NCBI GenBank assembly: GCA_963842525.1
Contig: CAWJGT010000003.1
Span: 1,408,001-1,472,000, forward strand
Direction: 5' to 3'
From: an uncultured Holophagales bacterium
Lineage (GTDB): Bacteria > Acidobacteriota > Thermoanaerobaculia > Multivoradales > UBA5704
DNA: 64,000 nt
Shown: positions 1 through 64,000 of the stretch, piece after piece
Position numbering within the stretch: position 1 is the stretch's first letter
Layout of the letters: the number at the start of each line of letters is the position of its first letter
The notes under the pieces: model-generated
What the model saw: only the letters and a program-made list of their open reading frames with translations
What the model was told of the DNA's origin: nothing
Database searches by the model: none
Position numbers and translations under genes: made by a program

Positions 1-2
1 CG

Positions 3-56
3 GCGGAGGAGATTGAGGAGGCTCGCGGGTTGATCGCGGCGATCCGCGGAGCGTAG
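3..56 (+). CDS. 3' end of a CDS entering from the left edge (function unknown)
   Basis: Frame reads AEEIEEARGLIAAIRGA-stop (TAG 54-56) with GC-rich codon use; convergent with the next gene. Confidence 0.4.
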   Translation, partial: AEEIEEARGLIAAIRGA

Positions 57-58
57 CC

Positions 59-400
59 TCACCCTGGCAACGCCAACTCGGCTTTGAGGTCGGCCAGGGA
101 GGTCGTCCCCTTCTCCCGAGCCTCGCGCAATGCCTCTCGGGCATCCTCGATGTCTGCGCGATTCTCTACAGATAGCTCCTCCGTCGTCAGACCCTTCCCT
201 TCGCGATGCTCCCGCCAGGCCTCGGCGACCGCTGCAGCCTCCTCAGGTGTCTCGGGCTCAGTGCTTTCGGGAGCGTTCTCCAGGGTGAAGAGCGGTTCCT
301 CGGCGGTTTCGCGCAGGGCCTCCAGCACGCGGGCAGCCCGAGGGATCTCGCTTTCTGGGAGGTCGTCGATGAGGCGGTGGAGGTTGTCTCGTGAGGCCAT
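59..400 (-). CDS. Small acidic antitoxin-like protein (RelB/Phd-tail-like), no adjacent toxin
   Basis: 113 aa; N-terminal LHRLIDDLPESEI and C-terminal DIEDAREALREAREKGTTSLADLKAEL resemble type II antitoxin segments (recognised by eye). Confidence 0.5.
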   Translation of the reverse strand: MASRDNLHRLIDDLPESEIPRAARVLEALRETAEEPLFTLENAPESTEPETPEEAAAVAEAWREHREGKGLTTEELSVENRADIEDAREALREAREKGTTSLADLKAELALPG

Positions 401-464
401 AGTCGGATCTCTGCAGTAATTCTAGTATACCGTCACAGCGACGGCCGGGCAGTACGCGGCGGTT

Positions 465-715
465 CCGTAGAGACGGCCCAGTCCATAACCACCCAACCTA
501 CCGGGTGCACCGTCGTCGGGCCGTCTCAACGCCCCAGACACCACCAACGCCGGCAACACACCCGGGAATGTTTTTCGGCCGTTGAGGTACATGGCTCGCG
601 GCACCGGCGGTGGTGGACCCGGCTGCCCTGGGGAGACGCCCCGATTGCCGTGGCCGCCCTGGCCGCGGTGGTCGAGGACTGGGGCGTCTCTACGGTTTGC
701 CGTGGGGAGACGGCC
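465..715. repeat. Inverted pair of GTAG-type REP-like hairpin elements plus a partial third copy
   Basis: 465-531 reads CCGTAGAGACGGCCC...GGGCCGTCTC; the reverse complement of 629-695 reads CCGTAGAGACGCCCC...GGGGCGTCTC; 701-715 is a partial GGGGAGACGGCC. Confidence 0.65.
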
Positions 716-772
716 TACTGGTGTATGTCTGAACGGGTCTTCCTGGGAACGGCGGCACCGGTCCTGCCGTGC

Positions 773-1165
773 CCACCAGACCGGTCCGGACGTTCCGCGC
801 CGGTCCCCCTCTGTCCACCAGACTGGTACGGACGGTTGGCGCCGGTTCTGACGCTCCCACCAGTCCGGGGTGGACGGTTCGCGCCGGGGTGTGGGCTGCG
901 GCGAGATCGGCGTGGACGGTTCGCGCCGAGGAGCGGACGGTTGACGCCACGGAGCGGGCTGTCTACGCCGTGGCGCTAACCGTCCGACCCGAGGCGACAA
1001 CCGTCCTTGTCTCGGCGCAAACTGTCCGACCCCCCGCGCAAACCGTTCCATCCCGTGGCGTGAACCGTCCGACCCGTGGCGCAACTGTCCGTGTCTCGGC
1101 GTACACTGTCCGACCCACGGCGCGGACCGTCCATGTCTCGGCGCAAAACGGCCATTTTTCGGCGC
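773..1165. repeat. Degenerate 21/42-bp periodic array arranged as a large imperfect inverted repeat centred near 970
   Basis: GGACGGTT-like cores at 788, 830, 872, 914, 935, 956; complementary AACCGTCC-like cores at 978, 999, 1020, 1041, 1063, 1083, 1104, 1125, 1146. Confidence 0.75.
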
Positions 1166-1224
1166 GGTGCCTCCGTTTTTCAGAGCCGGACGGTCACGGG
1201 GCCTTGCCGTTAGCGCGTGGCCCG

Positions 1225-1926
1225 TCAAGCGCCTCGCCGGCTGTACCGCAGCACCGTCCACAATATCTTATAGCCAGCCCGCAGCGTCCCTGTCACCGTG
1301 CCAGTTATCTTCGAGACCCCCACCCGGCGGCGGTAGGAGACCGGGACCTCCGTAACGCGCAGCCCGTGCCGCAGCGCCTTGACCTGCATCTCGGCCGTCC
1401 AGCCGAAGTTGGGGTCGGCCATGCCGATCTTCTCCAGGGCGTCCCAGAGGATGGCGCGGAAGGGGCCGAGGTCGGTGTAGCGGTGGCCGTAGAGGAGGCG
1501 GATGAGGAGGCAGGCGACGAGGTTGCCGGCTCGGGCCTGGGGGAGGAGGGCTCCGGGCTCGCGGTCTCCCAACACGCGTGAGCCGATCACCAGGTCCGCC
1601 TCTCCAGCCAGGATCGGCTCGATCAGCCGCGGCAGCTCTTCGGGATGGTCCGACCAGTCGGCGTCGACGAAGACCACGAGGTCCGGCGGATCGTTGCGGC
1701 GCAGCCAGTCGAGGCCGGCGAGGCAGGCGCTGCCGTAGCCCCGCCGCGGCGCCTCGACCACGATCGCTCCGCCCTCCTGGGCCACCCATGCAGTCTCGTC
1801 CGTCGAGCCGTTGTCGGCGACCACGATGCGGCGGACCGGCGGACGAGGGAGGTCTCGCAGGACCATCGGTAGGGACGCTTCCTCGTTGAGCGCCGGGATC
1901 ACCACGTCCACACTGACTTTGGACAC
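1225..1926 (-). CDS. Glycosyltransferase family 2 (DPM/DPG synthase-like)
   Basis: VVIPALNEE, VADNGSTD, GYGSAC, DAD motif, YTDLGPFRA. Confidence 0.9.
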   Translation of the reverse strand: MSKVSVDVVIPALNEEASLPMVLRDLPRPPVRRIVVADNGSTDETAWVAQEGGAIVVEAPRRGYGSACLAGLDWLRRNDPPDLVVFVDADWSDHPEELPRLIEPILAGEADLVIGSRVLGDREPGALLPQARAGNLVACLLIRLLYGHRYTDLGPFRAILWDALEKIGMADPNFGWTAEMQVKALRHGLRVTEVPVSYRRRVGVSKITGTVTGTLRAGYKILWTVLRYSRRGA

Positions 1927-2003
1927 CGGCGGATCTTATGGCATGCTTGCCGACCCGGCCGTAGACCGGGCTTTCTCTATTTGGATTCAGGGAGCTATCA
2001 AGA

Positions 2004-2540
2004 ATGCCGATCGTCCCCTATCAGGGCCGGCTGCCCAGGTTGGGTGCCCGGGTCTTCCTAGCCCCGGACGCCTGGGTCACGGGCGATGTGGAGCTGGGCG
2101 ACGACGTCTCGTTCTGGTTCCACACCGTGGCGCGCGGCGACGTCAATTTCATCCGCATCGGGGCGCGGACCAACATCCAGGACGGCTGCGTGCTGCACGT
2201 CAACCATGGGGAATTCCCCTTGATTGTCGGCGCCGGGGTTGTGGTCGGGCACCAGGCCGTGATCCATGGGTGCACGATCGAGGACGGCGCGTTGATCGGC
2301 ATCGGCGCGCGGGTGCTCGACGGTGCGGTGGTCGAGGCAGGCGCGCAGATCGGGGCCGGGGCGGTCGTGGCGCCGGGCCATCGCATCCCGGCGGGGCATC
2401 TCGCGCTGGGCATCCCGGCGCGGCCGGTGCGGCCGTTGAACGACGAGGAGAAGCAGCGGATCGTGGACGGCTGCCAGCGTTACGTGGAGCTCAAGGAGCA
2501 CTATCGCGGGGCCTTCCCGCAGGATGGATCGAGGAGCTGA
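2004..2540 (+). CDS. Gamma-carbonic anhydrase family hexapeptide-repeat protein (YrdA/CaiE/PaaY-like)
   Basis: RGDVNFIRIGARTNIQDGCVLH and VGHQAVIHGCTI; stop overlaps the aspS start (TGATG). Confidence 0.92.
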   Translation: MPIVPYQGRLPRLGARVFLAPDAWVTGDVELGDDVSFWFHTVARGDVNFIRIGARTNIQDGCVLHVNHGEFPLIVGAGVVVGHQAVIHGCTIEDGALIGIGARVLDGAVVEAGAQIGAGAVVAPGHRIPAGHLALGIPARPVRPLNDEEKQRIVDGCQRYVELKEHYRGAFPQDGSRS

Positions 2541-4340
2541 TGGCGACAGACGGAGCACAGTTGAAGCGGCGCGGGGCCGGGACCCTGCGGCGGGAGGACG
2601 TCGGATCGAAGGTGCGGTTGCAGGCCTGGGTGCAGCGCCGACGCGACCATGGAGGCCTGGTCTTCTTCGACCTGCGGGACCGCACCGGCATCGCACAGGT
2701 GGTGGTCCGTCCCGGCGACCACCCGGAGGTGGCCGGAGCGCTGGAGCCTGTGCGGGCCGAGTGGGTTGTCGAGGTCGAGGGAGAGGTCGTCCCTCGCGAG
2801 GCGGGGAAGGTCAACCCTCACCTGCCCACGGGCGAGATCGAGGTGATCGCCCACCGGGCCGCGGTCCTCTCGCGCTCCGAGCCGCTGCCGTTCCAGCTCG
2901 ACGGCAAGGGGGAGGTCGCCGAGGAGACGCGTCTGCGTTACCGCTACCTCGACCTGCGCCGCCCTGAGCTGCAGAAGAACTTTCTGCTCCGCGACCAGGT
3001 GACCCTCGACATCCGCAACTATCTGCACGCGGAGGGGTTCGTCGACGTCGAGACGCCGATCCTGACCCGCTCCACCCCCGAGGGTGCGCGCGATTATCTC
3101 GTCCCCTCGCGGGTACGCCGCGGCTCGTTCTACGCCCTGCCGCAGTCGCCGCAGCTCTTCAAGCAGATCCTCATGGTGGCCGGCTTCGAGCGCTACGTCC
3201 AGATCGCCCGCTGCTTCCGTGACGAGGATCTGCGCGCCGACCGCCAGCCCGAGTTCACCCAGGTGGACCTGGAGATGTCGTTCCCGACCGAGGAGGAGGT
3301 CATCGCTCTGATCGAAGGGCTGTTCGCGCGGATCTTCCCGTTGGGAGGCATCGAGCCGCCGGTCCCCTTCCCACGCCTGACCTACGCCGAGGCCATGGCC
3401 CGTTACGGCAGCGACCGGCCGGACCTCCGTTTCGGCCTGGAGATCGCCGATCTGTCGGCTCTCCTGGCAGAGAGCGGCTTCCGGGGCTTTCGCGAGACGG
3501 TCGCTGCGGGCGGAGTGGTGCGCGGCTTTGCCGTGCCTGGAGCGGCCGAGGCCAGCCGCAAACAGATCGACGGTTGGGTGGAGATCGCCCGCCGTCACGG
3601 CGCGGCCGGCGTGCTGACCCTGCGCCGCAAGGACGGCGAGCTCGTGTTCCAGGTGAAGAACGCGCTAACTCCGGAGGAGCTCGAAAGAGCGGCCGAGGCG
3701 TTAGGGCTCGGAGAAGGCGATCTTGCGTTCCTCGTCGCCGCGCCCGAGAAGGTGACTGCCGCGGCACTGGGGACCCTGCGCCTGGAGCTGGCGCGGGCCT
3801 ACAACCTGGTCCCGGAAGGGAAGCATGCATTCCTCTGGGTGACCGAGTTCCCGTTGGTGGAGTGGGGCGAGGAGGAGAAGCGCTGGTTCGCCATGCACCA
3901 CCCCTTCACCAGCCCCGATCCGCGGGACCTCGACCGTCTGGAGAGCGATCCGGGGTCGGTCCGTGCCCGCGCTTACGACGTGGTGCTCAACGGCACCGAG
4001 CTGGGCGGCGGTTCGATCCGCATGCACGATCCGGAAGCTCCAGAGCCGGGTGTTCCGGCTGCTGGGCATCAGCGCCGAGGAGGCCGAGGCCCGCTTCGGC
4101 TTCTTCCTGGAAGCCCTGCGCTACGGCGCTCCGCCGCACGGAGGCATCGCCCTGGGCCTCGACCGCATGGTCATGCTCCTCGCCGGCTCGAACACCATCC
4201 GCGACGTCATCGCCTTCCCGAAAACCGCCTCGGCCACCGACCTGATGACCGACGCGCCCTCCGAGGTGGACTCCAAGCAGCTCCGGGAGCTGGGGGTTGC
4301 GGTCGTCCGGGGAGATGACACAGCGCCTCGACAAGGGTAA
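2540..4340 (+). CDS. aspS: Aspartate--tRNA ligase, possibly non-discriminating; +1 indel near 4035 (probable sequencing error)
   Basis: [54 protein letters not shown], then after a frame change [15 protein letters not shown] and [10 protein letters not shown]. Confidence 0.95.
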
Positions 4341-4349
4341 TATCAGAGT

Positions 4350-4772
4350 ATGGCCAGGAGCGCTCGACTCGCGACTGCTTTTCACTCCTTCGACGAGCCT
4401 GAGAGGAACCGCGAGCCCTCTACCCCCGAAGCGTTCCGGGCAGCCGTTCATGCTGCTCTCGAACAGGAGAGCCTGCGCGGCGCACAGGCAATTGCGGCCC
4501 AAGGCCACGCTCGATTCCCGGCCGATCCTGAGCTGGCGCGGCTCCATCGTCTCCTGACCCTCCCATCTCCCAGGAGCGTCAAGAAGCCGCTCGCTCCGGA
4601 CCGCACCGCGGCATTCCAGTGGCTGGAGGAGAATGCCGCCGACTATCGAGGCCAATGGGTGGCCTTGTCGGGGACCGGTCTGGTGGCCTCCGCTCCTAGC
4701 TTCGGCGAGCTCCAGCGGGCTGTCGAGGCTCTGCGGCTGGACAATCCTCCCCTCGCGCTCCACGTTGAGTGA
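4350..4772 (+). CDS. Hypothetical protein with DUF5678-like C-terminal domain
   Basis: C-terminal WLEENAADYRGQWVAL...LVASA motif; lies directly upstream of a retropepsin-like gene. Confidence 0.6.
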   Translation: MARSARLATAFHSFDEPERNREPSTPEAFRAAVHAALEQESLRGAQAIAAQGHARFPADPELARLHRLLTLPSPRSVKKPLAPDRTAAFQWLEENAADYRGQWVALSGTGLVASAPSFGELQRAVEALRLDNPPLALHVE

Positions 4773-5238
4773 CGATAACTCGACCTTTGACCGGCGTGGC
4801 TTCGCCTTCGCGACCGGGGTAGCGCGTTTCCGCGACCATCCTAAGCTGCCCGAGCCGCGCCGGGGCAAACCGGAACCCCGTATCTATCTGGAGGTGCTCC
4901 CGGAAACGGTCGCCACGTCAGTCCTTGCCCTGGTGGACACCGCTGCGCCTTGGTGCATCTTTACTCCGGCCATCGGTGAAGAGATCCGGGAGCATCTCGA
5001 AGTGATGGACGAGGGTGTGGTGCTGCATACGAGGCTCGGCCCGTTCCAGGGGGATCTTTATCGGGGAATGGTTACACTCATCGCAGACGAGGGAGAGCCC
5101 CTCGAGGTGAATGGGCTGATCTTCCTGAGCCCCGACTGGCCTGGCGGCAACTTCCTGGGGTACCAGGGCTTCCTCCAGAAGATCCGCTTCGCTGTGGACC
5201 CGTATCGAAACCGGTTCTTCTTCGCGTCCGACTTCTGA
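4765..5238 (+). CDS. Retropepsin-like (clan AA) aspartyl protease homolog
   Basis: ALVDTAA catalytic-like motif and C-terminal NFLGYQGFL...FAVD; probable TTG start at 4765 overlapping the upstream stop. Confidence 0.65.
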   Translation: MSDDNSTFDRRGFAFATGVARFRDHPKLPEPRRGKPEPRIYLEVLPETVATSVLALVDTAAPWCIFTPAIGEEIREHLEVMDEGVVLHTRLGPFQGDLYRGMVTLIADEGEPLEVNGLIFLSPDWPGGNFLGYQGFLQKIRFAVDPYRNRFFFASDF

Positions 5239-5272
5239 CCTGTAGGATCTGTCGGCAAAGACCGGAACCACC

Positions 5273-6397
5273 ATGGCCGACCCGCACACGCTCCACACAC
5301 TGACCCTCCGCCACCCCGCCGGCTCCACGCCCGTCCTGGTGGGTGAGGAGGCCCTCGCCTCCGCCCGGCCTCGTCTGGTTGAGTGGCTCTCCGGTCGTAC
5401 GGTGTTCGTGGTCAGCACGCCGCGGGTGCTGGCTCTTCATGGAGATCGATTGGAGCCCTTGCGCGATGCGGCGGCCCGGTGGGTCGTTCTGGAGGTGGAG
5501 GAGGGCGAGCCCGCGAAGACGGTGCGGACGGCCGAGCGGCTGTGGAATGAGATGCTCGCGGCCGGCGGCAAGCGTGACAGCCGCTTGATCGCGTTCGGCG
5601 GCGGCAGCGTCGGCGACCTCGGCGGGTTTGCGGCCGGATGCTTCCTGCGTGGTATTCCCTTCGTCCAAATCCCCACGACTTTGCTGGCCCAGGTGGACGC
5701 CGCGATCGGCGGCAAGACCGGGGTCGATCTGCCCGGCGGCAAGAACACGGTCGGGTTGTTCCACCACCCGGACCTGGTGGTGTGCGACACCTCGATCCTG
5801 ACCACCCTGCCGCGCGAGGAGCTGCGCTCGGGGCTGGTCGAGGTGGTCAAGATGGCGGCACTGCTCGATCCGGACCTCTTCGTGCGGGTTGAGCAGGACC
5901 TGGAGAAGCTGCTCGGAGGTGGTCCGGAGGGGCCGGCGGCTCTGGGGCCGGTCGTTGCCGCGGCGGTTGCTGCCAAGATTGGCGTCGTCGAGCGGGACCC
6001 GGCCGAGCAGGGGGACCGGCGGCTTCTCAACCTCGGACATACTCTGGGCCATGCCATCGAGTCCGCCTGCGCCTATGGCGGCCTCCGCCATGGCGAGGCC
6101 GTGGGGTACGGCATTCTTTTCGCCCTTCGCCTGGCGGTCCCGCGCGGGCTCGATCCGGCGGTGGCGGAGCGGGTGCACGCCCTCCTTCTCCGTTTCGGGC
6201 TGCCGCCGCTGCCGCCCCTCGACGCCGGCGAGCTCCTCGCCTTGACGGCGCGGGACAAGAAGGCCAGCGAGGCCGGGCTGGTCTGGGTGCTGCCCGCGGC
6301 GCTGGGAGAGGGGAGGATGGTCGCGGGGATCGGAGGCGAGGAGGTCGAGGCCGCGCTGCGCGGCTTTCTGGGCGATCCGTTCGCCTCCGTTGTATAA
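5273..6397 (+). CDS. aroB: 3-dehydroquinate synthase
   Basis: GGGSVGDLGGF, RGIPFVQIPTTLLAQVDAAIGGKTG, LNLGHTLGHAIE, HGEAV. Confidence 0.96.
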   Translation: MADPHTLHTLTLRHPAGSTPVLVGEEALASARPRLVEWLSGRTVFVVSTPRVLALHGDRLEPLRDAAARWVVLEVEEGEPAKTVRTAERLWNEMLAAGGKRDSRLIAFGGGSVGDLGGFAAGCFLRGIPFVQIPTTLLAQVDAAIGGKTGVDLPGGKNTVGLFHHPDLVVCDTSILTTLPREELRSGLVEVVKMAALLDPDLFVRVEQDLEKLLGGGPEGPAALGPVVAAAVAAKIGVVERDPAEQGDRRLLNLGHTLGHAIESACAYGGLRHGEAVGYGILFALRLAVPRGLDPAVAERVHALLLRFGLPPLPPLDAGELLALTARDKKASEAGLVWVLPAALGEGRMVAGIGGEEVEAALRGFLGDPFASVV

Positions 6398-6421
6398 TCG
6401 CGCAAATCCGTCGGCCTCTCA

Positions 6422-8230
6422 ATGACGAACCGCCGAAAGCTCCTGCGCCGCCTCAAGCTGCGACACGTCCTCCTGGTCGTGTTCCTGCTTTTGGGCATCA
6501 TCCCGCTGATCCTCAGCAGCGTGATGCTTATCCCACAGAGCCAGCAGATTCTGCGCGACGCAGAGCGCGACAACCTGATCCGCCGGGCGGGGGCGCTTTC
6601 GCGAGACGTCGACACCTACCTGGGGACCTTCCGGAGCCAGCTCGCGCAGCTCGGGAGCGGCCTCCTGGCTCCGCCGGGCTCGCCGGACATGGCCGAGCGG
6701 CTGCGCGAGCCGTGGGTCCTCACGTATCTCCAGGGCTTCGGCCAGGAGGCCCTCCAGGGGAGCCGCCCGGGCGGCGGGCAGGGCCTGCTGGTCCTGCGCG
6801 TGCTCGACCGGCAGGGGGCCGGGCCGCTGCTCGGGAAAAGGGACCTGGTGCCGAAGGCGGTCAGCTCTCTCGACGCCGCGTTCGAGCAGGCGCGGCGCTC
6901 AGGCTCGCGCGCCTACCGGTTCGTCGACCTGGGCCCCGGCCAGGTGCCTCTGGTGGCTCTCGCGGTGCCTGTCGCGGCGGCCGGGAGCGGCCCGCAGCTC
7001 GTGCTCGAAGCGCTCCTCGAGTTCAAGCCCCTGGAAGTCCTCCAGGAAGAGACAGGGCAAGAGGTGGGGGTCTTCCTCATGACCCGGCAGGGCCAGCTCC
7101 TCTGGTGGAACGGCGCCGGTGCCACCATGAAGGATGGCTTGCTCAAGTATGAGGATCTCCAGTCGTTCCTGGCCGTGCCGGGGAGCATGACCCGGGTATA
7201 CGAGGTCCGCTCGGCCCAGGGGAGCCAGCAGGTGTTCGCGCAAGTGAGCGCCATCGAGGAAAGCGGCTGGGTGCTGATCGTCCAGAAGCCTCTCTCGGCT
7301 GCGTTTGCTGCCGTCGACAAGATGATCTTCAACCTCGTCCTGTCGACGCTCCTGCTGGTCGCCCTCGCTCTGTTCTCGGCGTTCCTCGCGGCGCGCCTGG
7401 TGAGCCGGCCGATCCAGCGCCTCACCGAAACGACGCACGCGATCGCGGAAGGGAAGTTCGGCGGCCGGGTGGATCTGGAAGGTCTTTCGTTCGAATTCGC
7501 CGATCTCGCCGAGGATTTCAACCGCATGAGCGGCCACATCGAGAAGTACATCCAGCAGCTCCGCCAGGCGGCTCAGGTTAACCGCGACCTTTTCATCGGT
7601 TCTCTGCGGGCTTTCGTCGCCGCGATCGACGCCAAAGACCCCTACACCCGCGGCCACTCCGAGCGGGTGGCGGCGGTCAGCCGGGTGATCGCGCGCTCCC
7701 TCGGCCTCGCCGAGGAGGTCCAGCACAAGGTCTGGATCGGCGCCCTGCTCCACGACGTCGGCAAGATCGGCGTCGAGGACCTGGTGCTGCGCAAGGCCGG
7801 CAAGCTGACCGACGAAGAGTTCGAGCAGATGAAGGCGCACACCGTGATCGGCGCGGACGTCATGTCGCCGATCGAGCAGCTCCGGGAGATGATCCCGGCC
7901 ATCCGGTCGCACCACGAGGCCTGGAACGGCCGCGGCTACCCCGACGGTCTCAAGGGGGAGCAGATCCCGCTCTTCGCCCGCATCGTCGGCGTCGCCGACA
8001 CCTTCGATGCCATCACCACCAACCGGCCTTATCAGAAGGCCTACAGCCTCCAGTTCGCGGTCGAGACCATCACCCGGTTGACGGGGAGCCGCTTCGACGC
8101 CAAGATCGTCACCGCCTTCCTGCGCTCCTATGAGGCGGGCGAGGTCCGCGCCGCGTCCGAAGCCGTAGGTGGGCGGTATGAGGAAGAGATGGTGCCGCAG
8201 GTGGCGGCGCGAGCGGCGGGACCGCGTTAG
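6422..8230 (+). CDS. Membrane sensor with HAMP and HD-GYP domains (c-di-GMP phosphodiesterase)
   Basis: Two hydrophobic helices around an extracytoplasmic region, HAMP (RPIQRL...DFNRM), DPYTRGHSERV, LHDVGK, HHEAWNGRGYP. Confidence 0.9.
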   Translation: MTNRRKLLRRLKLRHVLLVVFLLLGIIPLILSSVMLIPQSQQILRDAERDNLIRRAGALSRDVDTYLGTFRSQLAQLGSGLLAPPGSPDMAERLREPWVLTYLQGFGQEALQGSRPGGGQGLLVLRVLDRQGAGPLLGKRDLVPKAVSSLDAAFEQARRSGSRAYRFVDLGPGQVPLVALAVPVAAAGSGPQLVLEALLEFKPLEVLQEETGQEVGVFLMTRQGQLLWWNGAGATMKDGLLKYEDLQSFLAVPGSMTRVYEVRSAQGSQQVFAQVSAIEESGWVLIVQKPLSAAFAAVDKMIFNLVLSTLLLVALALFSAFLAARLVSRPIQRLTETTHAIAEGKFGGRVDLEGLSFEFADLAEDFNRMSGHIEKYIQQLRQAAQVNRDLFIGSLRAFVAAIDAKDPYTRGHSERVAAVSRVIARSLGLAEEVQHKVWIGALLHDVGKIGVEDLVLRKAGKLTDEEFEQMKAHTVIGADVMSPIEQLREMIPAIRSHHEAWNGRGYPDGLKGEQIPLFARIVGVADTFDAITTNRPYQKAYSLQFAVETITRLTGSRFDAKIVTAFLRSYEAGEVRAASEAVGGRYEEEMVPQVAARAAGPR

Positions 8231-8263
8231 GCCGCCCGCCGCCCCGCCGGATGAAGGAGCCCG

Positions 8264-8629
8264 ATGTTCCAATACGTCCTCGCCAACCTTCTGGCCAACA
8301 ACGACAAGGCGCTCGGCGCCCTCTTCCTCGACGACAACGGCGAGACCGTGGACCTCGCCTGCGCCGGCTACACCCCCTACCAGATGCGGGTGATCGGCGC
8401 CTATCTGGGCATCTACCTGCGCCAGCTCGAGAAGGTCCTCACCAGCAACGACCTCGGCCATCCGCGCCTGATCCACATCGAGAAGCTCGCCATCCACATC
8501 TACGCCATGCCCCTCCCGGACGGCTATTACCTGGTGCTCGTCCAGAGCCACCCCGCCCTGGTCGCCCGCGCCCGCATCACCATGACGGACGCCGCGGAGC
8601 AGCTCACCCGCGAATTGTTCCATTCGTGA
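8264..8629 (+). CDS. Roadblock/LC7-like protein
   Basis: 121 aa with a GALFLDDNGE start and DGYYLVLV end; AAGGAG ribosome-binding site upstream. Confidence 0.6.
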   Translation: MFQYVLANLLANNDKALGALFLDDNGETVDLACAGYTPYQMRVIGAYLGIYLRQLEKVLTSNDLGHPRLIHIEKLAIHIYAMPLPDGYYLVLVQSHPALVARARITMTDAAEQLTRELFHS

Positions 8630-8661
8630 CCACCCCCCTGGCGGGGTATGATTCTGCCGTC

Positions 8662-9651
8662 ATGGCTGAGACGGACGACAAGAAGAACGACATCCTCGAG
8701 CTGGCGCCCGAGACGCGGCTGCCGGAAGAGGAGCCCGAGGAGGGAGGCTTCCTCAAGAAGCTGAAGCGCGGGCTCTTCATGACCCATACCGAGATCATCG
8801 AGAAGATGAGCTCCGCCATGCAGGGCAAGACGGCGCTCGATCCGGCTACGTTCGACTACCTGGAAGAGATCCTCATCGGCTCCGACCTGGGGGTCGAGAC
8901 CTCTCTCGACCTGGTGGAGCGGGTACGGAAGAACGCGCTCCGGGAGCAGGTGAGCAGCTCGCAGCGGCTGCGTAAGCTGCTGGCCGACGAGATCGCCGAC
9001 CTGCTGCGCGAGTCGCCGGTGCCCCGCCGCCTGGGCCGCGGCCCGGTCCTCACCCTGGTGGTGGGGGTCAACGGCGTGGGCAAGACCACCTCCATCGCCA
9101 AGATCGCCAAGCGTCATCAGCAGCAGGGGCAGCGCGTCATGTTCGCCGCCGCGGACACCTTCCGGGCCGCCGCCATCGAGCAGCTTGCGCTCTGGGGCGA
9201 CCGCCTGGGGATCGAGGTGGTGCGGCAGGGGCAGGGTGCCGATCCGGGCGCGGTCGTCTACGACGCGATCCACGCCGCGAAGGCGCGCAAGGTCGACCAG
9301 CTCCTGGTGGACACGGCGGGGCGCCTTCACACCAAGGACCACCTGATGGCCGAGCTCGGCAAGGTCCGCCGGGTGATCGACCGCGAGGCGGCCGACTGGC
9401 AGAAGCAGACGATCCTGGTCCTCGACGCGACCACCGGACAGAACGCGCTGGCCCAGGCTCGCACCTTCAGCCAGGTGGTGCCCATCGACGGCGTGCTGCT
9501 GGCCAAGCTCGACGGCACGGCCAAGGGCGGCATGGTGGTGGCCATCGCCAAGGAGCTGCGCCTGCCGGTGCTCTATCTCGGCGTCGGCGAGAAGCCCGAA
9601 GACCTGGTGGATTTCCGCCCCCGGGAGTTCGCCGCTGCTCTCCTCGGCTGA
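8662..9651 (+). CDS. ftsY: SRP receptor FtsY
   Basis: GVNGVGKTT, DTFRAAA, DTAGR, KLDGTAKGG; ATG at 8662. Confidence 0.96.
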   Translation: MAETDDKKNDILELAPETRLPEEEPEEGGFLKKLKRGLFMTHTEIIEKMSSAMQGKTALDPATFDYLEEILIGSDLGVETSLDLVERVRKNALREQVSSSQRLRKLLADEIADLLRESPVPRRLGRGPVLTLVVGVNGVGKTTSIAKIAKRHQQQGQRVMFAAADTFRAAAIEQLALWGDRLGIEVVRQGQGADPGAVVYDAIHAAKARKVDQLLVDTAGRLHTKDHLMAELGKVRRVIDREAADWQKQTILVLDATTGQNALAQARTFSQVVPIDGVLLAKLDGTAKGGMVVAIAKELRLPVLYLGVGEKPEDLVDFRPREFAAALLG

Positions 9652-10723
9652 CGCCCTCCGCCGCGCCCTCCGGCTGGCCGCCCGCGGACGCTACCGCGTT
9701 TCTCCAAATCCCATGGTGGGCGCCCTCGTGGTGAGCGACGGCGTTGTGGTCGGCAGCGGTTCGCACCGCCAGGTCGGCGGGCCGCACGCCGAGGTCGAAG
9801 CTCTCCGCGCCGCCGGACCTGCTGCCCGCGGCGCCTCCCTCTATGTCAACCTCGAGCCCTGCTGCCACCACGGCCGCACCCCTCCATGTGTGGATGCGGT
9901 GCTGGCGGCGGGGATCTCCCGGGTGGTCGCCTGCCACCGCGACCCGGACCCGCGGGTCGCAGGCCAGGGGTTCGATCGGCTCCGGCAGGCCGGTGTCGAG
10001 GTGGAGGTGGGAGAGCTCGCCGCCGAGGCCATCCGCCTGAACTTCCGATTCCTGGTCGCGGCCACTCTGCGGCGTCCGGCCGTGACGCTCAAATGGGCGA
10101 TGAGCCTGGACGGCCGCATCGCCACCGCCACGGGCGAGAGCCAGTGGATTTCCTCACCGGCCGGGAGGCGCTGGGCTCTCGCTCTGCGGGAGGAGCACGA
10201 CGCGATCCTGGTCGGCAGCGGGACGGTCCTAGCCGACGACCCACGCCTGGACCGGCGGCTGGGCCTTGCCGGGAAGCCCAACCTGCGCGTGGTGCTGGAC
10301 CGCCGGCTGCGCACTCCGCCCACGGCGCGGCTCTTCACGGTGGAAGGCCCGGTGCTGATCTACACCGAGTCGTCCGCGGCGCTGGAGGCGCAAGGGGTCC
10401 AGGTGGCACGGCTGCCGGAGGTCACCCCGCAGACGGCGCTTGCGGACCTCTACGAGCGCGGGGTGCGCAGCGTCCTCGTCGAGGGAGGGGCAGAGGTGCT
10501 CGCGAGCTTCGTTGCGAGCGGTTGTTATGATCGCGTCGCGGTCGACTGCGCCCCTCTGCTGATCGGCGGCCGGTCGGCCCCTGGACCGCTCGGCGGCGAG
10601 GGGTTCCGCGTCCTGTCGCAAGCAGCGCGGCTGGACGGGCTCGAGGTCCGCCGCCGAGGCGGCGACGCGATTCTCACGGGGTATCGACACGGTTGTTTAC
10701 CGGACATCATGGCAGCGTTATAA
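9635..10723 (+). CDS. ribD: Riboflavin biosynthesis deaminase/reductase (start probably CTG 9635; first ATG is 9713)
   Basis: SPNPMVG, HAEV, NLEPCCHHGRTPPC, KWAMSLDGRIA, VLVEGG. Confidence 0.93.
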   Translation: MLSSADALRRALRLAARGRYRVSPNPMVGALVVSDGVVVGSGSHRQVGGPHAEVEALRAAGPAARGASLYVNLEPCCHHGRTPPCVDAVLAAGISRVVACHRDPDPRVAGQGFDRLRQAGVEVEVGELAAEAIRLNFRFLVAATLRRPAVTLKWAMSLDGRIATATGESQWISSPAGRRWALALREEHDAILVGSGTVLADDPRLDRRLGLAGKPNLRVVLDRRLRTPPTARLFTVEGPVLIYTESSAALEAQGVQVARLPEVTPQTALADLYERGVRSVLVEGGAEVLASFVASGCYDRVAVDCAPLLIGGRSAPGPLGGEGFRVLSQAARLDGLEVRRRGGDAILTGYRHGCLPDIMAAL

Positions 10724-10743
10724 CTCCTTGAGGATAGACGACC

Positions 10744-12576
10744 GTGGCCAGAGTTGACTATGACGGGACCGAGATCGCCGTAGTCGGGATGGCTGGACGC
10801 TTCCCCGGCGCCCGCGACGTCGCCGAGCTGTGGCGCAACCTGCACGGCGGCGTAGACGCCGTGCGCCGGCTGAGCCCGACGGAGCTCGCGGCCCTGGGCG
10901 TACCGGCCTCTCTCATCGCCGATCCTGACTACGTGCCGGCGACCGCCCAGATGCCCGACGTCGAGAGCTTCGACGCTCCTTTCTTCGGCGTGAGCGACCA
11001 CGAGGCCGAGATCCTCGATCCTCAACAGCGTATCTTCCTCGAGCTCGCCTGGGAGGCGCTGGAGGACGCGGGGTACGATCCAGAGGTGGATCAGCGCGCC
11101 GTGGGCGTGTTCGCCGGCGCGAGCCTCAGCACCTACCTGCTCTTCAACCTGTCCGACCCGTCGCGGCGCGCCACGTTGGACCCCTGGGAGGCCCTGGCCG
11201 CCAACTCCGGCGACTCGCTCGCCAGCCGCATCTCCTACAAGCTCAACCTCAAGGGTCCGAGCTTCACGGTGCAGAGCGCCTGCTCGACTTCCCTGGTGGC
11301 CGTCCATCTCGCCTGCGCGAGCTTGCTCAACGAAGAGTGCGATGTGGCATTGGCCGGCGCGGTATCGATCAAGGTCAACCTTCTCGCCGGCTATCTCTCT
11401 CGCGGGAGCGCGGGATTGTCGCCCACGGGCCGCTGCCGCTCCTTCGACGCCGGTGCCGACGGCATGTTCTTCGGCCACGGCGGCGGGGTGGTCGTGCTGA
11501 AACGCCTGGCCGATGCGCTGGCCGACGGCGACACGGTGCGGGCGTTGATCCGCGGCTCGGCAGTGAACAACGACGGCAACGTCAAAGTCGGCTATGCCGC
11601 GCCCAGTGTCGAGGGTCAGGCCGCAGTGCTCACCGAAGCCTGGTCAGTCGCGGGCATCGACCCCGGGACGCTTTCCTACATGGAGGCGCACGGCACCGGG
11701 ACGCGCCTGGGCGACCAGATCGAGGTGCAGGCGCTGGAACGCGCCTTCCGCCCGCACACCGCGCGCAGCGGCTTCTGTGTCCTGGGGTCGGTGAAGACCA
11801 ACATTGGCCACCTCGACGCGGCCGCGGGTGTCGCCAGCTTGATCAAGACGGTGCTCTCTCTCGAGCATCGGCAGATCCCGCCGAGCCTGCACTTCGTCCA
11901 ACCCAGCCCGGAGATCGACTTCGCTGTCAGCCCGGTGCGGCCGGTCACCGAGCTCGCCGACTGGCCGGCAGAGGGGGACCGGATGCGCCGCGCCGGGGTG
12001 AGCTCCTTCGGCCTCGGTGGCACCAATGCTCATCTGGTCGTCGAGGAGGCACCGCTGGAGGCGCCGGCGCCGTCCCGTGCCTGGGACATCCTGCTCCTCT
12101 CGGCGCGCAGCGAAGAGGCACTGGAGCGTGCCACGGACGCGCTCGCCGCCCATCTCGCGAGCCACCCGACGCTCCCCCTCTCCGACGTCGCCTTCACACT
12201 GCAGACGGGTCGCCGCACCTTCGCCCATCGCCGAGCGCTCGTTTGCCGCCCGGAAGACGACGTGGCCGGCCTGCTGCTGCGGCGCGATCCCGAAAGGGTG
12301 CTCACGCGGCAGGTGGAGGCGACGGGGCGGCCGGCGTCCGTGGCAGGACCCATGGAAGGTATAACTGCGCTCGATCCCCACTCTCTCGCTCAGCTCTGGC
12401 TATCCGGAGGACGCCCGGACTGGCGGGCGTTCCACGCCGGCGAGCGCCGGCGCCGCGTGCCGCTGCCGACCTACCCGTTCGAGCGCCGGCGGTATTGGCT
12501 CGACGCCCCCGGCGTGCCGCGTCCACTGGGCGCTCTGGCCGACGCCACCCTGAAAGTCATGGAGAGCGCTCGATGA
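10744..12576 (+). CDS. Stand-alone type I ketosynthase with flanking subdomain; no AT and no ACP
   Basis: QSACSTS, EAHGTGT and KTNIGHL triad intact; LLLSARS...TLQTGR joined almost directly to LPTYPFERRRYW. Confidence 0.9.
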   Translation: MARVDYDGTEIAVVGMAGRFPGARDVAELWRNLHGGVDAVRRLSPTELAALGVPASLIADPDYVPATAQMPDVESFDAPFFGVSDHEAEILDPQQRIFLELAWEALEDAGYDPEVDQRAVGVFAGASLSTYLLFNLSDPSRRATLDPWEALAANSGDSLASRISYKLNLKGPSFTVQSACSTSLVAVHLACASLLNEECDVALAGAVSIKVNLLAGYLSRGSAGLSPTGRCRSFDAGADGMFFGHGGGVVVLKRLADALADGDTVRALIRGSAVNNDGNVKVGYAAPSVEGQAAVLTEAWSVAGIDPGTLSYMEAHGTGTRLGDQIEVQALERAFRPHTARSGFCVLGSVKTNIGHLDAAAGVASLIKTVLSLEHRQIPPSLHFVQPSPEIDFAVSPVRPVTELADWPAEGDRMRRAGVSSFGLGGTNAHLVVEEAPLEAPAPSRAWDILLLSARSEEALERATDALAAHLASHPTLPLSDVAFTLQTGRRTFAHRRALVCRPEDDVAGLLLRRDPERVLTRQVEATGRPASVAGPMEGITALDPHSLAQLWLSGGRPDWRAFHAGERRRRVPLPTYPFERRRYWLDAPGVPRPLGALADATLKVMESAR

Positions 12577-12592
12577 CCGCGCGAGGCCGCCC

Positions 12593-15038
12593 TTAAGTCT
12601 TCGGCACCAGCTTCAGGACGTTGACCGGCTTTCCGGGCAGGAACCGCGTTGGCCGCCCATCCTGCCAATCGGCGTGACCATCTCGATAGTGGGGCGAGAG
12701 CGGATGAGCGCTCTGACCGACCGGCATGTGGAAGATCCCGGTCTCCTCGTGTCCCGGAGAGACCACCATCCGCTCCGAGGCGCTGAAGATTGGGCTGGCG
12801 ACCCGCGGCATGTCCAGGTCACCCGGGACCGGCTGCGGCGGCACGTCGAGCCAGTGGGCGAGCAGCGGTATCGAATAGCTCAGCGGGTGCCGGACCTCCT
12901 GCATGTTGCGTTCGCCCCAGGTCCGGTCGGCGAGGTTGGGCCCGAATTTGCGCAGGTCGTCGACCGCCCAGTCGGAGACGGCGAGGATCTGCTCGTCCCA
13001 GCTCCTGTAGCGGGGATCGAGCAGATGGGCCGGGCGTTCCGTCACCAGTCGCCAGAGCGGCGCGTCGAAGCGCCGCCGCGCCCGATACCACGGCAGGCTG
13101 GGCTCTTCCTTGAGGCCGGTCAGGCTGGCGAACACCCGCTTTTCGAGCTCATCCCGGAACTTGCGCACCACCCGGTAGGCCACCGAATCGATCGACGCCC
13201 GGCCGGTCCAGGTGGACACCAGGATTCGCCGCAGCTCGCCGCGCCGCGGATCGGCCTTGATCGCTTCCGGCGTGAGCGTCTTGAGCAGCAGACCGTGCCA
13301 GCGCGCCACGAAGAGCGCCCGATCGTCGAGTTGGAGGGCCAGCATGTCATTCGATGTGGCCCGCTCCAGGCTGAGCAGGCGGTCGCGGATCTGCATCGCG
13401 CGCGGCCCCAGGTCGTAGCAACCGTCCCCCAACCGCGCCAGCATCTCGCCGTCGACGGCCCGGTTGTTGGCCGACCAGATCCGGCCGGACGGAGGATCGA
13501 CCACCTTGGGGACTTCGTCCGAGCGCAGCAAGCCGTCCCAGCGATGAGAGCCATCGGCCCAGGAGCCGGGCACCTGACCGCTCCAACCGATGCGCCGCGG
13601 CAGCTTGCCGATGATCGTCCAGCCGATCCGTCCGGAGGCATCGGCGACGATGAAGTTCTGCGGCGGCAGGCCGCTGGCGTGCGCGATTTCGATCGCCTCA
13701 TCGACATTCTTCGCCGTCTCCAGGCCGAGGATCTCCAGGTTCGTCGCCTCCGGGAGGTCGGCGGTCCAGGCGATGGCGCGCCGCGGGCGTCCCTTCCCGT
13801 CCCGCCCGTCCCGGCTGACGACCGGACCCCAGATCGTCTTCACCACGTCGAACGTCTCTTCGGGCCCGTCTTTGACCAGAATGCGCTCGGTGTGGTGCTC
13901 GAAGCGCCGCGGGCCGTCAGGCGTCCGGTAGGCCTCGGGGTCGTGTGGATCGAGCTCGAGATCCACCAGGTCGATGACGTCGGCAAAGCTGTTGGTGAAG
14001 CCCCAGGCGATCCGCCCGGTGCTCCCGACGGCGAGCACCGGCATTCCCGGCAGCGTCACGCCGGTCACCCGCCGCTCGGCCCCGTCGGGCTCCCGCCAGG
14101 TCCAGGAGGCCCGGTACCAGACGTTGGGCACATCGATCCCGAGATGCATGTCATTGGCGAGCAGAGCATGGCCGTCGGCGGTGTGGGCCCCGGAGACCGC
14201 CCAGCCGTTGCTGCCCTTGCCGTCGAGCTGCCCGCTGCCCGTCCACCACCCGGACAGGGTTTCAGCCGCGCCCGGCCGGGACAGCGCGGCTGCCTTCGCG
14301 GCCCGCGGCTTCCGGAGGTCGAGGACGTCCGGACCGGGGATCGGAGGGGTCGGGAAGGCGTCGCCGACGAGCGGCGCATCCCATTCGGTGCCCACCGGCT
14401 CCACGAAGTCGAAGACCTGCGCCGGCACCCGGTCGTGGATCTGCCCGAGCTCCGCCTCGACGCGCCCCCGCGAGTCCTGGAGGTCGAAGTACATGGCATA
14501 GACGGCAAGGAGGCTGTCCTCAGCTCTCCAGGGCCGCGGCTCGGCGCGCAGCAGGATGTACTCGAAAGGCTTGTCGCCCAGCGACTTCAGGCCGGCGTTG
14601 ACCCCTGCCGCATAGGCCTCCAGGAGGGCACGGTGGAGCGGCGTCATACCGGCCAGGACACGGCCGGCCAGGCTGCGAAAACCGTGCAGGCGGCGTTCCT
14701 GGTCGAACTGCACCAGGTTCGGTCCCAACAGCTCGGCGTTCTCTCCGGCCGCCGCCCGCCGCAGCAGATCCATCTGGAAAAAGCGGTCCTGCGCGTGGAC
14801 GAAACCCAAGGCCCGCGCGGCGTCCAGCCGGGTGGCGGCCCTGATCGTCGGCACTCCCAGAGCGTCCCGTTCGATCGTCACCGGCGCCTGGAGCCCCGGG
14901 ATGGCGAGCGCCCCGGAGCTGGGGCAGGCTGGCCACCACCCGGTGCCGCAGCCAGAGGCCGCCGCCCAGCAGTATGAGGAGCAGCACCCCCACCAGCAGG
15001 AGGAGCCAACGGGCGATCCTGCGCTTCCCTCCGGTCAT
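12593..15038 (-). CDS. Penicillin acylase/PvdQ-family Ntn hydrolase with N-terminal membrane anchor; indel near 14909
   Basis: GFVHAQDRFFQMD, GSNGWAVSG (beta-chain Ser), ANDMHL, WSANN, GQSAHPLSPHY; hydrophobic N-terminus lies in the adjacent frame. Confidence 0.9.
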
Positions 15039-15985
15039 TCGGCCGCATCCTGCCCGGCACCGTGCCCCAGGCGCTGGAGCTTGCGCCGGCGCCGCTCGCC
15101 GCGCTCCCGGACCGCGTCGTAATTCCTGGGTGGGCCGCTGTGGAGGAGCAGCCTGGTCAGGGCGCTCACCGTCGGTCCCTCATACAGACGGACGGTCGGA
15201 ATGTCCTGGTGCAACCATTCCTTGAGCACGGCGATGATCCGGACCCCGGCGATCGAAGTCCCCCCGAGCTCGAAGAAGTTGTCGTCGACGCCCACCCGGC
15301 CGAGGCCGAGCTCCTCCTGCCAGAGGCCCGCGATCGCCGCCTCCAGGCGATTGGTGGACGGCGCATACTCGGTGGCGAGCTCCGGGCGCTCGCGGACCGG
15401 TCCGGGCTCGCCCGCCGTCTCCGCCCCCTCCGACGCATCGCGCCGAGCCCGGGGGACCGCCGCCGGGGGCGGCTCGAGCGCGTCGACTGCCGAGCCGAGG
15501 ATCACCGCCAGAATGCGGTCGCCGTCCGCCAGAGCCTCGGGCAACCGCTTGAGCACCACGACTCCCATCCCCTCGCCGCGCACCGGCGTCTCGCCCGCAA
15601 GCGCCAGATCGCACTCCCAGGCATGCAGGCTCTGGCAGGCACGCTCGACGGCCGCGAACGCCGCCGGGCCGGGGACGGTGACCGCCGGCCCGCGCAGGCC
15701 GAGCTCGCCGGCCACATCGGCCGCCAGGCTGTCGCCCTCGTCGCCGCGGAGGCCGCGAAGGAAGACGCCGCTGCGGTCGGCATCCATGCGAGTGGCATAG
15801 GCCGCGTCCTCGAGCGCCTCCTTCGCACCGTCGAGGAAGAGCCGCGCCTGGCTGATCCAGGGCTCGCGGTGGGGATCGTCGGCGGTCGGTCCCACATCGC
15901 CACAGAGATAGCGCCAGAGAGACTCGATCGTCGGCTCACCGGGGAACCTCCCAGCCAAGCCGATAATGGCAGTGACATCAGCCAC
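15035..15985 (-). CDS. Degenerate N-terminal KS fragment fused to an ACP with a basic C-terminal tail
   Basis: IIGLAGRFPG, ACQSL...ECDLALAG and GEGMGVVVLKRL retained; no catalytic Cys or His; ACP motif DNFFELGGTS; tail RERGERRRRKL. Confidence 0.8.
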   Translation of the reverse strand: MADVTAIIGLAGRFPGEPTIESLWRYLCGDVGPTADDPHREPWISQARLFLDGAKEALEDAAYATRMDADRSGVFLRGLRGDEGDSLAADVAGELGLRGPAVTVPGPAAFAAVERACQSLHAWECDLALAGETPVRGEGMGVVVLKRLPEALADGDRILAVILGSAVDALEPPPAAVPRARRDASEGAETAGEPGPVRERPELATEYAPSTNRLEAAIAGLWQEELGLGRVGVDDNFFELGGTSIAGVRIIAVLKEWLHQDIPTVRLYEGPTVSALTRLLLHSGPPRNYDAVRERGERRRRKLQRLGHGAGQDAAE

Positions 15986-16874
15986 GTTGTTCCTTTCGCC
16001 CGACAGGGCTGTTCAGTGGCCCTTCTCGAGCTTCCCAGATCCGGTAGCTGAGACGGCCCTCCTGGAGGTCGTGGTAGGGCTTCGAGCCGGGAGTGGCCAG
16101 GAAGAACTCCATGACCTCCTGGCTGGCCGGTGCGTCGTGGACCTCGAGGTTTCGCGCAGCATAGGAATCGAGCGAGAGGAGGACGTTGGGGGTGATGTCC
16201 TGGTCGCGCTTGAGGGTCAGACCGAGCCCGCGGAGGCAGGACCTGTAGCTCTCCATGTGCTCGACCGGCATGAGGTCGGTGTACAGGAAGCGCCCGCCCG
16301 GGCCGAGCACCCGGGCGACCTCGCGATAAAAGGCGTAAATATCAGGATATAGACAGGAGGACTCCACATTCATGACCACATCGAAGAAGCCGTCGAGGAA
16401 CGGCAAGCGCTCGGACTCGCCATTGACGAAGTAGATATCCGGATTCTTGATCCGCCGCCGACAGAACAGGACGGCGCTCGGCGAGAGATCCAGCCCCCAG
16501 ATCTCCCCGGGAGTGAAAAAGCGATCGATCGTCAGGATCGTCCCGCCACGGCCGCAACCGATGTCGAGGATGTCGCAGTCGTTGAGATCGCAGTCGCCGA
16601 TCAGCTCGAGGACGAGGTCGATGCGGTTGCGGTTGGGCCAGTGCGGGGGCAGTTGGATCTGCGCCGAACGCGGGCGCCCATCGGGCAGGTAGCCGAAGTT
16701 GAAGAAGGTGGCGTCGTCGGCGTAGATGGACTCACTGAGTGAGTCGTTGATCTTGTCGTAGAAGGATTGGACTTCTTGTTTTTTCTGTCGCGCAACAGAG
16801 GCAGGCAGCACTGCATCCGGCGCGCGTCCGGAAAACAGATTCTCGAGGTCCCTCGGGTGGTCCCCTACGTCCAT
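15978..16874 (-). CDS. Class I SAM methyltransferase resembling fatty-acid/phthiotriol O-methyltransferases
   Basis: FFNFGY, ILDIGCGRGG, FDVVMNVESS, LGPGGRFLYTD; GAAGGAG ribosome-binding site. Confidence 0.85.
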   Translation of the reverse strand: MDVGDHPRDLENLFSGRAPDAVLPASVARQKKQEVQSFYDKINDSLSESIYADDATFFNFGYLPDGRPRSAQIQLPPHWPNRNRIDLVLELIGDCDLNDCDILDIGCGRGGTILTIDRFFTPGEIWGLDLSPSAVLFCRRRIKNPDIYFVNGESERLPFLDGFFDVVMNVESSCLYPDIYAFYREVARVLGPGGRFLYTDLMPVEHMESYRSCLRGLGLTLKRDQDITPNVLLSLDSYAARNLEVHDAPASQEVMEFFLATPGSKPYHDLQEGRLSYRIWEAREGPLNSPVGRKEQRG

Positions 16875-16932
16875 GGCTCTCCTTCGTCAAGCGCCCGATC
16901 TGGCCGGATGCTATGAGCGGGTCGGCGGCTTG

Positions 16933-19900
16933 TCAATCTGACTCGCGTCCGTCCTCGACGGCGGCGAGAGCGCTCTCCAGATGCTCCACCAGTTGATCGA
17001 GGGCCGGCCTCTGGAGCAGGGTCACGTGGTCAGCATCCCGGATGAGATGAGCTTCGGTCCTGGCAAGCTGCGCCCAGCCCGACGTGAGATCCGTGGCCCC
17101 CGGAGCCAGCGAGGCGTCGGCCCGGAAGATGGTCACCCGACCGCCGTAGGGGCGCGGCAGGTAGCTCTCCACGGTTTTCATGGTGCGGCGGTACAGCTCG
17201 AAGCGCTCCCGCAGCCACGGCTTTCCCAGGTCCGGAGCCAGCCCCCCCTCCCGCGCCAGCTCGAGCAGACGGTCGAGGCCGGCCTCCACGTCCAACCCTT
17301 GCAGCATTTCGCGAATCAACAGCCTCTGCTCCTCGGAAGGACGCCCGAGCCGTGCGAAAGCGATCAGGAGCCCGGTGTCATCGACGGCTTCGAGTCGCCC
17401 ATCCGGTGGTGACCCTGGGTCGAACATCGTCAACAGCGACGTGGTACCGCCCGTGCTCTCGATCTGCCGTGCCATCTCGTAGGCTGTGATGGCGCCAGAC
17501 GACCAGCCGGCCAACAGCCAGGGTCCCTCGGGCTGGACCTCGCGCACCGTCACCAGGTATTGCGCCGCCAGATCCTCCATCGATGGCGGATGACCGTTGC
17601 CGTCCCCGACCGCTTGCAGGCCGTAGACCGGACGCTTCGCCCCGAGCCTCTTCGCCAGCTCCACGTAGGAAAAGACGTCTCCTCCCACCGGATGCATCAG
17701 GAACAGCGGCCTCCCCGCTCCTCCCGGATGCAGACGCGCCAGCGGCGAACGCTGCACAGGCCCCTTCTTGATCACAGCCGCCAGGTGTTCCACCGTCGGC
17801 GCCTCGAACAGCGCCGAGATCGGCACCTTGACCCCGAAGACGCGCTCGATGCGCGCCATCACCTGAACCGCCAGCAGCGAGTGGCCGCCCAGGTCGAAGA
17901 AATGACTGTTCGCTCCGACCCGTTCCAGGCCGAGCACGTCGGCCCAGATGCCGGCGACGAACTTTTCGACCGGCGTCCGCGGCGCCACATAGCTCTCCTC
18001 GCCGCCCTGCTGCTCGGGAGCCGGCAGGGCCTTCCTGTCCACCTTGCCATTGGGCGTGAGCGGCAGCGCCGCGAGCGGCACGAACGCGGCCGGCACCATG
18101 GAGTCCGGCAGCCGCTCGCGTAAAGAGCGACGCAGCACGTCGGCCGCGACGTCGCTCACGACATAGGCCACCAGCCTCCGGTCGCCAGCCCCCCTTTCGA
18201 GGGCGTCCTCGCGCTCCTCCACGACCGCCGCGCGCACTCCGGGCAGCGCGACCAGAGCCATCTCGATTTCACCCAGCTCGATGCGGACGCCGCGGATCTT
18301 GACCTGGTGGTCGGTGCGGCCGAGGAAAAGGATCGTGCCATCCTGCCGCTGGCGGACGAGGTCGCCGGTGCGGTAGAGGCGGGCGCCGGGCACCGCGGCA
18401 AAGAGGTCTGGAACGAAACGCTCCGCCGTCAGGTCAGGGCGGCCGAGATAGCCCCGCGCCAGCCCGGCGCCGCCCGCACACAGCTCGCCCGGCACGCCGA
18501 GAGGCACGGCCTGGTGCAGGCGGTCCATGATCCGTAAACGCACGTTGTCGAGAGGCCGGCCGAGAGGCGTGATCGCCGAGACCTCGCCGGACCGGCACGG
18601 GTGGAACGACACGTCGATGGCACACTCCGTGGGGCCGTAGAGGTTGCACAGCTCGATACCGGGCAGGCGCTCTAAGGCCCGCTCGCAGAGCGACGCCGGC
18701 AAGGCCTCGCCGCCACAGAACAGGAGCCGCAGTGGAGCGCCGCGCAGATCCTCGTCCAGGAACAGGCCGAGGATGGAGGGCACGAGCTGCAGCACGGTCA
18801 CGCCCCGTTCCCGCACCTCGCGCGCCATCACCGCCGGCTCCCGGTGCGCATCCGGCGGCGCCAGCACCAACCGCGCCCCGGTACACAGCGGCAGGAAGAT
18901 TTCCCAGATCGCCGGGTCGAAGACGTGCGTCGTCTTCTGGAGCACGGCGTCAGCTTCGGTCAGTGGGAAGGCGCGCTGCATCCAGAGCAGGCGGTTGGCG
19001 ATGGCGCCGTGCGAGACCAGAACGCCCTTGGGACGGCCGGTCGAGCCCGAGGTGTAGATTACGTAGGCGAGGTGGTCCGGCGAGATCGAGACCTCCAGCG
19101 ATGCCGTGTCATCGCCCGCCAGGTCCGCGAGATCGAGGGTGCGGTCATCCTGGAGCAGCTCCGGAGGGGCACCCGGCCCGGCAATCACGACGGCCGGCCT
19201 GGCGTCGTCCAGCACGGCAGCCATCCTTGCGGCGGGGTACTCCGGGTCCAGGGGCACCCAGGCGGCGCTGGCCTTCCACACCGCGAGCAGGCTCACCACC
19301 ATCTCCGGCGAGCGTTCACAACAGACGGCAACGCGATCTTCGGGCCTCACGCCCCGGCGGATCAGGAGGCGAGCCAGCCGGCTCGCCTGCGCTTCAAGGT
19401 CTCCGGCGGTGAGAGCACGGCCTCCTTGTTCCAGGGCGGTCCGTTCCGGCGCACGCGCGGCCTGCGCCGCCACCAGAGTGGAGAGGACCGGCACGGCGCC
19501 GTGTTCCACCGCTGTGTCGTTCCACTCCACCTGGACCTGCTGCTGCTCCGCCGCGCCGAGCAACGGCAGCTCCCTCGCCCATCGGTCTGGTGCTTCTACG
19601 GCCGCGGCCAGCAGGCGCTCGAAGCTCCCGGCGAGGCGGTCGATGGTCGCGGCGTCGAACAGATCGGTGGCATAGTCGAGCCGGCCGGCCAGCTCGCCGT
19701 CGTCCTCGCCGAGGCTGAGCGTGAGATCGAACCTCGCCATCGCCTCGGTCCCACCCAGCGGCCGCAACCGCAGATCCCGGATCTCCAAGCTCTCGACGGG
19801 AGCGTTCTGCAGCGCGAACATCACCTGGAACAAGGGCGTGTGCGCGAGGCTCCTCTGGGGCGAAAGCTCCTCGACCAGTTTTTCGAACGGCACGTCCTGA

Positions 19901-20905
19901 TGCAGGTAGGCCGCCAGCGCCCTCTTCCGTGCCCTCCCGAGCAGCTCGTGGAACGACGGGCCGCCGGCCCTGTCTCCAGCCCTGCCTCCAGGCAGGTTTC
20001 CACTCAAATCGCCGCGCAGCACCAGCATATTGACGAAGAACCCGATCAGCCCCTCGATCTCCGCCCGGTTGCGGCCGGCGACGGGCGAGCCCACGGCGAG
20101 ATCGTCCTGTCCGCTGATGCGCGCCAGGAGGGCCTGGAAGCCAGCCAGGAGCACCATGAAAAGTGTCGCTCCCTCGCGCCGGGCGAGAGCCGCCATCTGC
20201 TGGGTGAGGCCGGCCGGCAGCCGCACCGGCCAGGAGGCGCCACGTGAGCTCCGCCGGGCAGGCCGCGGCCGGTCGGTCGGCAAGTCCAGCAGCGGCGGCA
20301 GCCCTGCAAGCTCCTGGCGCCAGAACGAAATCTCCTGCTCCAGGACCTCGCCGTACAGCCAGGAACGCTGCCAGACCGCGAAATCCGAGTATTGCACCGC
20401 CAGCTCGGGCAAGGGTGACGGCTGGCCGGCGGCGAAGGCCGGATAGAGCACCCTGACCTCGCGCACCAGGACACCCATGGACCAGCCGTCGCTCGCGATG
20501 TGGTGCATGGTCAGCGCGACGACGTGGTCGCTCGCTGAGAGGCGCAGCAACACGCCGCGCAGCAATGGACCGCGCGCGAGATCGAACGGCCGGCCGGCCT
20601 CGTCTGCGGCCAGGGTGAGCGCCTCCGCCTCGCGCTTTCCCTGGGGCAGGCCTGACAGATCCACCACGGGCACCGGGAACGGCGCGGCCGGCTGGATCAC
20701 CTGGACCGGCGAGCCGTCCAAGCCCTCCAACACTGAGAAGACCGTGCGCAGCGCCTCGTGGCGGTGCACGATCTCGCTGAGAGCGCCCGCCAGCACGCCG
20801 GGGTCGAGCGGCCCTTCGACCCGTAGGGCCACCGGCAGGTTGTACAGCGGGCTGTCCGGATCGAGCTGATCGATGAACCAGAGGCGCTGCTGGGCGAAGG
20901 AGAGG
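16933..20905 (-). other. NRPS module 10, C-A(Gln-like)-T-TE
   Basis: Code DPWQFGLIDK (TycC Gln code is DAWQFGLIDK); TE motifs [16 protein letters not shown]. Confidence 0.7.
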
Positions 20906-23900
20906 GGCCGCGGCTCCTCCGATCCGCCGGCCCGCGGGATGATCGCAGACGGCGCAGACGGCGCAGACGGCGCCGGACGCTCATAGCCGAGGCGTGCGGC
21001 CATCTCCCAGGTCGGCTCACCGAGGGAGTCTGACTGCGCCTCCCGGGAGCGCTCGGCAACCCCCGCCTCGACGCCTTTGTATTGGAGAAACTTCACATCC
21101 CCGAGCATCTTTCCCTCGGCGTGGATGCCATCCGTCATCCGCGCCCGTCCCTCCTGATAGGGATTGACCATGGCGGGGTCGAGCTCGAGCCCCAAGGCGT
21201 CGCAGAGTTTCCGCAGCTCGGCTTCAGGGTGGCGCACCAGGTCCTCGAAACGGATGGGGATCTGGCGTTCCGCCGGCACATCGGCAAGATGCTCCAGGAT
21301 ATTCGCGTGGCTCGCCTGCCAGATCAGCTCGGCCAGCTCGGCCCGTTCGAACGTGTGGGGGTGACGGAAGAACAGCTCGTCGAGCTTGATCTCGTCGAAC
21401 GAGCGGATCGAGGCGTAGGGATGGCGCAGGAGATGAATATAGAAAGGTTTTTCAAACGCTTGCTCGGCCCGCCTCAGGACGGCCAGGTCGAGCGCATAGG
21501 TGGTCGTCTTATCGACCAGGGTCCGGCCGCCCAGCCACTCCTGGAGCTGGCGGTAGAAGCGCTGCGTCGTCCAGCCTTCCTCAACGGCGGCACCGACGAT
21601 CTGCCGCGCCTCCTCGACGCCGCACTGGCGCACCTCCATCACAGCGCGGATCAGACCCTCCAGCCAGAAGCTGTCGCGGCCCGGGAACGCGGCCTCGCGG
21701 TCGGCCATGGTGTTGAACGAGAGCAGCTCGAGCTCCGGGGGCGCGAAAAGCTGCGGATGGCCACCGAGCATGACGCGCAGGAGCGTCGAGCCCGCTCGCG
21801 GCGGGGAGAGGATGAAGATCGCGGGCGGGTTCTTCTCCGCCGCCAGATCCTTGGACTCCGGCAAGGGGGGGATCACCGAGCGGAAGGCGGCGATCCGGGC
21901 CAGGTCGACGCGGCCGGCCGCCGCTCGCGGCGCGCGCGCCACCTCCGCGCCGAGCGACACCTCGCCCCAGAGGCGGACGACGGTCTCCCGCTGCTCGCGC
22001 GCCAGGTAGGCTGCCATCTTCGCCACCGTGGGGGCGTCGAAGAGGACGACGACGTGGATGACCCCGCTCATCTCCCGTTGCAGCCGGTTCATCAGGATCG
22101 CGCCGGTGATCGAGTTGCCGCCGAGATCGAAAAAGGAGTCGTGGATGCCCACGCTCTCCAGGGCGAGCGCCTGGCACCAGAGGCCGGCCAGATACTCTTC
22201 GAGCGGCGTCCGCGGCGCGGCGGCCTCCGCCCCAGCGGCGGGCGCCTCCGGATCGGGCAGCGCCCGGCGGTCGACCTTGCCGTTCGCGGTGCGGGGGAAG
22301 GTCGCGACGGGCACGAAGACCGCCGGGATCATGTAGCTCGGCAGGCGGTCCTGGAGGTGGCTCCGCAGGCTGGCGACGAGGTCCGGGTCCGCTTTGCCGG
22401 CGGTCACCCAGGCGACCAGGCGCTGCGCGGTCCCCGCGCCGCGCAGGTCCACCACCGCCTCCTGGACGGCGGGATGCTCGGCGAGGACCACCTCGATCTC
22501 CCCGAGCTCGATGCGGAAGCCCCGCACCTTGACCTGATGATCGATCCGGCCGAGGAACTCGAGCGCGCCCTCCGTCCGCCAGCGCGCCAGGTCGCCGGTC
22601 CGATAGAGCCGCGCGCCCGCGGCGGCTCCCCCCTCTGTTTCAGACACCGGGTTCGGCACGAACGCCAGGGCGGTGCGCGCCGGATCGCCGAAATAGCCGC
22701 GCCCCACACCCTCGCCCCCGATGCACAGCTCGCCCGGTACGTCCAGGGGTTGCGGCTGGAGGTCCCGGTCCAGGACGTAGAGCTGCATGTTGGCCACCGG
22801 ACGGCCGATCGCCGGGCGCCAGGCCGGGTCGGCCGGCACTTCCCGGATCGGACTGAAGCTGACGTCGTCGGAGCACTCGGTGGGGCCATAGGCGTTGAGC
22901 AGCGGAATGCCGGGATGACGGGCGAGCCAGCGCCGGCAGAGCTCCGGCGGCAGGGCCTCGCCGGTGGGGATCAGCCAGCGCAGGCGCGACAGGTCGTGAA
23001 CGCTCCCCTCCTCGCCCCCGTCCATGATCTCCAGCATCGCCACCAGCAGCGAGGGGACCAGCTCTAGCACCGTCACTCCGTCGCGCACCACCGCGGCGAG
23101 CAGCGCCGCCGGATCGTGGGCGACCGCGTCCGGGTAGATGGCGACGCGGCCTCCAACAGCCAGGGCTGACAGCATCTGCCAGACGGAGATGTCGGAGCTC
23201 TGGGCGGCGTTCTGCGCCACCGTGTCCGCGTTCGTGAGGCCGAACACCTCCAGAGTGATCAGCGTGTGGTTGGTGAGGCCCCGGTGGGGGATCATCGCGC
23301 CCTTGGGCAGCCCGGTCGAGCCGGAGGTGTAGAGGACGTAGGCGAGATGGTCGAGCCCGGCTCGCACCGGCTGTGGCGCCGCCTCGCCGTCCAGGCATAC
23401 CAGGTCCTCCAGCTCCAGAATCTTGAGGAACGGCGGCGCGTCCGGCTCCGCCGCGAGCAGTTGCGGACCCAGGCCACCGCCCGAGAGAAGCAGGCGGGAC
23501 CCGCTCTGGCGCAGCACTCCCAGGGCCCGCGCGGCAGGGTGCTGGGGATCGAGCGGAAGATAGGCGCCGCCGGCCTCGAGAACCGCGAGAACCGCGGTCA
23601 CGAAACCCAGGCCGCGCGGGGACAGGATCGGCACCACCGATTCGGGTCCCACACCGTGGCCGACCAGCACCGCCGCCCAGCGGTGGGTGCGGCGCAGGAG
23701 CTCGCGGTAGGTCAGGCGCTCATCGCCGTAGACGGCGGCCACTGCTTCCGGCGTCCTCTCCGCCTGTGCCGCAAACAGATCCTGAAGGCAGACGGCGGGG
23801 GCGACGAATTGCGAGTCGTTCCACTCGCAGAGGGTCTGGTGGCGCTCGGCCGCGCCGAGGAGGAGCAGAGCGGAGAGATTCCTCCCGGGATCGGCCAGCG

Positions 23901-26900
23901 CCGCCGCGAGCAGGGCCGCGAAGCAATCGCACAGGCGGGCGATGCGCGTGCCGTCGAAAAGATCGCTGTTGTATCGCCACTGGCAGGACAGCCCCCCGTC
24001 GGCCTCGGTGGCGTTGAGTACCAGATCGAACTTGGCTGTGGCGGAGCCAGACTCCATCGGCCGGAGGCGCAGGCCGGGCAGCTCCAACACCCCCATAGGG
24101 GCGTTCTGGAGCACGAACAGGACCTGGAAGACCGGGGAATGGCTGAGGTCGCGCTCCGGGGACAGGTCGTCCACCAGCTTCTCGAACGGGAGATCCTGGT
24201 GGGCGTAGGCGCCCAGGGTGACCTCCCGAGTCCGCCCCACCAGCTCGCGGAAGGACGGATCGCCGGAGAGATCGGCGCGCAGCGCCAGGGTGTTCAGGAA
24301 CAGGCCGATCAGCGGCTCGGTCTCGGCGCGGTTGCGGCCGGCGATCGGCGAGCCGACGACCAGGTCGAGCTGGCCGCTCAACCGGGAGAGCAGGGCCGAG
24401 AGGGCGGCGAGCAGAATCATGAACGGCGTCGCGGCGGTCTCCCTCCCCAGCTCCGCGGCGCCCTGGAGTGGCAACTGTTGGAGCTGCGACCGGCCGCGAT
24501 AGCGCTGCACCGCCGGGCGCGGCCGGTCGGCAGGCAGCGCGAGGAACGGCGGTGCTCCGGCGAGGCTCTCGCGCCACCAGCCGAGCTGGGCCGCGAGGGT
24601 TTCGCCCTGAAGCCGCTGCCGTTGCCACACCGCAAAGTCCGCATACTGCACCGGCAGCTCCGGCAGCGGGGAGGGCTGGCCGGCGGTGAAGGCGGCGTAA
24701 AGTGCCGCCACCTCGCGCACCAGGATGCCCATGGACCATCCGTCGCTCGCAATGTGGTGCACGGTCAGCGCAACCACCTGATCGCGGTCTGCCAAGCGCA
24801 ACATCACGCCGCGCAGCAGGGGCCCGCGCGCGAGATCGAACGGTCGGGAAGCCTCTTCGGCCGCCAGCGCGGAGGCCAGAGACTCGCGCTCCGGAACCGG
24901 CAGTCCCGACAGATCCACCACCGCCAGCGCGAACGGCACCGCCGGCTGGATCACCTGCACCGGCGCGCTCTCCTGCACGGCAAAGACCGTCCTCAACGCC
25001 TCGTGACGGCGCACGATCTCGCCGAGGCAGAGAGCCAGCGCCGCAGAGACGAGCGGCCCTTCGACACGCAGCAACAGCGGCATGTTGTAGAGCGGGCTTC
25101 CCGGCTCAAGCTGATCGAGGAACCAGAGCCGCTGCTGGGAGAAGGACAGAGGCAGGGGTTTCTCCCGGGGCACCCGGACGAGCGGCGGCACGGACACCGG
25201 TTTGGCTGTTTGCAGCGCGGCCTCGACGCGGGCGGCGAGGTCCGCCAGCCGCGGTGCTTCGAAAAGGACACGCACCGGCAGCTCGACGCCCAGAGCACTG
25301 CGGAGACGGGATATCACCTGGGTCGCCAGCAGGGAGTGGCCCCCCAGGTCGAAGAAGTTGTCATTGGCTCCGGCCTCCCGTTCGAGGCCCAGCAGATCGC
25401 CCCAGGTGGCGGCGAGGATCTGTTCGACCTCGGTGCTCAGAGGCACCGCGTCGCCCACCGGCTCGGAGCGCAGCGTTTCCGGTGCGGGAAGAGCAGCGCG
25501 GTCCACCTTGCCATGAACGGTCAGAGGCAGGCGGTCCAGGAGCACGACGGCCGAGGGGATCATGTACTCCGGAAGCTCGCCTTGCAGGAAGCGGCGCAGC
25601 TCCGGCACCAGGCGCCGCGCCACCTTGTGGCGCAACGGATCGTTGGCGTAGGCGTGCGCCGGCAACCCCGCGCGCTGCCTCGGTGGCGAGGGCACCGCCA
25701 CCCCATCGGCACCGAGCCGCAGCACTGCGGCAAAGCGGTATGGATCCCTGGGATCCCAGGTCAGGCCGACCGAATAGCCGAGCTGCTCGCCGAGCTGCCA
25801 CAGCTCCTCGGGATCGATCGCTTCCGCGGAGGCCGCGCGTTCCGCGATCACCTGCCGCAGCTCCCCCACCGTCCCCCCCTCGGATCCGACCCCCTGGTCG
25901 AGCCCCGCCAGGAGCGTCACCGCCGCCGCTTCGACGGCGAGCCGACGGTTGGGGATCGCCGTCAAGGCCAGCGTCCGCGGACCAGCCTCCAGCCGCTCGG
26001 CCAGCTCGGAGAGCGACAGGTTTTGTGCCTGCCAATCGAGCCAGTCGAGAGCGTCGTCCGGCTCTTGCAGCGCGCCGACATGGAGCACGGCGTCATAGCG
26101 GAAACGGCTCAGCTCGTTGTGATACCGGCCGCGCTTTACCAGGATCTCGACGTGCCGGATCTCCGGCAATCGCCGCGCCAGGGCGAAGAAGAAGCCGGGG
26201 TCGACCAGCAACTCCTCCTCGGTCGCCAGACGCCGAAGAATGCGCTGCCGGAGATCCGCCACCGGGAGATCGTCCGCCGAACGGTACAGCTCGACCGAGG
26301 TCTGGAGCGATTCGAGGAGTGGCAGGCTGCGCAGGTCGCCAAGGAAGACCCGGCCGCCGTGAGCCACGCTCGCGACCGCCCCTTCGACGACACGGATGAG
26401 ATAGTCGATCCCGGGGAAATACTGCGTCACCGAGTTGAGGACGACTGTGTCGAAGTCCCCCGCGGCCACACCGCTCCAGTCGTCTGCCGTCCGGCATTCG
26501 AGGGAGACGCCCGGCAGACCGCCTGTCCGCTCGATCTGTCGGCGGATTCCTTCCAGGGCGACAGACGAAAAGTCGGTGCCTTGATAGATCTCTGCGTGCG
26601 GCGCCACCCGGAACAGCAGCAGGCCGGTACCACAGCCGACCTCCAGTATCCGGCGTCCGCCGAGAGCGAGCACTCGTTCTACCGTCCGGTCCACCCACTC
26701 ACGCATCTCCTCGGCAGGGATCGGAGCGTCCGTGTAGCTGCTGTTCCACCCTTCGACGTTGAAGGTGGCGTCGACCTCGATCCCAGTGGGTTCTGAGGCG
26801 CCGTAGGTCTCGTCGTAGAGAACCTGCCAGGCGGCGATATGCTCCGCATCGGCGGCTGCCTCCGACAGCATGCAGCGCACCACGTAGGCCACCAGACGCT

Positions 26901-29900
26901 TGCCCGACGGATCGTCCTGCACGGCGGCCACCGCCTCGCGCACTTCCGGATGGCGGCCGAGGGAGCTCTCCACCTCCCCCAGCTCGATGCGGAATCCGCG
27001 CACCTTGACCTGGTGGTCGAGACGGCCGAGAAACTCGATGTTGCCGTCGGCCAGGCGCCGCACGCGGTCACCGCTGCGGTAGAACCGCTCACCGCCGCAG
27101 AGGACGTACTTCTCCGCGGTCAGCTCGGCGCGGCCGAGATAGCCGCGCGTGACGCCCCGGCCGCCGATCCACAGCTCGCCCGGCACGCCGATGGGCAGCA
27201 GCTCTCCGTCCGCGCCGCGACCGTTCCGAACATCGAGCACGGCGCCAGCCAAGGGCCGGCCGAGCAGCGGCCTCGCCGGTTCGGGAGGCGGCGGCACCGG
27301 GTGCGCGGTGCACAGGATGGTCCCTTCGGTCGGCCCGTAGAGCACCCAGACTCGCGCGGCTGGGAAGGTCTCTCGCAGATCCTCCAACAGCTCGCCAGGA
27401 ACGGCGTCGCCGCCGACGAACACCGCGCGCAGTCTTTGGATATCAGCGCCCCGCCGGCGAATCGCGTCGACGACCTGCCGCATCAACGCCGGCACGGCGT
27501 GCAGACAGGTCATCTCCCCGAGACGGTCAGCCAATCCCTCCACATCCAACGTCGGCCGCAGCGGGAAGAGCACCGCCGTGCCGCCGCTGAGCAACGGCGA
27601 CAGCAGCTCGAAGAGGAAGATGTCGAACGTCGAACTCGCCAGGCAGGGCATGCGGTCGCCTGTTCCAAAACCGAACAAGGCCCGGGTGGCGGCGAGGGTG
27701 GCCGCGAGCATGCCGTGCTCCACCTGCACCGCCTTGGGCCGGCCCGTCGTGCCGGAGGTGTAGATCAGATAGGCGAGGCTGTCCGCGGCAGGCAGGCCGA
27801 GAGGCTCGTCCCCGTCGCCCTCCAGCTCTTCCAAGAGAAGAATTTCTCCACCGTACGGCGGGAGGCTCGGGAGAAGGTGCCGCTGAGTGACCAGCAGCAG
27901 GACCGCCGCATCCTCCAGCAGGAAAGCGACGCGCGCCCGGGGATGCGCGGGATCCAGGGAGAGCCAGGCGCAACCGGACTTGAGGATGGCCAGCACCCCT
28001 ACCACCAGGTCCGGGGTGCGTTCGACGCAAAGCCCCACTACCACTCCCGGTCCGGCTCCCAGCGCGCGCAGGCTCCGGGCCAGCCGGTCCGACCGGCGGT
28101 CGAGCGCGCGGTAGGTGAGGCTCGCCTGCTCGTCCCCGGCAAGAGCCACCGCCACAGCCTCGGGGGCGCGGCGCGCCTGCGCCGCGAACAGCTCGATGAC
28201 ACCCGGTGCGGCCGGAACGGGCGTGTCGTTCCACTCGGCACGGAGCTGGTGGCGCTCGCCGTCCGACAACAGCGGAAGATCCTGGAGGACCCGGCCAGGA
28301 TCGGCCGCACCCGCCGCGAGGAGCGTCGTCAGATGGCCGGCGAGACGCAGGATCGTGGCGGCATCGAAAAGATCGGCCGTGAAATCGAGCCGGCCTCCCA
28401 GCTCTCCGTCGGCCTCCGTGAAGGTCAACCCCAGCTCGAATTTCGCCGTCCCCGCATCCCGCAAGGAAGAGGTGATCGACAGGCCTTCCAGGTCGACCCT
28501 TTCGTACGGAAAGTTCTGCAGCGCGAACATCACCTGGAACAGGGGCGTGTGTGCGAGGCTCCTCTCCGGGGCGAGATCCTCGACCAGCCTTTCAAACGGC
28601 ACGTCCTGGTGCATGTAGGCCGCCAGCGCCGTCTCGCGCACCCGGCCGAGCAGCTCCCGGAACGACAGCTTTCCTGTCACTTGACCGCGCAGCACCAGAG
28701 TGTTGACGAAGAACCCGATCAGTCCTTCGATCTCCACGCGGTTGCGCCCCGCCACCGGCGAGCCGATCGCGAAATCGTCCTGGCCGCTCACGCGCGCCAG
28801 GAGAGCCTGGAAGCCGGCCAGGAGCACCATGAACAGCGTCGCTCCCTCGCGCCGGGCGAGAGTTTCCAGAGTCCGCGTGAGCCCGGCCGGAACCCACACA
28901 GGGCAGGTGCCGCCGCGGAAGCTCTGCACCGCGGGACGCGGACGGTCGATGGGCAGCTCCAGCACCGGCGGCAGGCCCGCGAGCTGCCGGCGCCAGAAGC
29001 CGATCTCCTCCTCCAGAACCTCGCCATGCAACCAGGAGCTTTGCCACAGAGCAAAATCCGCATACTGCACGGACAGCTCCGGGAGCGGCGACGGCACATT
29101 CTGGGCGAACGCTGCATAGAGCGTCGTGGCCTCGCGCACCAGGATACCCAGCGACCAGCCGTCGCTCGCGATGTGGTGCATCGTGAGCGCCGCCACGTGC
29201 TCCGCTTTTTTCCCAGAGCCATCGAGCCGCAGCAGCACGCCGCGCAGCAGCAGATCGCGCTTGAGATCGAACGCGCGGCCGGCCTCGTCTCCCACCAGAA
29301 CGGGAACCAGTTTTTCGCGTACGGCTTCCGGCAATCCCGACAGGTCGACCACGGGCAGCGCGAACGGCGCCGCTGGTTGGATCACCTGCACCGGCGCGCC
29401 TTCCAGGCCCTCTGACACCGCAAAAACCGTCCGCAACGCCTCGTGGCGGCGCACGACCTCACCGAGGCAGAGCGCCAGCACGCCACGATCCAGTGGCCCC
29501 TCGACGCGGAGCGCGATGGGGATGTTGTAGAGCGGGCTGCCCGGTTCGAGCTGATCGATGAACCAGAGACGCCGCTGGGCGAACGACAGCGGCAAGGGCT
29601 CTTCCCGGGGGAACGGAAGCAGGGGCGGAGCGATCGCCGTGGTACCGGCCCGCATCGCCTCGACCCGGGCGGCGAGGTCCGCCAGCCGCGGAGCTGTGAA
29701 GAGATCGCGCAGAGGCAACTCGACGCCGAAGGCGCTGCGCAGCCGCGACACCACCCGGGTGGCCAGCAGGGAGTGCCCTCCCAGATCGAAGAAGCTGTCC
29801 GTCGCTCCGACCTGTTCGCGACCGAGCAGCTCGCCCCAGATGCCGGCAACGACCTCCTCGACCGGCGTCCGCGGCGCGACGAACGCTTCGTCAGAGCTTC

Positions 29901-32900
29901 TGCCACTCCGGAGCCGGCAACGCCTTCCGGTCCACCTTGCGGTTGGGCGTCAACGGCAGCTCGGCGAGAAGCGTGAAGGTGGCCGGCACCATGAACTCCG
30001 GTAACCGCTCGCGCAGGAAGGAGCGCACCTCAGGCACCGCCAAGGTGATCCCGGCGGCCGGCACCAGGTAGGCCGCCAGGAAGCTTTCCGGTCTCACCAC
30101 GACGACCGCCTCGCGGACCCCCGGGAAGCCGCCGAGCACCGACTCGATCTCCCCCAGCTCGATGCGGAAGCCGCGGATCTTCACCTGCGTATCGGCCCGC
30201 CCGGCGAACACCGCTTCGCCGTTCGGCAGATAGCGTCCGAGGTCGCCCGTCCGATAGAGATCGGCTGCGAAGCGCTGAGAGGTGAGCTGCGGATCGCCCA
30301 GATATCCAAGGGCGATGTGCGGGCTCCGCACCGAAACCTCGCCCATCTCGCCGATGCCGGCCAGCCCGCCGCCCGGGTTGAGCACCAGGAGCTGGACGTC
30401 CGGAATACCGCGGCCGAGCGGCAGGATCTCCCGCGGCTCGCGGTCGTCGGCAACGTGGTAGCCGACGGCGCGTTGCGTCTCGGTGGAACCGTAGTAGTTC
30501 ACGCAGGTGACGTTCGGGGCCAGCGAGCGCAGCCGCGCCACGTCACGGCGGGTGAGGACATCCCCCACCAGGAACGCATAGCGCAGTGACGGGACCTCAA
30601 GGCTGAGGACACCGAGATCACCCGGCGCTTCGGTGGTCAGCACCTGACCCAGAGCGGGCGTGAGATGGGTGATCGTCACCGCCGCACGGCGCATCCAGGC
30701 GGCGAGCGCGCCCGGATCGTCCATCGTTTTCGGATCGGGGATCACCACCGCAGCGCCGAGCTGTAACGGAGTGAACAGGTCGCGGTGCAGCGGATCGTGC
30801 GCCAGGCCCGACAGCATGCTGAAACGGTCGGCGGCCGACAGATCAAAGCGCTGGCGCAGCCACGGGATGAAATGCGACAGCGAGCCGTGGCGGCCGAGCA
30901 CCCCCTTCGGCACGCCCGTCGAGCCGGAGGTGAACGCCACATACGCGGTGTCGTCCGGTCCGATCTCCACGGGCGCAGGAGCTGCCGGGAAAGCCGAAAG
31001 GACATCCATTTCCCCGGCATTGTCAGCCTTCGCCGGCAGGGTCAGGCGGCAGGAGCAACTGAGAGCGTCGAGAGCGCCGTCGATCTCCACCGGGACCGGA
31101 CCGGCCGCCGCGACGCGGAGCCAGGCGGCTGGCCGCGCGATCTCCAGCATCTGGGCCTGGCGCGCCGCCGGATAACGAGGATCGAGCATCAGGAAGGTGG
31201 CCCCTGCCTTGAGAGCTCCCAGCACGCCCCAGACCAAAGGCGCGCTGCGGTGAGCCCAGAAGGCCACCACGTCCCCGCGCCGCACGCCACCCGCCTGGAG
31301 GAACGCGGCGAGCCCGTCGGAGCGCTCGTCGAGCTCGCCGTAATTCCAGGACTCCGCCGGATCCGCCGCCGCGAGCGCCCCGGGGTCTCGTCGGGCATGG
31401 CGGGCGAAGATCTCGTGGACCGCGCCCTCCCAGGCTGCCGACAGCTCCGCGGCCGGATCGGGCAGCAGCTCACGCGACGCGGCGGTGACCAGTGCGTGCC
31501 GCCCCACCGGCTCCTCCGGCCGCTCCAGCGCCTGCTCCAGGAACAGCGCGAGCTGGTCGAGCAGGTCCTCCATCCGCGCCGCGTCGAACAGGTCGGCGTT
31601 ATAGACCAGGTTCACCTGGACTCCGCCGTCTCCTTCGCTCAGATAGAGCGTCATGTCGAGCTTGGAGAGAGGCGCCGACGGCGCCATCCCCGCCCCGTCC
31701 AGCTCCAGGCCAGGGAGGCGCATCGCGGCGGTCGGTACGTTGACCAGGTTGACCATCACCTGGAAAAGCGGCGTCCGTGAAAGGTCGCGCTGCACGGGGA
31801 GGGCCGCGAGGACCGCTTCGAAAGGCACGTCCTGATGAGAATAGGCACCGAGGGTGACCTCCCGCACCTGCTCCACCAGACTGCGGAAGCCAGGCTGGCC
31901 GCCGAAGCCGGTGCGCAGGACGAGCGTATTCAGGAAGCAGCCGATCAGCTCCTCGGTCTCTACCGCGCGACGACCGGCCACCGGCGCGCCCACCAGGATG
32001 TCATCCTGACCGCTGTGGCGGTGCAGCAACGTCTGGATCGCGGCGAGGAGCGTCATGAACAGCGTGGCGCCGTGGGAGCGGCCGAACCGGGTCAATCGCC
32101 CTGTGAGCTCGGAAGAGAGGATGCGCGCGGCACCCCCGCCGCGATAGGTCTGGACGGGCGGCCGAGGGCGGTCGATCGGCAGATCGAGCGGCGATATCTG
32201 CGATGTCTCGCCGCCCAGGAGATCGAGCCACCAGGCGAGCTCCTCCTGCCGCGTTCCCGCGACCAGCTCGCGCTGCCACACCGCGAAGTCGGCGTATTGC
32301 ACCCGCAGTTGGCCGAGAGACGACGGACGATTCTCGGTGAAAGCGCCGTACAGCTCGCCGATCTCGCGCACCAGGAGCTGGAGCGACCAGCCGTCACAGA
32401 CCACGTGATGCACCACCATCAGGAGCTGGTGGCGCTCGGGTTCGAGCCGCAGGAGCGCCGCGTCGAGCAGCGGCCCGCGCGCGAGATCGAAGCGGTGCAG
32501 CGCGTGCTCCGCGGCGAGCCGCTCCGCCTCCGCCAGACGCCCGGCGCCCGGCAACGCCGCCAGGTCGACGACCGGCAGCCCAATCTTCAGGTCTGGCAGG
32601 ATGTGCTGGCGGGGGACGCCGTCCACCACCTGGAAGACCGTGCGCAGCACCTCGTGGCGCTCCACCAGACCGCGCAGCGCAGCGCCGAGCGCGGCTCTGT
32701 CGAGACGACCGATGAGCCCGACCTCGCCGGGCATGTTGAAGGTGGGCTCCCCCGGGTCGATGCTGTCGAGGAACCAGAGGCGCTCCTGTGCGAACGACAG
32801 CGGCAGGGGACCTTCCCGGGAGACCGCAACGAGCGGCGGAGCCGCCGGTGCCTGACCGCCGCGCCGGGCCTCCTCGACGACCGCCGCCAGCTCCGCCACG

Positions 32901-35900
32901 GTCGGCCGCTCGAACAGGACGCGCAACGGCAACTCGATACCGAAGGCGCTGCGCAGACGCGAGATCGCCCGCGTCGCCAGTAGCGAATGCCCGCCCAGCT
33001 CGAAGAAATGGCCGTCCCTCCCCACCAGCTCGAGGCCGAGCACCTCGGCGCAGATGCCGGCGAGGACCTCCTCGACCGGCGTCCGCGGTGCCACGTAGCC
33101 CCCCTCACCGGCCTGCGGCCCGGGAGCTGGCAAGGCTCTCCGGTCCACCTTGCCGTTGGGCGTCAGCGGCAGCTCCGGAAGCACCACGAAGGCGGACGGC
33201 ACCATGTAGTCCGGCAGCTTGTCCCGCACGGACCGTCGCAACCCTTCGATTTCAGTGTCTCCGAGATCGCCGACCACATAGGCCACCAGGCGGCGGTCGC
33301 CCGACGTCCCTCCGGACCGGTCCTCGCGCACCGCCACCACCGCCTCATGGACCCCGGGTAGCGACAGCAGCAACGCCTCGATCTCGCCGGGCTCGATCCG
33401 GAAGCCGCGGATCTTCACCTGATCGTCGAAACGGCCGAGGAAGTCCAACTCACCGTTCGCCAGGAACCGCACCTTGTCGCCCGTTCGGTAGAGGCGGGCC
33501 CCCGGCTCCTGACCGCACGGGTGCGGCACGAAACGCTCGGCGGTGAGATCGGGCCGTCCCAGGTAGCCGCGCGCCAGGCATTCGCCGCCCAGGTAGAGAT
33601 CCCCGAACACGCCTGCCGGGGCCGGCATCAATCCATGTTCGGTGCCGGGCTCCAGGACGTAGGCCGTGCTGTTGCCGATCGGCCGGCCGATCGATGGATA
33701 GACTGTCCATTCCTCAGGATCTGAACTCAAGGTGAACGCGGTTGCCACGTGCGTCTCGGATGGACCGTAGTGGTTGTGGAAGGCACACCCCGGAAGGCGC
33801 CGCAGCAGCGAAGCCATCGCCCGGTTCGTCTGCAACCGCTCGCCGGTCGTGGTGATCTCGCGAAGCGGCGGCAGATCCTCGCGGCCGGCGTAAATCTCTG
33901 CGATCTGTTGCAGCACCACAACCGGCAGGATCGCCTTCTCGATCCGCTGATCGACAAGCAACCCGGCGAGCGCCACGAGATCGCGGCGCAGCTCTTCCGG
34001 CACCACCACCAGCGTGCCGCCGGAGCCCCAGCAGGCGAACATCTCGTGGAAGCTCGCGTCGAAGGAGAGCGAAGCGAATTGCAGCGTCCGTGCTCCGCCG
34101 AGGAGCGTCGCGAGATGCCAATCGATCAGATTTCTCAACGCCCCCTGGGAGAGCGAAATCCCCTTGGGCCGGCCGGTCGAGCCCGAGGTGTAGATCACAT
34201 ATCCCAGGTTCTCCGCCACCGGCTCGCTGCCATACGCAGCAACAGCGCCGCTTTCGTCGTCCCGGTCTTCCCCCTCTTGAGCATCGAGCAGGAGAACCTG
34301 AGCGTTCCCGGCCGGCAGCCGGTCGCGCAGCGGCTCCTGGGTGAGCAGCACCGGAGCGCGGGTGTCGTCGAGCATGAAGGCCAGGCGTTCCGCCGGATAC
34401 TGCGGATCGAGCGGCACGTAGACGCCGCCGGCCTGAAGGATGCCCAGCACGCCGGCGATCATGTCCATCGACCGTTCGACCATCAGGCCCACCAGCACGT
34501 CCGGGCCGACGCCGAGCCGGCGCAGACGCCGGACGAGACGGCTCGCCCGGGCGTCGAGACCGGCGTAGGTCAGCTCCTCGTTTCCAAAGACCACCGCGAC
34601 GGCCTCCGGAGTCCGCTGGAGCTGCGTCGCGAACAGCTCGTACACAGCGCGCGGCGCCGTGCCCGATGCGGTGTCGTTCCATTCGATGAGGATCTGTCCG
34701 CGCTCCGCCGGGCTCAACAGCGGCAGCACGGAGAAAGGCTCGTCCGGAGCGCCGGCCGCCGCCGCCAGCAGGCGCCCGAAATGTCCCGCCAGCCGGTCGA
34801 CGGTCGCGGCGTCGAACAGATCGGTGGCGTATTCGATCTCTCCGGCCAGCGCGCCGTCGTCCCCGGCGAGGGTGAGCGTGAGATCGAATTTCGCCGTCGT
34901 CCCCTTCACTTCCACCGGCAGCAGGCGCAGGCCGCGGATCTCCAGTCTCTCCGCAGGAGCGTTCTGCAAGACGAGCATCACCTGGAACAGAGGCGTGTGG
35001 GTGAGGCTTCTCTCCGGGGCGATCTCCTCCACCAGCTTTTCGAACGGCACATCCTGGTGCACATAGGCCGCCAGCGCCGTCTCGCGCGCCCGGTCGATCA
35101 GCTCGCGGAACGTGGGTGAACCTGTCAGGTTTCCCCGCAGGACCAGAGTGTTGACGAAGAACCCGATCAGACCTTCGATCTCGATGCGGTTGCGCCCGGC
35201 TATGGGAGAGCCCACCGCGAGATCGGTCTGCCGGCTGGTGCGCGCGAGCAGAGCCTGAAAACCGGCGAGGAGAACCATGAAGAGCGTCGCCCCCTCGGAC
35301 CTGGCGAGAGCCTCCATCTGCCGGGCGAGCCCGGCGGGCAGCCGCACCGGCCGGACGGTGCCGCGGTAACTCTGCACGGCGGGGCGCGGCCGGTCCGTGG
35401 GCAGCTCCAGGAGCGGCGGCAGCCCGGCGAGCCGGCGCCGCCAGAAGTCGATCTCTTCCTCCAAAACCTCGCCCCGCAGCCAGGAGGTTTGCCACACCGC
35501 GAAATCCGCGTACTGCACCGGCAGCTCGGGCAGGGGCGACGGCCTGCTCTCGGCAAAGGCGGCGTAAAGAGCCGCCACCTCGCGGATCAGGACCCCCATG
35601 GACCAGCCGTCGCTGACGATGTGGTGCAGGGTCACCGCGAAGGCGTGATCCCTCTCCGCGAGACGCAGCAGCAGGCCGCGCAGCAGTGGGCCGCGGGTGA
35701 GATCGAACGGGCGGGACACCTCCTTACCGACAAGGACCGGGAGCAGTGCTTCTCTCGCCGTCTCCGGCAGCCCCGACAGGTCGACCACCGGCAGCGCGAA
35801 CGGCGCCGCCGGCCAGATCACCTGCGCCGGCGAGCCCTTCTCCCCCTCCAACACCGCGAAGACCGTGCGCAGCGCCTCGTGACGGCGTACGATCTCGCCG

Positions 35901-38900
35901 ATGCAGAGGGCCAGCACCACAGGAGAGAGCGGCCCTTCGATGCGCAGCGCCACGGGGACGTTGTAGAGCGGGCTCTCCGGCTCGAGCTGATCGATGAACC
36001 AGAGGCGCTGCTGGGCGAAGGAGAGGGGCAAGGGACCCTTGCGCTGGTCCGGAGCGATCGGCTTGAGGGGCGGAGTGAGCCGGCCCGCACCGGCCGTCCG
36101 CAACGCGGCCTCGATCCTGGCCGCGAGCTCCGCTAGGGTCAGGGCCTCGAAGAGAGTGCGCAGCGACAGCTCGACCCCGAATGTGCTCCGCAGGCGCGAC
36201 ATCATCTGCGTCGCCAGCAGCGAATGCCCGCCCAGGTCGAAGAAGTGATCGGTAGACCCCACCCGTTCGACCCCGAGCACCTCGGACCAGATGCCGGCGA
36301 GAAGCTCTTCGACCGGCGTCCGCGGCGCTGCATAGCTCTCCTCGGAACGCAGCAGCTCGGGCGCCGGCAAAGCCTTCCGGTCCACTTTGCCGTTGGGCGT
36401 CAGCGGCAGCGCGGCGAGAGCCACGAAGGTACCGGGCACCATGTAGTCCGGCAGCCGCTCCTGCAACGACCGGCGCAGCGCGTCGGCCGCGATGGCGCCG
36501 GGCGCGCCGGCCACATAGGCCACCAGGCGCCGGTCGCCGGGCTCGCTTTGGGATCGACCCTCGCGCACCACGACCGCCGCCTCGCGCACGCCGGGCAACG
36601 ACGCCAGCACCGCCTCGATCTCGCCCGGCTCGATGCGGAAGCCGCGGATCTTCACTTGGCCGTCCAGCCGGCCGAGGTACTCCAGCAGGCCGTCGGGCCG
36701 CCGCCGCACCAAGTCTCCCGTGCGGTAGAGCCGCCCCCCGGATCGGCTCCGGACGCGGGGCCGAAGGGGTCCGGCACGAACCGTTCGGCGGTCAGCTCCG
36801 GCCGGGTGTGATAGCCGTGCGCCAGACCGTCCCCTCCCAGGTAGAGCTCGCCGCGCACACCCACCGGCTGCTGGAGGAGTTCCGCGGAGAGGACGTACGC
36901 GGTCCCGTTGGCGAGCGGCTGCCCGATGGGGACGGTCTCGCCCGGCGGCACCGAGCCAACCCGGTGCCACGTGGCGAAGGTCGTCGCCTCGGTCGGGCCG
37001 TAGAGATGAAGGAGATGGGCAGGCGGGCCGTCCCGCAACACGTCGCGGACCGCCGCCGGATCGACCATCTCGCCACCGAAGAGCACATAGCGCAGCTCTG
37101 CGAGCCCGGCGGGCATCTCGCGGGCGAGCTGGTTGAACACGGCGGTGGTCAGGAACAGCACGCCAATACCTTCACGGTGCAGCACGGCGGTCAGGCTGCC
37201 AGGCGCGAGAAGCGCCGCGCGCTCGATGCCGACCAGCCGGCTGCCGTTGAGCAACGCACCCCAAATCTCGAACGTGGCGGCGTCGAAGGAGCTGTTGGAC
37301 CCCTGCGCCACGTGGTCGTCCGGGCCGAGCTCGATGTAGTCGGTACCGCGCACCAGGCGTACGACGGCGCGGTGCGGCACCACCACCCCCTTCGGCCGGC
37401 CGGTCGAGCCCGAGGTGTAGATGACGCAGGCGGGATCTCCGGGCGAGGAGAAGCTCGCGGGCCGCGGCCCGGCGGCAGCGGGCTCCGCCTCCCCCGGCTC
37501 GCCAGCCGCCGCGCCGCGCAGCAGCTCGACGCGCAGGCCTGCGCGGGCCGGGAGATGTCCGGCCAGATGCTCCTCTGCGACCAGCACGGCGGCGCCAGCG
37601 TCCTCCAGCATGAAGACGAGCCGTTCGTGCGGATAGGCGAGGTCGAGCGGCATGTAGGCCCCGCCCGCCTCCAGGATGCCGAGCATTCCCACCACCATCT
37701 CCGGCAGGCTTTCGGCGCAGAGGCCCACCACGGAGCCGGGACCGACGCCCGAGCCGCGCAGCCGGTGCGCCAGCCGGCGCGCTTCGCGGCCGATGTGCCG
37801 ACGGGTGAGCTCCCGGCCGCCGGAGGCCACAGCCACGGCGTCCGCAGAGCGCTCGGCCAGCTCGGCGAACAGCTCGTGGATGCAGGCCGTCGGATAGTCC
37901 CGCGCCGTGGCGTTCCAGCTCGCCAGCTGAAGGGTCTCCGCGGCGGAGAGCAGGTGGACCTCCGCGACGCGGCGGTCCACCTGCTCGATCAGGCCCGTGA
38001 GCAGCCGCTCGAAGCACGCCACCATTCGATCGACGGTCGTGCCGTCGAACAGATCGGTGGCGTATTCGACCGCTCCGGCCAGCTCGCCGTCGTGCTCGGC
38101 GAAGCTGAACGAGAGATCGAATTTCGCCGTCGTCCCGGCCTCCCCCACCGGCCGCAGTCGCAGATCGTGCACCGGCAGGCTCTCGACAGGAAGGTTCTGC
38201 AGCACGAGCATCACCTGGAACAGGGGTGTCTGCGCGAGGCTCCTCTCCGGGGCGAGCTCTTCGACCAGCCTCTCGAACGGTAGATCCTGGTGCATGTAGG
38301 CCGCGAGCGCCGTCTCGCGCACCCGGCCGAGGAGCTCGCGGAACGAGGGCTGTCCCGTCAGATCGCCGCGCATCACCAGGGTGTTGACGAAGAACCCGAT
38401 CAGCCCCTCGATCTCCACCCGGTTGCGCCCCGCAACCGGCGAGCCCACCGCGAGGTCGTCCTGGCCGCTGAGGCGCGCCAGCAGTGCCTGGAAGCCGGCG
38501 AGGAGCACCATGAACAGCGTCGCTCCGGTGCGCCGGGAGAGATCCTCCATCTGACGGGTGAGCCCGGCGGGCAGCCGCACAGGCCGCGAAGCGCCACGGA
38601 AGCTCTGGACCGCGGGCCGCGGGCGATCGAGGGGCAGCTCCAGGAGCGGCGCCAGGCCCGCGAGCTGACCCCGCCAGAAGGCGATCTCCCCCTCCAGGAT
38701 CTCGCCGCGCAGCCAGGAACGTTGCCACACCGCGAAATCCGCATACTGCACGGGCAGCTCCGGTAGCGGCGAGGGCCTGCCCGCGGTGTCCTCAGCCAGC
38801 GCCGCATAGAGAGCCGCGACCTCGCGCACCAGAATGCCCATCGACCAGCCGTCGCTCACGATGTGGTGCATGGTCAGCGCCAGGACGTGATCCGCCGTTT

Positions 38901-41900
38901 CCCCTGGAGCGGCCAGTTGCAGCAAGACTCCGCGCAGCAGGGGGCCGCGCGAGAGAGCGAAGGGACGGGAGGCCTCTTCGCCGGCCAGAGCGAGGGCCAG
39001 CGATTCGCGCTCTGTCTCGGGCGCCGCCGACAGGTCGACCAGGGGCAGCGCGAACGGTGCCGCCGGTTGGATTACCTGCACCGGCGAGCCCTCCCGCACG
39101 GCGAAAACCGTGCGCAACGCCTCGTGACGGCGCACGCACTCCGCGAGGCAGAGCGCCAGCGCCGCGTGGTCCAGCGGCCCTTCGATGCGCAGCACGACCG
39201 GCATGTTGTAGAGCGGGCTGTCCGGCTCGAGCTGATCGATGAGCCACAGGCGCTGCTGCGCGAACGACAGCGGCAGAGGACCCGCGCGGAGAGTTGGAGC
39301 CAGAGGCGCGAGCGGCGGAGCAAGCTGGCCCGTGCCGGCCCGCCATGTCCCCAGCGCGGCCTCGACCCGGGCCGCGAAATCCGCCAGCACCGGAGCCTCG
39401 AAGAGGGTGCGCAGCGGCATCTCGACCCCGAAGGCGCCGCGCAGGCGCGACGTCACCCGGGTCGCCAGGAGCGAGTGGCCCCCCAGCGCGAAGAAATGGC
39501 CGTCCGCCCCGATCTGTTCCAGGCCGAGCACCTCAGCCCAGATGCCGGCGAGGACTTCTTCGACCGGCGTCTTCGGCACCACAGAGCTCTCCTCGGCGCT
39601 CTGCTGCTCAGGAGCCGGTAAAGCCTTGCGGTCCACCTTGCCGTTGGGCGTCAAGGGCAGCGCCGCGAGCGGCACGAACGTGGCAGGCACCATGTAATCC
39701 GGCAGCCGTTCCTCCAATGACCGGCGCAGCGCGTCCGCCGCAACGTCTCCCACCACATAGGCCACCAGCCCCCGACCGCCGGATCGATCCTCACGCGCTG
39801 TTACGACCGCCTCGCGCACTCCTTCCAGCGCCGACAGCAAAGCCTCGATCTCCCCCAGCTCGATGCGGAAGCCGCGGACCTTGACCTGATGATCCAGGCG
39901 GCCGAGGAAATCGAGCGAGCCGTCGGGCCGCCAGCGGACACGATCGCCCGTACGGTAGAGCCGCGCGCCGGCCTCTCCCGCCCCTGCCCGGAATGGATCC
40001 GGGATGAACCGCTCGGCCGTCAGGTCCGGGCGGTGCAGGTAACCCCGAGCCAGCCCTGAGCCACCGAGATAAAGCTCTCCCGCGACGCCTACCGGCTGCG
40101 GCTCCATGTCCGCGCCAGGTGCCAACACATAGGCCTTCGTGGCCGCGACCGGACGGCCGATCCCTGGAGCTTCTCCGCTCTCCCTCTCCACCGGCAGCGC
40201 CGTCGAATAGGTCGTATCCTCCGAAGGGCCGTAGAGGTTCCACACCCGCTCCACCGTTCCTGTCGCATACAGCCGGTCCGCCAAAGAGCGCGGCAACGGC
40301 TCTCCGGCCAGGTTCACCGTCCGGATGGAAGCTCCCAGGCTTCCCGCACGCACCAGCTCGGCCATCGCCGAGGGGACCGTATTGACCAGCGTCACCCGCC
40401 CGCGGGCGGGGAGAGACGGCAGCTCCAGGGCATTCTGCGCCAGGATCACCGTGCCACCCTGGGAGAGCGGCACGAACAGCTCGAAAACCGACAGGTCGAA
40501 GGAGAGCGCCGTAGCGGCGAGCACGCCGGCCAGCTCCTCGCACGAGAACACGCCGCCGGCCCAGCGCACCAGCTCGACGGCGCTGCGGTGGGTGACGGCG
40601 ACGCCCTTCGGCGTCCCCGTCGAGCCCGAGGTGTAGAGCACGTACGCCAGGTTCTCCGGAGTCGAGCGGCCGGCCGGCCGGCCGGAGCCGGCGGTGTCCA
40701 TGAGATCGTCATCCATCAGGACCAGCGGCCCGCTCCACGGCAACCCGGCCGTCAGGCCCGCGGTGCTGAGGACGATCGAGACCCGGGCTCCCGCCAGCAT
40801 CGCGTCGAGGCGCCGGCGCGGTTGCCGGGGATCGAGCGGCAGATAAGCGGCTCCGGTCTTGAGGATGGCGAGGAGAGCTGTCACCAGGCCCGCCGAACGC
40901 TCCAACCAGACACCGACGATCACCTCCGGTCCGGCACCGTAGTCACGCAGTCGAGACGCCAGCCGCTCGGCCGCCTGATCGAGATCGCGGTAGAGGACCT
41001 CCTGCGTGCCATCGATGAGCGCCACGGCCTCCGGGGTCCGACGCGCTTGCGCCTCGAACAGCTCGTGCAGGCATGCAGCTTCCTGCACAGGCGAAACCGC
41101 CGTGTCGCTCCACTCCACGAGGAGCTGCTGGCGCTCGCCCGCGCCGAGCAGCGGCAGCGCCGCAACCGGCAGGTCCGGCGTTGCCAGAGCCGCATCGAGC
41201 AGGCGCTCAAAATACCCGGCCAGGCGGTCGGTCGTCGCGGCGTCGAACAGATCGGTGGCGTATTCGACCTCTCCGACCAGCCCGCCGCTGTGCTCCGTGA
41301 GGCCGAGCAGAAGATCGAACTTCGCCGTCGTCGACACCCCTTCGATCAGCCACAGGCGCAGGCCCTGGATCTCCAGGGTCTCGAGAGGAACGTTCTGCAA
41401 CACGAACATCACCTGGAACAAGGGGGCGTGCGCAAGGCTCCTCTCGGGCGACAGCTCCTGGACCAGCTTTTCGAACGGCACGTCCTGGTGCAGGTCAGCG
41501 GCCAGCGCGGTCTCGCGCACCCGGCCAAGCAGCTCGCGGAACGAGGGCTCACCAGATAAATCTCCGCGCAGCACCAGGGTGTTGACGAAGAACCCGATCA
41601 GCTCCTCGGTCTCCACCCGGTTGCGCCCCGCGATGGGCGAGCCCACCGCGAGGTCGTCCTGGCCGCTGATGCGGGCCAACAGAGCCTGGAAGGCAGCGAG
41701 CAGCACCATGAAAAGCGTCGCTCCCTCACGCCGGGCGAGGGCTTCGACCTGCCGAGTGAGAGCAGCGGGCAGGTGCACCGGCCGCGTGGCTCCGCGGTAG
41801 CTCTGGGCCGCCGGTCGCGGCCGGTCGGTGGGGAGCTCCAGGAGAGGCGGCAGGCCCGCGAGTTGCCGGCGCCAGAAGGAGATTTCGCTCTCCAGGAGCT

Positions 41901-44900
41901 CGCCGTGCAGCCAGGAGTGCTGCCAGACCGCGAAATCCGCGTATTGCACCGGCAGCTCCGGCAACGGCGGCCGGCCCGCGTTGTCCTCAGTGTCCTCAAC
42001 GAGCGCCGAGTAGAGAGCCACGACCTCGCGGACCAGGATTCCCATCGACCAGCCGTCGCTCGCGATGTGGTGCATGGTCAACGCGGCGACATGGGCGGTC
42101 GCTTCCCCGTTCTCTCCGGAATCGACGTTCAGCCGCAGCAACACGCCGCGCAGCAGTGGGCCGCGAGCGAGATCGAACGGCCGGCCGGCCTCTTCGCCCG
42201 CCAGACGCAGAGCGACCGCCTCGCGCCGGCTCTCCGGCAGGCCCGACAGGTCCACCAGAGGCAAAACGAAAGGAGACGCGGGCCGGATCACCTGCACGGG
42301 CTCGCCATCCAATTCCTCAAACACCCCAAAGATCGTGCGCAAGGCCTCGTGGCGGCGCACGACCTCGCCGAGGCAGAGGGCCAGCACCCCGGCGTCGAGC
42401 GGCCCCTCCACGCCGAGCGCCACCGGGATGTTGTAGAGCGGGCTTCCCGGTTCGAGCTGATCGATGAACCAGAGGCGTTGCTGGGCGAACGACAGGGGCA
42501 GAGGCCCTTCCCGGGGGACCGGGGTGATCGGGGCGAGGCGCGGAGCCGGCGCATCCACGCCAGAGAGCAATGCCCTCTGCGCGGTCTCGATCCGGGCGGC
42601 GAGATCCGCCAGCACCGGCGCCTCGAAGAGGGCGCGCAGCGGCATCTCGATGCCGAATGTGCTGCGCAGACGCGACAACACCTGGGTGGCGAGCAGCGAG
42701 TGGCCGCCGATGGCGAAGAAGTCGTCAATAGCGCCGACCGTCTCGATCTGCAACACCTTGCTCCAGATCGCGGCCAGCGTCTCTTCGACGGCGGTGCGCG
42801 GCGGCTGGCGGCGGGAACCAGCCGGCGTCCCGGAAGCAGAGCGGCTCCAATCGGGAACCGGCAGGGCGCGGCGGTCGACCTTGCCGTTGGGGGTCAACGG
42901 CAGCGCGGCGAGCGGCATAAAGACGGCCGGCACCATGTAGTCGGGGAGCCGCTGCTTGAGGAACGCGCGCAGCTCCGTCTCATCGCACTGGAAATCCGAT
43001 GACGCGGACGCTACGACGTAGGCGACAAGATGCCTGGAGGCGGAACCCGCTTCGCTGGCGAGCGCCAGCACCACGGCCTGGCTCACCCGCGGATGCGCGC
43101 CGAGCGCCGCCTCGATCTCGCCGGGCTCGATGCGGAAGCCGCGCACCTTGATCTGGCTGTCGGCGCGGCCGAGAAACTCGACGCTCCCGTCGGGCAGCCA
43201 GCGCGCCAGGTCGCCGGCACGGTAGAGGCGCGCGCCGGGAACGGTGGCGAAGGGGTGCGGCGTGAATTTCTCCGCCGTCAGCTCCGGCCGGCCGAGATAG
43301 CCGCGCGCCACACCGGCGCCGCCGATGCACAGCTCGCCGGGCATGCGCGGCGGCAGCAGGTCGATCCCGCCCAGCACCCAGGCCTCGTTGCCGGCGAGCG
43401 GCCGGCCGATGGGCACCACCGCCGCGGCCGTAGGGACCGGCAGGCAGGGTGTACCGTCGCCCGCGGCGAGCGGCAGGAAGGTGGTGTCGATCGTCGCCTC
43501 GGTGACGCCATAGGAGTCGATCAGCCGGGTGCGCGGGCCGCACAGGCGGGCCAGCGCCGCCACCTCGCCGGCATACCAGGCGTCGGAGCTGACCACCAGC
43601 AGACGCATGAAATCCAGGCTGGTGTCTGCGGGCTTCGCGCTCTCCAGATACTCGACCAGGGCCCGGACGACCGCCGGCACGAATTCGGCGCCGTCGACGC
43701 GCTCGGCGCGCAGCAGGCCATACAGGCGCTCCGGATCGAGCAGCACCTCGCGCGGGCAGAGCACCAGGCGGGCGCCGGAGCCCAGGGCGCGGATGAAATC
43801 GCCGGTGAAGACGTCGAAGGAGAAGCTCGCCATCTGGAGATGACCGGTGACATCGCCCAGACGGTAGGCCTGCTCGTAGGCGTAGTAGGCGGTGAGCAGA
43901 CTGCGGTGCTCGATCATCGTCCCCTTGGGCCGGCCGGTCGAGCCCGAGGTGTAGATCACGTACGCGAGGTTTTCAGGATCGAGCCCGGTCTCCTCCGGCG
44001 GGAGATCGGCGTCGCTCTCGGCGGCGAGGGCGGCCATCAGCGCCGGATCGTCCAGGCGGAGCTCGGTGCTGCCGCTCCCAAGATCCCCAAGACCATCCGG
44101 AACCTCGCCGCGCGTCACCAGCATCCGCGCCTGCGCGTCCACCGCCATGAAGGCCAGCCGTTCGCCGCTATAGGTGGCGTCGAGCGGCACGTAGCAGCCG
44201 CCCGCCTTGAGGACGGCGAGGGCAGAGATCACGAGGTCGGCCGAGCGCGGCAGCCAGAGGGCGACCCGCACCTCGGGGCCGGCACCGTGCCGCCGCAGCA
44301 AGCGGGCGAGCCGGTTGGCGCGGGCGTTGAGCTCGCCGTAAGTCAACCGTTCCGGGTTCTCCAGGTCCGGCCAGACCACCGCCTCCGCCGCCGGCCGCAG
44401 CGCCGCGTGGCGCTCGACAAGCTGATGGACGAAGCGAGCTCCCGCCACGCTCTCCGCCGCCGGGCGTGGGAGGCCGCGGCTCCACTCGCCGCCGATCTGC
44501 CAGGTCTCGGCGGCGGAGAGGAGCGGCAGCTCGTCGACCGGCGGCGCCTCCTCCCAGGTCGCCAGGGCCGCGGCGAGCAGACGCTCGAAGGCGTGGCCGA
44601 AGCGGGCCATGGTGGCGGCGTCGAATAGATCACGGTTGTAGTCCAGCACGCCGGTGTAGGGATCGCCGGCCGGATCGCTCAGGTAGAGGGTGAGGTCCAC
44701 GTCGGCGCGGTCGATGGGGGCTGCAGGCAGCTCGAGACGGAGCCCGTGGGGGGCCATCAGACCGGCTGCAGGCTGCTGCACGGCGACCACCTGGAACACC
44801 GGCGGCAGGCTGAGGTCGCGCGGCAGCTTCAGATCCTCGACCAGTTTCTCGAACGGCAGATCCTGGTAGGCGTAGGCGCCGAGTGCCACCTCCCGCACCT

Positions 44901-47900
44901 GCGCCAGCAGGCGGTCGAAGGTGAGGTTGCCAGAGAAGTCCAGCCGCAGCGCGAGGCTGTTGACGAAGAAACCGATCAGCCCTTCGAGCTCCAGGCGGGT
45001 GCGGTTGGCGACATAGGTGCCGACCGCGAAGTCGCCCTGGCCGCTCGCGCGGTGGAGCACAACGGCGAACGCGGCGAGGCCGATCATGAACGGCGTGGCC
45101 GCCTGGCGCCGCGCCAGATGCCGGACCCTCGCGGCGACCTCCGGCGGCAGGGGAAGCGTGAGCGAGTCGCCGTTGAATGTCTGCATCGGCGGCCGCGGCC
45201 GGTCGAACGGCAGGCGCAGCGGCGGCACGCCGCTCAGGCGTTGCCGCCAGTAGCCGGCGATTCGCTCCAGGGTGGCGCCGGTCAACCGGGCGCGCTGCCA
45301 GCAGGCGAAGTCCGCGTACTGGATCGGCAACTCCGGCAGCGGCGAGGCGCGCCGCGAGAGGTCCGCGTCGTAGAGCGCCGACAGCTCGCGGGTCAAGACC
45401 CTGATCGACCAGCCGTTGAACGCGATGTGATGGAAGTTGAGGAGGAGCAGGTGGCGCGCCGCCGTCCCGATCGTGCCACCAGCCGCGAGCCGCAGCAGGC
45501 AGGCGCGGAGCAGAGGGCCGCGGGTGAGATCGAAGCCGCGCGTCATATCGGCCTGCCGCAGCCGCTCCGCCGTGGCAGCGCGCTCGTCCTCCGAGAGGGC
45601 GGTGAGGTCGATCACCGGGAGCGGCGGGGCAAACGGTGGCAGCACCACCTGCACCGGCTCGCCAGCCGGCGCGTGGAAGACGGTGCGCAGGGCCTCGTGC
45701 CGGCGCACCACTGCGGCGAAGGCTGCGGCGAGCGCCGCGACGTCGAGGTGGCCGGAGAGGATGAGCACACACGGGATGTTGTACACGAAGCTCCCGGGCG
45801 TCAGTTGGTCGAGGAACCAGAGCCTCTCCTGCGCAAAGGAGAGCGGCAGCGCGGCGCCCGGCTCGCGGTGGGGAATGGCCCCCCAGTCCTCGAACTCGGT
45901 GTCTCCGGCCTCTCCATCGTCTCCACCATTGCTCTCGCCCGGGGGCAGGGCGGCGCGCAGGCGGACCGCCAGGCCGGCAACGGTGGGCGCCTCGAACAGC
46001 AGGCGCAGCGGCAGATCGACGCCGAAAGCCTGGCGCAGGCGCGACATCACCTGCGTCGCCAACAGTGAGTGTCCGCCGAGCTCGAAGAAATCCGCCTCCG
46101 GCCCCACCCGTTCCAGCTCCAGAACTTCGGCGAAGATCCCGGACACCAGCTTCTCGGTCTGCGTCCGCGGTGCCCGGGCGTCAGCTCTTACGTCCCGCTC
46201 CAGCGGCAGGGCCGCGAGGGCCTTCCTGTCGAGCTTGCCGTTGACCGTCAGCGGCATTGACTCCAGCAGCACATACGCCGATGGCAACATGTACTCGGGC
46301 AGGCGGCCCCTGAGCAAATCCCGCAGCTCCCTGGCCGAGACTCCACCCCGCGCGGTCTCCACGTACGCCATCAGAGACCCGCCTCCGGACGGGTCCTGCC
46401 GCGGCAGCACGACTGCCGAACGCACCTCTCCGTGCCCCAGCAAAGCCGCCTCGATCTCCCCTGGCTCGATGCGAAATCCCCGTATCTTGACCTGGTGGTC
46501 GCACCGGCCCAGGTAGTCCATCTGCCCGTCCGCGCGATAGCGCGCCAGGTCGCCGGAGCGATACAGACGCGCCCCCGGCCCACCGAACGGGTCGGGGACG
46601 AACCGCTCGGCGGTCAGCTCGGGCCTCCGGAGGTAGCCGCGCGCCAGACCGTCGCCGCCGATCACCAGCTCCCCGTTCACTCCCAGAGGCACGGGCTCCA
46701 GGGTCCGGTCCACCACGTGGATCGTCGTGTGGCCGATCGGACCCCCGATCGGGACGGTCCGGGCGCCGGCCGGGACGCCGGCGATGCGGTACCAGGAGCT
46801 GTAGGTCGTGCTCTCGGTGGGGCCGTAGACGTGCAGCAGGCGCCGCGGCGGACCGGCGGCCAGGACGGCCCTCACCCACTGCGGGTCGGCGGCCTCGCCG
46901 CCGAAGAGGACCTCGTGAAGAGAAGCAAACGCCGCCGGCTCCTCGCGGGCCATTTGGTTGAACAGCGCCGTGGTCAGGAACAGCGTGTCGATCCGCAGGT
47001 CCCGCAGGGCTGCCGCCAGCCGCGCGGGCTCCAGGCTCACCTCGCGATCGATTCCCACAACCGTGCCGCCGTGCAGAAGCGCCCCCCAGATCTCGAAGGT
47101 GGCCGCGTCGAAGGACGTGTTGGAGGCCTGGGCGATGCGATCTCCGGGCCCCAGGTCGACGTAGTCGGTCTCGCAGGTCAGGCGGATCACAGCCCGCTGC
47201 GGAATGGCAATCCCCTTGGGCATTCCGGTCGAGCCGGATGTGTACATCACATATGCCAGATGGTCCGGGCCGGACAGCGGCTCCAGGCTCCACGCCGGAC
47301 GAGCCGCCACGGCCGCCGCTTCCGCCCCGAGGTCGATTACGGGCACGCCGAGATCTCCGGCTTCCGGCAACACATCGCCGGCGGTGATCAGAGCGGCGAG
47401 GCCCGAATCCACGATCATCAGCTCCAGGCGCTCGCGCGGGTAGCTCGGGTCGAGAGGCACGTAGGCGCCGCCGACCTTGAGGGTGGCAAGAGCCGCCACG
47501 ACCATGGAGGTTGAACGCTCCAGGCAGAGTCCCACCCGGACCTCCGGAGCGACCCCCAGGGCCCACAGGTGGTGCGCCAGGCGGTTCGAGCGCGCGTCCA
47601 GCTCTGCGTAGCTCAGGACTTCTCCTGCGAATTCCACGGCGGGGGCCGCGGGGGAACAGGCCACCTGCTGCGCGAAGAGCCCGGCGAGAGAGGAATCGCG
47701 AGGATACGCCGTGCCGGTGGCGTTGAGCTCGATCAGGAGCTGGTGGCGCTCCGCGGCGGACAGGAGCGGCAGCTCCGGCAGGCCTGTTTCCGGCGCTTGC
47801 ACCGCGGTGCCCAGCAGCGTCTCGAAGCCGGTGAGGAGCCGCTGGATCGTGGTCCGGTCGAAGAGATCGGTGCTGTATTCGAGAGAGCCTTCGAGGCCGT

Positions 47901-50900
47901 CTCCCTGCTCGCCCAGGGCGAAGCTCAGGTCGAACTTCGCCGTCGTGCCTTCTGCATCCACCGGCTGCAGGCGCAGCTCCCGGATCTCCAGGCTCCCGAC
48001 GGGAGCATTCTGCAGCACGAGCATCACCTGGAACACGGGGGTGTGGCCGAGGCTCCGCTCCGGGGCGAGCTCCTCGACCAGCTTTTCGAACGGCACGTCC
48101 TGATGGAGATAGGCCGCCAGCGCGGTCTCGCGCACCCGGCCGAGGGCCTCGCGGAACGCGGGAGCGCCCGCGAGGTCGCCGCGCATCACCAGCGTGTTGA
48201 CGAAGAACCCGATCAGCCCCTCGATCTCCACCCGGTTGCGGCCGGCAATGGGGGAGCCCACCGCGAGGTCGTCCTGTCCGCTGGCGCGCGCGAGAAGAGC
48301 CTGGAAGGCGGCGAGGAGCACCATGAAGAGCGTCGCCCCCTCGCGCCGGGCGAGGGCCTCCATCTGCCGGGTGAGCCCGGCCGGCAGCCGCACCGGCCGG
48401 GTGGCGCCCCGGAAGCTCCGCACCGCGGGGCGCGGCCGGTCGGTGGGCAGCTCCAGGAGCGGCGGCAGCCCGGCGAGCTGCCGGCGCCAGTAGGCGATTT
48501 CGCTCTCCAGGACCTCGCCGTGCAGCCAGGAGTGCTGCCACACCGCGAAATCCGCGTATTGCACCGGCAGCTCGGGCAGGGGCGACGGCCTGCGTTCGGC
48601 GAATGCGACGTAGAGGGCCGTCACCTCGCGGACCAGGATTCCCATGGACCAGCCGTCGCTCGCGATGTGGTGCATGGTGAGTGTGGCGACATGGTCCTCG
48701 CCAGCCAGGCGCAACAGCACGCCGCGCAACAGCGGACCATGCCCCAGATCGAACGGGCGGCGGGCTTCTTCACCCGCCAGAGCGAAAGCCACCGGCTCGC
48801 GCTGGCTTTCCGGCAGGCCCGACAGATCCACGAGCGGCAGGCCGAAGGGTGCCGCCGGGTGGATCACCTGTACCGGCACGCCCTCCCACGCGGCGAAGAC
48901 CGTCCGCAACACCGCGTGGCGGCGTTGGACCTCCCCGAGGCAGATCGCCAGCAGGCCGGCGTCGAGCGGCCCTCCCACGCGCAGAGCCACCGGGATGTTG
49001 TAGAGCGAGCTGCCCGGATCGAGCTGATCGATGAACCAAAGACGCTGCTGCGCGAACGACAGGGGCAGCAGCCCTTGATGCGGCACCGGCACCCGGGGCG
49101 GCAGCCCCTCGGCCGGCCGGCCAGCCAGACTGCTCTCGATCCGGCCCGCGAGCGCCTCGACCGTCGGCGCCTCAAACACCGCCCGCACCGCCAGCTCCAC
49201 CCCGAACACGGTCCGCACCCGCGAGGCGACCTGCGTCGCCAGCAGTGAGTGTCCACCGAGAGAGAAGAAGTTGTCCTCCGCCCCTACCCGCTCGATCCCC
49301 AGCACCTCACTCCAGATCCCCGCCAGCACCTCTTCCAGCGGACCGCGCGGCGGACGGCTCTCGCCCTGCGGCGCGGCCACCTCCGGCGCCGGCAGCGCCC
49401 GCCGGTCCACCTTGCGGCTCGGCGTCAGCGGCAGCTCCGACAGCGCCACAAAGACCGGTGGCACCATGTACTCGGGCAGTCGCCGCGCGAGGTGGCCGCG
49501 CAGCTCTTCCCATTCCGGAGCCGGCCCCGACGGCACCACGTAGGCCACCAGCCGGCGATCGCCACCCTCTCCCAGGGCGACCACCACCGCCTGCGCCACA
49601 TCCGGATGCGCTCCCAGCGCCGATTCAATCTCTCCCAGCTCGATGCGGTGGCCACGCACCTTCACCTGCTGGTCGGCGCGCCCGAGGTGCTCGAGCTGGC
49701 CGTCCGCCAAGCGGCGCACCACGTCGCCCGTCCGGTAGAGCCGCCCTCCCCGCTCGCCGAACGGCGACGGCATGAAACGCTCCGCCGTCAGCGCCGGCCG
49801 CTCCAGGTAGCCGCTCGCCAGTCCCACGCCGCCAATCCACAGCTCGCCCGCCACCCCGATCGGCATCGGTTCCAGAGTCGCCGACAGCACGTACGTCGTG
49901 GTCCGGCCGACGGCGCGGCCAATGGTGATCCTCTCCCCCTCTCGCACCCTCCCCGCGGTCGACCACACGGTGGTTTCGGTAGGCCCGTAGAGGTTCCACA
50001 CCTCACGGCCGCGCCGGGCCAGCTCTCGCGCAAGATCCTCGCCGAGAGACTCGCCGCCGCACAGCACCCGCAGCGCCGGCTCTCCCGACCAGCCCGCCGC
50101 CAGCAGCATCCGCCAGGTCACCGGGGTGGCCTGCAGCACCGTCGCCGCGCTCGCCTCGAGACGGCGCAGCAGGCGCCAGCCGTCCGCCGACTCCTCCTGG
50201 CTCGCCAGAGCCACTCCGGCTCCCACCATCAGCGGCAGATAGAGCTCCAGGCCTGCGATGTTCGAACGACAGCGCCGTCACCGCCGCCACAACGTCCTCG
50301 GGCCCCAGGCTCAGGCGCTCCCTCATGGTCTCCAGGAAGCTGGCGAACGAGCCGTGGCTGATCTCCACTCCCTTCGGACGCCCCGTCGAGCCCGACGTAT
50401 AGATCACGTACGCCGTTTGCCGTGGATCGACCTCCAGCTCCAGATCCTCTGTCCTCCGGCGCCCGATGACGGCCTGATCCCCGTCCACTCGCACCTGCCC
50501 GCGGCTCGATAGCCAGTCCACCCCGGCCAGCTCCTCCTCGCTCACCACCAGACGGGCCCCAGAGTCCTCCAGCATGTAGGCCAGTCGGTCCGCCGGATAT
50601 GACGGATCGAGCGGCACGTAGCACCCGCCGGCCTTCAGCACACCCAGCGCGCTCGCCACCATCCACGGCGAGCGCCACAGCGCGATTCCCACCCGCTCCC
50701 CAGGTCGCAGCCCCAGCGACTGCAGGTGGCGCGCCAGACGGTTGGACCAGGCATTGAGATGCCCGTAGCTCCACACCTCCTCTCCCCACACCAACGCACG
50801 AGCCTCCGGAGTCCGCCGCACCTGCTCCTCGATCAGCCGGTGCACCGCTGCCTGCCGCCACTCGCCACCCGCGGTGTCGTTCCACTCCTGGAGCAGTTGG

Positions 50901-52363
50901 TGTCGCTCGCCCGCAGCGAGCAGCGGGAGCTCCGAAAGACGCTTGCCCGGATTCGCCACGACTCCGGCCAGCAGGCCTACGAAATGCCCCGCCAGGCGCT
51001 CGATCGTCGCGCTGTCGAACAGGTCGCAGCTGTACTCCAGGCGGCCGAGCAGGGTGTCCCCCGACTTCTCGAACCGGCAACTGAGATCGAACTGCGCGGT
51101 CGCCAGGTCGAGGATGGCGGGCTCTACGGTGAGCCCCGGAACCTCCAGCTCGGACGCCGGCGTGTTCTGCAGCACGAACAGGACCTGGAACAGAGGGTTG
51201 TAGCTGAGGCTGCGCTCCGGCCGCAGCTCCTCGACCAGTGTCTCGAAGGGGAGCTGGCCATGGCTCTGGGCTTCCAGAACCTCATCGCGGACGCGGCCGA
51301 GCAGGACTCGGGCCGAAGGGTTGCCGGACAGGTCGACACGCAGCACGAGGGTGTTGAGGAAGAACCCGATCAGTCCCTCGATGTCGCTGCGGTCGCGGTT
51401 GGCCACCGGGTAGCCAATCACCAGGTCCTGCTTCCCGGTATAGCGCCCGAGCAGGGCGAGGAAGGCGGCAAGGAGGGTCATGAACAGGGACACCCCCTCC
51501 CGCCGGCTCAACCGGCCCACGCTCTGCGCCAGCTCCGCGGGCAACACGAGGAGCCGCGTCGCTCCGCGATCGCTGCGCATCGCCGGCCGGGGGTGGTCGA
51601 ACGGCAGCTCCAGCACCGGATCGGCCCCTGCCAGCTTGGCGCGCCAGTGAGCCAGCTCCTTCTCCAGCACAGCTCCCTGGAGCCACCCCCGCTGCCAGGC
51701 GGCGTAGTCCGAGTATTGGAAGGGGAGATCCAGCAGGGGGGACCGGCCACCGCGGAGGAAAGCGCCGTAGAGCGTCCACACCTCGCGGACCAGCACGCCG
51801 AGCGACCAGCCATCGGCGATGGCATGGTGAAGCGTCAGGACGGCCTTATGCTCGCGGCGATCCAGCCGCAGCAGAAGGACGCGCAGCAGGGGCCCCGCGT
51901 CGAGGTCGAAGGTGCGGCGTGCCTCGGCCAGGATCAGATCCCCGGCCAATTGCGACGCTTCCGCCGCGGGCAGGCCGCTCAGGTCGACCAGCGGCAGGAG
52001 GAGCGGCCCCGGTGCAGAGATGCTCACCCATGGCTCGCCGCCAAGCTCGATGAACGTGGTGCGGAGCGTCTCGTGACGCCGCGTCACCTCGGTCAGGGCG
52101 CGGCCGAGGACCTGGATGTCGAGCGCTCCGGCGAGGCGAACCTCCACGGCGATGTTGTAGAAAGGACTCTCCGGCTCCAGGCGCTGCAGGAACCAGAGAC
52201 GCTGCTGGGCGAACGAGAGCCGGCGGTTCCCAGGGCCCTGGAGAGGAGTGATCGGCGGCTCTCCCTCCAGATCGATCCCCTCCTCGGCGAGGAGGACAGC
52301 GAGCATCTCCCGCTGCTCTGCGGAGAGACCCACCGCCGCGCCCAGACGCTCGATCTCGCTCAA
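16933..52363 (-). CDS. 10-module NRPS of about 11,800 aa: (C-A-T)x7, C-A-NMT-T, C-A-T-ST, C-A-T-TE; split by indels near 50262, 36735 and 29899
   Basis: Four ORF-track pieces join at conserved motifs ([34 protein letters not shown]); ten C, A and T motif sets; TE GWSSG; TTG start after GGGAG. Confidence 0.9.
20980..25155 (-). other. NRPS module 9, C-A(Dab/Dap)-T-sulfotransferase
   Basis: Code DIWEITADDK; ST motifs [30 protein letters not shown]. Confidence 0.8.
25210..29595 (-). other. NRPS module 8, C-A-N-methyltransferase-T, substrate uncertain
   Basis: Code DIFHFGLILK; NMT motifs [27 protein letters not shown]. Confidence 0.7.
29650..32805 (-). other. NRPS module 7, C-A(LYS2-like)-T, predicted Aad/Glu
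   Basis: [37 protein letters not shown]. Confidence 0.7.
32860..36030 (-). other. NRPS module 6, C-A-T, Pro-like scaffold with atypical pocket
   Basis: [10 protein letters not shown] motif; code DAHITTHVAK. Confidence 0.55.
36100..39275 (-). other. NRPS module 5, C-A-T, predicted Ile/Val
   Basis: Code DAFFLGLTFK. Confidence 0.65.
39350..42500 (-). other. NRPS module 4, C-A-T, predicted Ala
   Basis: Code DLFNNALTYK. Confidence 0.75.
42580..45850 (-). other. NRPS module 3, C(HHIAFNG)-A-T, predicted Dab/Orn
   Basis: Code DVGEVSSIDK, close to the polymyxin Dab and tyrocidine Orn codes. Confidence 0.65.
45950..49070 (-). other. NRPS module 2, C-A-T, predicted Ile/Val
   Basis: Code DAFFLGVTYK. 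Confidence 0.7.
49130..52230 (-). other. NRPS module 1, C-A-T, predicted Gly
   Basis: Pocket code read by eye: DILQLGLVWK. Confidence 0.75.
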
Positions 52364-52367
52364 GTCG

Positions 52368-55300
52368 CTACTCCCGGGCTCCGATCCCAGGATCACCCGC
52401 GGCCATGCCCTGTACGGTGATCAGAATGCGGGCGAGCTTGCGCGTCTGTCCCGGCTTGGGCTCCCTCTCGACGACCCGCTTCGCCATCTCGGCGACGGTC
52501 AGCGCGTCGAAGAAGTCGCGCAGCGAGAGCTCGACCCGGAGGGCATCCCGGACCCGCGAGATGAGCTGCACGGCGAGCAGAGAGTCACCACCGAGATGGA
52601 AGAATTGATCGTCGACGCCGACCTGCTCGACGCCGAGCACCTGCGCCCAGATGCCGGCCAGCACCTGCTCTTCCGGGTTTCTGGGCGCCACGAGCTCCGC
52701 CCGCGTCCCAGCGCGCGCGCCGCCGGGCGGCGGCAAGGCTCCGCGGTCGACTTTGCCATTGGCGGACAGCGGGAGCTGGTCGAGCACCATGAACACCGCC
52801 GGTACCATGTACTCGGGGAGCCGTTCGCGCAGGAAGCCGCGGATCTCCTCCTCCTCGGGCGCGGCCGCATCCGCAGCGCCTGCCGCAAGCATGACGTGGC
52901 AAGGCACTTGATCGGTCTCCGGCAGCGCCTGGAAACGGCGGAACCCGGCGTTCTGCGTCGCCGCCTCCCAGGTGCCGGTCGAAATGAACGGCACCTCGGA
53001 CCGCCAGCGGTCCTCGTGGCGGCTCAAGCCCTCCAGGAGGGCGTTGCTGACGTTGTAGATCAGATTCCAGCTCGTCGACTCCTCGAAGAGGAGAAGGCCG
53101 CCGGGGGCGAGCAGCCACTGGATGTGCTGGAGCGCCGCGTCGAGGTCACGCGTTCCATGCAGCATGTCGCCCGCGACGGCGATATCGAAGCTGTGGGCGG
53201 TGAACCCCTGCTCGGCCGGCGAATTCTCGATGTTGAGCAGCCGGTAGTCGAGGAATGGAACGTCGCGGTATTTCTCTTTCGCCTGGCGGGTGAAGTACCC
53301 GGAGATGTCGGTGAAGGTGTACCTGGTTCTCTCCGCCGGCAGCACGGGCAGCAGAAAGGTCGTCGTGCCGCCCGTCCCGGCGCCGATCTCCAGGATGCGC
53401 AGCGGTTGTCCGGAGGGTCCGGAGGGTCCGGACGGCCACCGCTCGGCGATCGCGGCCAGCACCGCCGCCGTCGTGTTGTGCAGAAAGCGGCCCGACGCGT
53501 AGATCTGCGCCGCCTGGCTCCAGTCGCCGCCGGGAAAGAAGACCTCCAGCGGGTGGACCTCGCCCTGGAGGATCGCGGCGAGGTTGCCGCCGCTGCGGCG
53601 CAAGGTTTCGGCCAGCTCGCTCACGATCTCGCCGCCGGTGCCTTGCCACAGGGCTTCGAGGTCGGGCTCAGCCAGCGGCTCGGGGCTGCTGAAGCTGTCT
53701 CCCGCCGCCACGAGCAGCCCCTCGTCCGCCAGCGCACGCAGCCAGAGGAGCATCAGCCTGCCGTAGCGCGGCTCGATGCCGAAGCGCTGCAACAGCTCGT
53801 CGCCGGTGTGGCTCTCTCCCGCCACCAGGAAAGCGCCCATCCGGCGCAGTGTCGAGACCATGTAGCCGATGGCGACCCTCCCCAGCCGCCGGAGCTGCTC
53901 GGGATCGGTCTGCAGCGTCCGCTCGGCGAGGCTCGCCTCCGCCTGCCGGCGGCCGGCCGCCACCGCCGCCGCCCACATCTCGTCATCCAGCCCGGATCTC
54001 GGACCGCCAGCGCCCGCGGGCTCCCGGCTGGGGACCACATAGGCGACCAGGCGGCGGTCCCCGGGGCCGTCCTTGTGTGCCACCACCACCGCCTCGCCCA
54101 CTGCCGGATGGCGGCGCAGCGTCGCCTCGATCTCGCCGAGCTCGATGCGGTAGCCGTGCACCTTGACCTGGAAGTCCTCGCGGCCGAGGAATTCGATGGT
54201 GCCGTCCGGCAGGTAGCGTCCGAGATCGCCGGTGCGGTAGAGGCGCTCGCCGCTTGCCGGATGGACGATGAAGCTCGCGCGGGTGCGCTCCTCGTCTCGC
54301 CAGTACCCTTTCGCCACCCCGGCGCCGCCGATATAGAGCTGTCCGGGCACCCAGACGGGACAGGGCTCCAGATGGCCGTTCAACACCGCGAAGCTCTGGT
54401 TGGCGAGGGGCCGCCCGTAGGGGATGCTCCGCCAGGCCGGATCGACCAATCCGATCGGATGGCAGATCGACCAGATCGACGCCTCGGTGGCGCCGCCGAG
54501 GCTGATCACCTGCGCGCCCGGAGCGAGGCGCCGGATGCGGTCCGGCAGGGTGACCGGGATCCAGTCGCCGCTCAGCAGGACGAGACGCAGCGACGAAGGG
54601 AGCGTTCCGCCGTTCCCCTCAAGATAGGTCACCATCATGTCCATGAGGGCCGGGACGGAATTCCACACCGTGACCCGCTCGCGCGCGAGGATCGCGGACA
54701 GACTGGCAGGCTCGCGCAGATTGTCCAGCCCAGGCACGACGATGCTCGCGCCGGCGGCGAGCGTGCCGAAGACGTCGTAGACCGAGAGGTCGAAGCTCAA
54801 GGACGAGATCGCCAGGATCCGGTCGCCTCTCCCCACGCCGAACCGCCGGTTGATGTCGAGGACCGTATTCAGCGCGCCCCGGTGGTCGATCATCACTCCC
54901 TTGGGCTGGCCGGTGGAGCCCGAGGTATAGATGACGTAGGCGAGGTCTTCCGAAGAGGGAGTCTCAGGCACGAACGGGACACCGTTCCGCGCGCCCGGCT
55001 CCCGGCCGACGACGATCCGCTCGACGCCGGGCGGCCAGTCGAGCGTGCCGTCGAGCCACGGCTGGGTGAGCGCCGCGTGGATTCCGCCGTGCGTAAAGAG
55101 CTGGAAACGCCGCTCCTTCGGCCAACTGGCATCGATCGGGCAGTAGGCTGCGCCGGCCTGGTGGACAGCAAGGACGGCGGCGACCTGCTCCCATCCTTTG
55201 TCCATTACGACGCCGACCAGGGCGTCGGGCGCGACGCCGAGCGCGCGCAGCCGTTGGGCGAGCTCGCCGGCCCGGTGGGCGAGCTCGCCGTAGGTGAGCG

Positions 55301-58300
55301 AAAGGCCGTCGGCGACGATCGCCTCGCTCTGAGGAGCTTCTCGGCCAGCGCGGCGAACGGAGCGATCATCGACCCCTCCGGCACCGGGCACGCCGTGGCG
55401 TTGGCGGCAGCGAAGAGCTCGCTCTGGTGCCGGGGAGGACCGATCGGCGCGAGAGCCTGCCAGACCGCCTCCTCGCTCGCGAGCCGCGTCAGCAGATCCT
55501 GGTAGGTCGCCAGCATGTCGCCGACCATGCCGGGCGGGAACAGCTCCTCGACGACGTCCCAGCTATAGGAGAGCCCGAGCGGATCTTCGAGCACCTGGTG
55601 GTCGAGCCAGACCTGCGGCGTCTGGCTGATCACGAAGCCCAGCTCGGCCTCTCCCAGAGCCGCCAGGGCCTCCCGCGGCGACACCTGGGTGAGGGTACTG
55701 GTAAAGACGACGGGCATCATGGCCGGTACGTGCCCGCCTCGGCGGCGGGAGAGCTCGCGCAGCACCCGGATGCCGGAGAAGGCGCTGTGATCGAGGTCCT
55801 CGAAGAGCTGCGTCTGCACCCGTTGCGCCCGCTCTCCGAAAGCCCCGGCCTGCGAGTTGTCGATGGCCAGCAGGGTGAGCGACGTGAAGTCCCCCACCAG
55901 CTCGTTGACCTCGGGATGGAGCGGCAGGCGGTTGAACAGGGTCACGTTGATGGCGAAGCGCGGGCTCTTCGACCACAGGGTCAGCACCTCGGCGAAGGCG
56001 GCGAGGAGCAGTCCCGAAGGGGTGAGGCCGCCGCGCGCCGCACGCTCCTTGAGCCGCTGCCACGCCGCGATCTCCAGGCGTCCCGGATGGCGCACGAAGG
56101 TAGGACGCCGCACCGCTTCCGGGCTGGTGGCCAGGGGCAGCTCCGGCGCCAGCGGAAAGCCGTCGAGGCGGGCTGTCCAGTAGGCGAGCGCGCGCTGGTA
56201 GGCGGGCTGCTCCTCCAGCGCGGAGAGCGCGAGCACGTAGTCGCGGAACGAAAGCGTGAGCGGCGCGAGCTCCCCTGTCCCGCCCATGGTAGGCGAGGCC
56301 GAGCTCGGGCAGCAGGACCTGCAGGCTCCAGGCGTCGCCGACCAGGAAGTCGAAGCTGAAGTGCAGGCGGACCCGGCCGCCGTCGAGCAGCGAGGCCCGC
56401 AGCTCGTAGAGAGGCCAGCGATCGCTCGGCAGCACCTGGTGCGACATCTTCCGGCGCACCGCCGCCAGAGCCAGAGCGGCCTCTACCTCAGAACAGCCGC
56501 GCAGGTCGAGCGTCGCGATCTCGTAGGGCGGCACCTCCGGGAGGATCTCCTGCCGCCCGTCGGGGTGCACGACCGCCCGCAACATGTCGTGCCGCGCGAT
56601 GAGGGTTCGGTAGGCGTGGGTCAGCCGCGCGAGATCGATGCCGCGGGCGTCGACCTCGGCATAGGCGTGGGTGGACACCTGGCCAAGGGCGAAGGCGTCG
56701 CCGCGCCCGATCAGGTAGGCGTGTTGGACTTCGGTCAAGGGGAACGGTAGAGACCGGCTCGCCGGGTCGGGGACGATCGACGGCAGGGCGGCGGCCGGCG
56801 CGGCGCCCGCCTGCTCGTTCGCCTGCCCGGCGGCGATCACCGTTGCGAACCCGGCCACCGTCGCCTTCTCGAACAGGTCGCGGATCCCCACGTCGATGCC
56901 GAACGACTGGCGCAGCTCCGTCACCAGGACGGTGGTGAGGAACGAATGCCCGCCGAGCTCGAAGAAGTCGTCGTGAACCCCGACCTCGTCGATCCCGAGC
57001 AGCCGCTGCCAGATCCCGGCGACCCGGCGCTCGGTCTCGTCGCGCGGTGCCACATAGGCATTGCGCAGCACCGGCCGGGGGTGCGCTGACAGAGCCTGTG
57101 GGGGGACGGCCTCAGGCTCGGGCGGCGGAGTCTCTCCGGCCGCGAGCTCCGGCATGGCGGGCACAGCGGCCGCCGGCTGCGGGCTCGCCTCGATCCAGTA
57201 GCGCTGGCGCTCGAAGGGATAGGTGGGCAGGGCAACCCGCCTCCGCCGCTCATGGCGGAAGAAGCGCGCGCCGTCCACCTCGACCCCGGCGAGCCAGAGC
57301 CGCCCCACGGCCCGCATCAGGGTCGCCTGCTCCGCCGCGCCGCCGCGCTCGCCCAGTGAGGGGACCACATTCGCGCCGCCTCCCGCCGGGTGCTGGCGGG
57401 CGAACGTCGAGAGAGCCTGCCCCGGCCCCACCTCCAGCAGGAACCGGCCGGGCTCATCGAACAGCTCGCCCAACCCGGCGGAGAACCGCACGGTCTGGCA
57501 CAGATGGCGGCCCCAGTACTCCGGGTCGGTGGCCTCGCGGGCCGTGATCCACGTGCCGGTGACGTTGGACAGGTACGGGATCCGCGGCGGCCGGAGAGCG
57601 AGCCGCCGGACGCTCTCGACCAGGCGCTCGGCGGCCGGCTCCATGAGCCGCGAGTGGAAGGCGTGGGAGGTCCGCAGGCGGCGCGAGACCACGCCCTGCT
57701 GCGCCAGCTCTTCTGCCAGCTCCGCCACGGCGCTCTCCGTTCCCGCCGCCACGCACATCCGGGGCGCATTCACCGCGGCCAGCGAGAGCTCAGGGCCGAG
57801 CCGGGGGAGCACCTCGCTCTCGGCCAGCGGAATGGCGAGCATAGCCCCGGCCGGAAGCTCCTCGACCAGCCGCGCCCGCTCGGCCACCAGCCAGAGAGCC
57901 TCCTCCAAGCTGAGCACGCCTGCGATACAGGCGGCCGTGTACTCGCCCAGGCTGTAGCCCATCATCGCCCTGGGTTTCACCCCCCAGTCCATCCAGAGGC
58001 GGGCCAGAGCGTGCTCGACCACGAACATCGCCGGCTGGGCGTACAAGGTGCGGTCCAGGCGCAGGGAGGCTTCCTCGGAGGCTTCGGCGGTCCGCCCGAG
58101 GAGCCGGCGCAGATCCATGCCCGGTGCCGGGCCCGCCGCTGGCGGTTGGCCGGCGGGGTAGAGGACCTCCCGCAGATCCACTCCCAGCGACCGCACCAGC
58201 AGCGCGCACGACCGGTCCACCTCGGCCCGGAAGACCGGCTCCGCCGCGTAGAGGCTCGCAGCCATGTGGAGCTGCTGATCGCCGAGTCCCGGGAAGAAGA

Positions 58301-59918
58301 AGGCGACGCTCTGGTCGTGCTCCTTGAGCCCCGTGAAAACCCCCTCGGAGGAGGGCTCGGCGAGCAGGCCGATGGCCTCGTCGCGGTCGCGGCAGACCAG
58401 CGTGCGTCGGTAGTCGAAGGGCTTGCGGCCGCGCTGCAGGGTGAAGGCGACATCGGCGAGATTGAGCTCGGGGCGGTTGCCCAGGTGAGCCGCGAGATCG
58501 GTCGTCGCGGCGGCGAGCGCCCCGGGGCTCTTCGCGGAGAGCAGCAGCAGTTGGTGCGAGCGCGGTGATGCCGCCGCCGGAGGGAGCGCGGGCGCCTCCT
58601 CGAGCACTACGTGGACATTGGTGCCGCCGAACCCGAAGGCGCTCACCCCCGCTCGACGCGGCCCGCCGTTGCGCAGCCAGGGCTGGAGCTCGGTATTGAC
58701 GTAGAACGGGCTCTCCGCAAAGTTGATCTCCGGATTCGGCCGCTCGAAGTGCAAGCTCGGCGGGATCATCCCGTGCTCGAGAGAGAGCACGGTCTTGATC
58801 AGACCGGTGATCCCGGCTGCCGTGGCCAGGTGACCGACATTGGTCTTCACTGACCCCAACGCACAGAACTGCCGGCGCCCCCTGCCGTTGAAATGACCGT
58901 TGAAATTGCTGGTAAAAGCGCGGGTCAGGGCCTCGACCTCGATCGGGTCCCCCAGCGCAGTGCCGGTGCCGTGCGCCTCGACGTAGGAGATGTCGGCCGC
59001 CTCCACACCGCTCCGCGCCAGGGCCTCGGCGATGACCTTGGCCTGGCCTTCGACCGACGGCGCGGTGTAGCCCACCTTCAGCGCACCGTCGTTGTTGATC
59101 GCCGACCCCTTGACCACCGCCCGGATCGAGTCCCCGTCGGCCACCGCGTCGGCCAGCCGCTTGAGCACCACCATTCCCAGGCCGCTGCCGACGACCGAGC
59201 CCTGCGCCCTGACGTCGAAGGTCCGGCAGCGGCCGTCGGGGGAGACGATGCCACCTTCCTGGTACATGTAGCCCCGGAAGTGACGGACGTTGATCGAGGC
59301 GCTGCCGGCCAGAGCCATGTCGCACTCCTCCGACAGCAGGCTCTGGCAGGCCGCATGCACCGCCACCAGACCGGTCGAGCAGGCGCTCTGGATCAGATAG
59401 CTCGGTCCCGTCAGGTTCAGCTTGTGCGAGATCCGCGTCGTCAGGTAGTCCCCGGAGTTGCCGAGGTCGATGTGCAGCTCGTCAAGGGTGGCGAGGACCG
59501 CCGGATTGGCCATCACCTGATAGAGCAGGTACGTGCTCGTCGACAGGCCAGCAAAGACGCCGATCGGCCCGCTGTGGGTCTCGCCGACATAGCCCGCGTC
59601 CTCGAGCGCCTGCCAGGCGCACTCGAGCAGAAGCCGTTGCTGCGGGTCCATGACCTCGGCCTCGCGATGGCTGAAGCCGAAGAAGGTGGCGTCGAAGCGA
59701 TCGATGCCCCGGGGCATCGCAATCACCTTGACCAGGTTGGGGTGAGTGAGCAGGGCCGGATCGACGCCGGCCGCGAGCAGCTCGTCGTCGGTCAACGTCC
59801 GGACTGCGTTGACGCCGTCGCACAGATTCTGCCAGAGCTCCCCGACGTTGTCGGCCCCTGGAAAGCGACCGGCCATGCCGATGATCGCGACGTCGGCTTC
59901 ATTCCGCGCTATTTCCAT
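52368..59918 (-). CDS. Hybrid PKS-NRPS KS-AT-ACP-Cy-A(Cys)-MT-T of about 2,500 aa; indels near 56280 and 55338
   Basis: KS: QSACST, HGTGT, NVGH. AT: GYSLGE and HAFH. Cy: DFLVGDAWS, PVVFTS, SQTPQVWLD. A: FDLSVYD, SLGGATEASIW. MT: LEIGAGTGG. T: GGDSL. Confidence 0.9.
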
Positions 59919-60176
59919 CGACGATCAAACCTCTCCGAGAAAAACGCCGGCCGACAAATTGCAATTTTTGGCATAAGCTTGAATCTAAAGAGTTCTGCGT
60001 GCCAGAGGGTAGAAGTGGGCCTGCTGGTTGTCAAGCTCCGGCAAGGGCCTGTCGGACCTGCTTTATACTGCGCGCCCTGCACGACGTTGGGACCTCAAGG
60101 TTCGAGACCCAGAGCAGGCGGCTCCGGCTCTAGAAGGGTTGTCAGGGATCGTGCGAAGGCTTGGAACTGTGATGAA
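59919..60176. promoter_or_regulatory. Lower-GC divergent intergenic region, probable bidirectional promoter region
   Basis: Lies between two divergent biosynthetic genes and contains AT-rich tracts (59955-59992); no specific promoter motif identified. Confidence 0.5.

Positions 60177-64000
<3,824 letters not shown>

Follow-up and report, generated by a model that had tools for sequence, protein, structure and literature searches.

A candidate diaminobutyrate-sulfonating domain inside a non-ribosomal peptide synthetase of an uncultured Holophagales bacterium, and the in-line sulfotransferase class to which it belongs

What does a sulfotransferase (ST) domain do in the middle of a non-ribosomal peptide synthetase (NRPS), directly behind a module that seems to load a diamino acid and ahead of yet another module? 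The question arises from a stretch of 64 000 nt of an uncultured Holophagales bacterium (Acidobacteriota), referred to here as the window. Its minus strand encodes a 4273-aa frame, P0001, with the order (T)-C-A(MT)-T-C-A-T-ST-C-A-T-TE (C, condensation; A, adenylation; T, carrier; MT, methyltransferase; TE, thioesterase). Together with its upstream portion this frame forms a hybrid PKS/NRPS of about eleven modules, in which the ST module is the penultimate one. The parts of the line are (window positions; aa of P0001):

16933-29754, minus strand: main frame of the ST-bearing line, 4273 codons, starting with a T fragment
23824-25164, minus strand: C domain of the ST module, aa 1531-1977, HHIASDGW at aa 1666
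22255-23799, minus strand: A domain of the ST module, aa 1986-2500, code DIWEITADDK, most probably Dab-type
22000-22224, minus strand: T domain of the ST module, aa 2511-2585, GGNSI motif, Ser at aa 2548 (22111-22113)
21850-21999, minus strand: T-ST linker of about 50 aa (median gap in the family, 48 aa)
20980-21849, minus strand: ST domain, aa 2636-2925
19525-20919, minus strand: downstream C domain, aa 2946-3410, which would accept the chain from the T-ST unit
18022-19497, minus strand: last A domain, code DPWQFGLIDK, Gln/Glu-like
17767-17991, minus strand: last T domain, GGHSL motif
16960-17724, minus strand: TE domain, GWSSG at aa 4083, Ser at aa 4085 (17500-17502)
29891-59918, minus strand: upstream portion of the line, five open-frame fragments with about eight further modules
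55563-59918, minus strand: upstream fragment, KS-AT-T-partial C
52368-55391, minus strand: upstream fragment, A(MT)-T
50003-52396, minus strand: upstream fragment, C-A
36652-50229, minus strand: upstream open-frame fragment of the line
29891-36970, minus strand: upstream open-frame fragment of the line

A Pfam scan of P0001 returned 11 families in total, with three Condensation, three AMP-binding, four PP-binding, one Thioesterase, one methyltransferase and one Sulfotransfer_3 match, and a domain map made with phmmer reads C-A-MT-T-C-A-T-ST-C-A-T-TE. The segment to which an earlier note, made from the bare sequence, had drawn attention (20980-25155) coincides with C-A-T-ST to within 9 bases, and the seat of the ST between T and C that it described is found in both the domain map and the Sulfotransfer_3 match. 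The note was also right that one more module follows, and then a Ser-type TE: the C domain after the ST is normal (HHxxxDG present), and the PDB matches of the TE are ordinary NRPS, PKS and FAS thioesterases.

The claim that the domain is a sulfotransferase with a PAPS-binding loop holds as well. Its Sulfotransfer_3 (PF13469) match (aa 2644-2860, E 3.6e-28) reaches 99.8 bits, well above the cut-off of 27, and it shares fold and family over the full domain (E about 1e-58) with the solved ST domains of CurM (4gbm, E 5.4e-58, chain residues 29-311 of 323) and of the olefin synthase OLS (4gox, E 1.6e-57), a similarity far above chance. The motifs of the CurM family are intact and common to the window's domain and both solved chains: the 5'-phosphosulfate loop (PPRAGST within SPPRAGST, aa 2650, 21784-21807), the PPE glutamate (21733-21735; PPELELL here, PPELHLL in both solved chains), the DK of VDKTTTY and RHP...S; in all three proteins the ST directly follows a carrier domain. 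We take Glu and Lys to be the catalytic acid/base pair and Arg...Ser to be the 3'-phosphate motif of CurM-type STs. In a 24-sequence alignment across several phyla (A1) the loop Arg and Gly, the PPE Glu, DK, RHP and the 3'-phosphate Ser are invariant, and all of them are present here. The genome also encodes an APS kinase (for PAPS).

Of 70 columns with at least 95% conservation among 180 other embedded STs, the window's domain matches 68. The loop retains its Arg, Gly, Ser and Thr, but the residue after the Arg is Ala where 178 of the 180 relatives have Ser, a change specific to the clade of the window's ST (PRSGST loop); in addition, the window's own copy carries Ser instead of Trp at a 98% conserved position. 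In the tree this clade is nested among STs of Ser- and Thr-type modules, with STs behind Thr modules as its sisters (support 0.995). These features would fit an ST that became a catalytically dead relic or a structural spacer after its A domain was swapped from Thr or Ser to Dab, a scenario we consider very improbable in view of the residues kept, the selection data and the conservation of the unit. In comparison with the orthologue L021, dN/dS is 0.159 for the ST, 0.257 for the A domain, 0.254 for the upstream C and 0.338 for the downstream C; with L022 the values are 0.218, 0.450, 0.320 and 0.386. The ST is thus under purifying selection, with the lowest dN/dS among the large domains of the module. 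In protein sequence the ST is 88-89% identical to its counterparts in the orthologues P0049 and P0042, the A domain 86-88% and the next C domain 72-79%. The unit A(D[IV]WEITADDK)-T-ST is common to P0042, P0049, L021 and L022, and A-T-ST is conserved in at least five lineages; in the orthologue from genome G001 the module lies inside a single uninterrupted frame of 11 003 codons. Because the near-invariant positions are kept, dN/dS is low and the orthologous module sits in one intact frame, the ST looks functional.

A different doubt concerns the line as a whole, since five frame breaks within about 43 kb split its A domains, and other NRPS frames of the same genome (8098 and 7069 codons) are unbroken; KS fragments also adjoin the cluster. 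The line might therefore be a pseudogene in this genome, from which nothing is made whatever the ST is capable of. One break could be compared with reads:

29897-29898, minus strand: frame break in the preceding module between its A and its T, where the window has one base more than two soil-metagenome contigs and the G001 orthologue

The extra base is absent from one spanning contig in each of two soil runs, so that at least this break looks like an assembly error; the read comparison covers this one of the five. With the G001 frame intact and the ST-bearing frame itself open for 4273 codons, we regard a dead line as rather improbable.

Which residue would the ST encounter? We re-derived the code of its A domain by aligning 470 A domains with columns anchored on the core motifs (numbering after the GrsA convention) and again obtained DIWEITADDK, the diamino-acid code reported in the earlier note. 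DIWE[ILVM]TADDK forms a coherent A-domain type with 124 occurrences elsewhere. The best NCBIfam match of the domain is NF004282, which we take to be a PvdL model, just as we take DIWE[L/I]TADDK to specify L-2,4-diaminobutyrate (Dab); the domain aligns to profile positions 3863-4223 of 4334, the last A region, at 491 bits as against 400 for the generic A model. As a control, four other A domains of the line map to other A regions of NF004282; the last A domain (DPWQFGLIDK) maps to its first amino-acid A region at 499 bits. This geometry suits PvdL, whose building blocks according to PMC6206403, the source of the module order, are acyl, Glu, D-Tyr and Dab. The genome also holds a homologue of dat (diaminobutyrate transaminase; 469.5 bits, NCBIfam cut-off 401.6). 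With the last A region of NF004282 as its best match and a dat gene in the genome, the A domain of the ST module is most probably Dab-type.

The architecture is no singular oddity of this line. T-ST-C occurs in 599 long NRPSs, most of them from Thermoanaerobaculia MAGs, and at E<=1e-30 there are matches to 1153 representative clusters. Thermoanaerobaculia and other Acidobacteriota are rich in ST modules, frequently with two or three in one protein; the window's genome has six further embedded copies. The A-T-ST-C and A-T-ST-TE modules of Acidobacteriota, on which our literature search found no publication, share with the window an ST of 56-65% identity, the GGNSI-type carrier and the position within the module. 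The T domain before an ST follows the pattern GG[N/S/D/T]S[I/L] (the eight commonest motifs make up 163 of 173, none of them GGHSL), as opposed to GGHSL in 269 of 311 other T domains; the GGNSI-type T thus appears to be a dedicated carrier subtype preceding STs.

The codes of the A domains link the ST to the residue of its own module. Within one set of 120 proteins, 147 of 166 ST-linked A domains carry Ser-, Thr-, Tyr- or Hse-type codes, as do 39 of the 304 that lack an ST (odds ratio 53, with a p-value no more than indicative given the relatedness of the sequences). Because of this enrichment, the ST would act on the residue loaded by its own module. Tyr-type modules account for 28 of the 166, codes that we take to be homoserine-type for 2 and Dab-type codes for a rare 4. 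Of the 97 STs in a wider sample that have an A domain upstream, 43 follow other codes, some of them hydrophobic, and therefore the acceptor is not always an obvious side chain. The great majority of the other Acidobacteriota STs stand behind A domains of Thr, Ser or Tyr type, in contrast to the window's clade with its Dab-type A domain and loop Ala.

The family norm of a hydroxyl acceptor opens the possibility that the window's ST is active but O-sulfates: the A domain could load a hydroxylated basic residue (beta-hydroxy-Dab or a homoserine-like one), a hydroxylase could act in trans, or the hydroxyl could lie elsewhere in the chain. The nearest sister STs behind Thr modules point the same way, as do the homoserine-type codes, isosteric with Dab, that also precede STs, and the closest solved relatives, CurM and OLS, are O-sulfotransferases (mechanism described in PMC5577590 and PMC11730487). 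Yet the window ORFs scanned showed no hydroxylase family, and none of the A domains of the window's line has a Ser-, Thr- or Tyr-type code. In the G001 frame the Ser-type and Thr-type modules have no ST, and only the DIWEITADDK module has one. The A domain, moreover, shares its type with the 124 ordinary DIWExTADDK domains, and in the PvdL-shaped model it falls on the Dab region. We rate O-sulfation as unlikely.

In CurM and OLS, the closest characterised relatives, sulfation of a beta-hydroxyacyl chain is an activation that serves decarboxylative off-loading (PMC11730487, PMC5577590), and one may ask whether the sulfate of the in-line STs is likewise transient and only activates a leaving group, for elimination or to close a ring, so that the product ends up unsulfated. 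The beta-hydroxyls of Ser and Thr in the relatives are formally those of beta-hydroxyacyl thioesters, and T-ST-TE occurs in 18 of the 166 ST-linked modules, with a TE after the ST in 39 of 139 of the wider sample. An amine sulfamate, however, is no leaving group, Tyr-type modules are unable to eliminate, and the TE after the ST in the relative P0022 matches ordinary NRPS thioesterases, with the CurM TE absent from its 40 PDB matches; in the window, a normal C domain follows. Such a transient role we consider highly unlikely. CurM and OLS end a PKS with ACP-ST-TE, whereas the window's ST stands after an amino-acid A-T and before a C domain; an off-loading unit of their kind, with a dedicated TE directly behind the ST and a substrate supplied by a KS-AT-KR module, was rejected for this locus, as its ST is preceded by C-A-T and followed by C-A-T-TE.

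The earlier note had taken known ST domains to be terminal. This stands for CurM and OLS, but it misses the FkbH-PCP-ST-C starters of cyanopeptolin (OciA), suomilide/varlaxin (AerB) and dysinosin (DysB), as described in PMC2533009, PMC10143770 and PMC6520454; all published NRPS-embedded STs that our literature search found belong to such glycerate starter modules. As in the window, the ST there lies within an NRPS, after a carrier and ahead of condensation, and the product described keeps its sulfate. These are, however, loading modules that sulfate FkbH-delivered glyceric acid, whereas the window has a late C-A-T elongation module with a basic-amino-acid code. A glycerate starter module was rejected: among the 11 Pfam families of P0001 there is no FkbH-type match, and C-A precedes the T.

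A chemical precedent for a sulfamate comes from sulfazecin biosynthesis, for which the facts cited in the earlier note agree with PMC11298585. SulN, as described there, uses PAPS to N-sulfonate the side-chain amine of a T-tethered diamino acid within an NRPS line; the likeness to the window lies in this chemistry. SulN is a separate protein that works in trans on the Dap of the last module, before a Cys-type TE closes the beta-lactam, whereas the window has an ST in cis, a Dab-type residue, one more module and a Ser-type TE. A monobactam line of the sulfazecin type was rejected accordingly (ST in cis, module penultimate, TE with GWSSG and ordinary PDB matches), in agreement with the note's own view that such a closure is not supported here.

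Our preferred reading, which we regard as about evenly poised between right and wrong, is that a working PAPS-dependent ST of the CurM family, in cis to a dedicated T, sulfonates the tethered Dab before the chain is extended. The A domain would charge the GGNSI-type T with an amino acid, most probably L-2,4-diaminobutyrate, and the ST would move SO3 from PAPS to the side-chain nucleophile of the T-bound residue or of the last residue of the peptidyl chain. The acceptor may be the gamma-amine of Dab, giving N-gamma-sulfo-Dab, a sulfamate; the next C domain would add a Gln/Glu-like residue, and the Ser-type TE would release the product. Against N-sulfonation of Dab it may be said that hydroxyl acceptors are the norm of the family, that none of the 124 other DIWExTADDK modules carries an ST, and that the loop Ser of the relatives is Ala here. 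Given the place of the clade within Ser- and Thr-type STs, next to ones behind Thr modules, the domain could be an O-sulfotransferase stranded by an A-domain swap. The fuller proposal, that N-gamma-sulfo-Dab is made on the line by a CurM-type ST shifted from O to N, and that this is one tip of a very large uncharacterised in-line class, is one we put forward tentatively, as somewhat short of an even chance.

Sulfated non-ribosomal peptides are rare in the literature. Here an elongation module for an amino acid contains an ST that is conserved and under purifying selection, beyond the glycerate starter units that we found described. The in-line ST class of soil Acidobacteria is large and apparently unstudied and, if our reading is true, implies hidden sulfated non-ribosomal peptides, mainly from uncultured soil Acidobacteriota. 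As a simple and testable rule we propose that a sulfated residue is to be predicted wherever T(GGNSI)-ST goes with a Ser, Thr, Tyr, Hse or Dab module; with it, product structures would be better predicted for a large body of biosynthetic gene clusters of uncultured soil bacteria. If confirmed, the pairing with Dab would mean that a peptide sulfamate is built on the assembly line and that one ST lineage has switched in nature from an O- to an N-acceptor.

The long PKS/NRPS line lies on the minus strand of the window (G+C content ~70%), and its final open frame (16933-29754, 4273 codons, encoding P0001) contains, according to a Pfam scan, three Condensation, three AMP-binding and four PP-binding domains plus a single methyltransferase, Thioesterase and Sulfotransfer_3 domain each. 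Sulfotransfer_3 (PF13469) matches P0001 at aa 2644-2860 with an E-value of 3.6e-28 and 99.8 bits (cut-off 27). A phmmer map with P0001's own domains as queries gives the order C-A-MT-T-C-A-T-ST-C-A-T-TE, with the sulfotransferase (ST) domain at the following position:

20980-21849, minus strand: ST domain, P0001 aa 2636-2925 (phmmer domain map)

The motifs SPPRAGST, three copies of HHIASDGW and, in the TE, GWSSG are found at the expected places; the T domain preceding the ST carries GGNSI and the remaining T domains of P0001 carry GGHSL. The embedded ST is thus real, and the claim of the earlier note that a sulfotransferase sits in the middle of the line is borne out by the PF13469 match and the domain order, which place it between T and C. 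As the ST maps to 20980-21849, the span singled out there (20980-25155) represents the C-A-T-ST portion of the penultimate module. We also agree with its dismissal of a monobactam-type closure, which we reject in view of GWSSG in the TE and structural matches to ordinary TEs.

When all PDB chains were searched, the ST of CurM was the top match (4gbm, E 5.4e-58), aligned over residues 29-311 of its 323-residue chain, followed by the olefin synthase ST (4gox, E 1.6e-57) and then by tyrosylprotein sulfotransferases (E ~1e-6). The phosphosulfate loop, the PPEL Glu, VDK(S/T)xTY and (L/V)RHPY..I.SF are kept as in the CurM/OLS alignment, and the sole visible motif difference from the solved chains is PPELELL instead of PPELHLL (4gbm and 4gox), PPELELL being the norm among NRPS-embedded STs. 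We presume the roles of these residues (loop, PPEL Glu, VDK, RHP...S) from general sulfotransferase knowledge.

A rival explanation is that the ST is a dead relic. The domain retains 68 of the 70 columns that are conserved to ≥95% across 180 other embedded STs, and comparison with the orthologous DNA loci L021 and L022 gives a dN/dS of 0.159 and 0.218, respectively (A domain, 0.257 and 0.450; two C domains, 0.254-0.386). At the protein level the ST is 88-89% identical to its counterparts in the orthologues P0049 and P0042; the A domain reaches 86-88% and the following C domain 72-79%. The two departures are a Ser to Ala change in the phosphosulfate loop (PRAGST here, PRSGST in CurM; 178 Ser and 2 Ala elsewhere) and a Trp to Ser change near the C-terminus. 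The loop Ala is common to P0042, P0049, L021 and L022, and is the only change common to all copies of the Dab clade (Dab, 2,4-diaminobutyrate) that were checked; the Trp change is absent from L021 and L022.

Five frame changes inside domains or linkers break up the line in the window, leaving six open frames (ORF and domain maps):

29755-29890, minus strand: frame change
36652-36970, minus strand: frame change
50003-50229, minus strand: frame change
52368-52396, minus strand: frame change
55392-55562, minus strand: frame change

At the first of these, the window is one base longer near 29899 than the orthologue in G001, the genome of L021. One site-spanning contig from each of two soil runs (96-98% overall identity) likewise has one base fewer at 29897 or 29898, and omitting this base unites both frames across the A-T linker. 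Since the extra base is absent from G001 and from both soil contigs and its removal joins the frames, this break, one of the five and the one examined, probably reflects either a misassembly or a change of very recent date. The soil-run contigs were used for this indel only, and the sequencing-run shares were all small (≤0.11); no RNA run is listed among the sequencing runs carrying this DNA. Other NRPS frames of the window's genome are unbroken over 8098 and 7069 codons, so the cluster may be locally decayed, and dead, in this genome.

Reading the A-domain alignment, we obtained DIWEITADDK as the code of the ST-bearing module, a type which we take to be the textbook Dab code. A homologue search with this A domain found DIWE[ILVM]TADDK spread over many phyla, with no characterised protein among the matches. 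We counted 124 complete domains of this type in 120 proteins (leaving out P0296, an N-terminally truncated orthologue fragment with PF13469), and none of the 124 was followed by an ST. The best NCBIfam match of the window's A domain is NF004282 (PRK05691, 4334 positions), presumably a model of PvdL, which scores 491 bits versus 400 for the generic TIGR01733. The match covers profile positions 3863-4223, i.e. the last A region, and four other A domains of the line fall on positions 1132-1623 or 2188-2691. With A regions from ~1132, 2188 and 3720 and an end ~110 positions past the last one, the layout of the model fits PvdL, which builds acyl-Glu-D-Tyr-Dab according to the part of PMC6206403 that deals with it. 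DIWEITADDK thus appears to be an ordinary, coherent A-domain type that probably selects Dab. The code strings (DIWELTADDK, DIWELTAD, DIWEITAD and shorter forms) returned no paper in a literature text search, where tables or supplements may hold them. The genome encodes APS kinase and, above the cut-off, a homologue of diaminobutyrate transaminase (dat). A Dab supply beside the cluster was rejected: dat is located on a different contig, where the 30 kb around it hold no NRPS domain, and therefore shows Dab availability only.

All 470 A domains from 120 proteins with embedded STs were aligned (P0026 being left out as a duplicate) and the ten specificity columns were read, the codes being translated into amino acids with published code tables.

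Codes of the ST-linked A domains
Thr-type (DFW...): 59 of 166
Ser-type (DVWH, DIWH, DLWH): 58 of 166
Tyr-type (DAST, DAAT): 28 of 166
DLKN (homoserine-like): 2 of 166
DIWEITADDK: 4 of 166
other codes: 15 of 166

Hydroxy-type codes account for 147 of the 166 ST-linked but only 39 of the 304 ST-less A domains (odds ratio 53; Fisher p 3e-62, a value that overstates independence because the sequences are related); against this background the window's module is unusual. Six further STs are present in the window's genome, three after Thr-type and two after Ser-type A domains and one within a C-T-ST module that lacks an A domain. In a wider sample of 137 further cluster representatives from a HMMER search (139 STs), an upstream A domain was present for 97 of the 139 (Thr 22, Ser 16, Tyr 9, DIWE-type 6, DLKN 1, other 43); the 43 other codes include ~10 with an acidic pocket (basic-residue-like) plus some hydrophobic ones. 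Hence the residue that precedes the ST usually, but not always, offers an obvious hydroxyl. The T domains in front of STs carry GGNSI in 94 of 173 cases, and the eight commonest motifs, none of which is GGHSL, make up 163 of 173; T domains not before an ST carry GGHSL in 269 of 311. The carriers before STs (22000-22224 in the window and its counterparts in relatives) form a distinct subtype, reminiscent of the special carrier domains preceding epimerisation (E) domains.

These proportions bear on a second rival, namely that the ST O-sulfates a hydroxylated substrate. The orthologous line of G001 is encoded in a single uninterrupted frame of 11,003 codons with the string C-A(Thr-type)-T-C-A(DVGEVSSIDK)-T-C-A-T-C-A-T-C-A(DAHITTHVAK)-T-C-A(DPRHFVYRAK)-T-C-A(DIFHFGLIL,MT)-T-C-A(DIWEITADDK)-T-ST-C-A(Ser-type)-T-TE. 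The Thr and Ser modules there are without an ST and the DIWEITADDK module has one, which argues that the ST would serve the DIWEITADDK residue rather than any chance hydroxyl in the chain. The codes of the window's line are Cys-type (with MT), Gly-type, two or three branched-aliphatic, DVGEVSSIDK (Orn/Dab-like), Ala-type, DAHITTHVAK, DPRHFVYRAK, DIFHFGLIL (MT), DIWEITADDK followed by the ST, and DPWQFGLIDK; none of these is of the Ser, Thr or Tyr type. The last A domain (18022-19497) reads DPWQFGLIDK here, Ser-type in G001 and DVWDRGMIDK in P0042. It has diverged to 49-56% identity while the preceding A(Dab-type)-T-ST unit stays 86-89% identical across the orthologues, so the terminal residue looks like it was recently swapped.

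A FastTree phylogeny computed from 184 ST domains places the window ST with P0042 and P0049 (support 1.0); the sister of this clade is a pair of STs after Thr modules (0.995), within a clade dominated by Ser-type contexts. Given this nesting, the Dab pairing arose through a change of the A domain inside an O-context ST lineage and was kept afterwards. We also considered clade-specific substitutions as a sign of an amine-adapted pocket, but the second Arg of F.RR.LAEL, H260L and H262Y also occur in the Thr-type sisters and are therefore uninformative on Dab.

Embedded STs are by no means confined to this line. Of 1717 proteins scored in a word-indexed search of the size range 2350-7478 aa, 599 reached E≤1e-5; the named ones among the best 120 are mostly encoded by MAGs of Thermoanaerobaculia or Acidobacteriota. 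Across 1.84 billion cluster representatives, searched exhaustively with HMMER, there were 5170 matches at E≤1e-3, of which 1153 reached E≤1e-30, and the best 150 of the 5170 all lie within multidomain proteins (429-6979 aa). Domain maps of 121 proteins (including P0001 and its database twin P0026) show A-T-ST-C and A-T-ST-TE recurrently, often with two or three STs per protein. Long open frames of the window's genome (9.95 Mb, 34 contigs, 96% complete) encode seven embedded STs, the copy in the window among them. Further genome contigs matched in Deltaproteobacteria, Gemmatimonadota, Saprospiraceae, Woeseiaceae and Rubrivivax MAGs, and in cultured Anabaena and Nostoc, whose STs lack an upstream A domain. 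In many relatives, among them P0020-P0024 and P0029-P0032, the protein terminates with a Thr-, Ser- or Tyr-type A domain followed by T-ST-TE; P0055-P0058 and P0053-P0054 have tandem A-T-ST-T-ST and T-ST-ST arrangements following basic-residue-like A domains of the DAED(I/L)GTIVK type and carry PPELALL, not PPELELL. The C-T-ST module without its own A domain (L004, contig C19 of the genome, ~495,000-504,600) follows a Thr-type module.

The neighbourhood of the line holds further genes of note. Just downstream of the TE we find:

12593-14881, minus strand: penicillin-amidase-family (Ntn hydrolase) gene
10744-12576, plus strand: KS-only ORF
15035-15985, minus strand: short ORF with a KS fragment and a carrier
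15978-16874, minus strand: stand-alone SAM methyltransferase

The first hints at acyl-chain removal in maturation, and the KS pieces look like remnants. A 3-dehydroquinate-synthase-family gene (5273-6397, plus strand), possibly aroB or a sugar-phosphate cyclase, lies amid the housekeeping genes aspS, ftsY and ribD, ~10 kb from the cluster end. At the other side, a divergent second line (58893-63998, plus strand, continuing into the adjoining DNA, L038:34-6780) opens with a fatty-acyl-AMP-ligase-like domain followed by T, C and A, then has KS-AT-T beyond the window, and probably represents either a lipopeptide cluster of its own or the lipid-initiation arm. A stand-alone 637-aa Sulfotransfer_3 plus SCP2 sterol-carrier protein is encoded ~6.6 kb beyond the window end (L038:8589-10502; contig C3, 1478589-1480502), between two further NRPS/PKS genes.

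ST domains are described in PKS off-loading (CurM, OLS and haliamide HlaB; for the mechanism, parts of PMC11730487 and PMC5577590) and in NRPS glycerate starter modules (OciA, AerB and DysB; in the relevant portions of PMC2533009, PMC10143770 and PMC6520454). A full-text literature search, which had most subscription journals and supplements outside its scope, found neither an ST in an amino-acid elongation module (A-T-ST-C) nor ST modules of Acidobacteriota, so a published case of an elongation-module ST may exist. A third rival is that the sulfate serves only as a transient activation, as in the CurM-type mechanism outlined in sections of PMC11730487 and PMC5577590. Such a route would be chemically senseless for amine or Tyr-type modules, and it is unsupported by the TE of the T-ST-TE relative P0022, whose best PDB match is 4zxh, with no CurM TE among 40 PDB matches; as this is an ordinary NRPS TE, we rejected CurM-like decarboxylative off-loading as a general reading of the T-ST-TE relatives. 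The best reading is instead a cis-acting, PAPS-dependent tailoring domain that would modify the residue on its partner T domain ahead of the next condensation. In the window module, tethered Dab would be converted into a sulfamate by N-sulfonation. A precedent for this chemistry is SulN, an enzyme that N-sulfonates Dap (2,3-diaminopropionate) on a T domain (PMC11298585), although SulN acts in trans on Dap whereas the window ST would act in cis in a Dab-type module. The predicted sulfamate product, which the earlier note had proposed, is a reasonable inference. Taken together, the domain belongs to the CurM-type ST family and occurs in a new context, an elongation module with a Dab-type residue, and the wider class of embedded STs is large and apparently unexplored.

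Follow-up and report, generated by a model that had tools for sequence, protein, structure and literature searches.

The window, by which we mean the whole stretch of 64,000 nucleotides analyzed here, carries a non-ribosomal peptide assembly line with a sulfotransferase (ST) domain in the middle of the line, which raises the question what such a domain sulfonates there and what becomes of the sulfo group. To our knowledge, sulfonated non-ribosomal peptides are rare, and on-line sulfonation is known only from chain release (CurM/OLS), from a loading unit (cyanopeptolin) and from the trans-acting SulN of the monobactams. The host of the cluster is an uncultured soil bacterium.

The line consists of a KS-AT-ACP module followed by 11 NRPS modules, with domain borders set by our own domain HMMs together with Pfam (Table 1). 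An ORF at 16933..29754 (minus strand) has a stop-free translation of 4273 aa, in which Pfam finds three Condensation, three AMP-binding and four PP-binding domains, an embedded methyltransferase, a Thioesterase and a Sulfotransfer_3 domain. An earlier note on this DNA had described a C-A-T-ST unit at 20980-25155, in agreement with our borders of 20983-25152 (minus strand); C-A-T-TE follows. The note had numbered the ST module 9; by our count it is number 10 of 11. We take the codes of modules 4 and 11 to be Dab/Orn-like and Gln-like, respectively. The gene block downstream of the TE spans 12593..16874 (minus strand).

Table 1. Features of the assembly line and of the genes behind it, in window coordinates.
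Feature	Position	Strand	Basis
KS-AT-ACP and modules 1-8, upstream in the line	29668..59918	-	own HMMs, pocket codes
Module 4 adenylation domain, code DVGEVSSID	42865-43968	-	pocket code
Module 9, C-A(embedded methyltransferase)-T, code DIFHFGLIL	25231..29592	-	Pfam, own HMMs, code
Condensation, module 10	23935..25152	-	own C HMM 1-408/408; Pfam Condensation
Adenylation, module 10 (motif A3 to A10), DIWEITADD + Lys	22261..23346	-	code, clade
Carrier (T), module 10, ST-coupled subtype, core GGNS not GGHS	22000..22215	-	own HMM, sequence
Sulfotransferase domain	20983..21828	-	Pfam core 21175-21825; PAPS loop 21784-21807; catalytic Glu codon 21733-21735
Condensation, module 11, ordinary HHxxxDG, directly after ST	19636..20907	-	own HMM, sequence
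Adenylation, module 11, code DPWQFGLID	18028..19071	-	pocket code
Carrier, module 11	17773..17982	-	own HMM
Thioesterase, GWSSG, Ser-type	16969..17712	-	PF00975, residues 4015-4262, E 8.5e-25
Methyltransferase, downstream of TE	15978-16874	-	gene calls
KS fragment and carrier, downstream of TE	15035-15985	-	gene calls
Penicillin-amidase family acylase, downstream of TE	12593-14881	-	gene calls

The earlier note had recognized a sulfotransferase with a PAPS loop between T and C and had proposed an HMM scan, which assigns the domain to Sulfotransfer_3 (PF13469; residues 2644-2860, full profile 1-216, E 3.6e-28). A sequence search of the PDB returned the ST domains of CurM (4gbm, E 6.6e-57) and OLS (4gox, E 7.8e-57) over ~280 residues, so that a chance match can be dismissed. 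In an AlphaFold2 model of the domain (pLDDT 71), the best folds in Foldseek were 4gbm (TM 0.79/0.82) and 4gox, followed by peptide tyrosine sulfotransferases. The PAPS loop SPPRAGST and the motifs PPELELL and VDKT are all present; from the CurM structure we take PRxGST to be the loop for the 5'-phosphosulfate of PAPS, the Glu of PPELxL to be catalytic and the Lys of VDK to be functional. This Glu and this Lys each occur in 248 of 249 ST domains, the window's among them. Against four orthologs, dN/dS was 0.15-0.25 for the ST, 0.28-0.48 for the A domain and 0.30-0.35 for the next C domain, and the ST is intact, with conserved catalytic residues, and under purifying selection. The genome encodes an APS kinase.

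The window ST shares fold and subfamily with the CurM and OLS domains (E 7e-57, TM about 0.8), and also the PAPS loop, the Glu, the Lys and the cis fusion behind a carrier with a tethered substrate. However, CurM and OLS are built as ACP-ST-TE, act on a PKS-made beta-hydroxyacyl thioester, have a His two residues past the catalytic Glu and release the chain decarboxylatively, whereas the window ST lies mid-line with a C domain next instead of a TE, belongs to an NRPS C-A-T module with an amino-acid A domain and has a Glu in place of this His, and decarboxylative release is impossible there. It is thus a non-terminal ST of the CurM/OLS type, as had been proposed, and falls outside the ACP-ST-TE off-loading cassette, since C-A-T-TE follows and the acceptor is non-PKS. 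TPST1 and TPST2, the next-best structural relatives (Foldseek E 3e-09, TM 0.5-0.56), likewise sulfonate peptide side chains, but they are free-standing Golgi enzymes with about 19% identity to the window ST. In sulfazecin biosynthesis, SulN is described as N-sulfonating carrier-bound 2,3-diaminopropionate (Dap) in a PAPS-dependent manner, and its likeness to the window ST, compared by chemistry, is the proposed sulfonation of Dap on an NRPS carrier (PMC11298585). SulN is a stand-alone protein that works in trans at the last module, whereas the window ST is fused in cis in the penultimate module. The Cys-type TE of sulfazecin uses the sulfamate for beta-lactam closure behind a terminal Dap module; given the Ser-type TE and the penultimate place of the ST module in the window, we do not expect its TE to close such a ring, and the earlier note was right to doubt a monobactam. 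An ST domain built into an NRPS is also described for the cyanopeptolin synthetase OciA of Planktothrix; there it is part of the loading region, alongside a glyceric-acid domain, and the side chain that it modifies is the N-terminal one, whereas the window ST serves an internal amino-acid module (PMC2533009). Our literature search, thin on subscription journals, found no paper on DIWE[LI]T... codes, no relevant paper on sulfotransferases with NRPS in Acidobacteria or Acidobacteriota, none on sulfated Thr with NRPS and none on a T-ST-C cassette, for which it led only to work on sulfazecin, cyanopeptolin and CurM.

The window module is one member of a family whose cassette is common in the genome and its relatives, mostly behind Thr-, Ser- and Tyr-type modules (names that we give to the pocket codes). 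The genome holds seven ST domains, all mid-line, each with at least 769 aa in frame downstream and a C domain next. Moreover, 553 related stretches were found in species genomes, mostly Acidobacteriota MAGs, besides 1367 cluster representatives at E<=1e-30, and the order A-T-ST-C recurs in related loci. All 92 A domains directly before T-ST, counted over the window, six paralog loci and 76 related loci that overlap partly so that some modules are counted twice, are Thr-type (53), Tyr-type (17), Ser-type (15), D[IV]WEITADD (5) or DLKNFGTDV (2), while Ser- or Thr-type codes occur in only 5/63 A domains of neighboring modules without ST. In 255 database proteins, these code classes account for 191 of 253 ST-coupled codes (Ser/Thr-type 138, Tyr-type 36, Dap-type 12) versus 59 of 399 others. 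Family-wide, the ST is coupled to A domains for side chains bearing OH or NH2. The ST tree groups by upstream code: one clade (support 97) has 18 rows, of which 16 are Tyr-coupled domains, with a further Tyr-labelled ST elsewhere and three changes on the tree, and the group of the window ST has a Ser-coupled clade as its sister (support 90). The carrier differs as well, the GGHS core being found in 10/302 T domains before ST versus 289/341 before C in the database proteins. From these sequences we propose a T*-ST-C cassette, defined by a carrier that lacks the GGHS His, an ST ~50-60 residues behind it and then a C domain, to which the window conforms, including GGNS and an A domain for an OH or NH2 side chain.

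Which residue is loaded depends on the A domain of module 10, whose nine pocket residues read DIWEITADD (in GrsA numbering) and which has the Lys of the A10 motif (NGKVDR). It forms one clade (support 100) with five other DIWEITADD-type A domains of the genome, within a 38-row group (support 92) that includes Ser-type and Gln-like codes. SbnA and SbnB make L-2,3-diaminopropionate, and the genome encodes both, at equivalog level, in adjacent genes (388.4 bits for SbnA, NCBIfam cut-off 349.95; 368.2 for SbnB, cut-off 326.9), which lie outside the window cluster, 11 kb from an NRPS region with a DIWEITADD module. Among 81 genomes, 37 have the code and SbnA, three the code without SbnA, nine SbnA with the code not found and 32 neither, whereby SbnA was called over the NCBIfam cut-off and "code not found" is relative to a single query and the thresholds set for it. 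Furthermore, sbnA/sbnB lie beside DIWEITADD-type modules in three of four loci examined (L136, L137, L139), and OCD-family genes at C14 and C31 are unpaired with any SbnA-like gene. The co-occurrence (37/40 versus 9/41) and the adjoining sbnA/sbnB genes narrow the diamino-acid code that the earlier note had read as Dab/Dap to Dap, which module 10 most likely loads.

In our best explanation, module 10 of the 11-module PKS-NRPS line would load L-2,3-diaminopropionate onto a specialized carrier, and the CurM-type ST fused behind this carrier would transfer a sulfo group from PAPS to the side-chain nucleophile of this residue while it is tethered, in this case the beta-amine, yielding a sulfamate. 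Module 11, with its ordinary C domain, would then add one further residue, and the Ser-type TE would release a peptide with an internal N-sulfo-Dap. We consider the chances of this PAPS-dependent in cis sulfonation of carrier-bound Dap, with one extension and Ser-type release, to be evenly balanced; the product probably bears a sulfamate, a rare group. What we infer within it are the acceptor atom, the aminoacyl or peptidyl timing and the retention of the sulfo group. Several observations count against it: every solved relative nearer than the tyrosine sulfotransferases is an O-sulfotransferase acting on beta-hydroxyacyl-ACP; six of the seven DIWEITADD-type A domains of the genome lack an ST, so that sulfonation is optional for that residue; the SbnA link has 3 + 9 exceptions among related and hence non-independent genomes; and 62 of 253 ST-coupled codes belong to none of the named classes, five of them being Gly-like.

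The sulfo group might instead be transient and missing from the final product, having served for activation or as a leaving group, or else for protection or as a pro-drug group that is later removed; we consider this rather unlikely. In CurM and OLS, the closest characterized relatives, the sulfate serves as a leaving group. The hydroxyl of a beta-hydroxy-aminoacyl thioester is positioned as in the CurM substrate, so that Ser and Thr, the most frequent types among the coupled modules, could eliminate to dehydro-amino acids, and the downstream penicillin-amidase family acylase suggests processing after assembly. However, the Tyr-type and Dap-type coupled modules are incapable of such elimination, on account of which we keep a leaving-group route from Thr and Ser codes to dehydroalanine or dehydrobutyrine only as a rival. 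Moreover, sulfamates leave poorly, the window showed neither a sulfatase nor a lyase, and the C domain behind the ST does not differ in kind from the other C domains of the protein.

It is likewise improbable, in our judgement, that the ST O-sulfates a hydroxyl, either of a hydroxylated residue loaded by the A domain or of another residue of the tethered peptide. The close solved relatives are all O-sulfotransferases, hydroxy amino acid codes (Thr-, Ser- and Tyr-type) account for 174 of 253 ST-coupled A domains, and the Gly-like ST modules, whose own residue offers no acceptor, imply that a residue other than the module's own can serve; a candidate here is the module 9 residue, which is N-methylated and whose code resembles hydroxyphenylglycine codes. 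Nine of the 12 STs behind DIWEITADD-type A domains share their key residues with Ser/Thr/Tyr-coupled STs. The substitutions of the window clade (S to A, P to T, Q to E, R to A, F to H, R to K, H to L and H to Y) were considered as an amine-acceptor signature and rejected, since only the ortholog group of the window, 3 of these 12 STs, has them; the odd residues are lineage-specific and without match in the other nine, so that there is no amine-specific signature. Against O-sulfation stands that the DIWEITADD-type A domain tracks the SbnA/SbnB pathway for Dap and that the modules ahead of A-T-ST in the 12 such proteins vary, one having an aliphatic-type code, which argues for the module's own residue as the acceptor.

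Compared with loading of Dap, loading of 2,4-diaminobutyrate (Dab) with gamma-N-sulfonation is quite improbable. The code DIWELTADDK is that of the Dab module of the pyoverdine synthetase PvdL; an EctB-type Dab aminotransferase is encoded in the genome and also right behind the TE in the closest orthologous cluster (L138), and DIWEITADD-type A domains occur in 12/13 EctB-positive genomes. However, EctB at E<=1e-100 is absent from 28 of the 40 code-bearing genomes, of which 37 have SbnA, and Dab supply via EctB was judged the weaker on these counts; the separate code of module 4 can account for EctB.

That the ST or the entire line is dead, as a pseudogene cluster or structural remnant, is very improbable, since the three frame jumps in the line (near 29897, 36750 and 50270) all fall within otherwise intact domains, like splits are common in related long contigs, and the ST keeps its catalytic Glu and Lys at low dN/dS, although the ortholog group of the window (3/249 STs) has S to A in the PAPS loop and R to A, H to L and H to Y at positions whose usual residue is retained by 225-231 of the 237 STs (93-97%) that follow other A types. 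The contig of a related strain is one base shorter at 29897, and the frame is continuous once this base is dropped; no listed public contig resolves the break near 36750. Eight public soil or rhizosphere runs hold small shares (<=0.15) of the stretch, the uncovered parts being uninformative.

If the reading as Dap N-sulfonation is true, the window module would take SulN-type chemistry beyond beta-lactam closure, to a stable pharmacophore. L-Dap is a testable substrate call for a frequent A code that current practice cannot confidently assign. We tentatively suggest, at somewhat less than an even chance, that soil Acidobacteriota hold a large undescribed class of NRPS cassettes, in which a special carrier and a CurM-type ST would sulfonate Thr, Ser, Tyr and Dap on-line to give poly-sulfonated peptides, the window being the first case of an in-cis sulfamate kept inside a peptide chain. 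A portable T-ST cassette behind ordinary modules would aid the prediction and engineering of charged, sulfated or sulfamated peptides, and it would alter structure prediction for hundreds of gene clusters of uncultured soil bacteria.

The minus strand of the window (G+C 68-73%) encodes one long hybrid assembly line, which runs from 59918 down to 16933 and comprises KS-AT-ACP plus 11 NRPS modules, the sulfotransferase (ST) module being counted here as number 10. According to Pfam, its last ORF, 16933..29754 (-) with 4273 aa, contains a carrier-domain remnant, C-A(methyltransferase)-T, C-A-T-Sulfotransfer_3 and C-A-T-Thioesterase. Domain borders were determined with HMMs built on the genome's seven paralogous modules, and because these borders coincide with the interval 20980-25155 singled out in the earlier note, this interval is exactly one whole C-A-T-ST module. 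The C domain following the ST has a normal HHxxxDG motif and is similar to the C domains elsewhere in this protein.

Domain borders of module 10 and of the C domain that follows it
Feature	Position	Strand	Source
C, module 10	25152-23935	-	own HMMs
A, module 10 (A10)	23346-22261	-	own HMMs
T, module 10	22215-22000	-	own HMMs
ST	21828-20983	-	own HMMs
Next C (after ST)	20907-19636	-	own HMMs

The line is broken into overlapping ORFs by three single-frame jumps, near 29897, 36750 and 50270 (-), each of which falls in an A or A-T region that is otherwise intact. A public soil run contains a 202-base contig from a related strain that spans 29738-29940 with 9 mismatches; this contig is one base short at 29897, and the A-to-T junction then reads through. 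Split domains are likewise common in long related contigs (L044, L069, L077, L079, L080, L082) and occur elsewhere in the window's genome. We take the jumps to be assembly indels or very recent changes, the contig evidence covering 29897 only.

The code of the last module (A domain 18028-19071) varies among otherwise orthologous lines: the window has DPWQFGLID, and the relatives L138, P0186 and P0194 have DVWHVSLVD, DVWDRGMID and DAHITTHVA, suggesting that modules behind the ST module were swapped recently. Downstream of the thioesterase, the region 12593-16874 (-) carries genes for a methyltransferase similar to fatty-acid/phthiotriol O-methyltransferases, for a product whose only domains are a KS fragment and a carrier, and for an acylase of the penicillin-amidase family with weak PvdQ likeness; these genes suggest post-assembly methylation and deacylation. 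Between the housekeeping genes and the cluster, on the opposite strand, lies a 610-aa ORF (10744-12576 (+)) with KS and KS-AT linker but without AT or ACP, possibly a relic or else a piece of the trans-AT type. A second, divergent hybrid line (FAAL-ACP-C-A-T-KS-AT-ACP) starts at approximately 60200 (+); after it, 7 kb past the window end, a free-standing Sulfotransfer_3 and SCP2 fusion (L015:6589-8502 (+)) is encoded that shares only 26% identity with the embedded ST.

The sulfotransferase identity proposed in the earlier note holds in the HMM scan, in which the domain covers the full Sulfotransfer_3 profile (1-216, E 3.6e-28). A PDB sequence search returned the STs of CurM (4gbm, 6.6e-57) and of olefin synthase (4gox, 7.8e-57), each over about 280 residues, and as next relatives tyrosylprotein sulfotransferases at about 1e-06. 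An AlphaFold2 model (7-sequence alignment; pLDDT 71, pTM 0.70) gave the same order, with 4gbm (TM 0.79/0.82) and 4gox as best folds before the tyrosylprotein sulfotransferases. The domain contains the PAPS loop PPRAGST together with Glu in PPELELL and Lys in VDKT, to all of which catalytic roles are ascribed after the CurM ST structure. Compared with the four orthologs L016-L019, whose STs are 81-86% identical to it, the ST shows a dN/dS of 0.15-0.25, with 0.28-0.48 for the A domain and 0.30-0.35 for the following C domain. The genome also carries an APS kinase gene.

The ST cassette, i.e., T-ST followed by C, is a family and not a singleton. Seven of the 16 Sulfotransfer_3 matches in the window's 9.95-Mb genome are of the CurM type (mutually 52-62% identical); each of them sits in an open frame (1888-8099 aa in length) that continues for 769 aa or more beyond it, and in 7/7 a C domain comes next after the ST. 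One of them, at L011, has the order C-T-ST and lacks an A domain immediately before it; its cassette (L011:2809-5463, contig C19) reads C-T-ST-C, and the preceding module likewise has a carrier of the ST-coupled subtype (GGSS). This genome is exceptionally rich in NRPS, with 386 A-domain and 391 C-domain HMM matches, fragments included, and one same-strand NRPS region of >100 kb (C34:250000-358000). When species were scanned with one genome each, relatives were found encoded in 553 stretches, and the 76 loci kept are almost all from Acidobacteriota MAGs (Thermoanaerobaculia, Holophagales), the extras being two Herpetosiphonaceae and one Pyrinomonadaceae. In a set of 1.84 billion cluster representatives, the profile gave 18066 matches at E<=0.001 and 1367 at <=1e-30, and 131 of the 150 best matches exceed 700 residues. 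A word-based search with the limit <=1e-30 yielded 625 proteins, 2350-7478 aa long, with generic names only and Thalassomonas sp. RHCl1 as the sole cultured source; its protein P0007 (4373 aa) contains two A-T-ST-C modules with the code DIPRVGHVG, which we take to be Asp-like, and a TubC_N docking domain.

To obtain the codes, the nine pocket residues, every A domain was aligned to A10; positions follow GrsA numbering, and each code is named for its presumed substrate. In the window, six paralog loci and 76 related loci, some of which overlap so that some modules are doubly counted, 92 full-length A domains stand directly before T-ST: 53 are Thr-type (DFW[NS].G[ML]VH), 15 Ser-type (DVWH.SLVD), 17 Tyr-type (DA[SA]T[VI]AA[VI]C), two DLKNFGTDV, and five, the window and its four orthologs, D[IV]WEITADD, whereas among 63 A domains of neighboring modules without ST only three are Ser-type and two Thr-type. 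The 253 ST-coupled codes of 255 database proteins (Thr 77, Ser 61, Tyr 36, window type 12, DLKN 5, other 62, including about 16 basic-looking DAE/DME/DVE... and five Gly-like DILQ.G..W codes) likewise differ from 399 non-coupled codes of the same proteins (Thr 27, Ser 25, Tyr 6, window type 1, other 340). In a tree of 101 ST domains the upstream-code labels cluster: the five STs of the window group form one clade (support 100), which has a Ser-coupled clade as its sister (support 90), and the main Tyr clade (support 97) holds 16 Tyr-labeled and two unlabeled rows, the label requiring three changes. The carrier before the ST is a separate subtype, as judged from its motif: GGHS is found in 10/302 carriers before ST vs. 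289/341 carriers before C in the database proteins, GGNS, GGDS, GGSS or GGTS taking its place. Because the window's genome has no ST in the majority of its Thr-type (17) and Ser-type (17) modules or in 6/7 window-type modules, the cassette is an optional tailoring step.

The code of A10, DIWEITADD, resembles a Ser-type code with acidic replacements. Six of the genome's A domains of this type fall into a single clade (support 100), nested among 38 domains (support 92) that include the Ser-type and Gln-like ones, and in genomes without this A type the best A10 match is Ser-type in 6/7. SbnA (388.4 bits, cut-off 349.95) and SbnB (368.2, cut-off 326.9), which synthesize L-2,3-diaminopropionate (Dap), are encoded side by side, 11 kb beyond a >100-kb NRPS region that has a DIWEITADD module. 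Among this genome and 80 relatives, SbnA exceeds the cut-off in 37 genomes in which the A type was found and not in three (G012, G016, G043), and exceeds it in nine in which the A type was not found and not in 32, where not found means best matches with other codes (12), or no A-domain match at a threshold of 1e-60 (12) or of 1e-105 (17), for the A10 query alone, and is not proof of absence; within the window's family alone the split is 30/35 vs. 3/13. In three of four further loci (L136, L137, L139) sbnA adjoins a same-strand NRPS with the A type, with sbnB alongside in L136 and L137. In the fourth, L135, a T-C fragment precedes SbnA in frame, and the 8.5 kb upstream contain no window-type module; this SbnA homolog (L135:8021-9484, G005:C46; 63% identical to that of the window's genome) follows T and a partial C within one 3177-aa open frame, a possible fusion of Dap synthesis to an assembly line.

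Loading of 2,4-diaminobutyrate (Dab) is the rival reading. It is favored by DIWELTADDK, which we take to be the code of a Dab module, and a gene for an EctB-type Dab aminotransferase lies right behind the thioesterase of the closest orthologous cluster (L138). In the open literature no paper with DIWE[LI]T-type codes was found. EctB exceeds the cut-off in only 13/81 genomes and has no match at E<=1e-100 in 28/40 genomes carrying the A type, and module 4 of the line has a separate code, DVGEVSSID, presumably Dab/Orn-like. As the A type tracks sbnA/sbnB, mostly without EctB, A10 is considered probably to load L-Dap.

For the family, the simplest reading is that the residue bound to the special carrier would be sulfonated on-line at its side chain, on OH or NH2; in the window, Dap would be N-sulfonated on the module 10 carrier. 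In sulfazecin biosynthesis SulN N-sulfonates Dap in trans, according to PMC11298585; the same reaction is proposed here, whereas the window ST stands in cis. In 12 proteins the window A type precedes T-ST while the upstream modules differ, one with the aliphatic-type code DAFFLGVTF, which argues that the acceptor is the module's own residue. The Gly-like ST-coupled modules do not fit an own-side-chain acceptor, and the 6/7 window-type modules without ST count against the N-sulfo-Dap reading. So do the odd conserved residues of the window's ST clade, in that the other nine STs behind the A type do not share them. Retention of the sulfo group in the product is the favored prediction, since Tyr and Dap are incapable of a CurM-like elimination; at Ser/Thr modules elimination may occur. 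A sulfazecin-like monobactam closure, already regarded as unsupported in the earlier note, is not expected because an ordinary C domain follows the ST and the thioesterase motif is GWSSG.

In the open literature, with most subscription journals outside, nothing was found on T-ST-C cassettes, Acidobacteria or sulfated Thr/Ser in NRPS. NRPS-embedded sulfotransferase domains are described for the cyanopeptolin oci cluster (PMC2533009) and in a figure legend of the SulM paper, and none beyond these two were found within the same scope. We rate the enzyme family and the type of chemistry as already known; what appears to be new is their modular and widespread in-cis arrangement with new predicted acceptors.

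Follow-up and report, generated by a model that had tools for sequence, protein, structure and literature searches.

Adenylation (A) domains of nonribosomal peptide synthetases can differ in the carboxyl group that they activate, and one such domain, A8, raises the question of which carboxyl of its substrate enters the peptide backbone. A8 lies within the window, a stretch of 64,000 nucleotides from an uncultured Holophagales bacterium that was analysed as a whole. It is an A domain of 519 aa at positions 29894..31450 on the minus strand, assigned from TIGR03443 and TIGR01733 scores, a motif map, its specificity code, and a tree. A8 is of the Lys2 lineage, so the peptide backbone probably passes through the side-chain carboxyl of a glutamate (Glu) or aminoadipate (Aad) residue. 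A few other synthetases are already known to activate side-chain carboxyls.

Architecture and integrity of module 8

The PKS/NRPS assembly line of this Acidobacteriota-like soil bacterium, delimited by Pfam scans and the motif map, occupies positions 16936..59924 on the minus strand. Its order is KS-AT-T-C, A(MT)-T, ten C-A-T modules, and a terminal TE, and an in-line sulfotransferase sits after T10. The window contains 11 A domains, counted by their A3 motifs at 54926, 50398, 47241, 43950, 40632, 37416, 34189, 30931, 27759, 23328, and 19053. A8 is therefore the eighth A domain and belongs to module 8 of 11, downstream of the KS-AT-T module. An earlier sequence-only reading had counted ten A domains and assigned A8 to residue 7 in module 7 of 10; both counts have to be corrected.

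A8 is preceded in its own module by the condensation domain C8 (31451..32818, minus strand; Pfam Condensation and motif map), which carries HHVVCDG at about 32410. It is followed by the carrier domain T8 (29643..29898, minus strand; three-frame translation and motif map) with GGHSL at about 29781, and then by the condensation domain C9 (approximately 28270..29600, minus strand; motif map and Pfam) with HHIASDG at 29178. There is no reductase in this context. The C-A-T-C arrangement bears out the earlier proposal that A8 serves in an elongation module, and such use is common: a C domain precedes 115 of the 123 clade members examined.

T8 is read in the frame neighbouring that of A8 because of a single extra assembly base at 29898, which creates an apparent stop at 29891-29893 between the two domains. 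The base is absent from both of the near-identical contigs that span the site. Each contig belongs to a public soil run from a separate study (X1 record 4 and X2 record 12), and each shows one other letter and one gap. In the ortholog L019, the A, T, and C domains lie in one unbroken frame of 3190 aa. The A8-T8 stop is an error of the assembly, and module 8 is therefore probably intact. Frame breaks occur at three places in the window (29894-29949, 36655-37171, and 50006-50277), and NRPS frames elsewhere in the genome run uninterrupted for as much as 10975 aa. Both observations would fit a pseudogene, be it module 8 or the whole cluster, with genuine lesions at the stop behind A8 and at the frameshifts inside two other A domains. 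The two independent soil runs and the continuous ortholog argue against a pseudogene, the contig evidence covering position 29898 only, and this explanation is highly improbable.

Relationship of A8 to Lys2

The five A8 motifs on which the sequence-only reading drew are all present on the minus strand at 30464-30907, in the frame of an ORF of 2359 aa (29891..36970, minus strand). They comprise ten residues at 30878-30907, 20 residues at 30764-30823, THLTPALGQ at 30644-30670, 11 residues at 30542-30574, and ten residues at 30464-30493. The motif map also detects the core motifs A3, A5, A8, and A10. The ten specificity positions were taken from alignment to the standard core motifs, on a PheA position assignment that we presume to hold, and they give DPRHFVYRAK as claimed. 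This code contains both R239 and H278, and A8 also keeps D235, the usual alpha-amino ligand, and K517. A8 was said to differ from the other A domains in the window, and its code is indeed unlike those of all nine others, out of ten, that could be read (DLYNLSLIWK, DAFFLGVTYK, DVGEVSSIDK, DLFNNALTYK, DAFFLGLTF-, DAHITTHVAK, DIFHFGLIL-, DIWEITADDK, and DPWQFGLIDK). The A domain at 50398 was left out of this comparison because a frameshift cuts it.

The top-scoring NCBIfam model for A8 is the Lys2 model TIGR03443 (525.5 bits, E 2.5e-157), and A8 also scores above the cut-off of the generic A-domain model TIGR01733 (360.8 against 317.4 bits). The match to TIGR03443 spans profile positions 176-650 only and falls below the whole-protein cut-off of 1030.1 bits. 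By this score and its domain order, the protein is not a Lys2 equivalog, whereas its A domain falls within the clade of Lys2 A domains. Phmmer per-domain scores over 123 database proteins are bimodal, with 126 domains at or above 400 bits, 163 below 300, and three between. Together with the E-value, this split indicates that the resemblance of A8 to the Lys2 type is not due to chance.

Six metagenomic ORFs of 1357-1442 aa served as Lys2 controls and were validated by TIGR03443, on which they score 1854-2164 bits. A8 is 43-48% identical to the six, and the A3, A4, and A5 regions and neighbouring motifs are near-identical, in agreement with the earlier claim of a close match to fungal Lys2. The controls carry DPRHFVMRA in six of six cases. 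A8 equals them at eight of the nine code positions compared and differs at 322 (Y rather than M), and only six of the nine are independent because the pattern used to find the Lys2 genes itself prescribed positions 322, 330, and 331.

A8 and eukaryotic Lys2 share one A-domain clade. All trees were quick searches with SH-aLRT values as their only support. In them, 23 bacterial domains, A8 included, and five Lys2 domains form one clade (SH-aLRT 100), within which an R330 subclade unites 19 bacterial domains, again including A8, with the five Lys2 domains (99). The grouping with Lys2 is unchanged after removal of long branches. One branch has all 46 Lys2-like domains on the same side (100), and another splits all 24 ordinary domains from all 42 R239/H278-coded domains (91). 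McyB-A2 joins a neighbouring clade with D[VPA]RH..L[LM] codes (95), and the Lys2-like clade, this neighbouring clade, and McyB-A2 are together split from the ordinary domains and McyE (98). McyE forms a long branch of its own, placed between ordinary domains and the RH clan. The A-domain phylogeny, which had been suggested as a check, thus places A8 with Lys2 as expected but leaves McyE outside that clade.

A grouping of A8 with ordinary alpha-activating Glu/Asp domains had been named beforehand as the result that would refute side-chain activation. The tree with the five Lys2 domains separates A8 from ordinary domains with supports of 90 and 98, and the domains set apart from it include those with the Gln/Glu-like codes DPWQFGLIDK and DAVQIGFIDK (90-98). 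A8 stands apart from ordinary alpha-activating domains, and the refuting placement was therefore not found.

Searches of other resources were made with A8 and its motifs. A PDB search found no close solved structure; its top match, LgrA at 428 bits, was rejected, as it sums two ordinary A domains (204.5 and 220.8 bits). The ESM Atlas, with C-domain clusters left out, returned generic A-domain clusters only and no Lys2. A literature text search gave no match to the codes DPRHFV and DPRHSG, and the motif EPRNIVEF was found in none of the literature matches listed, which were mostly ADPRH papers.

Proposed side-chain activation and its alternatives

In the proposed mechanism, A8 would adenylate the distal carboxyl of an alpha-amino dicarboxylic acid (2-aminoadipate or Glu) in the manner of Lys2, McyB-A2, McyE, and Zmn16-A1. 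The distal carboxyl would be loaded as a thioester on T8, and at C8 the upstream peptide would acylate the free alpha-amino group of the T8-bound residue. C9 would then hand the side-chain thioester on to residue 9. Side-chain loading on T8 with transfer by C8 and C9 would give an isopeptide link, with the backbone passing through the side chain and the alpha-carboxylate left free. ACV synthetase module 1 (delta-L-alpha-aminoadipyl) and SulI A1 (sulfazecin) are likewise said to activate the distal carboxyl of Aad or Glu.

The microcystin and zeamine synthetases allow codes to be compared with products. McyE was claimed to have a DPRH code, and the code read from a Microcystis genome is DPRHSGVVGK; that of McyB-A2, read from Microcystis genome L070, is DARHVGIFVK. 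In the Microcystis mcy cluster, two A domains for iso-linked residues have RH codes, and four others lack R239/H278. The iso-linkage of both microcystin residues (iso-Glu by McyE and iso-MeAsp by McyB-A2) is established. For Zmn16-A1 (code DPRHLALLAK), NRPSpredictor predicted 2-aminoadipate (PMC3547906), and NMR identified the residue as "gamma-aspartate", i.e., side-chain linked (PMC5811116). The R239/H278-coded domains with checkable products (Lys2, McyB-A2, McyE, and Zmn16-A1) all install a side-chain-linked acid.

This record and the separation of A8 from ordinary domains, including those with Gln/Glu-like codes, argue against an ordinary peptide bond, in which A8 would activate the alpha-carboxyl of Asp, Asn, Glu, or Gln and owe its Lys2 likeness to ancestry. 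Several observations nonetheless favour alpha-activation. D235 and K517 are present as in ordinary alpha-amino-acid domains, and module 8 is a standard C-A-T. C9 has no clear specialisation behind Lys2-type modules: grouped by the kind of A domain upstream, the median scores are 416, 381, and 375 bits and the ranges overlap. Both the retained D235 and the unspecialised C9 count against the side-chain reading. A 2025 compilation (PMC12283262) lists DPRHVSLLAK as "Asn-activating"; the same compilation calls DPRHLALLAK alpha-aminoadipic acid from a 2013 prediction alone, whereas NMR gave side-chain-linked Asp. Alpha-activation is unlikely on balance.

The identity of the acid is a separate matter. 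A8 has Y at position 322 where Lys2 has M, and the residue there changes from member to member of the bacterial clade (Y, L, F, S, A, and V), which suggests that the substrate of A8 may differ. Aminoadipate supply was searched for as L-lysine 6-transaminase (LAT), LysX, and LysW, the saccharopine and lysine-dehydrogenase routes lying outside the scope of the search. In the 96%-complete genome the best LAT score is 129.9 (cut-off 520.8) and the best LysX score 55.4 (cut-off 275.6), and LysW likewise has no match above its cut-off, which weakens the case for aminoadipate as the substrate of A8. These results, and the presence of several code families in one genome (two copies of DPRHFVYRAK, three of DPRHLVLRAK, and one of DPRHVAVRAK), could also fit an acid other than Glu or Aad, such as a modified or beta-substituted diacid, a D-acid, or a non-amino dicarboxylate. 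The agreement with Lys2 at eight of the nine code positions (six of them independent) speaks against such a substrate, and two Arg and a His in the pocket would suit an acidic one; another acid is accordingly a decidedly unlikely choice.

Side-chain (iso) linkage of Glu or Aad by module 8 is the best reading and is somewhat favoured overall. The interpretation put forward from sequence is partly supported: the grouping with Lys2, the code, and the separation from ordinary domains speak for it, and the position of McyE outside the Lys2 clade and the missing LAT, LysX, and LysW count against it.

The Lys2-type clade and its known counterparts

The Lys2-type clade is a large bacterial one whose members lie mostly in elongation modules. 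The source genome alone has at least six Lys2-type A domains. A related-loci search in genomes identified six clade members across 41 loci, all in MAGs. Members of the clade number in the hundreds across Acidobacteriota, Gemmatimonadota, Chloroflexota, and cyanobacteria, and two Lys2-type modules stand in a row in some proteins. Lys2-type A domains are thus abundant in the NRPSs of uncultured soil bacteria. No known product was found among the clusters of the clade members examined, so a single assay would annotate hundreds of modules. If A8 acts on the side chain, residue 8 of the predicted lipopeptide would be a Glu or Aad in iso-linkage whose alpha-carboxylate stays free, and this would alter what is predicted for the product's structure, charge, and protease resistance. 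Standard predictors would then mis-draw such residues as ordinary links.

The clade also bears on the origin of Lys2. Queried with the C-terminal half of C8, the C domains that precede Lys2-type A domains reach a median of 230 bits (n=120) and those that precede ordinary A domains 167 bits (n=242); by these scores, this half of C8 co-varies with the Lys2-type A domain. Paralogs in the source genome match profile positions 2-752 of TIGR03443, and the N-terminal ADA region of that Lys2 model would have its counterpart in the C-terminal half of the upstream C domain. A common origin of ACVS and Lys2 from an elongation module has been proposed (PMC7884236), and the earlier papers, in the parts available, leave the origin of the fungal Lys2 reductase open (PMC2823734, PMC7884236). 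The nesting of eukaryotic Lys2 in a bacterial clade offers a testable answer on the origin of this fungal lysine-pathway reductase. Tentatively, fungal Lys2 may descend from a bacterial NRPS elongation module of the A8 clade, the C-terminal half of the C domain having become ADA and the downstream C domain having been replaced by the reductase; the clade might then represent a widespread, unrecognised class of peptides with gamma-Glu/delta-Aad isopeptide backbones.

Zmn16-A1 (zeamine, Serratia plymuthica) shares the DPRH code with A8 but stands at an initiation position and carries L330 where A8 has R330. Its code resembles those of the neighbouring clade (DPRHFALLAK and DVRHFALLAK), and a place there in the tree would follow from the code only. 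When a DPRHFALLAK-type domain was used to search proteins, none of the 120 matches listed came from Serratia, Dickeya, or Xenorhabdus, and the fabclavine papers do not state the linkage of residue 1.

McyE (D-iso-Glu of microcystin) resembles A8 in the DPRH start of its code, in its GRH, HDPxxR, HxTP, and YGSTET motifs, and in its C-A-T-C context, but it scores only 160-200 bits against an A8 query and is not a close relative. McyB-A2 (D-erythro-beta-methyl-iso-Asp of microcystin) has R239/H278 like A8, sits in an elongation module, and installs a side-chain-linked acid; it differs in its subclade, its very long branch (2.1), its lack of R330, and its C4 acid substrate. Lys2, the alpha-aminoadipate reductase of the fungal lysine pathway (ADA-A-T-R), has its A domain in the same clade as A8. 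In Lys2 the A-T unit is followed by a thioester reductase and there is no catalytic C domain, whereas A8 has a full, motif-bearing C domain before it and T and C domains after it. Lys2 reduces its acid to an aldehyde, whereas the A8 module builds peptide.

The assembly line and its eighth module

The window (G000:C3:1408001-1472000; GC content about 70%) comes from a 9.95 Mb source genome in 34 contigs, and Acidobacteriota MAGs, Thermoanaerobaculia among them, are its nearest relatives in the database. It contains a single PKS/NRPS assembly line on the minus strand (59924 to 16936), composed of KS-AT-T-C, A(MT)-T, and ten C-A-T modules, with a sulfotransferase domain following T10 and a TE at the end. 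The sequence-only reading had counted the Lys2-like adenylation (A) domain as seventh of ten; it is the eighth (A8; 29894..31450, minus strand) of 11 in the window.

An in-frame stop at 55563-55565 (minus strand) separates the KS-AT-T-C protein from the A(MT)-T protein and apparently splits a module between its C and A domains, and the C domain at this split scores only 30.6 bits on Pfam. Two minus-strand A domains are interrupted by a methyltransferase (PF08242): A1 (52371-55562), which has the Cys-like code DLYNLSLIWK, and A9 (about 25500-27800). The sulfotransferase domain lies in-line between T10 and C11 (21175-21825, minus strand; PF13469, 99.7 bits), which is unusual within NRPSs. Among related NRPS proteins that contain Lys2-type A domains, four (P0020, P0056, P0111, and P0174) also have PF13469 or PF00685.

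Beside the cluster lies a penicillin-amidase family gene (12593-14881, minus strand; PF01804, 517 bits); this gene and the KS-AT-T module at the N-terminus suggest removal of an acyl group after assembly, as occurs in pyoverdine. The flank also encodes a separate ketosynthase (10744-12576, plus strand) that has a KS-AT linker and no acyltransferase match, a short minus-strand ORF with a KS fragment and a carrier domain (15035-15985), and an adjoining methyltransferase (15978-16874).

A stop at 29891-29893 ends the A8 ORF, with the carrier domain T8 following in a different frame. Two contigs, drawn from two independent public soil runs, have one base fewer at 29898, each with one other letter differing from the window, and taking out this base joins A8 to T8. 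In the ortholog locus L019, from another Acidobacteriota MAG, the codes occur in the same order (DAH-TTHVAK, DPRHFVYRAK, DIFHFGLIL-), and A-T-C is continuous in a single 3190-aa frame. Because both contigs lack the base and L019 combines this code order with an open frame, the A8/T8 break is judged to be an artefact, an extra base in this assembly. Since this extra base is established, two more minus-strand frame changes, inside A6 (36655-37171) and A2 (50006-50277), are probably assembly errors too.

Relationship of A8 to Lys2

The five motifs quoted in the sequence-only reading were all located on the minus strand (30464 to 30907), alignment yields the same code that it gave for A8, DPRHFVYRAK, and the remaining A domains of the window carry ordinary codes, from which A8 differs as it had claimed. 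On the Lys2 equivalog model TIGR03443, A8 reaches 525.5 bits over profile positions 176-650; the generic A-domain model gives 360.8 bits. A seemingly strong PDB match of A8 to LgrA was rejected because its score is simply that of two ordinary domains summed.

Lys2, the fungal alpha-aminoadipate reductase (ADA-A-T-R), was sampled by scanning metagenome contigs with a degenerate pattern for a Lys2 motif. This gave at least 118 matches, and six long uninterrupted ORFs (1357-1442 aa) were chosen from 80 fetched loci. These ORFs score 1854-2164 bits across the whole TIGR03443 profile (cut-off 1030.1), are 43-48% identical to A8, and have near-identical A3-, A4-, and A5-region motifs. The code is DPRHFVMRA in all six; its positions 322, 330, and 331 were fixed by the search pattern, so that the independent matches are only D235, P236, R239, H278, F299, and V301; position 322 differs, being M in Lys2 and Y in A8.

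In a first database search (123 proteins), per-domain phmmer scores against A8 are bimodal, with 126 domains at 400 bits or more, 163 below 300, and 3 between. The A8 code recurs in 22 of 125 high-scoring domains (query counted), and nearly all others follow DPR[HN]....[RQ][AS]K. Among 123 Lys2-like domains checked for context, 115 have a C-domain motif upstream, while T-C (40), T then the protein end (57), or a possible TE (6) lies downstream. Consecutive Lys2-like modules occur in 6 of 123 proteins. The bimodular NRPSs P0007-P0009 and P0012-P0014 carry a Lys2-type A domain in each module (e.g., DPRHLILRAK twice), with a thioesterase match in P0008, P0009, and P0012, and are predicted to make two consecutive side-chain-linked residues.

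The source genome contains at least six Lys2-like domains (388-550 bits on TIGR03443; remaining A-domain matches at most 289), with the codes DPRHFVYRAK (two), DPRHLVLRAK (three), and DPRHVAVRAK (one). An A8 paralog in the same genome (L005; G000:C34:262863-267812), 83% identical and with the same code, has a carrier domain and then a ketosynthase downstream, so that its building block, the same as that of A8, is passed to a PKS.

Phylogeny and neighbouring condensation domains

The Microcystis mcy cluster, fetched via a published mcyE primer, supplied the codes DPRHSGVVGK (McyE) and DARHVGIFVK (McyB-A2); its other four A domains have ordinary codes. A second database search with a DPRHFALLAK-type query recovered a neighbouring clade, whose codes include DVRHFALLAK (54 domains) and DARHFSLMVK.

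All trees are IQ-TREE 'quick' searches of subsampled rows with SH-aLRT support only. The first tree, which samples 118 high-scoring domains at one in three and 89 low-scoring domains at one in five, sets all 46 Lys2-like rows alone on one side of a branch (support 100). The second tree holds one domain per distinct code, with at most 20 Lys2-like, 16 neighbouring-clade, and 16 ordinary domains. One branch (support 91) parts all 24 ordinary domains from all 42 RH-coded domains (Arg at position 239, His at 278), and a split (support 98) sets the Lys2-like clade, the neighbouring clade, and McyB-A2 against ordinary domains and McyE. McyB-A2 joins the neighbouring clade (support 95), though on a branch of length 2.1.

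The tree with Lys2 drops half of the rows from both the neighbouring clade and the ordinary database set, and leaves out one Lys2. It groups 23 bacterial domains with five Lys2 (support 100), and the grouping is unchanged once the long Mcy branches are removed. The phylogeny proposed in the sequence-only reading places A8 with Lys2 and apart from ordinary A domains; among the relatives it named, Lys2 falls in the A8 clade, whereas McyE lies outside, on a separate long branch between ordinary domains and the RH clan.

Because the R330 subclade (19 bacterial domains including A8, plus five Lys2; support 99) excludes a bacterial ...FGFQAK subclade, Lys2 is placed among bacterial domains, with or without the long Mcy branches, which suggests that the reductase of the fungal lysine pathway originated in a bacterial NRPS. 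The eukaryotic A domains nested in this elongation-module clade are L095, L099, L110, L119, and L142 (support 99 and 100). This nesting is one of the two less expected results, the other being how large the bacterial Lys2 clade is.

The C-terminal half of C8, the condensation domain of the A8 module, scores higher against C domains preceding Lys2-type A domains (median 230 bits, n = 120; 10th percentile 197) than against those preceding neighbouring-clade (198, n = 116) or ordinary A domains (167, n = 242; 90th percentile 194). The corresponding N-terminal medians are 166, 143, and 146, and the downstream C9 as query gives no such pattern (416, 381, and 375 bits). The Lys2 ADA region as a remnant of the C-terminal half of a C domain fits these scores, and PMC7884236 proposes such an origin for ACVS and Lys2.

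Substrate, linkage, and known systems

Because the A8 code is closest to that of Lys2, it points to 2-aminoadipate (Aad) as a candidate substrate; Tyr rather than Met at position 322 is a point against it. Also against it, L-lysine 6-transaminase, LysX, and LysW gave no match above cut-off in the source genome (96% complete), with controls as expected. With six Lys2-like modules in one genome, glutamate or another primary metabolite is no less likely than Aad.

The zeamine domain Zmn16-A1 has a code resembling those of the neighbouring clade, DPRHLALLAK, for which PMC3547906 predicts aminoadipate loading; later NMR showed the residue to be 'gamma-aspartate' (PMC5811116). For A8, we infer from its sequence that an acidic residue would be joined through its side chain, as an isopeptide. 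RH-coded A domains of elongation modules that give side-chain-linked acidic residues are already known in microcystin, where the McyE and McyB-A2 residues are the iso-linked acids D-iso-Glu and D-beta-methyl-iso-Asp.
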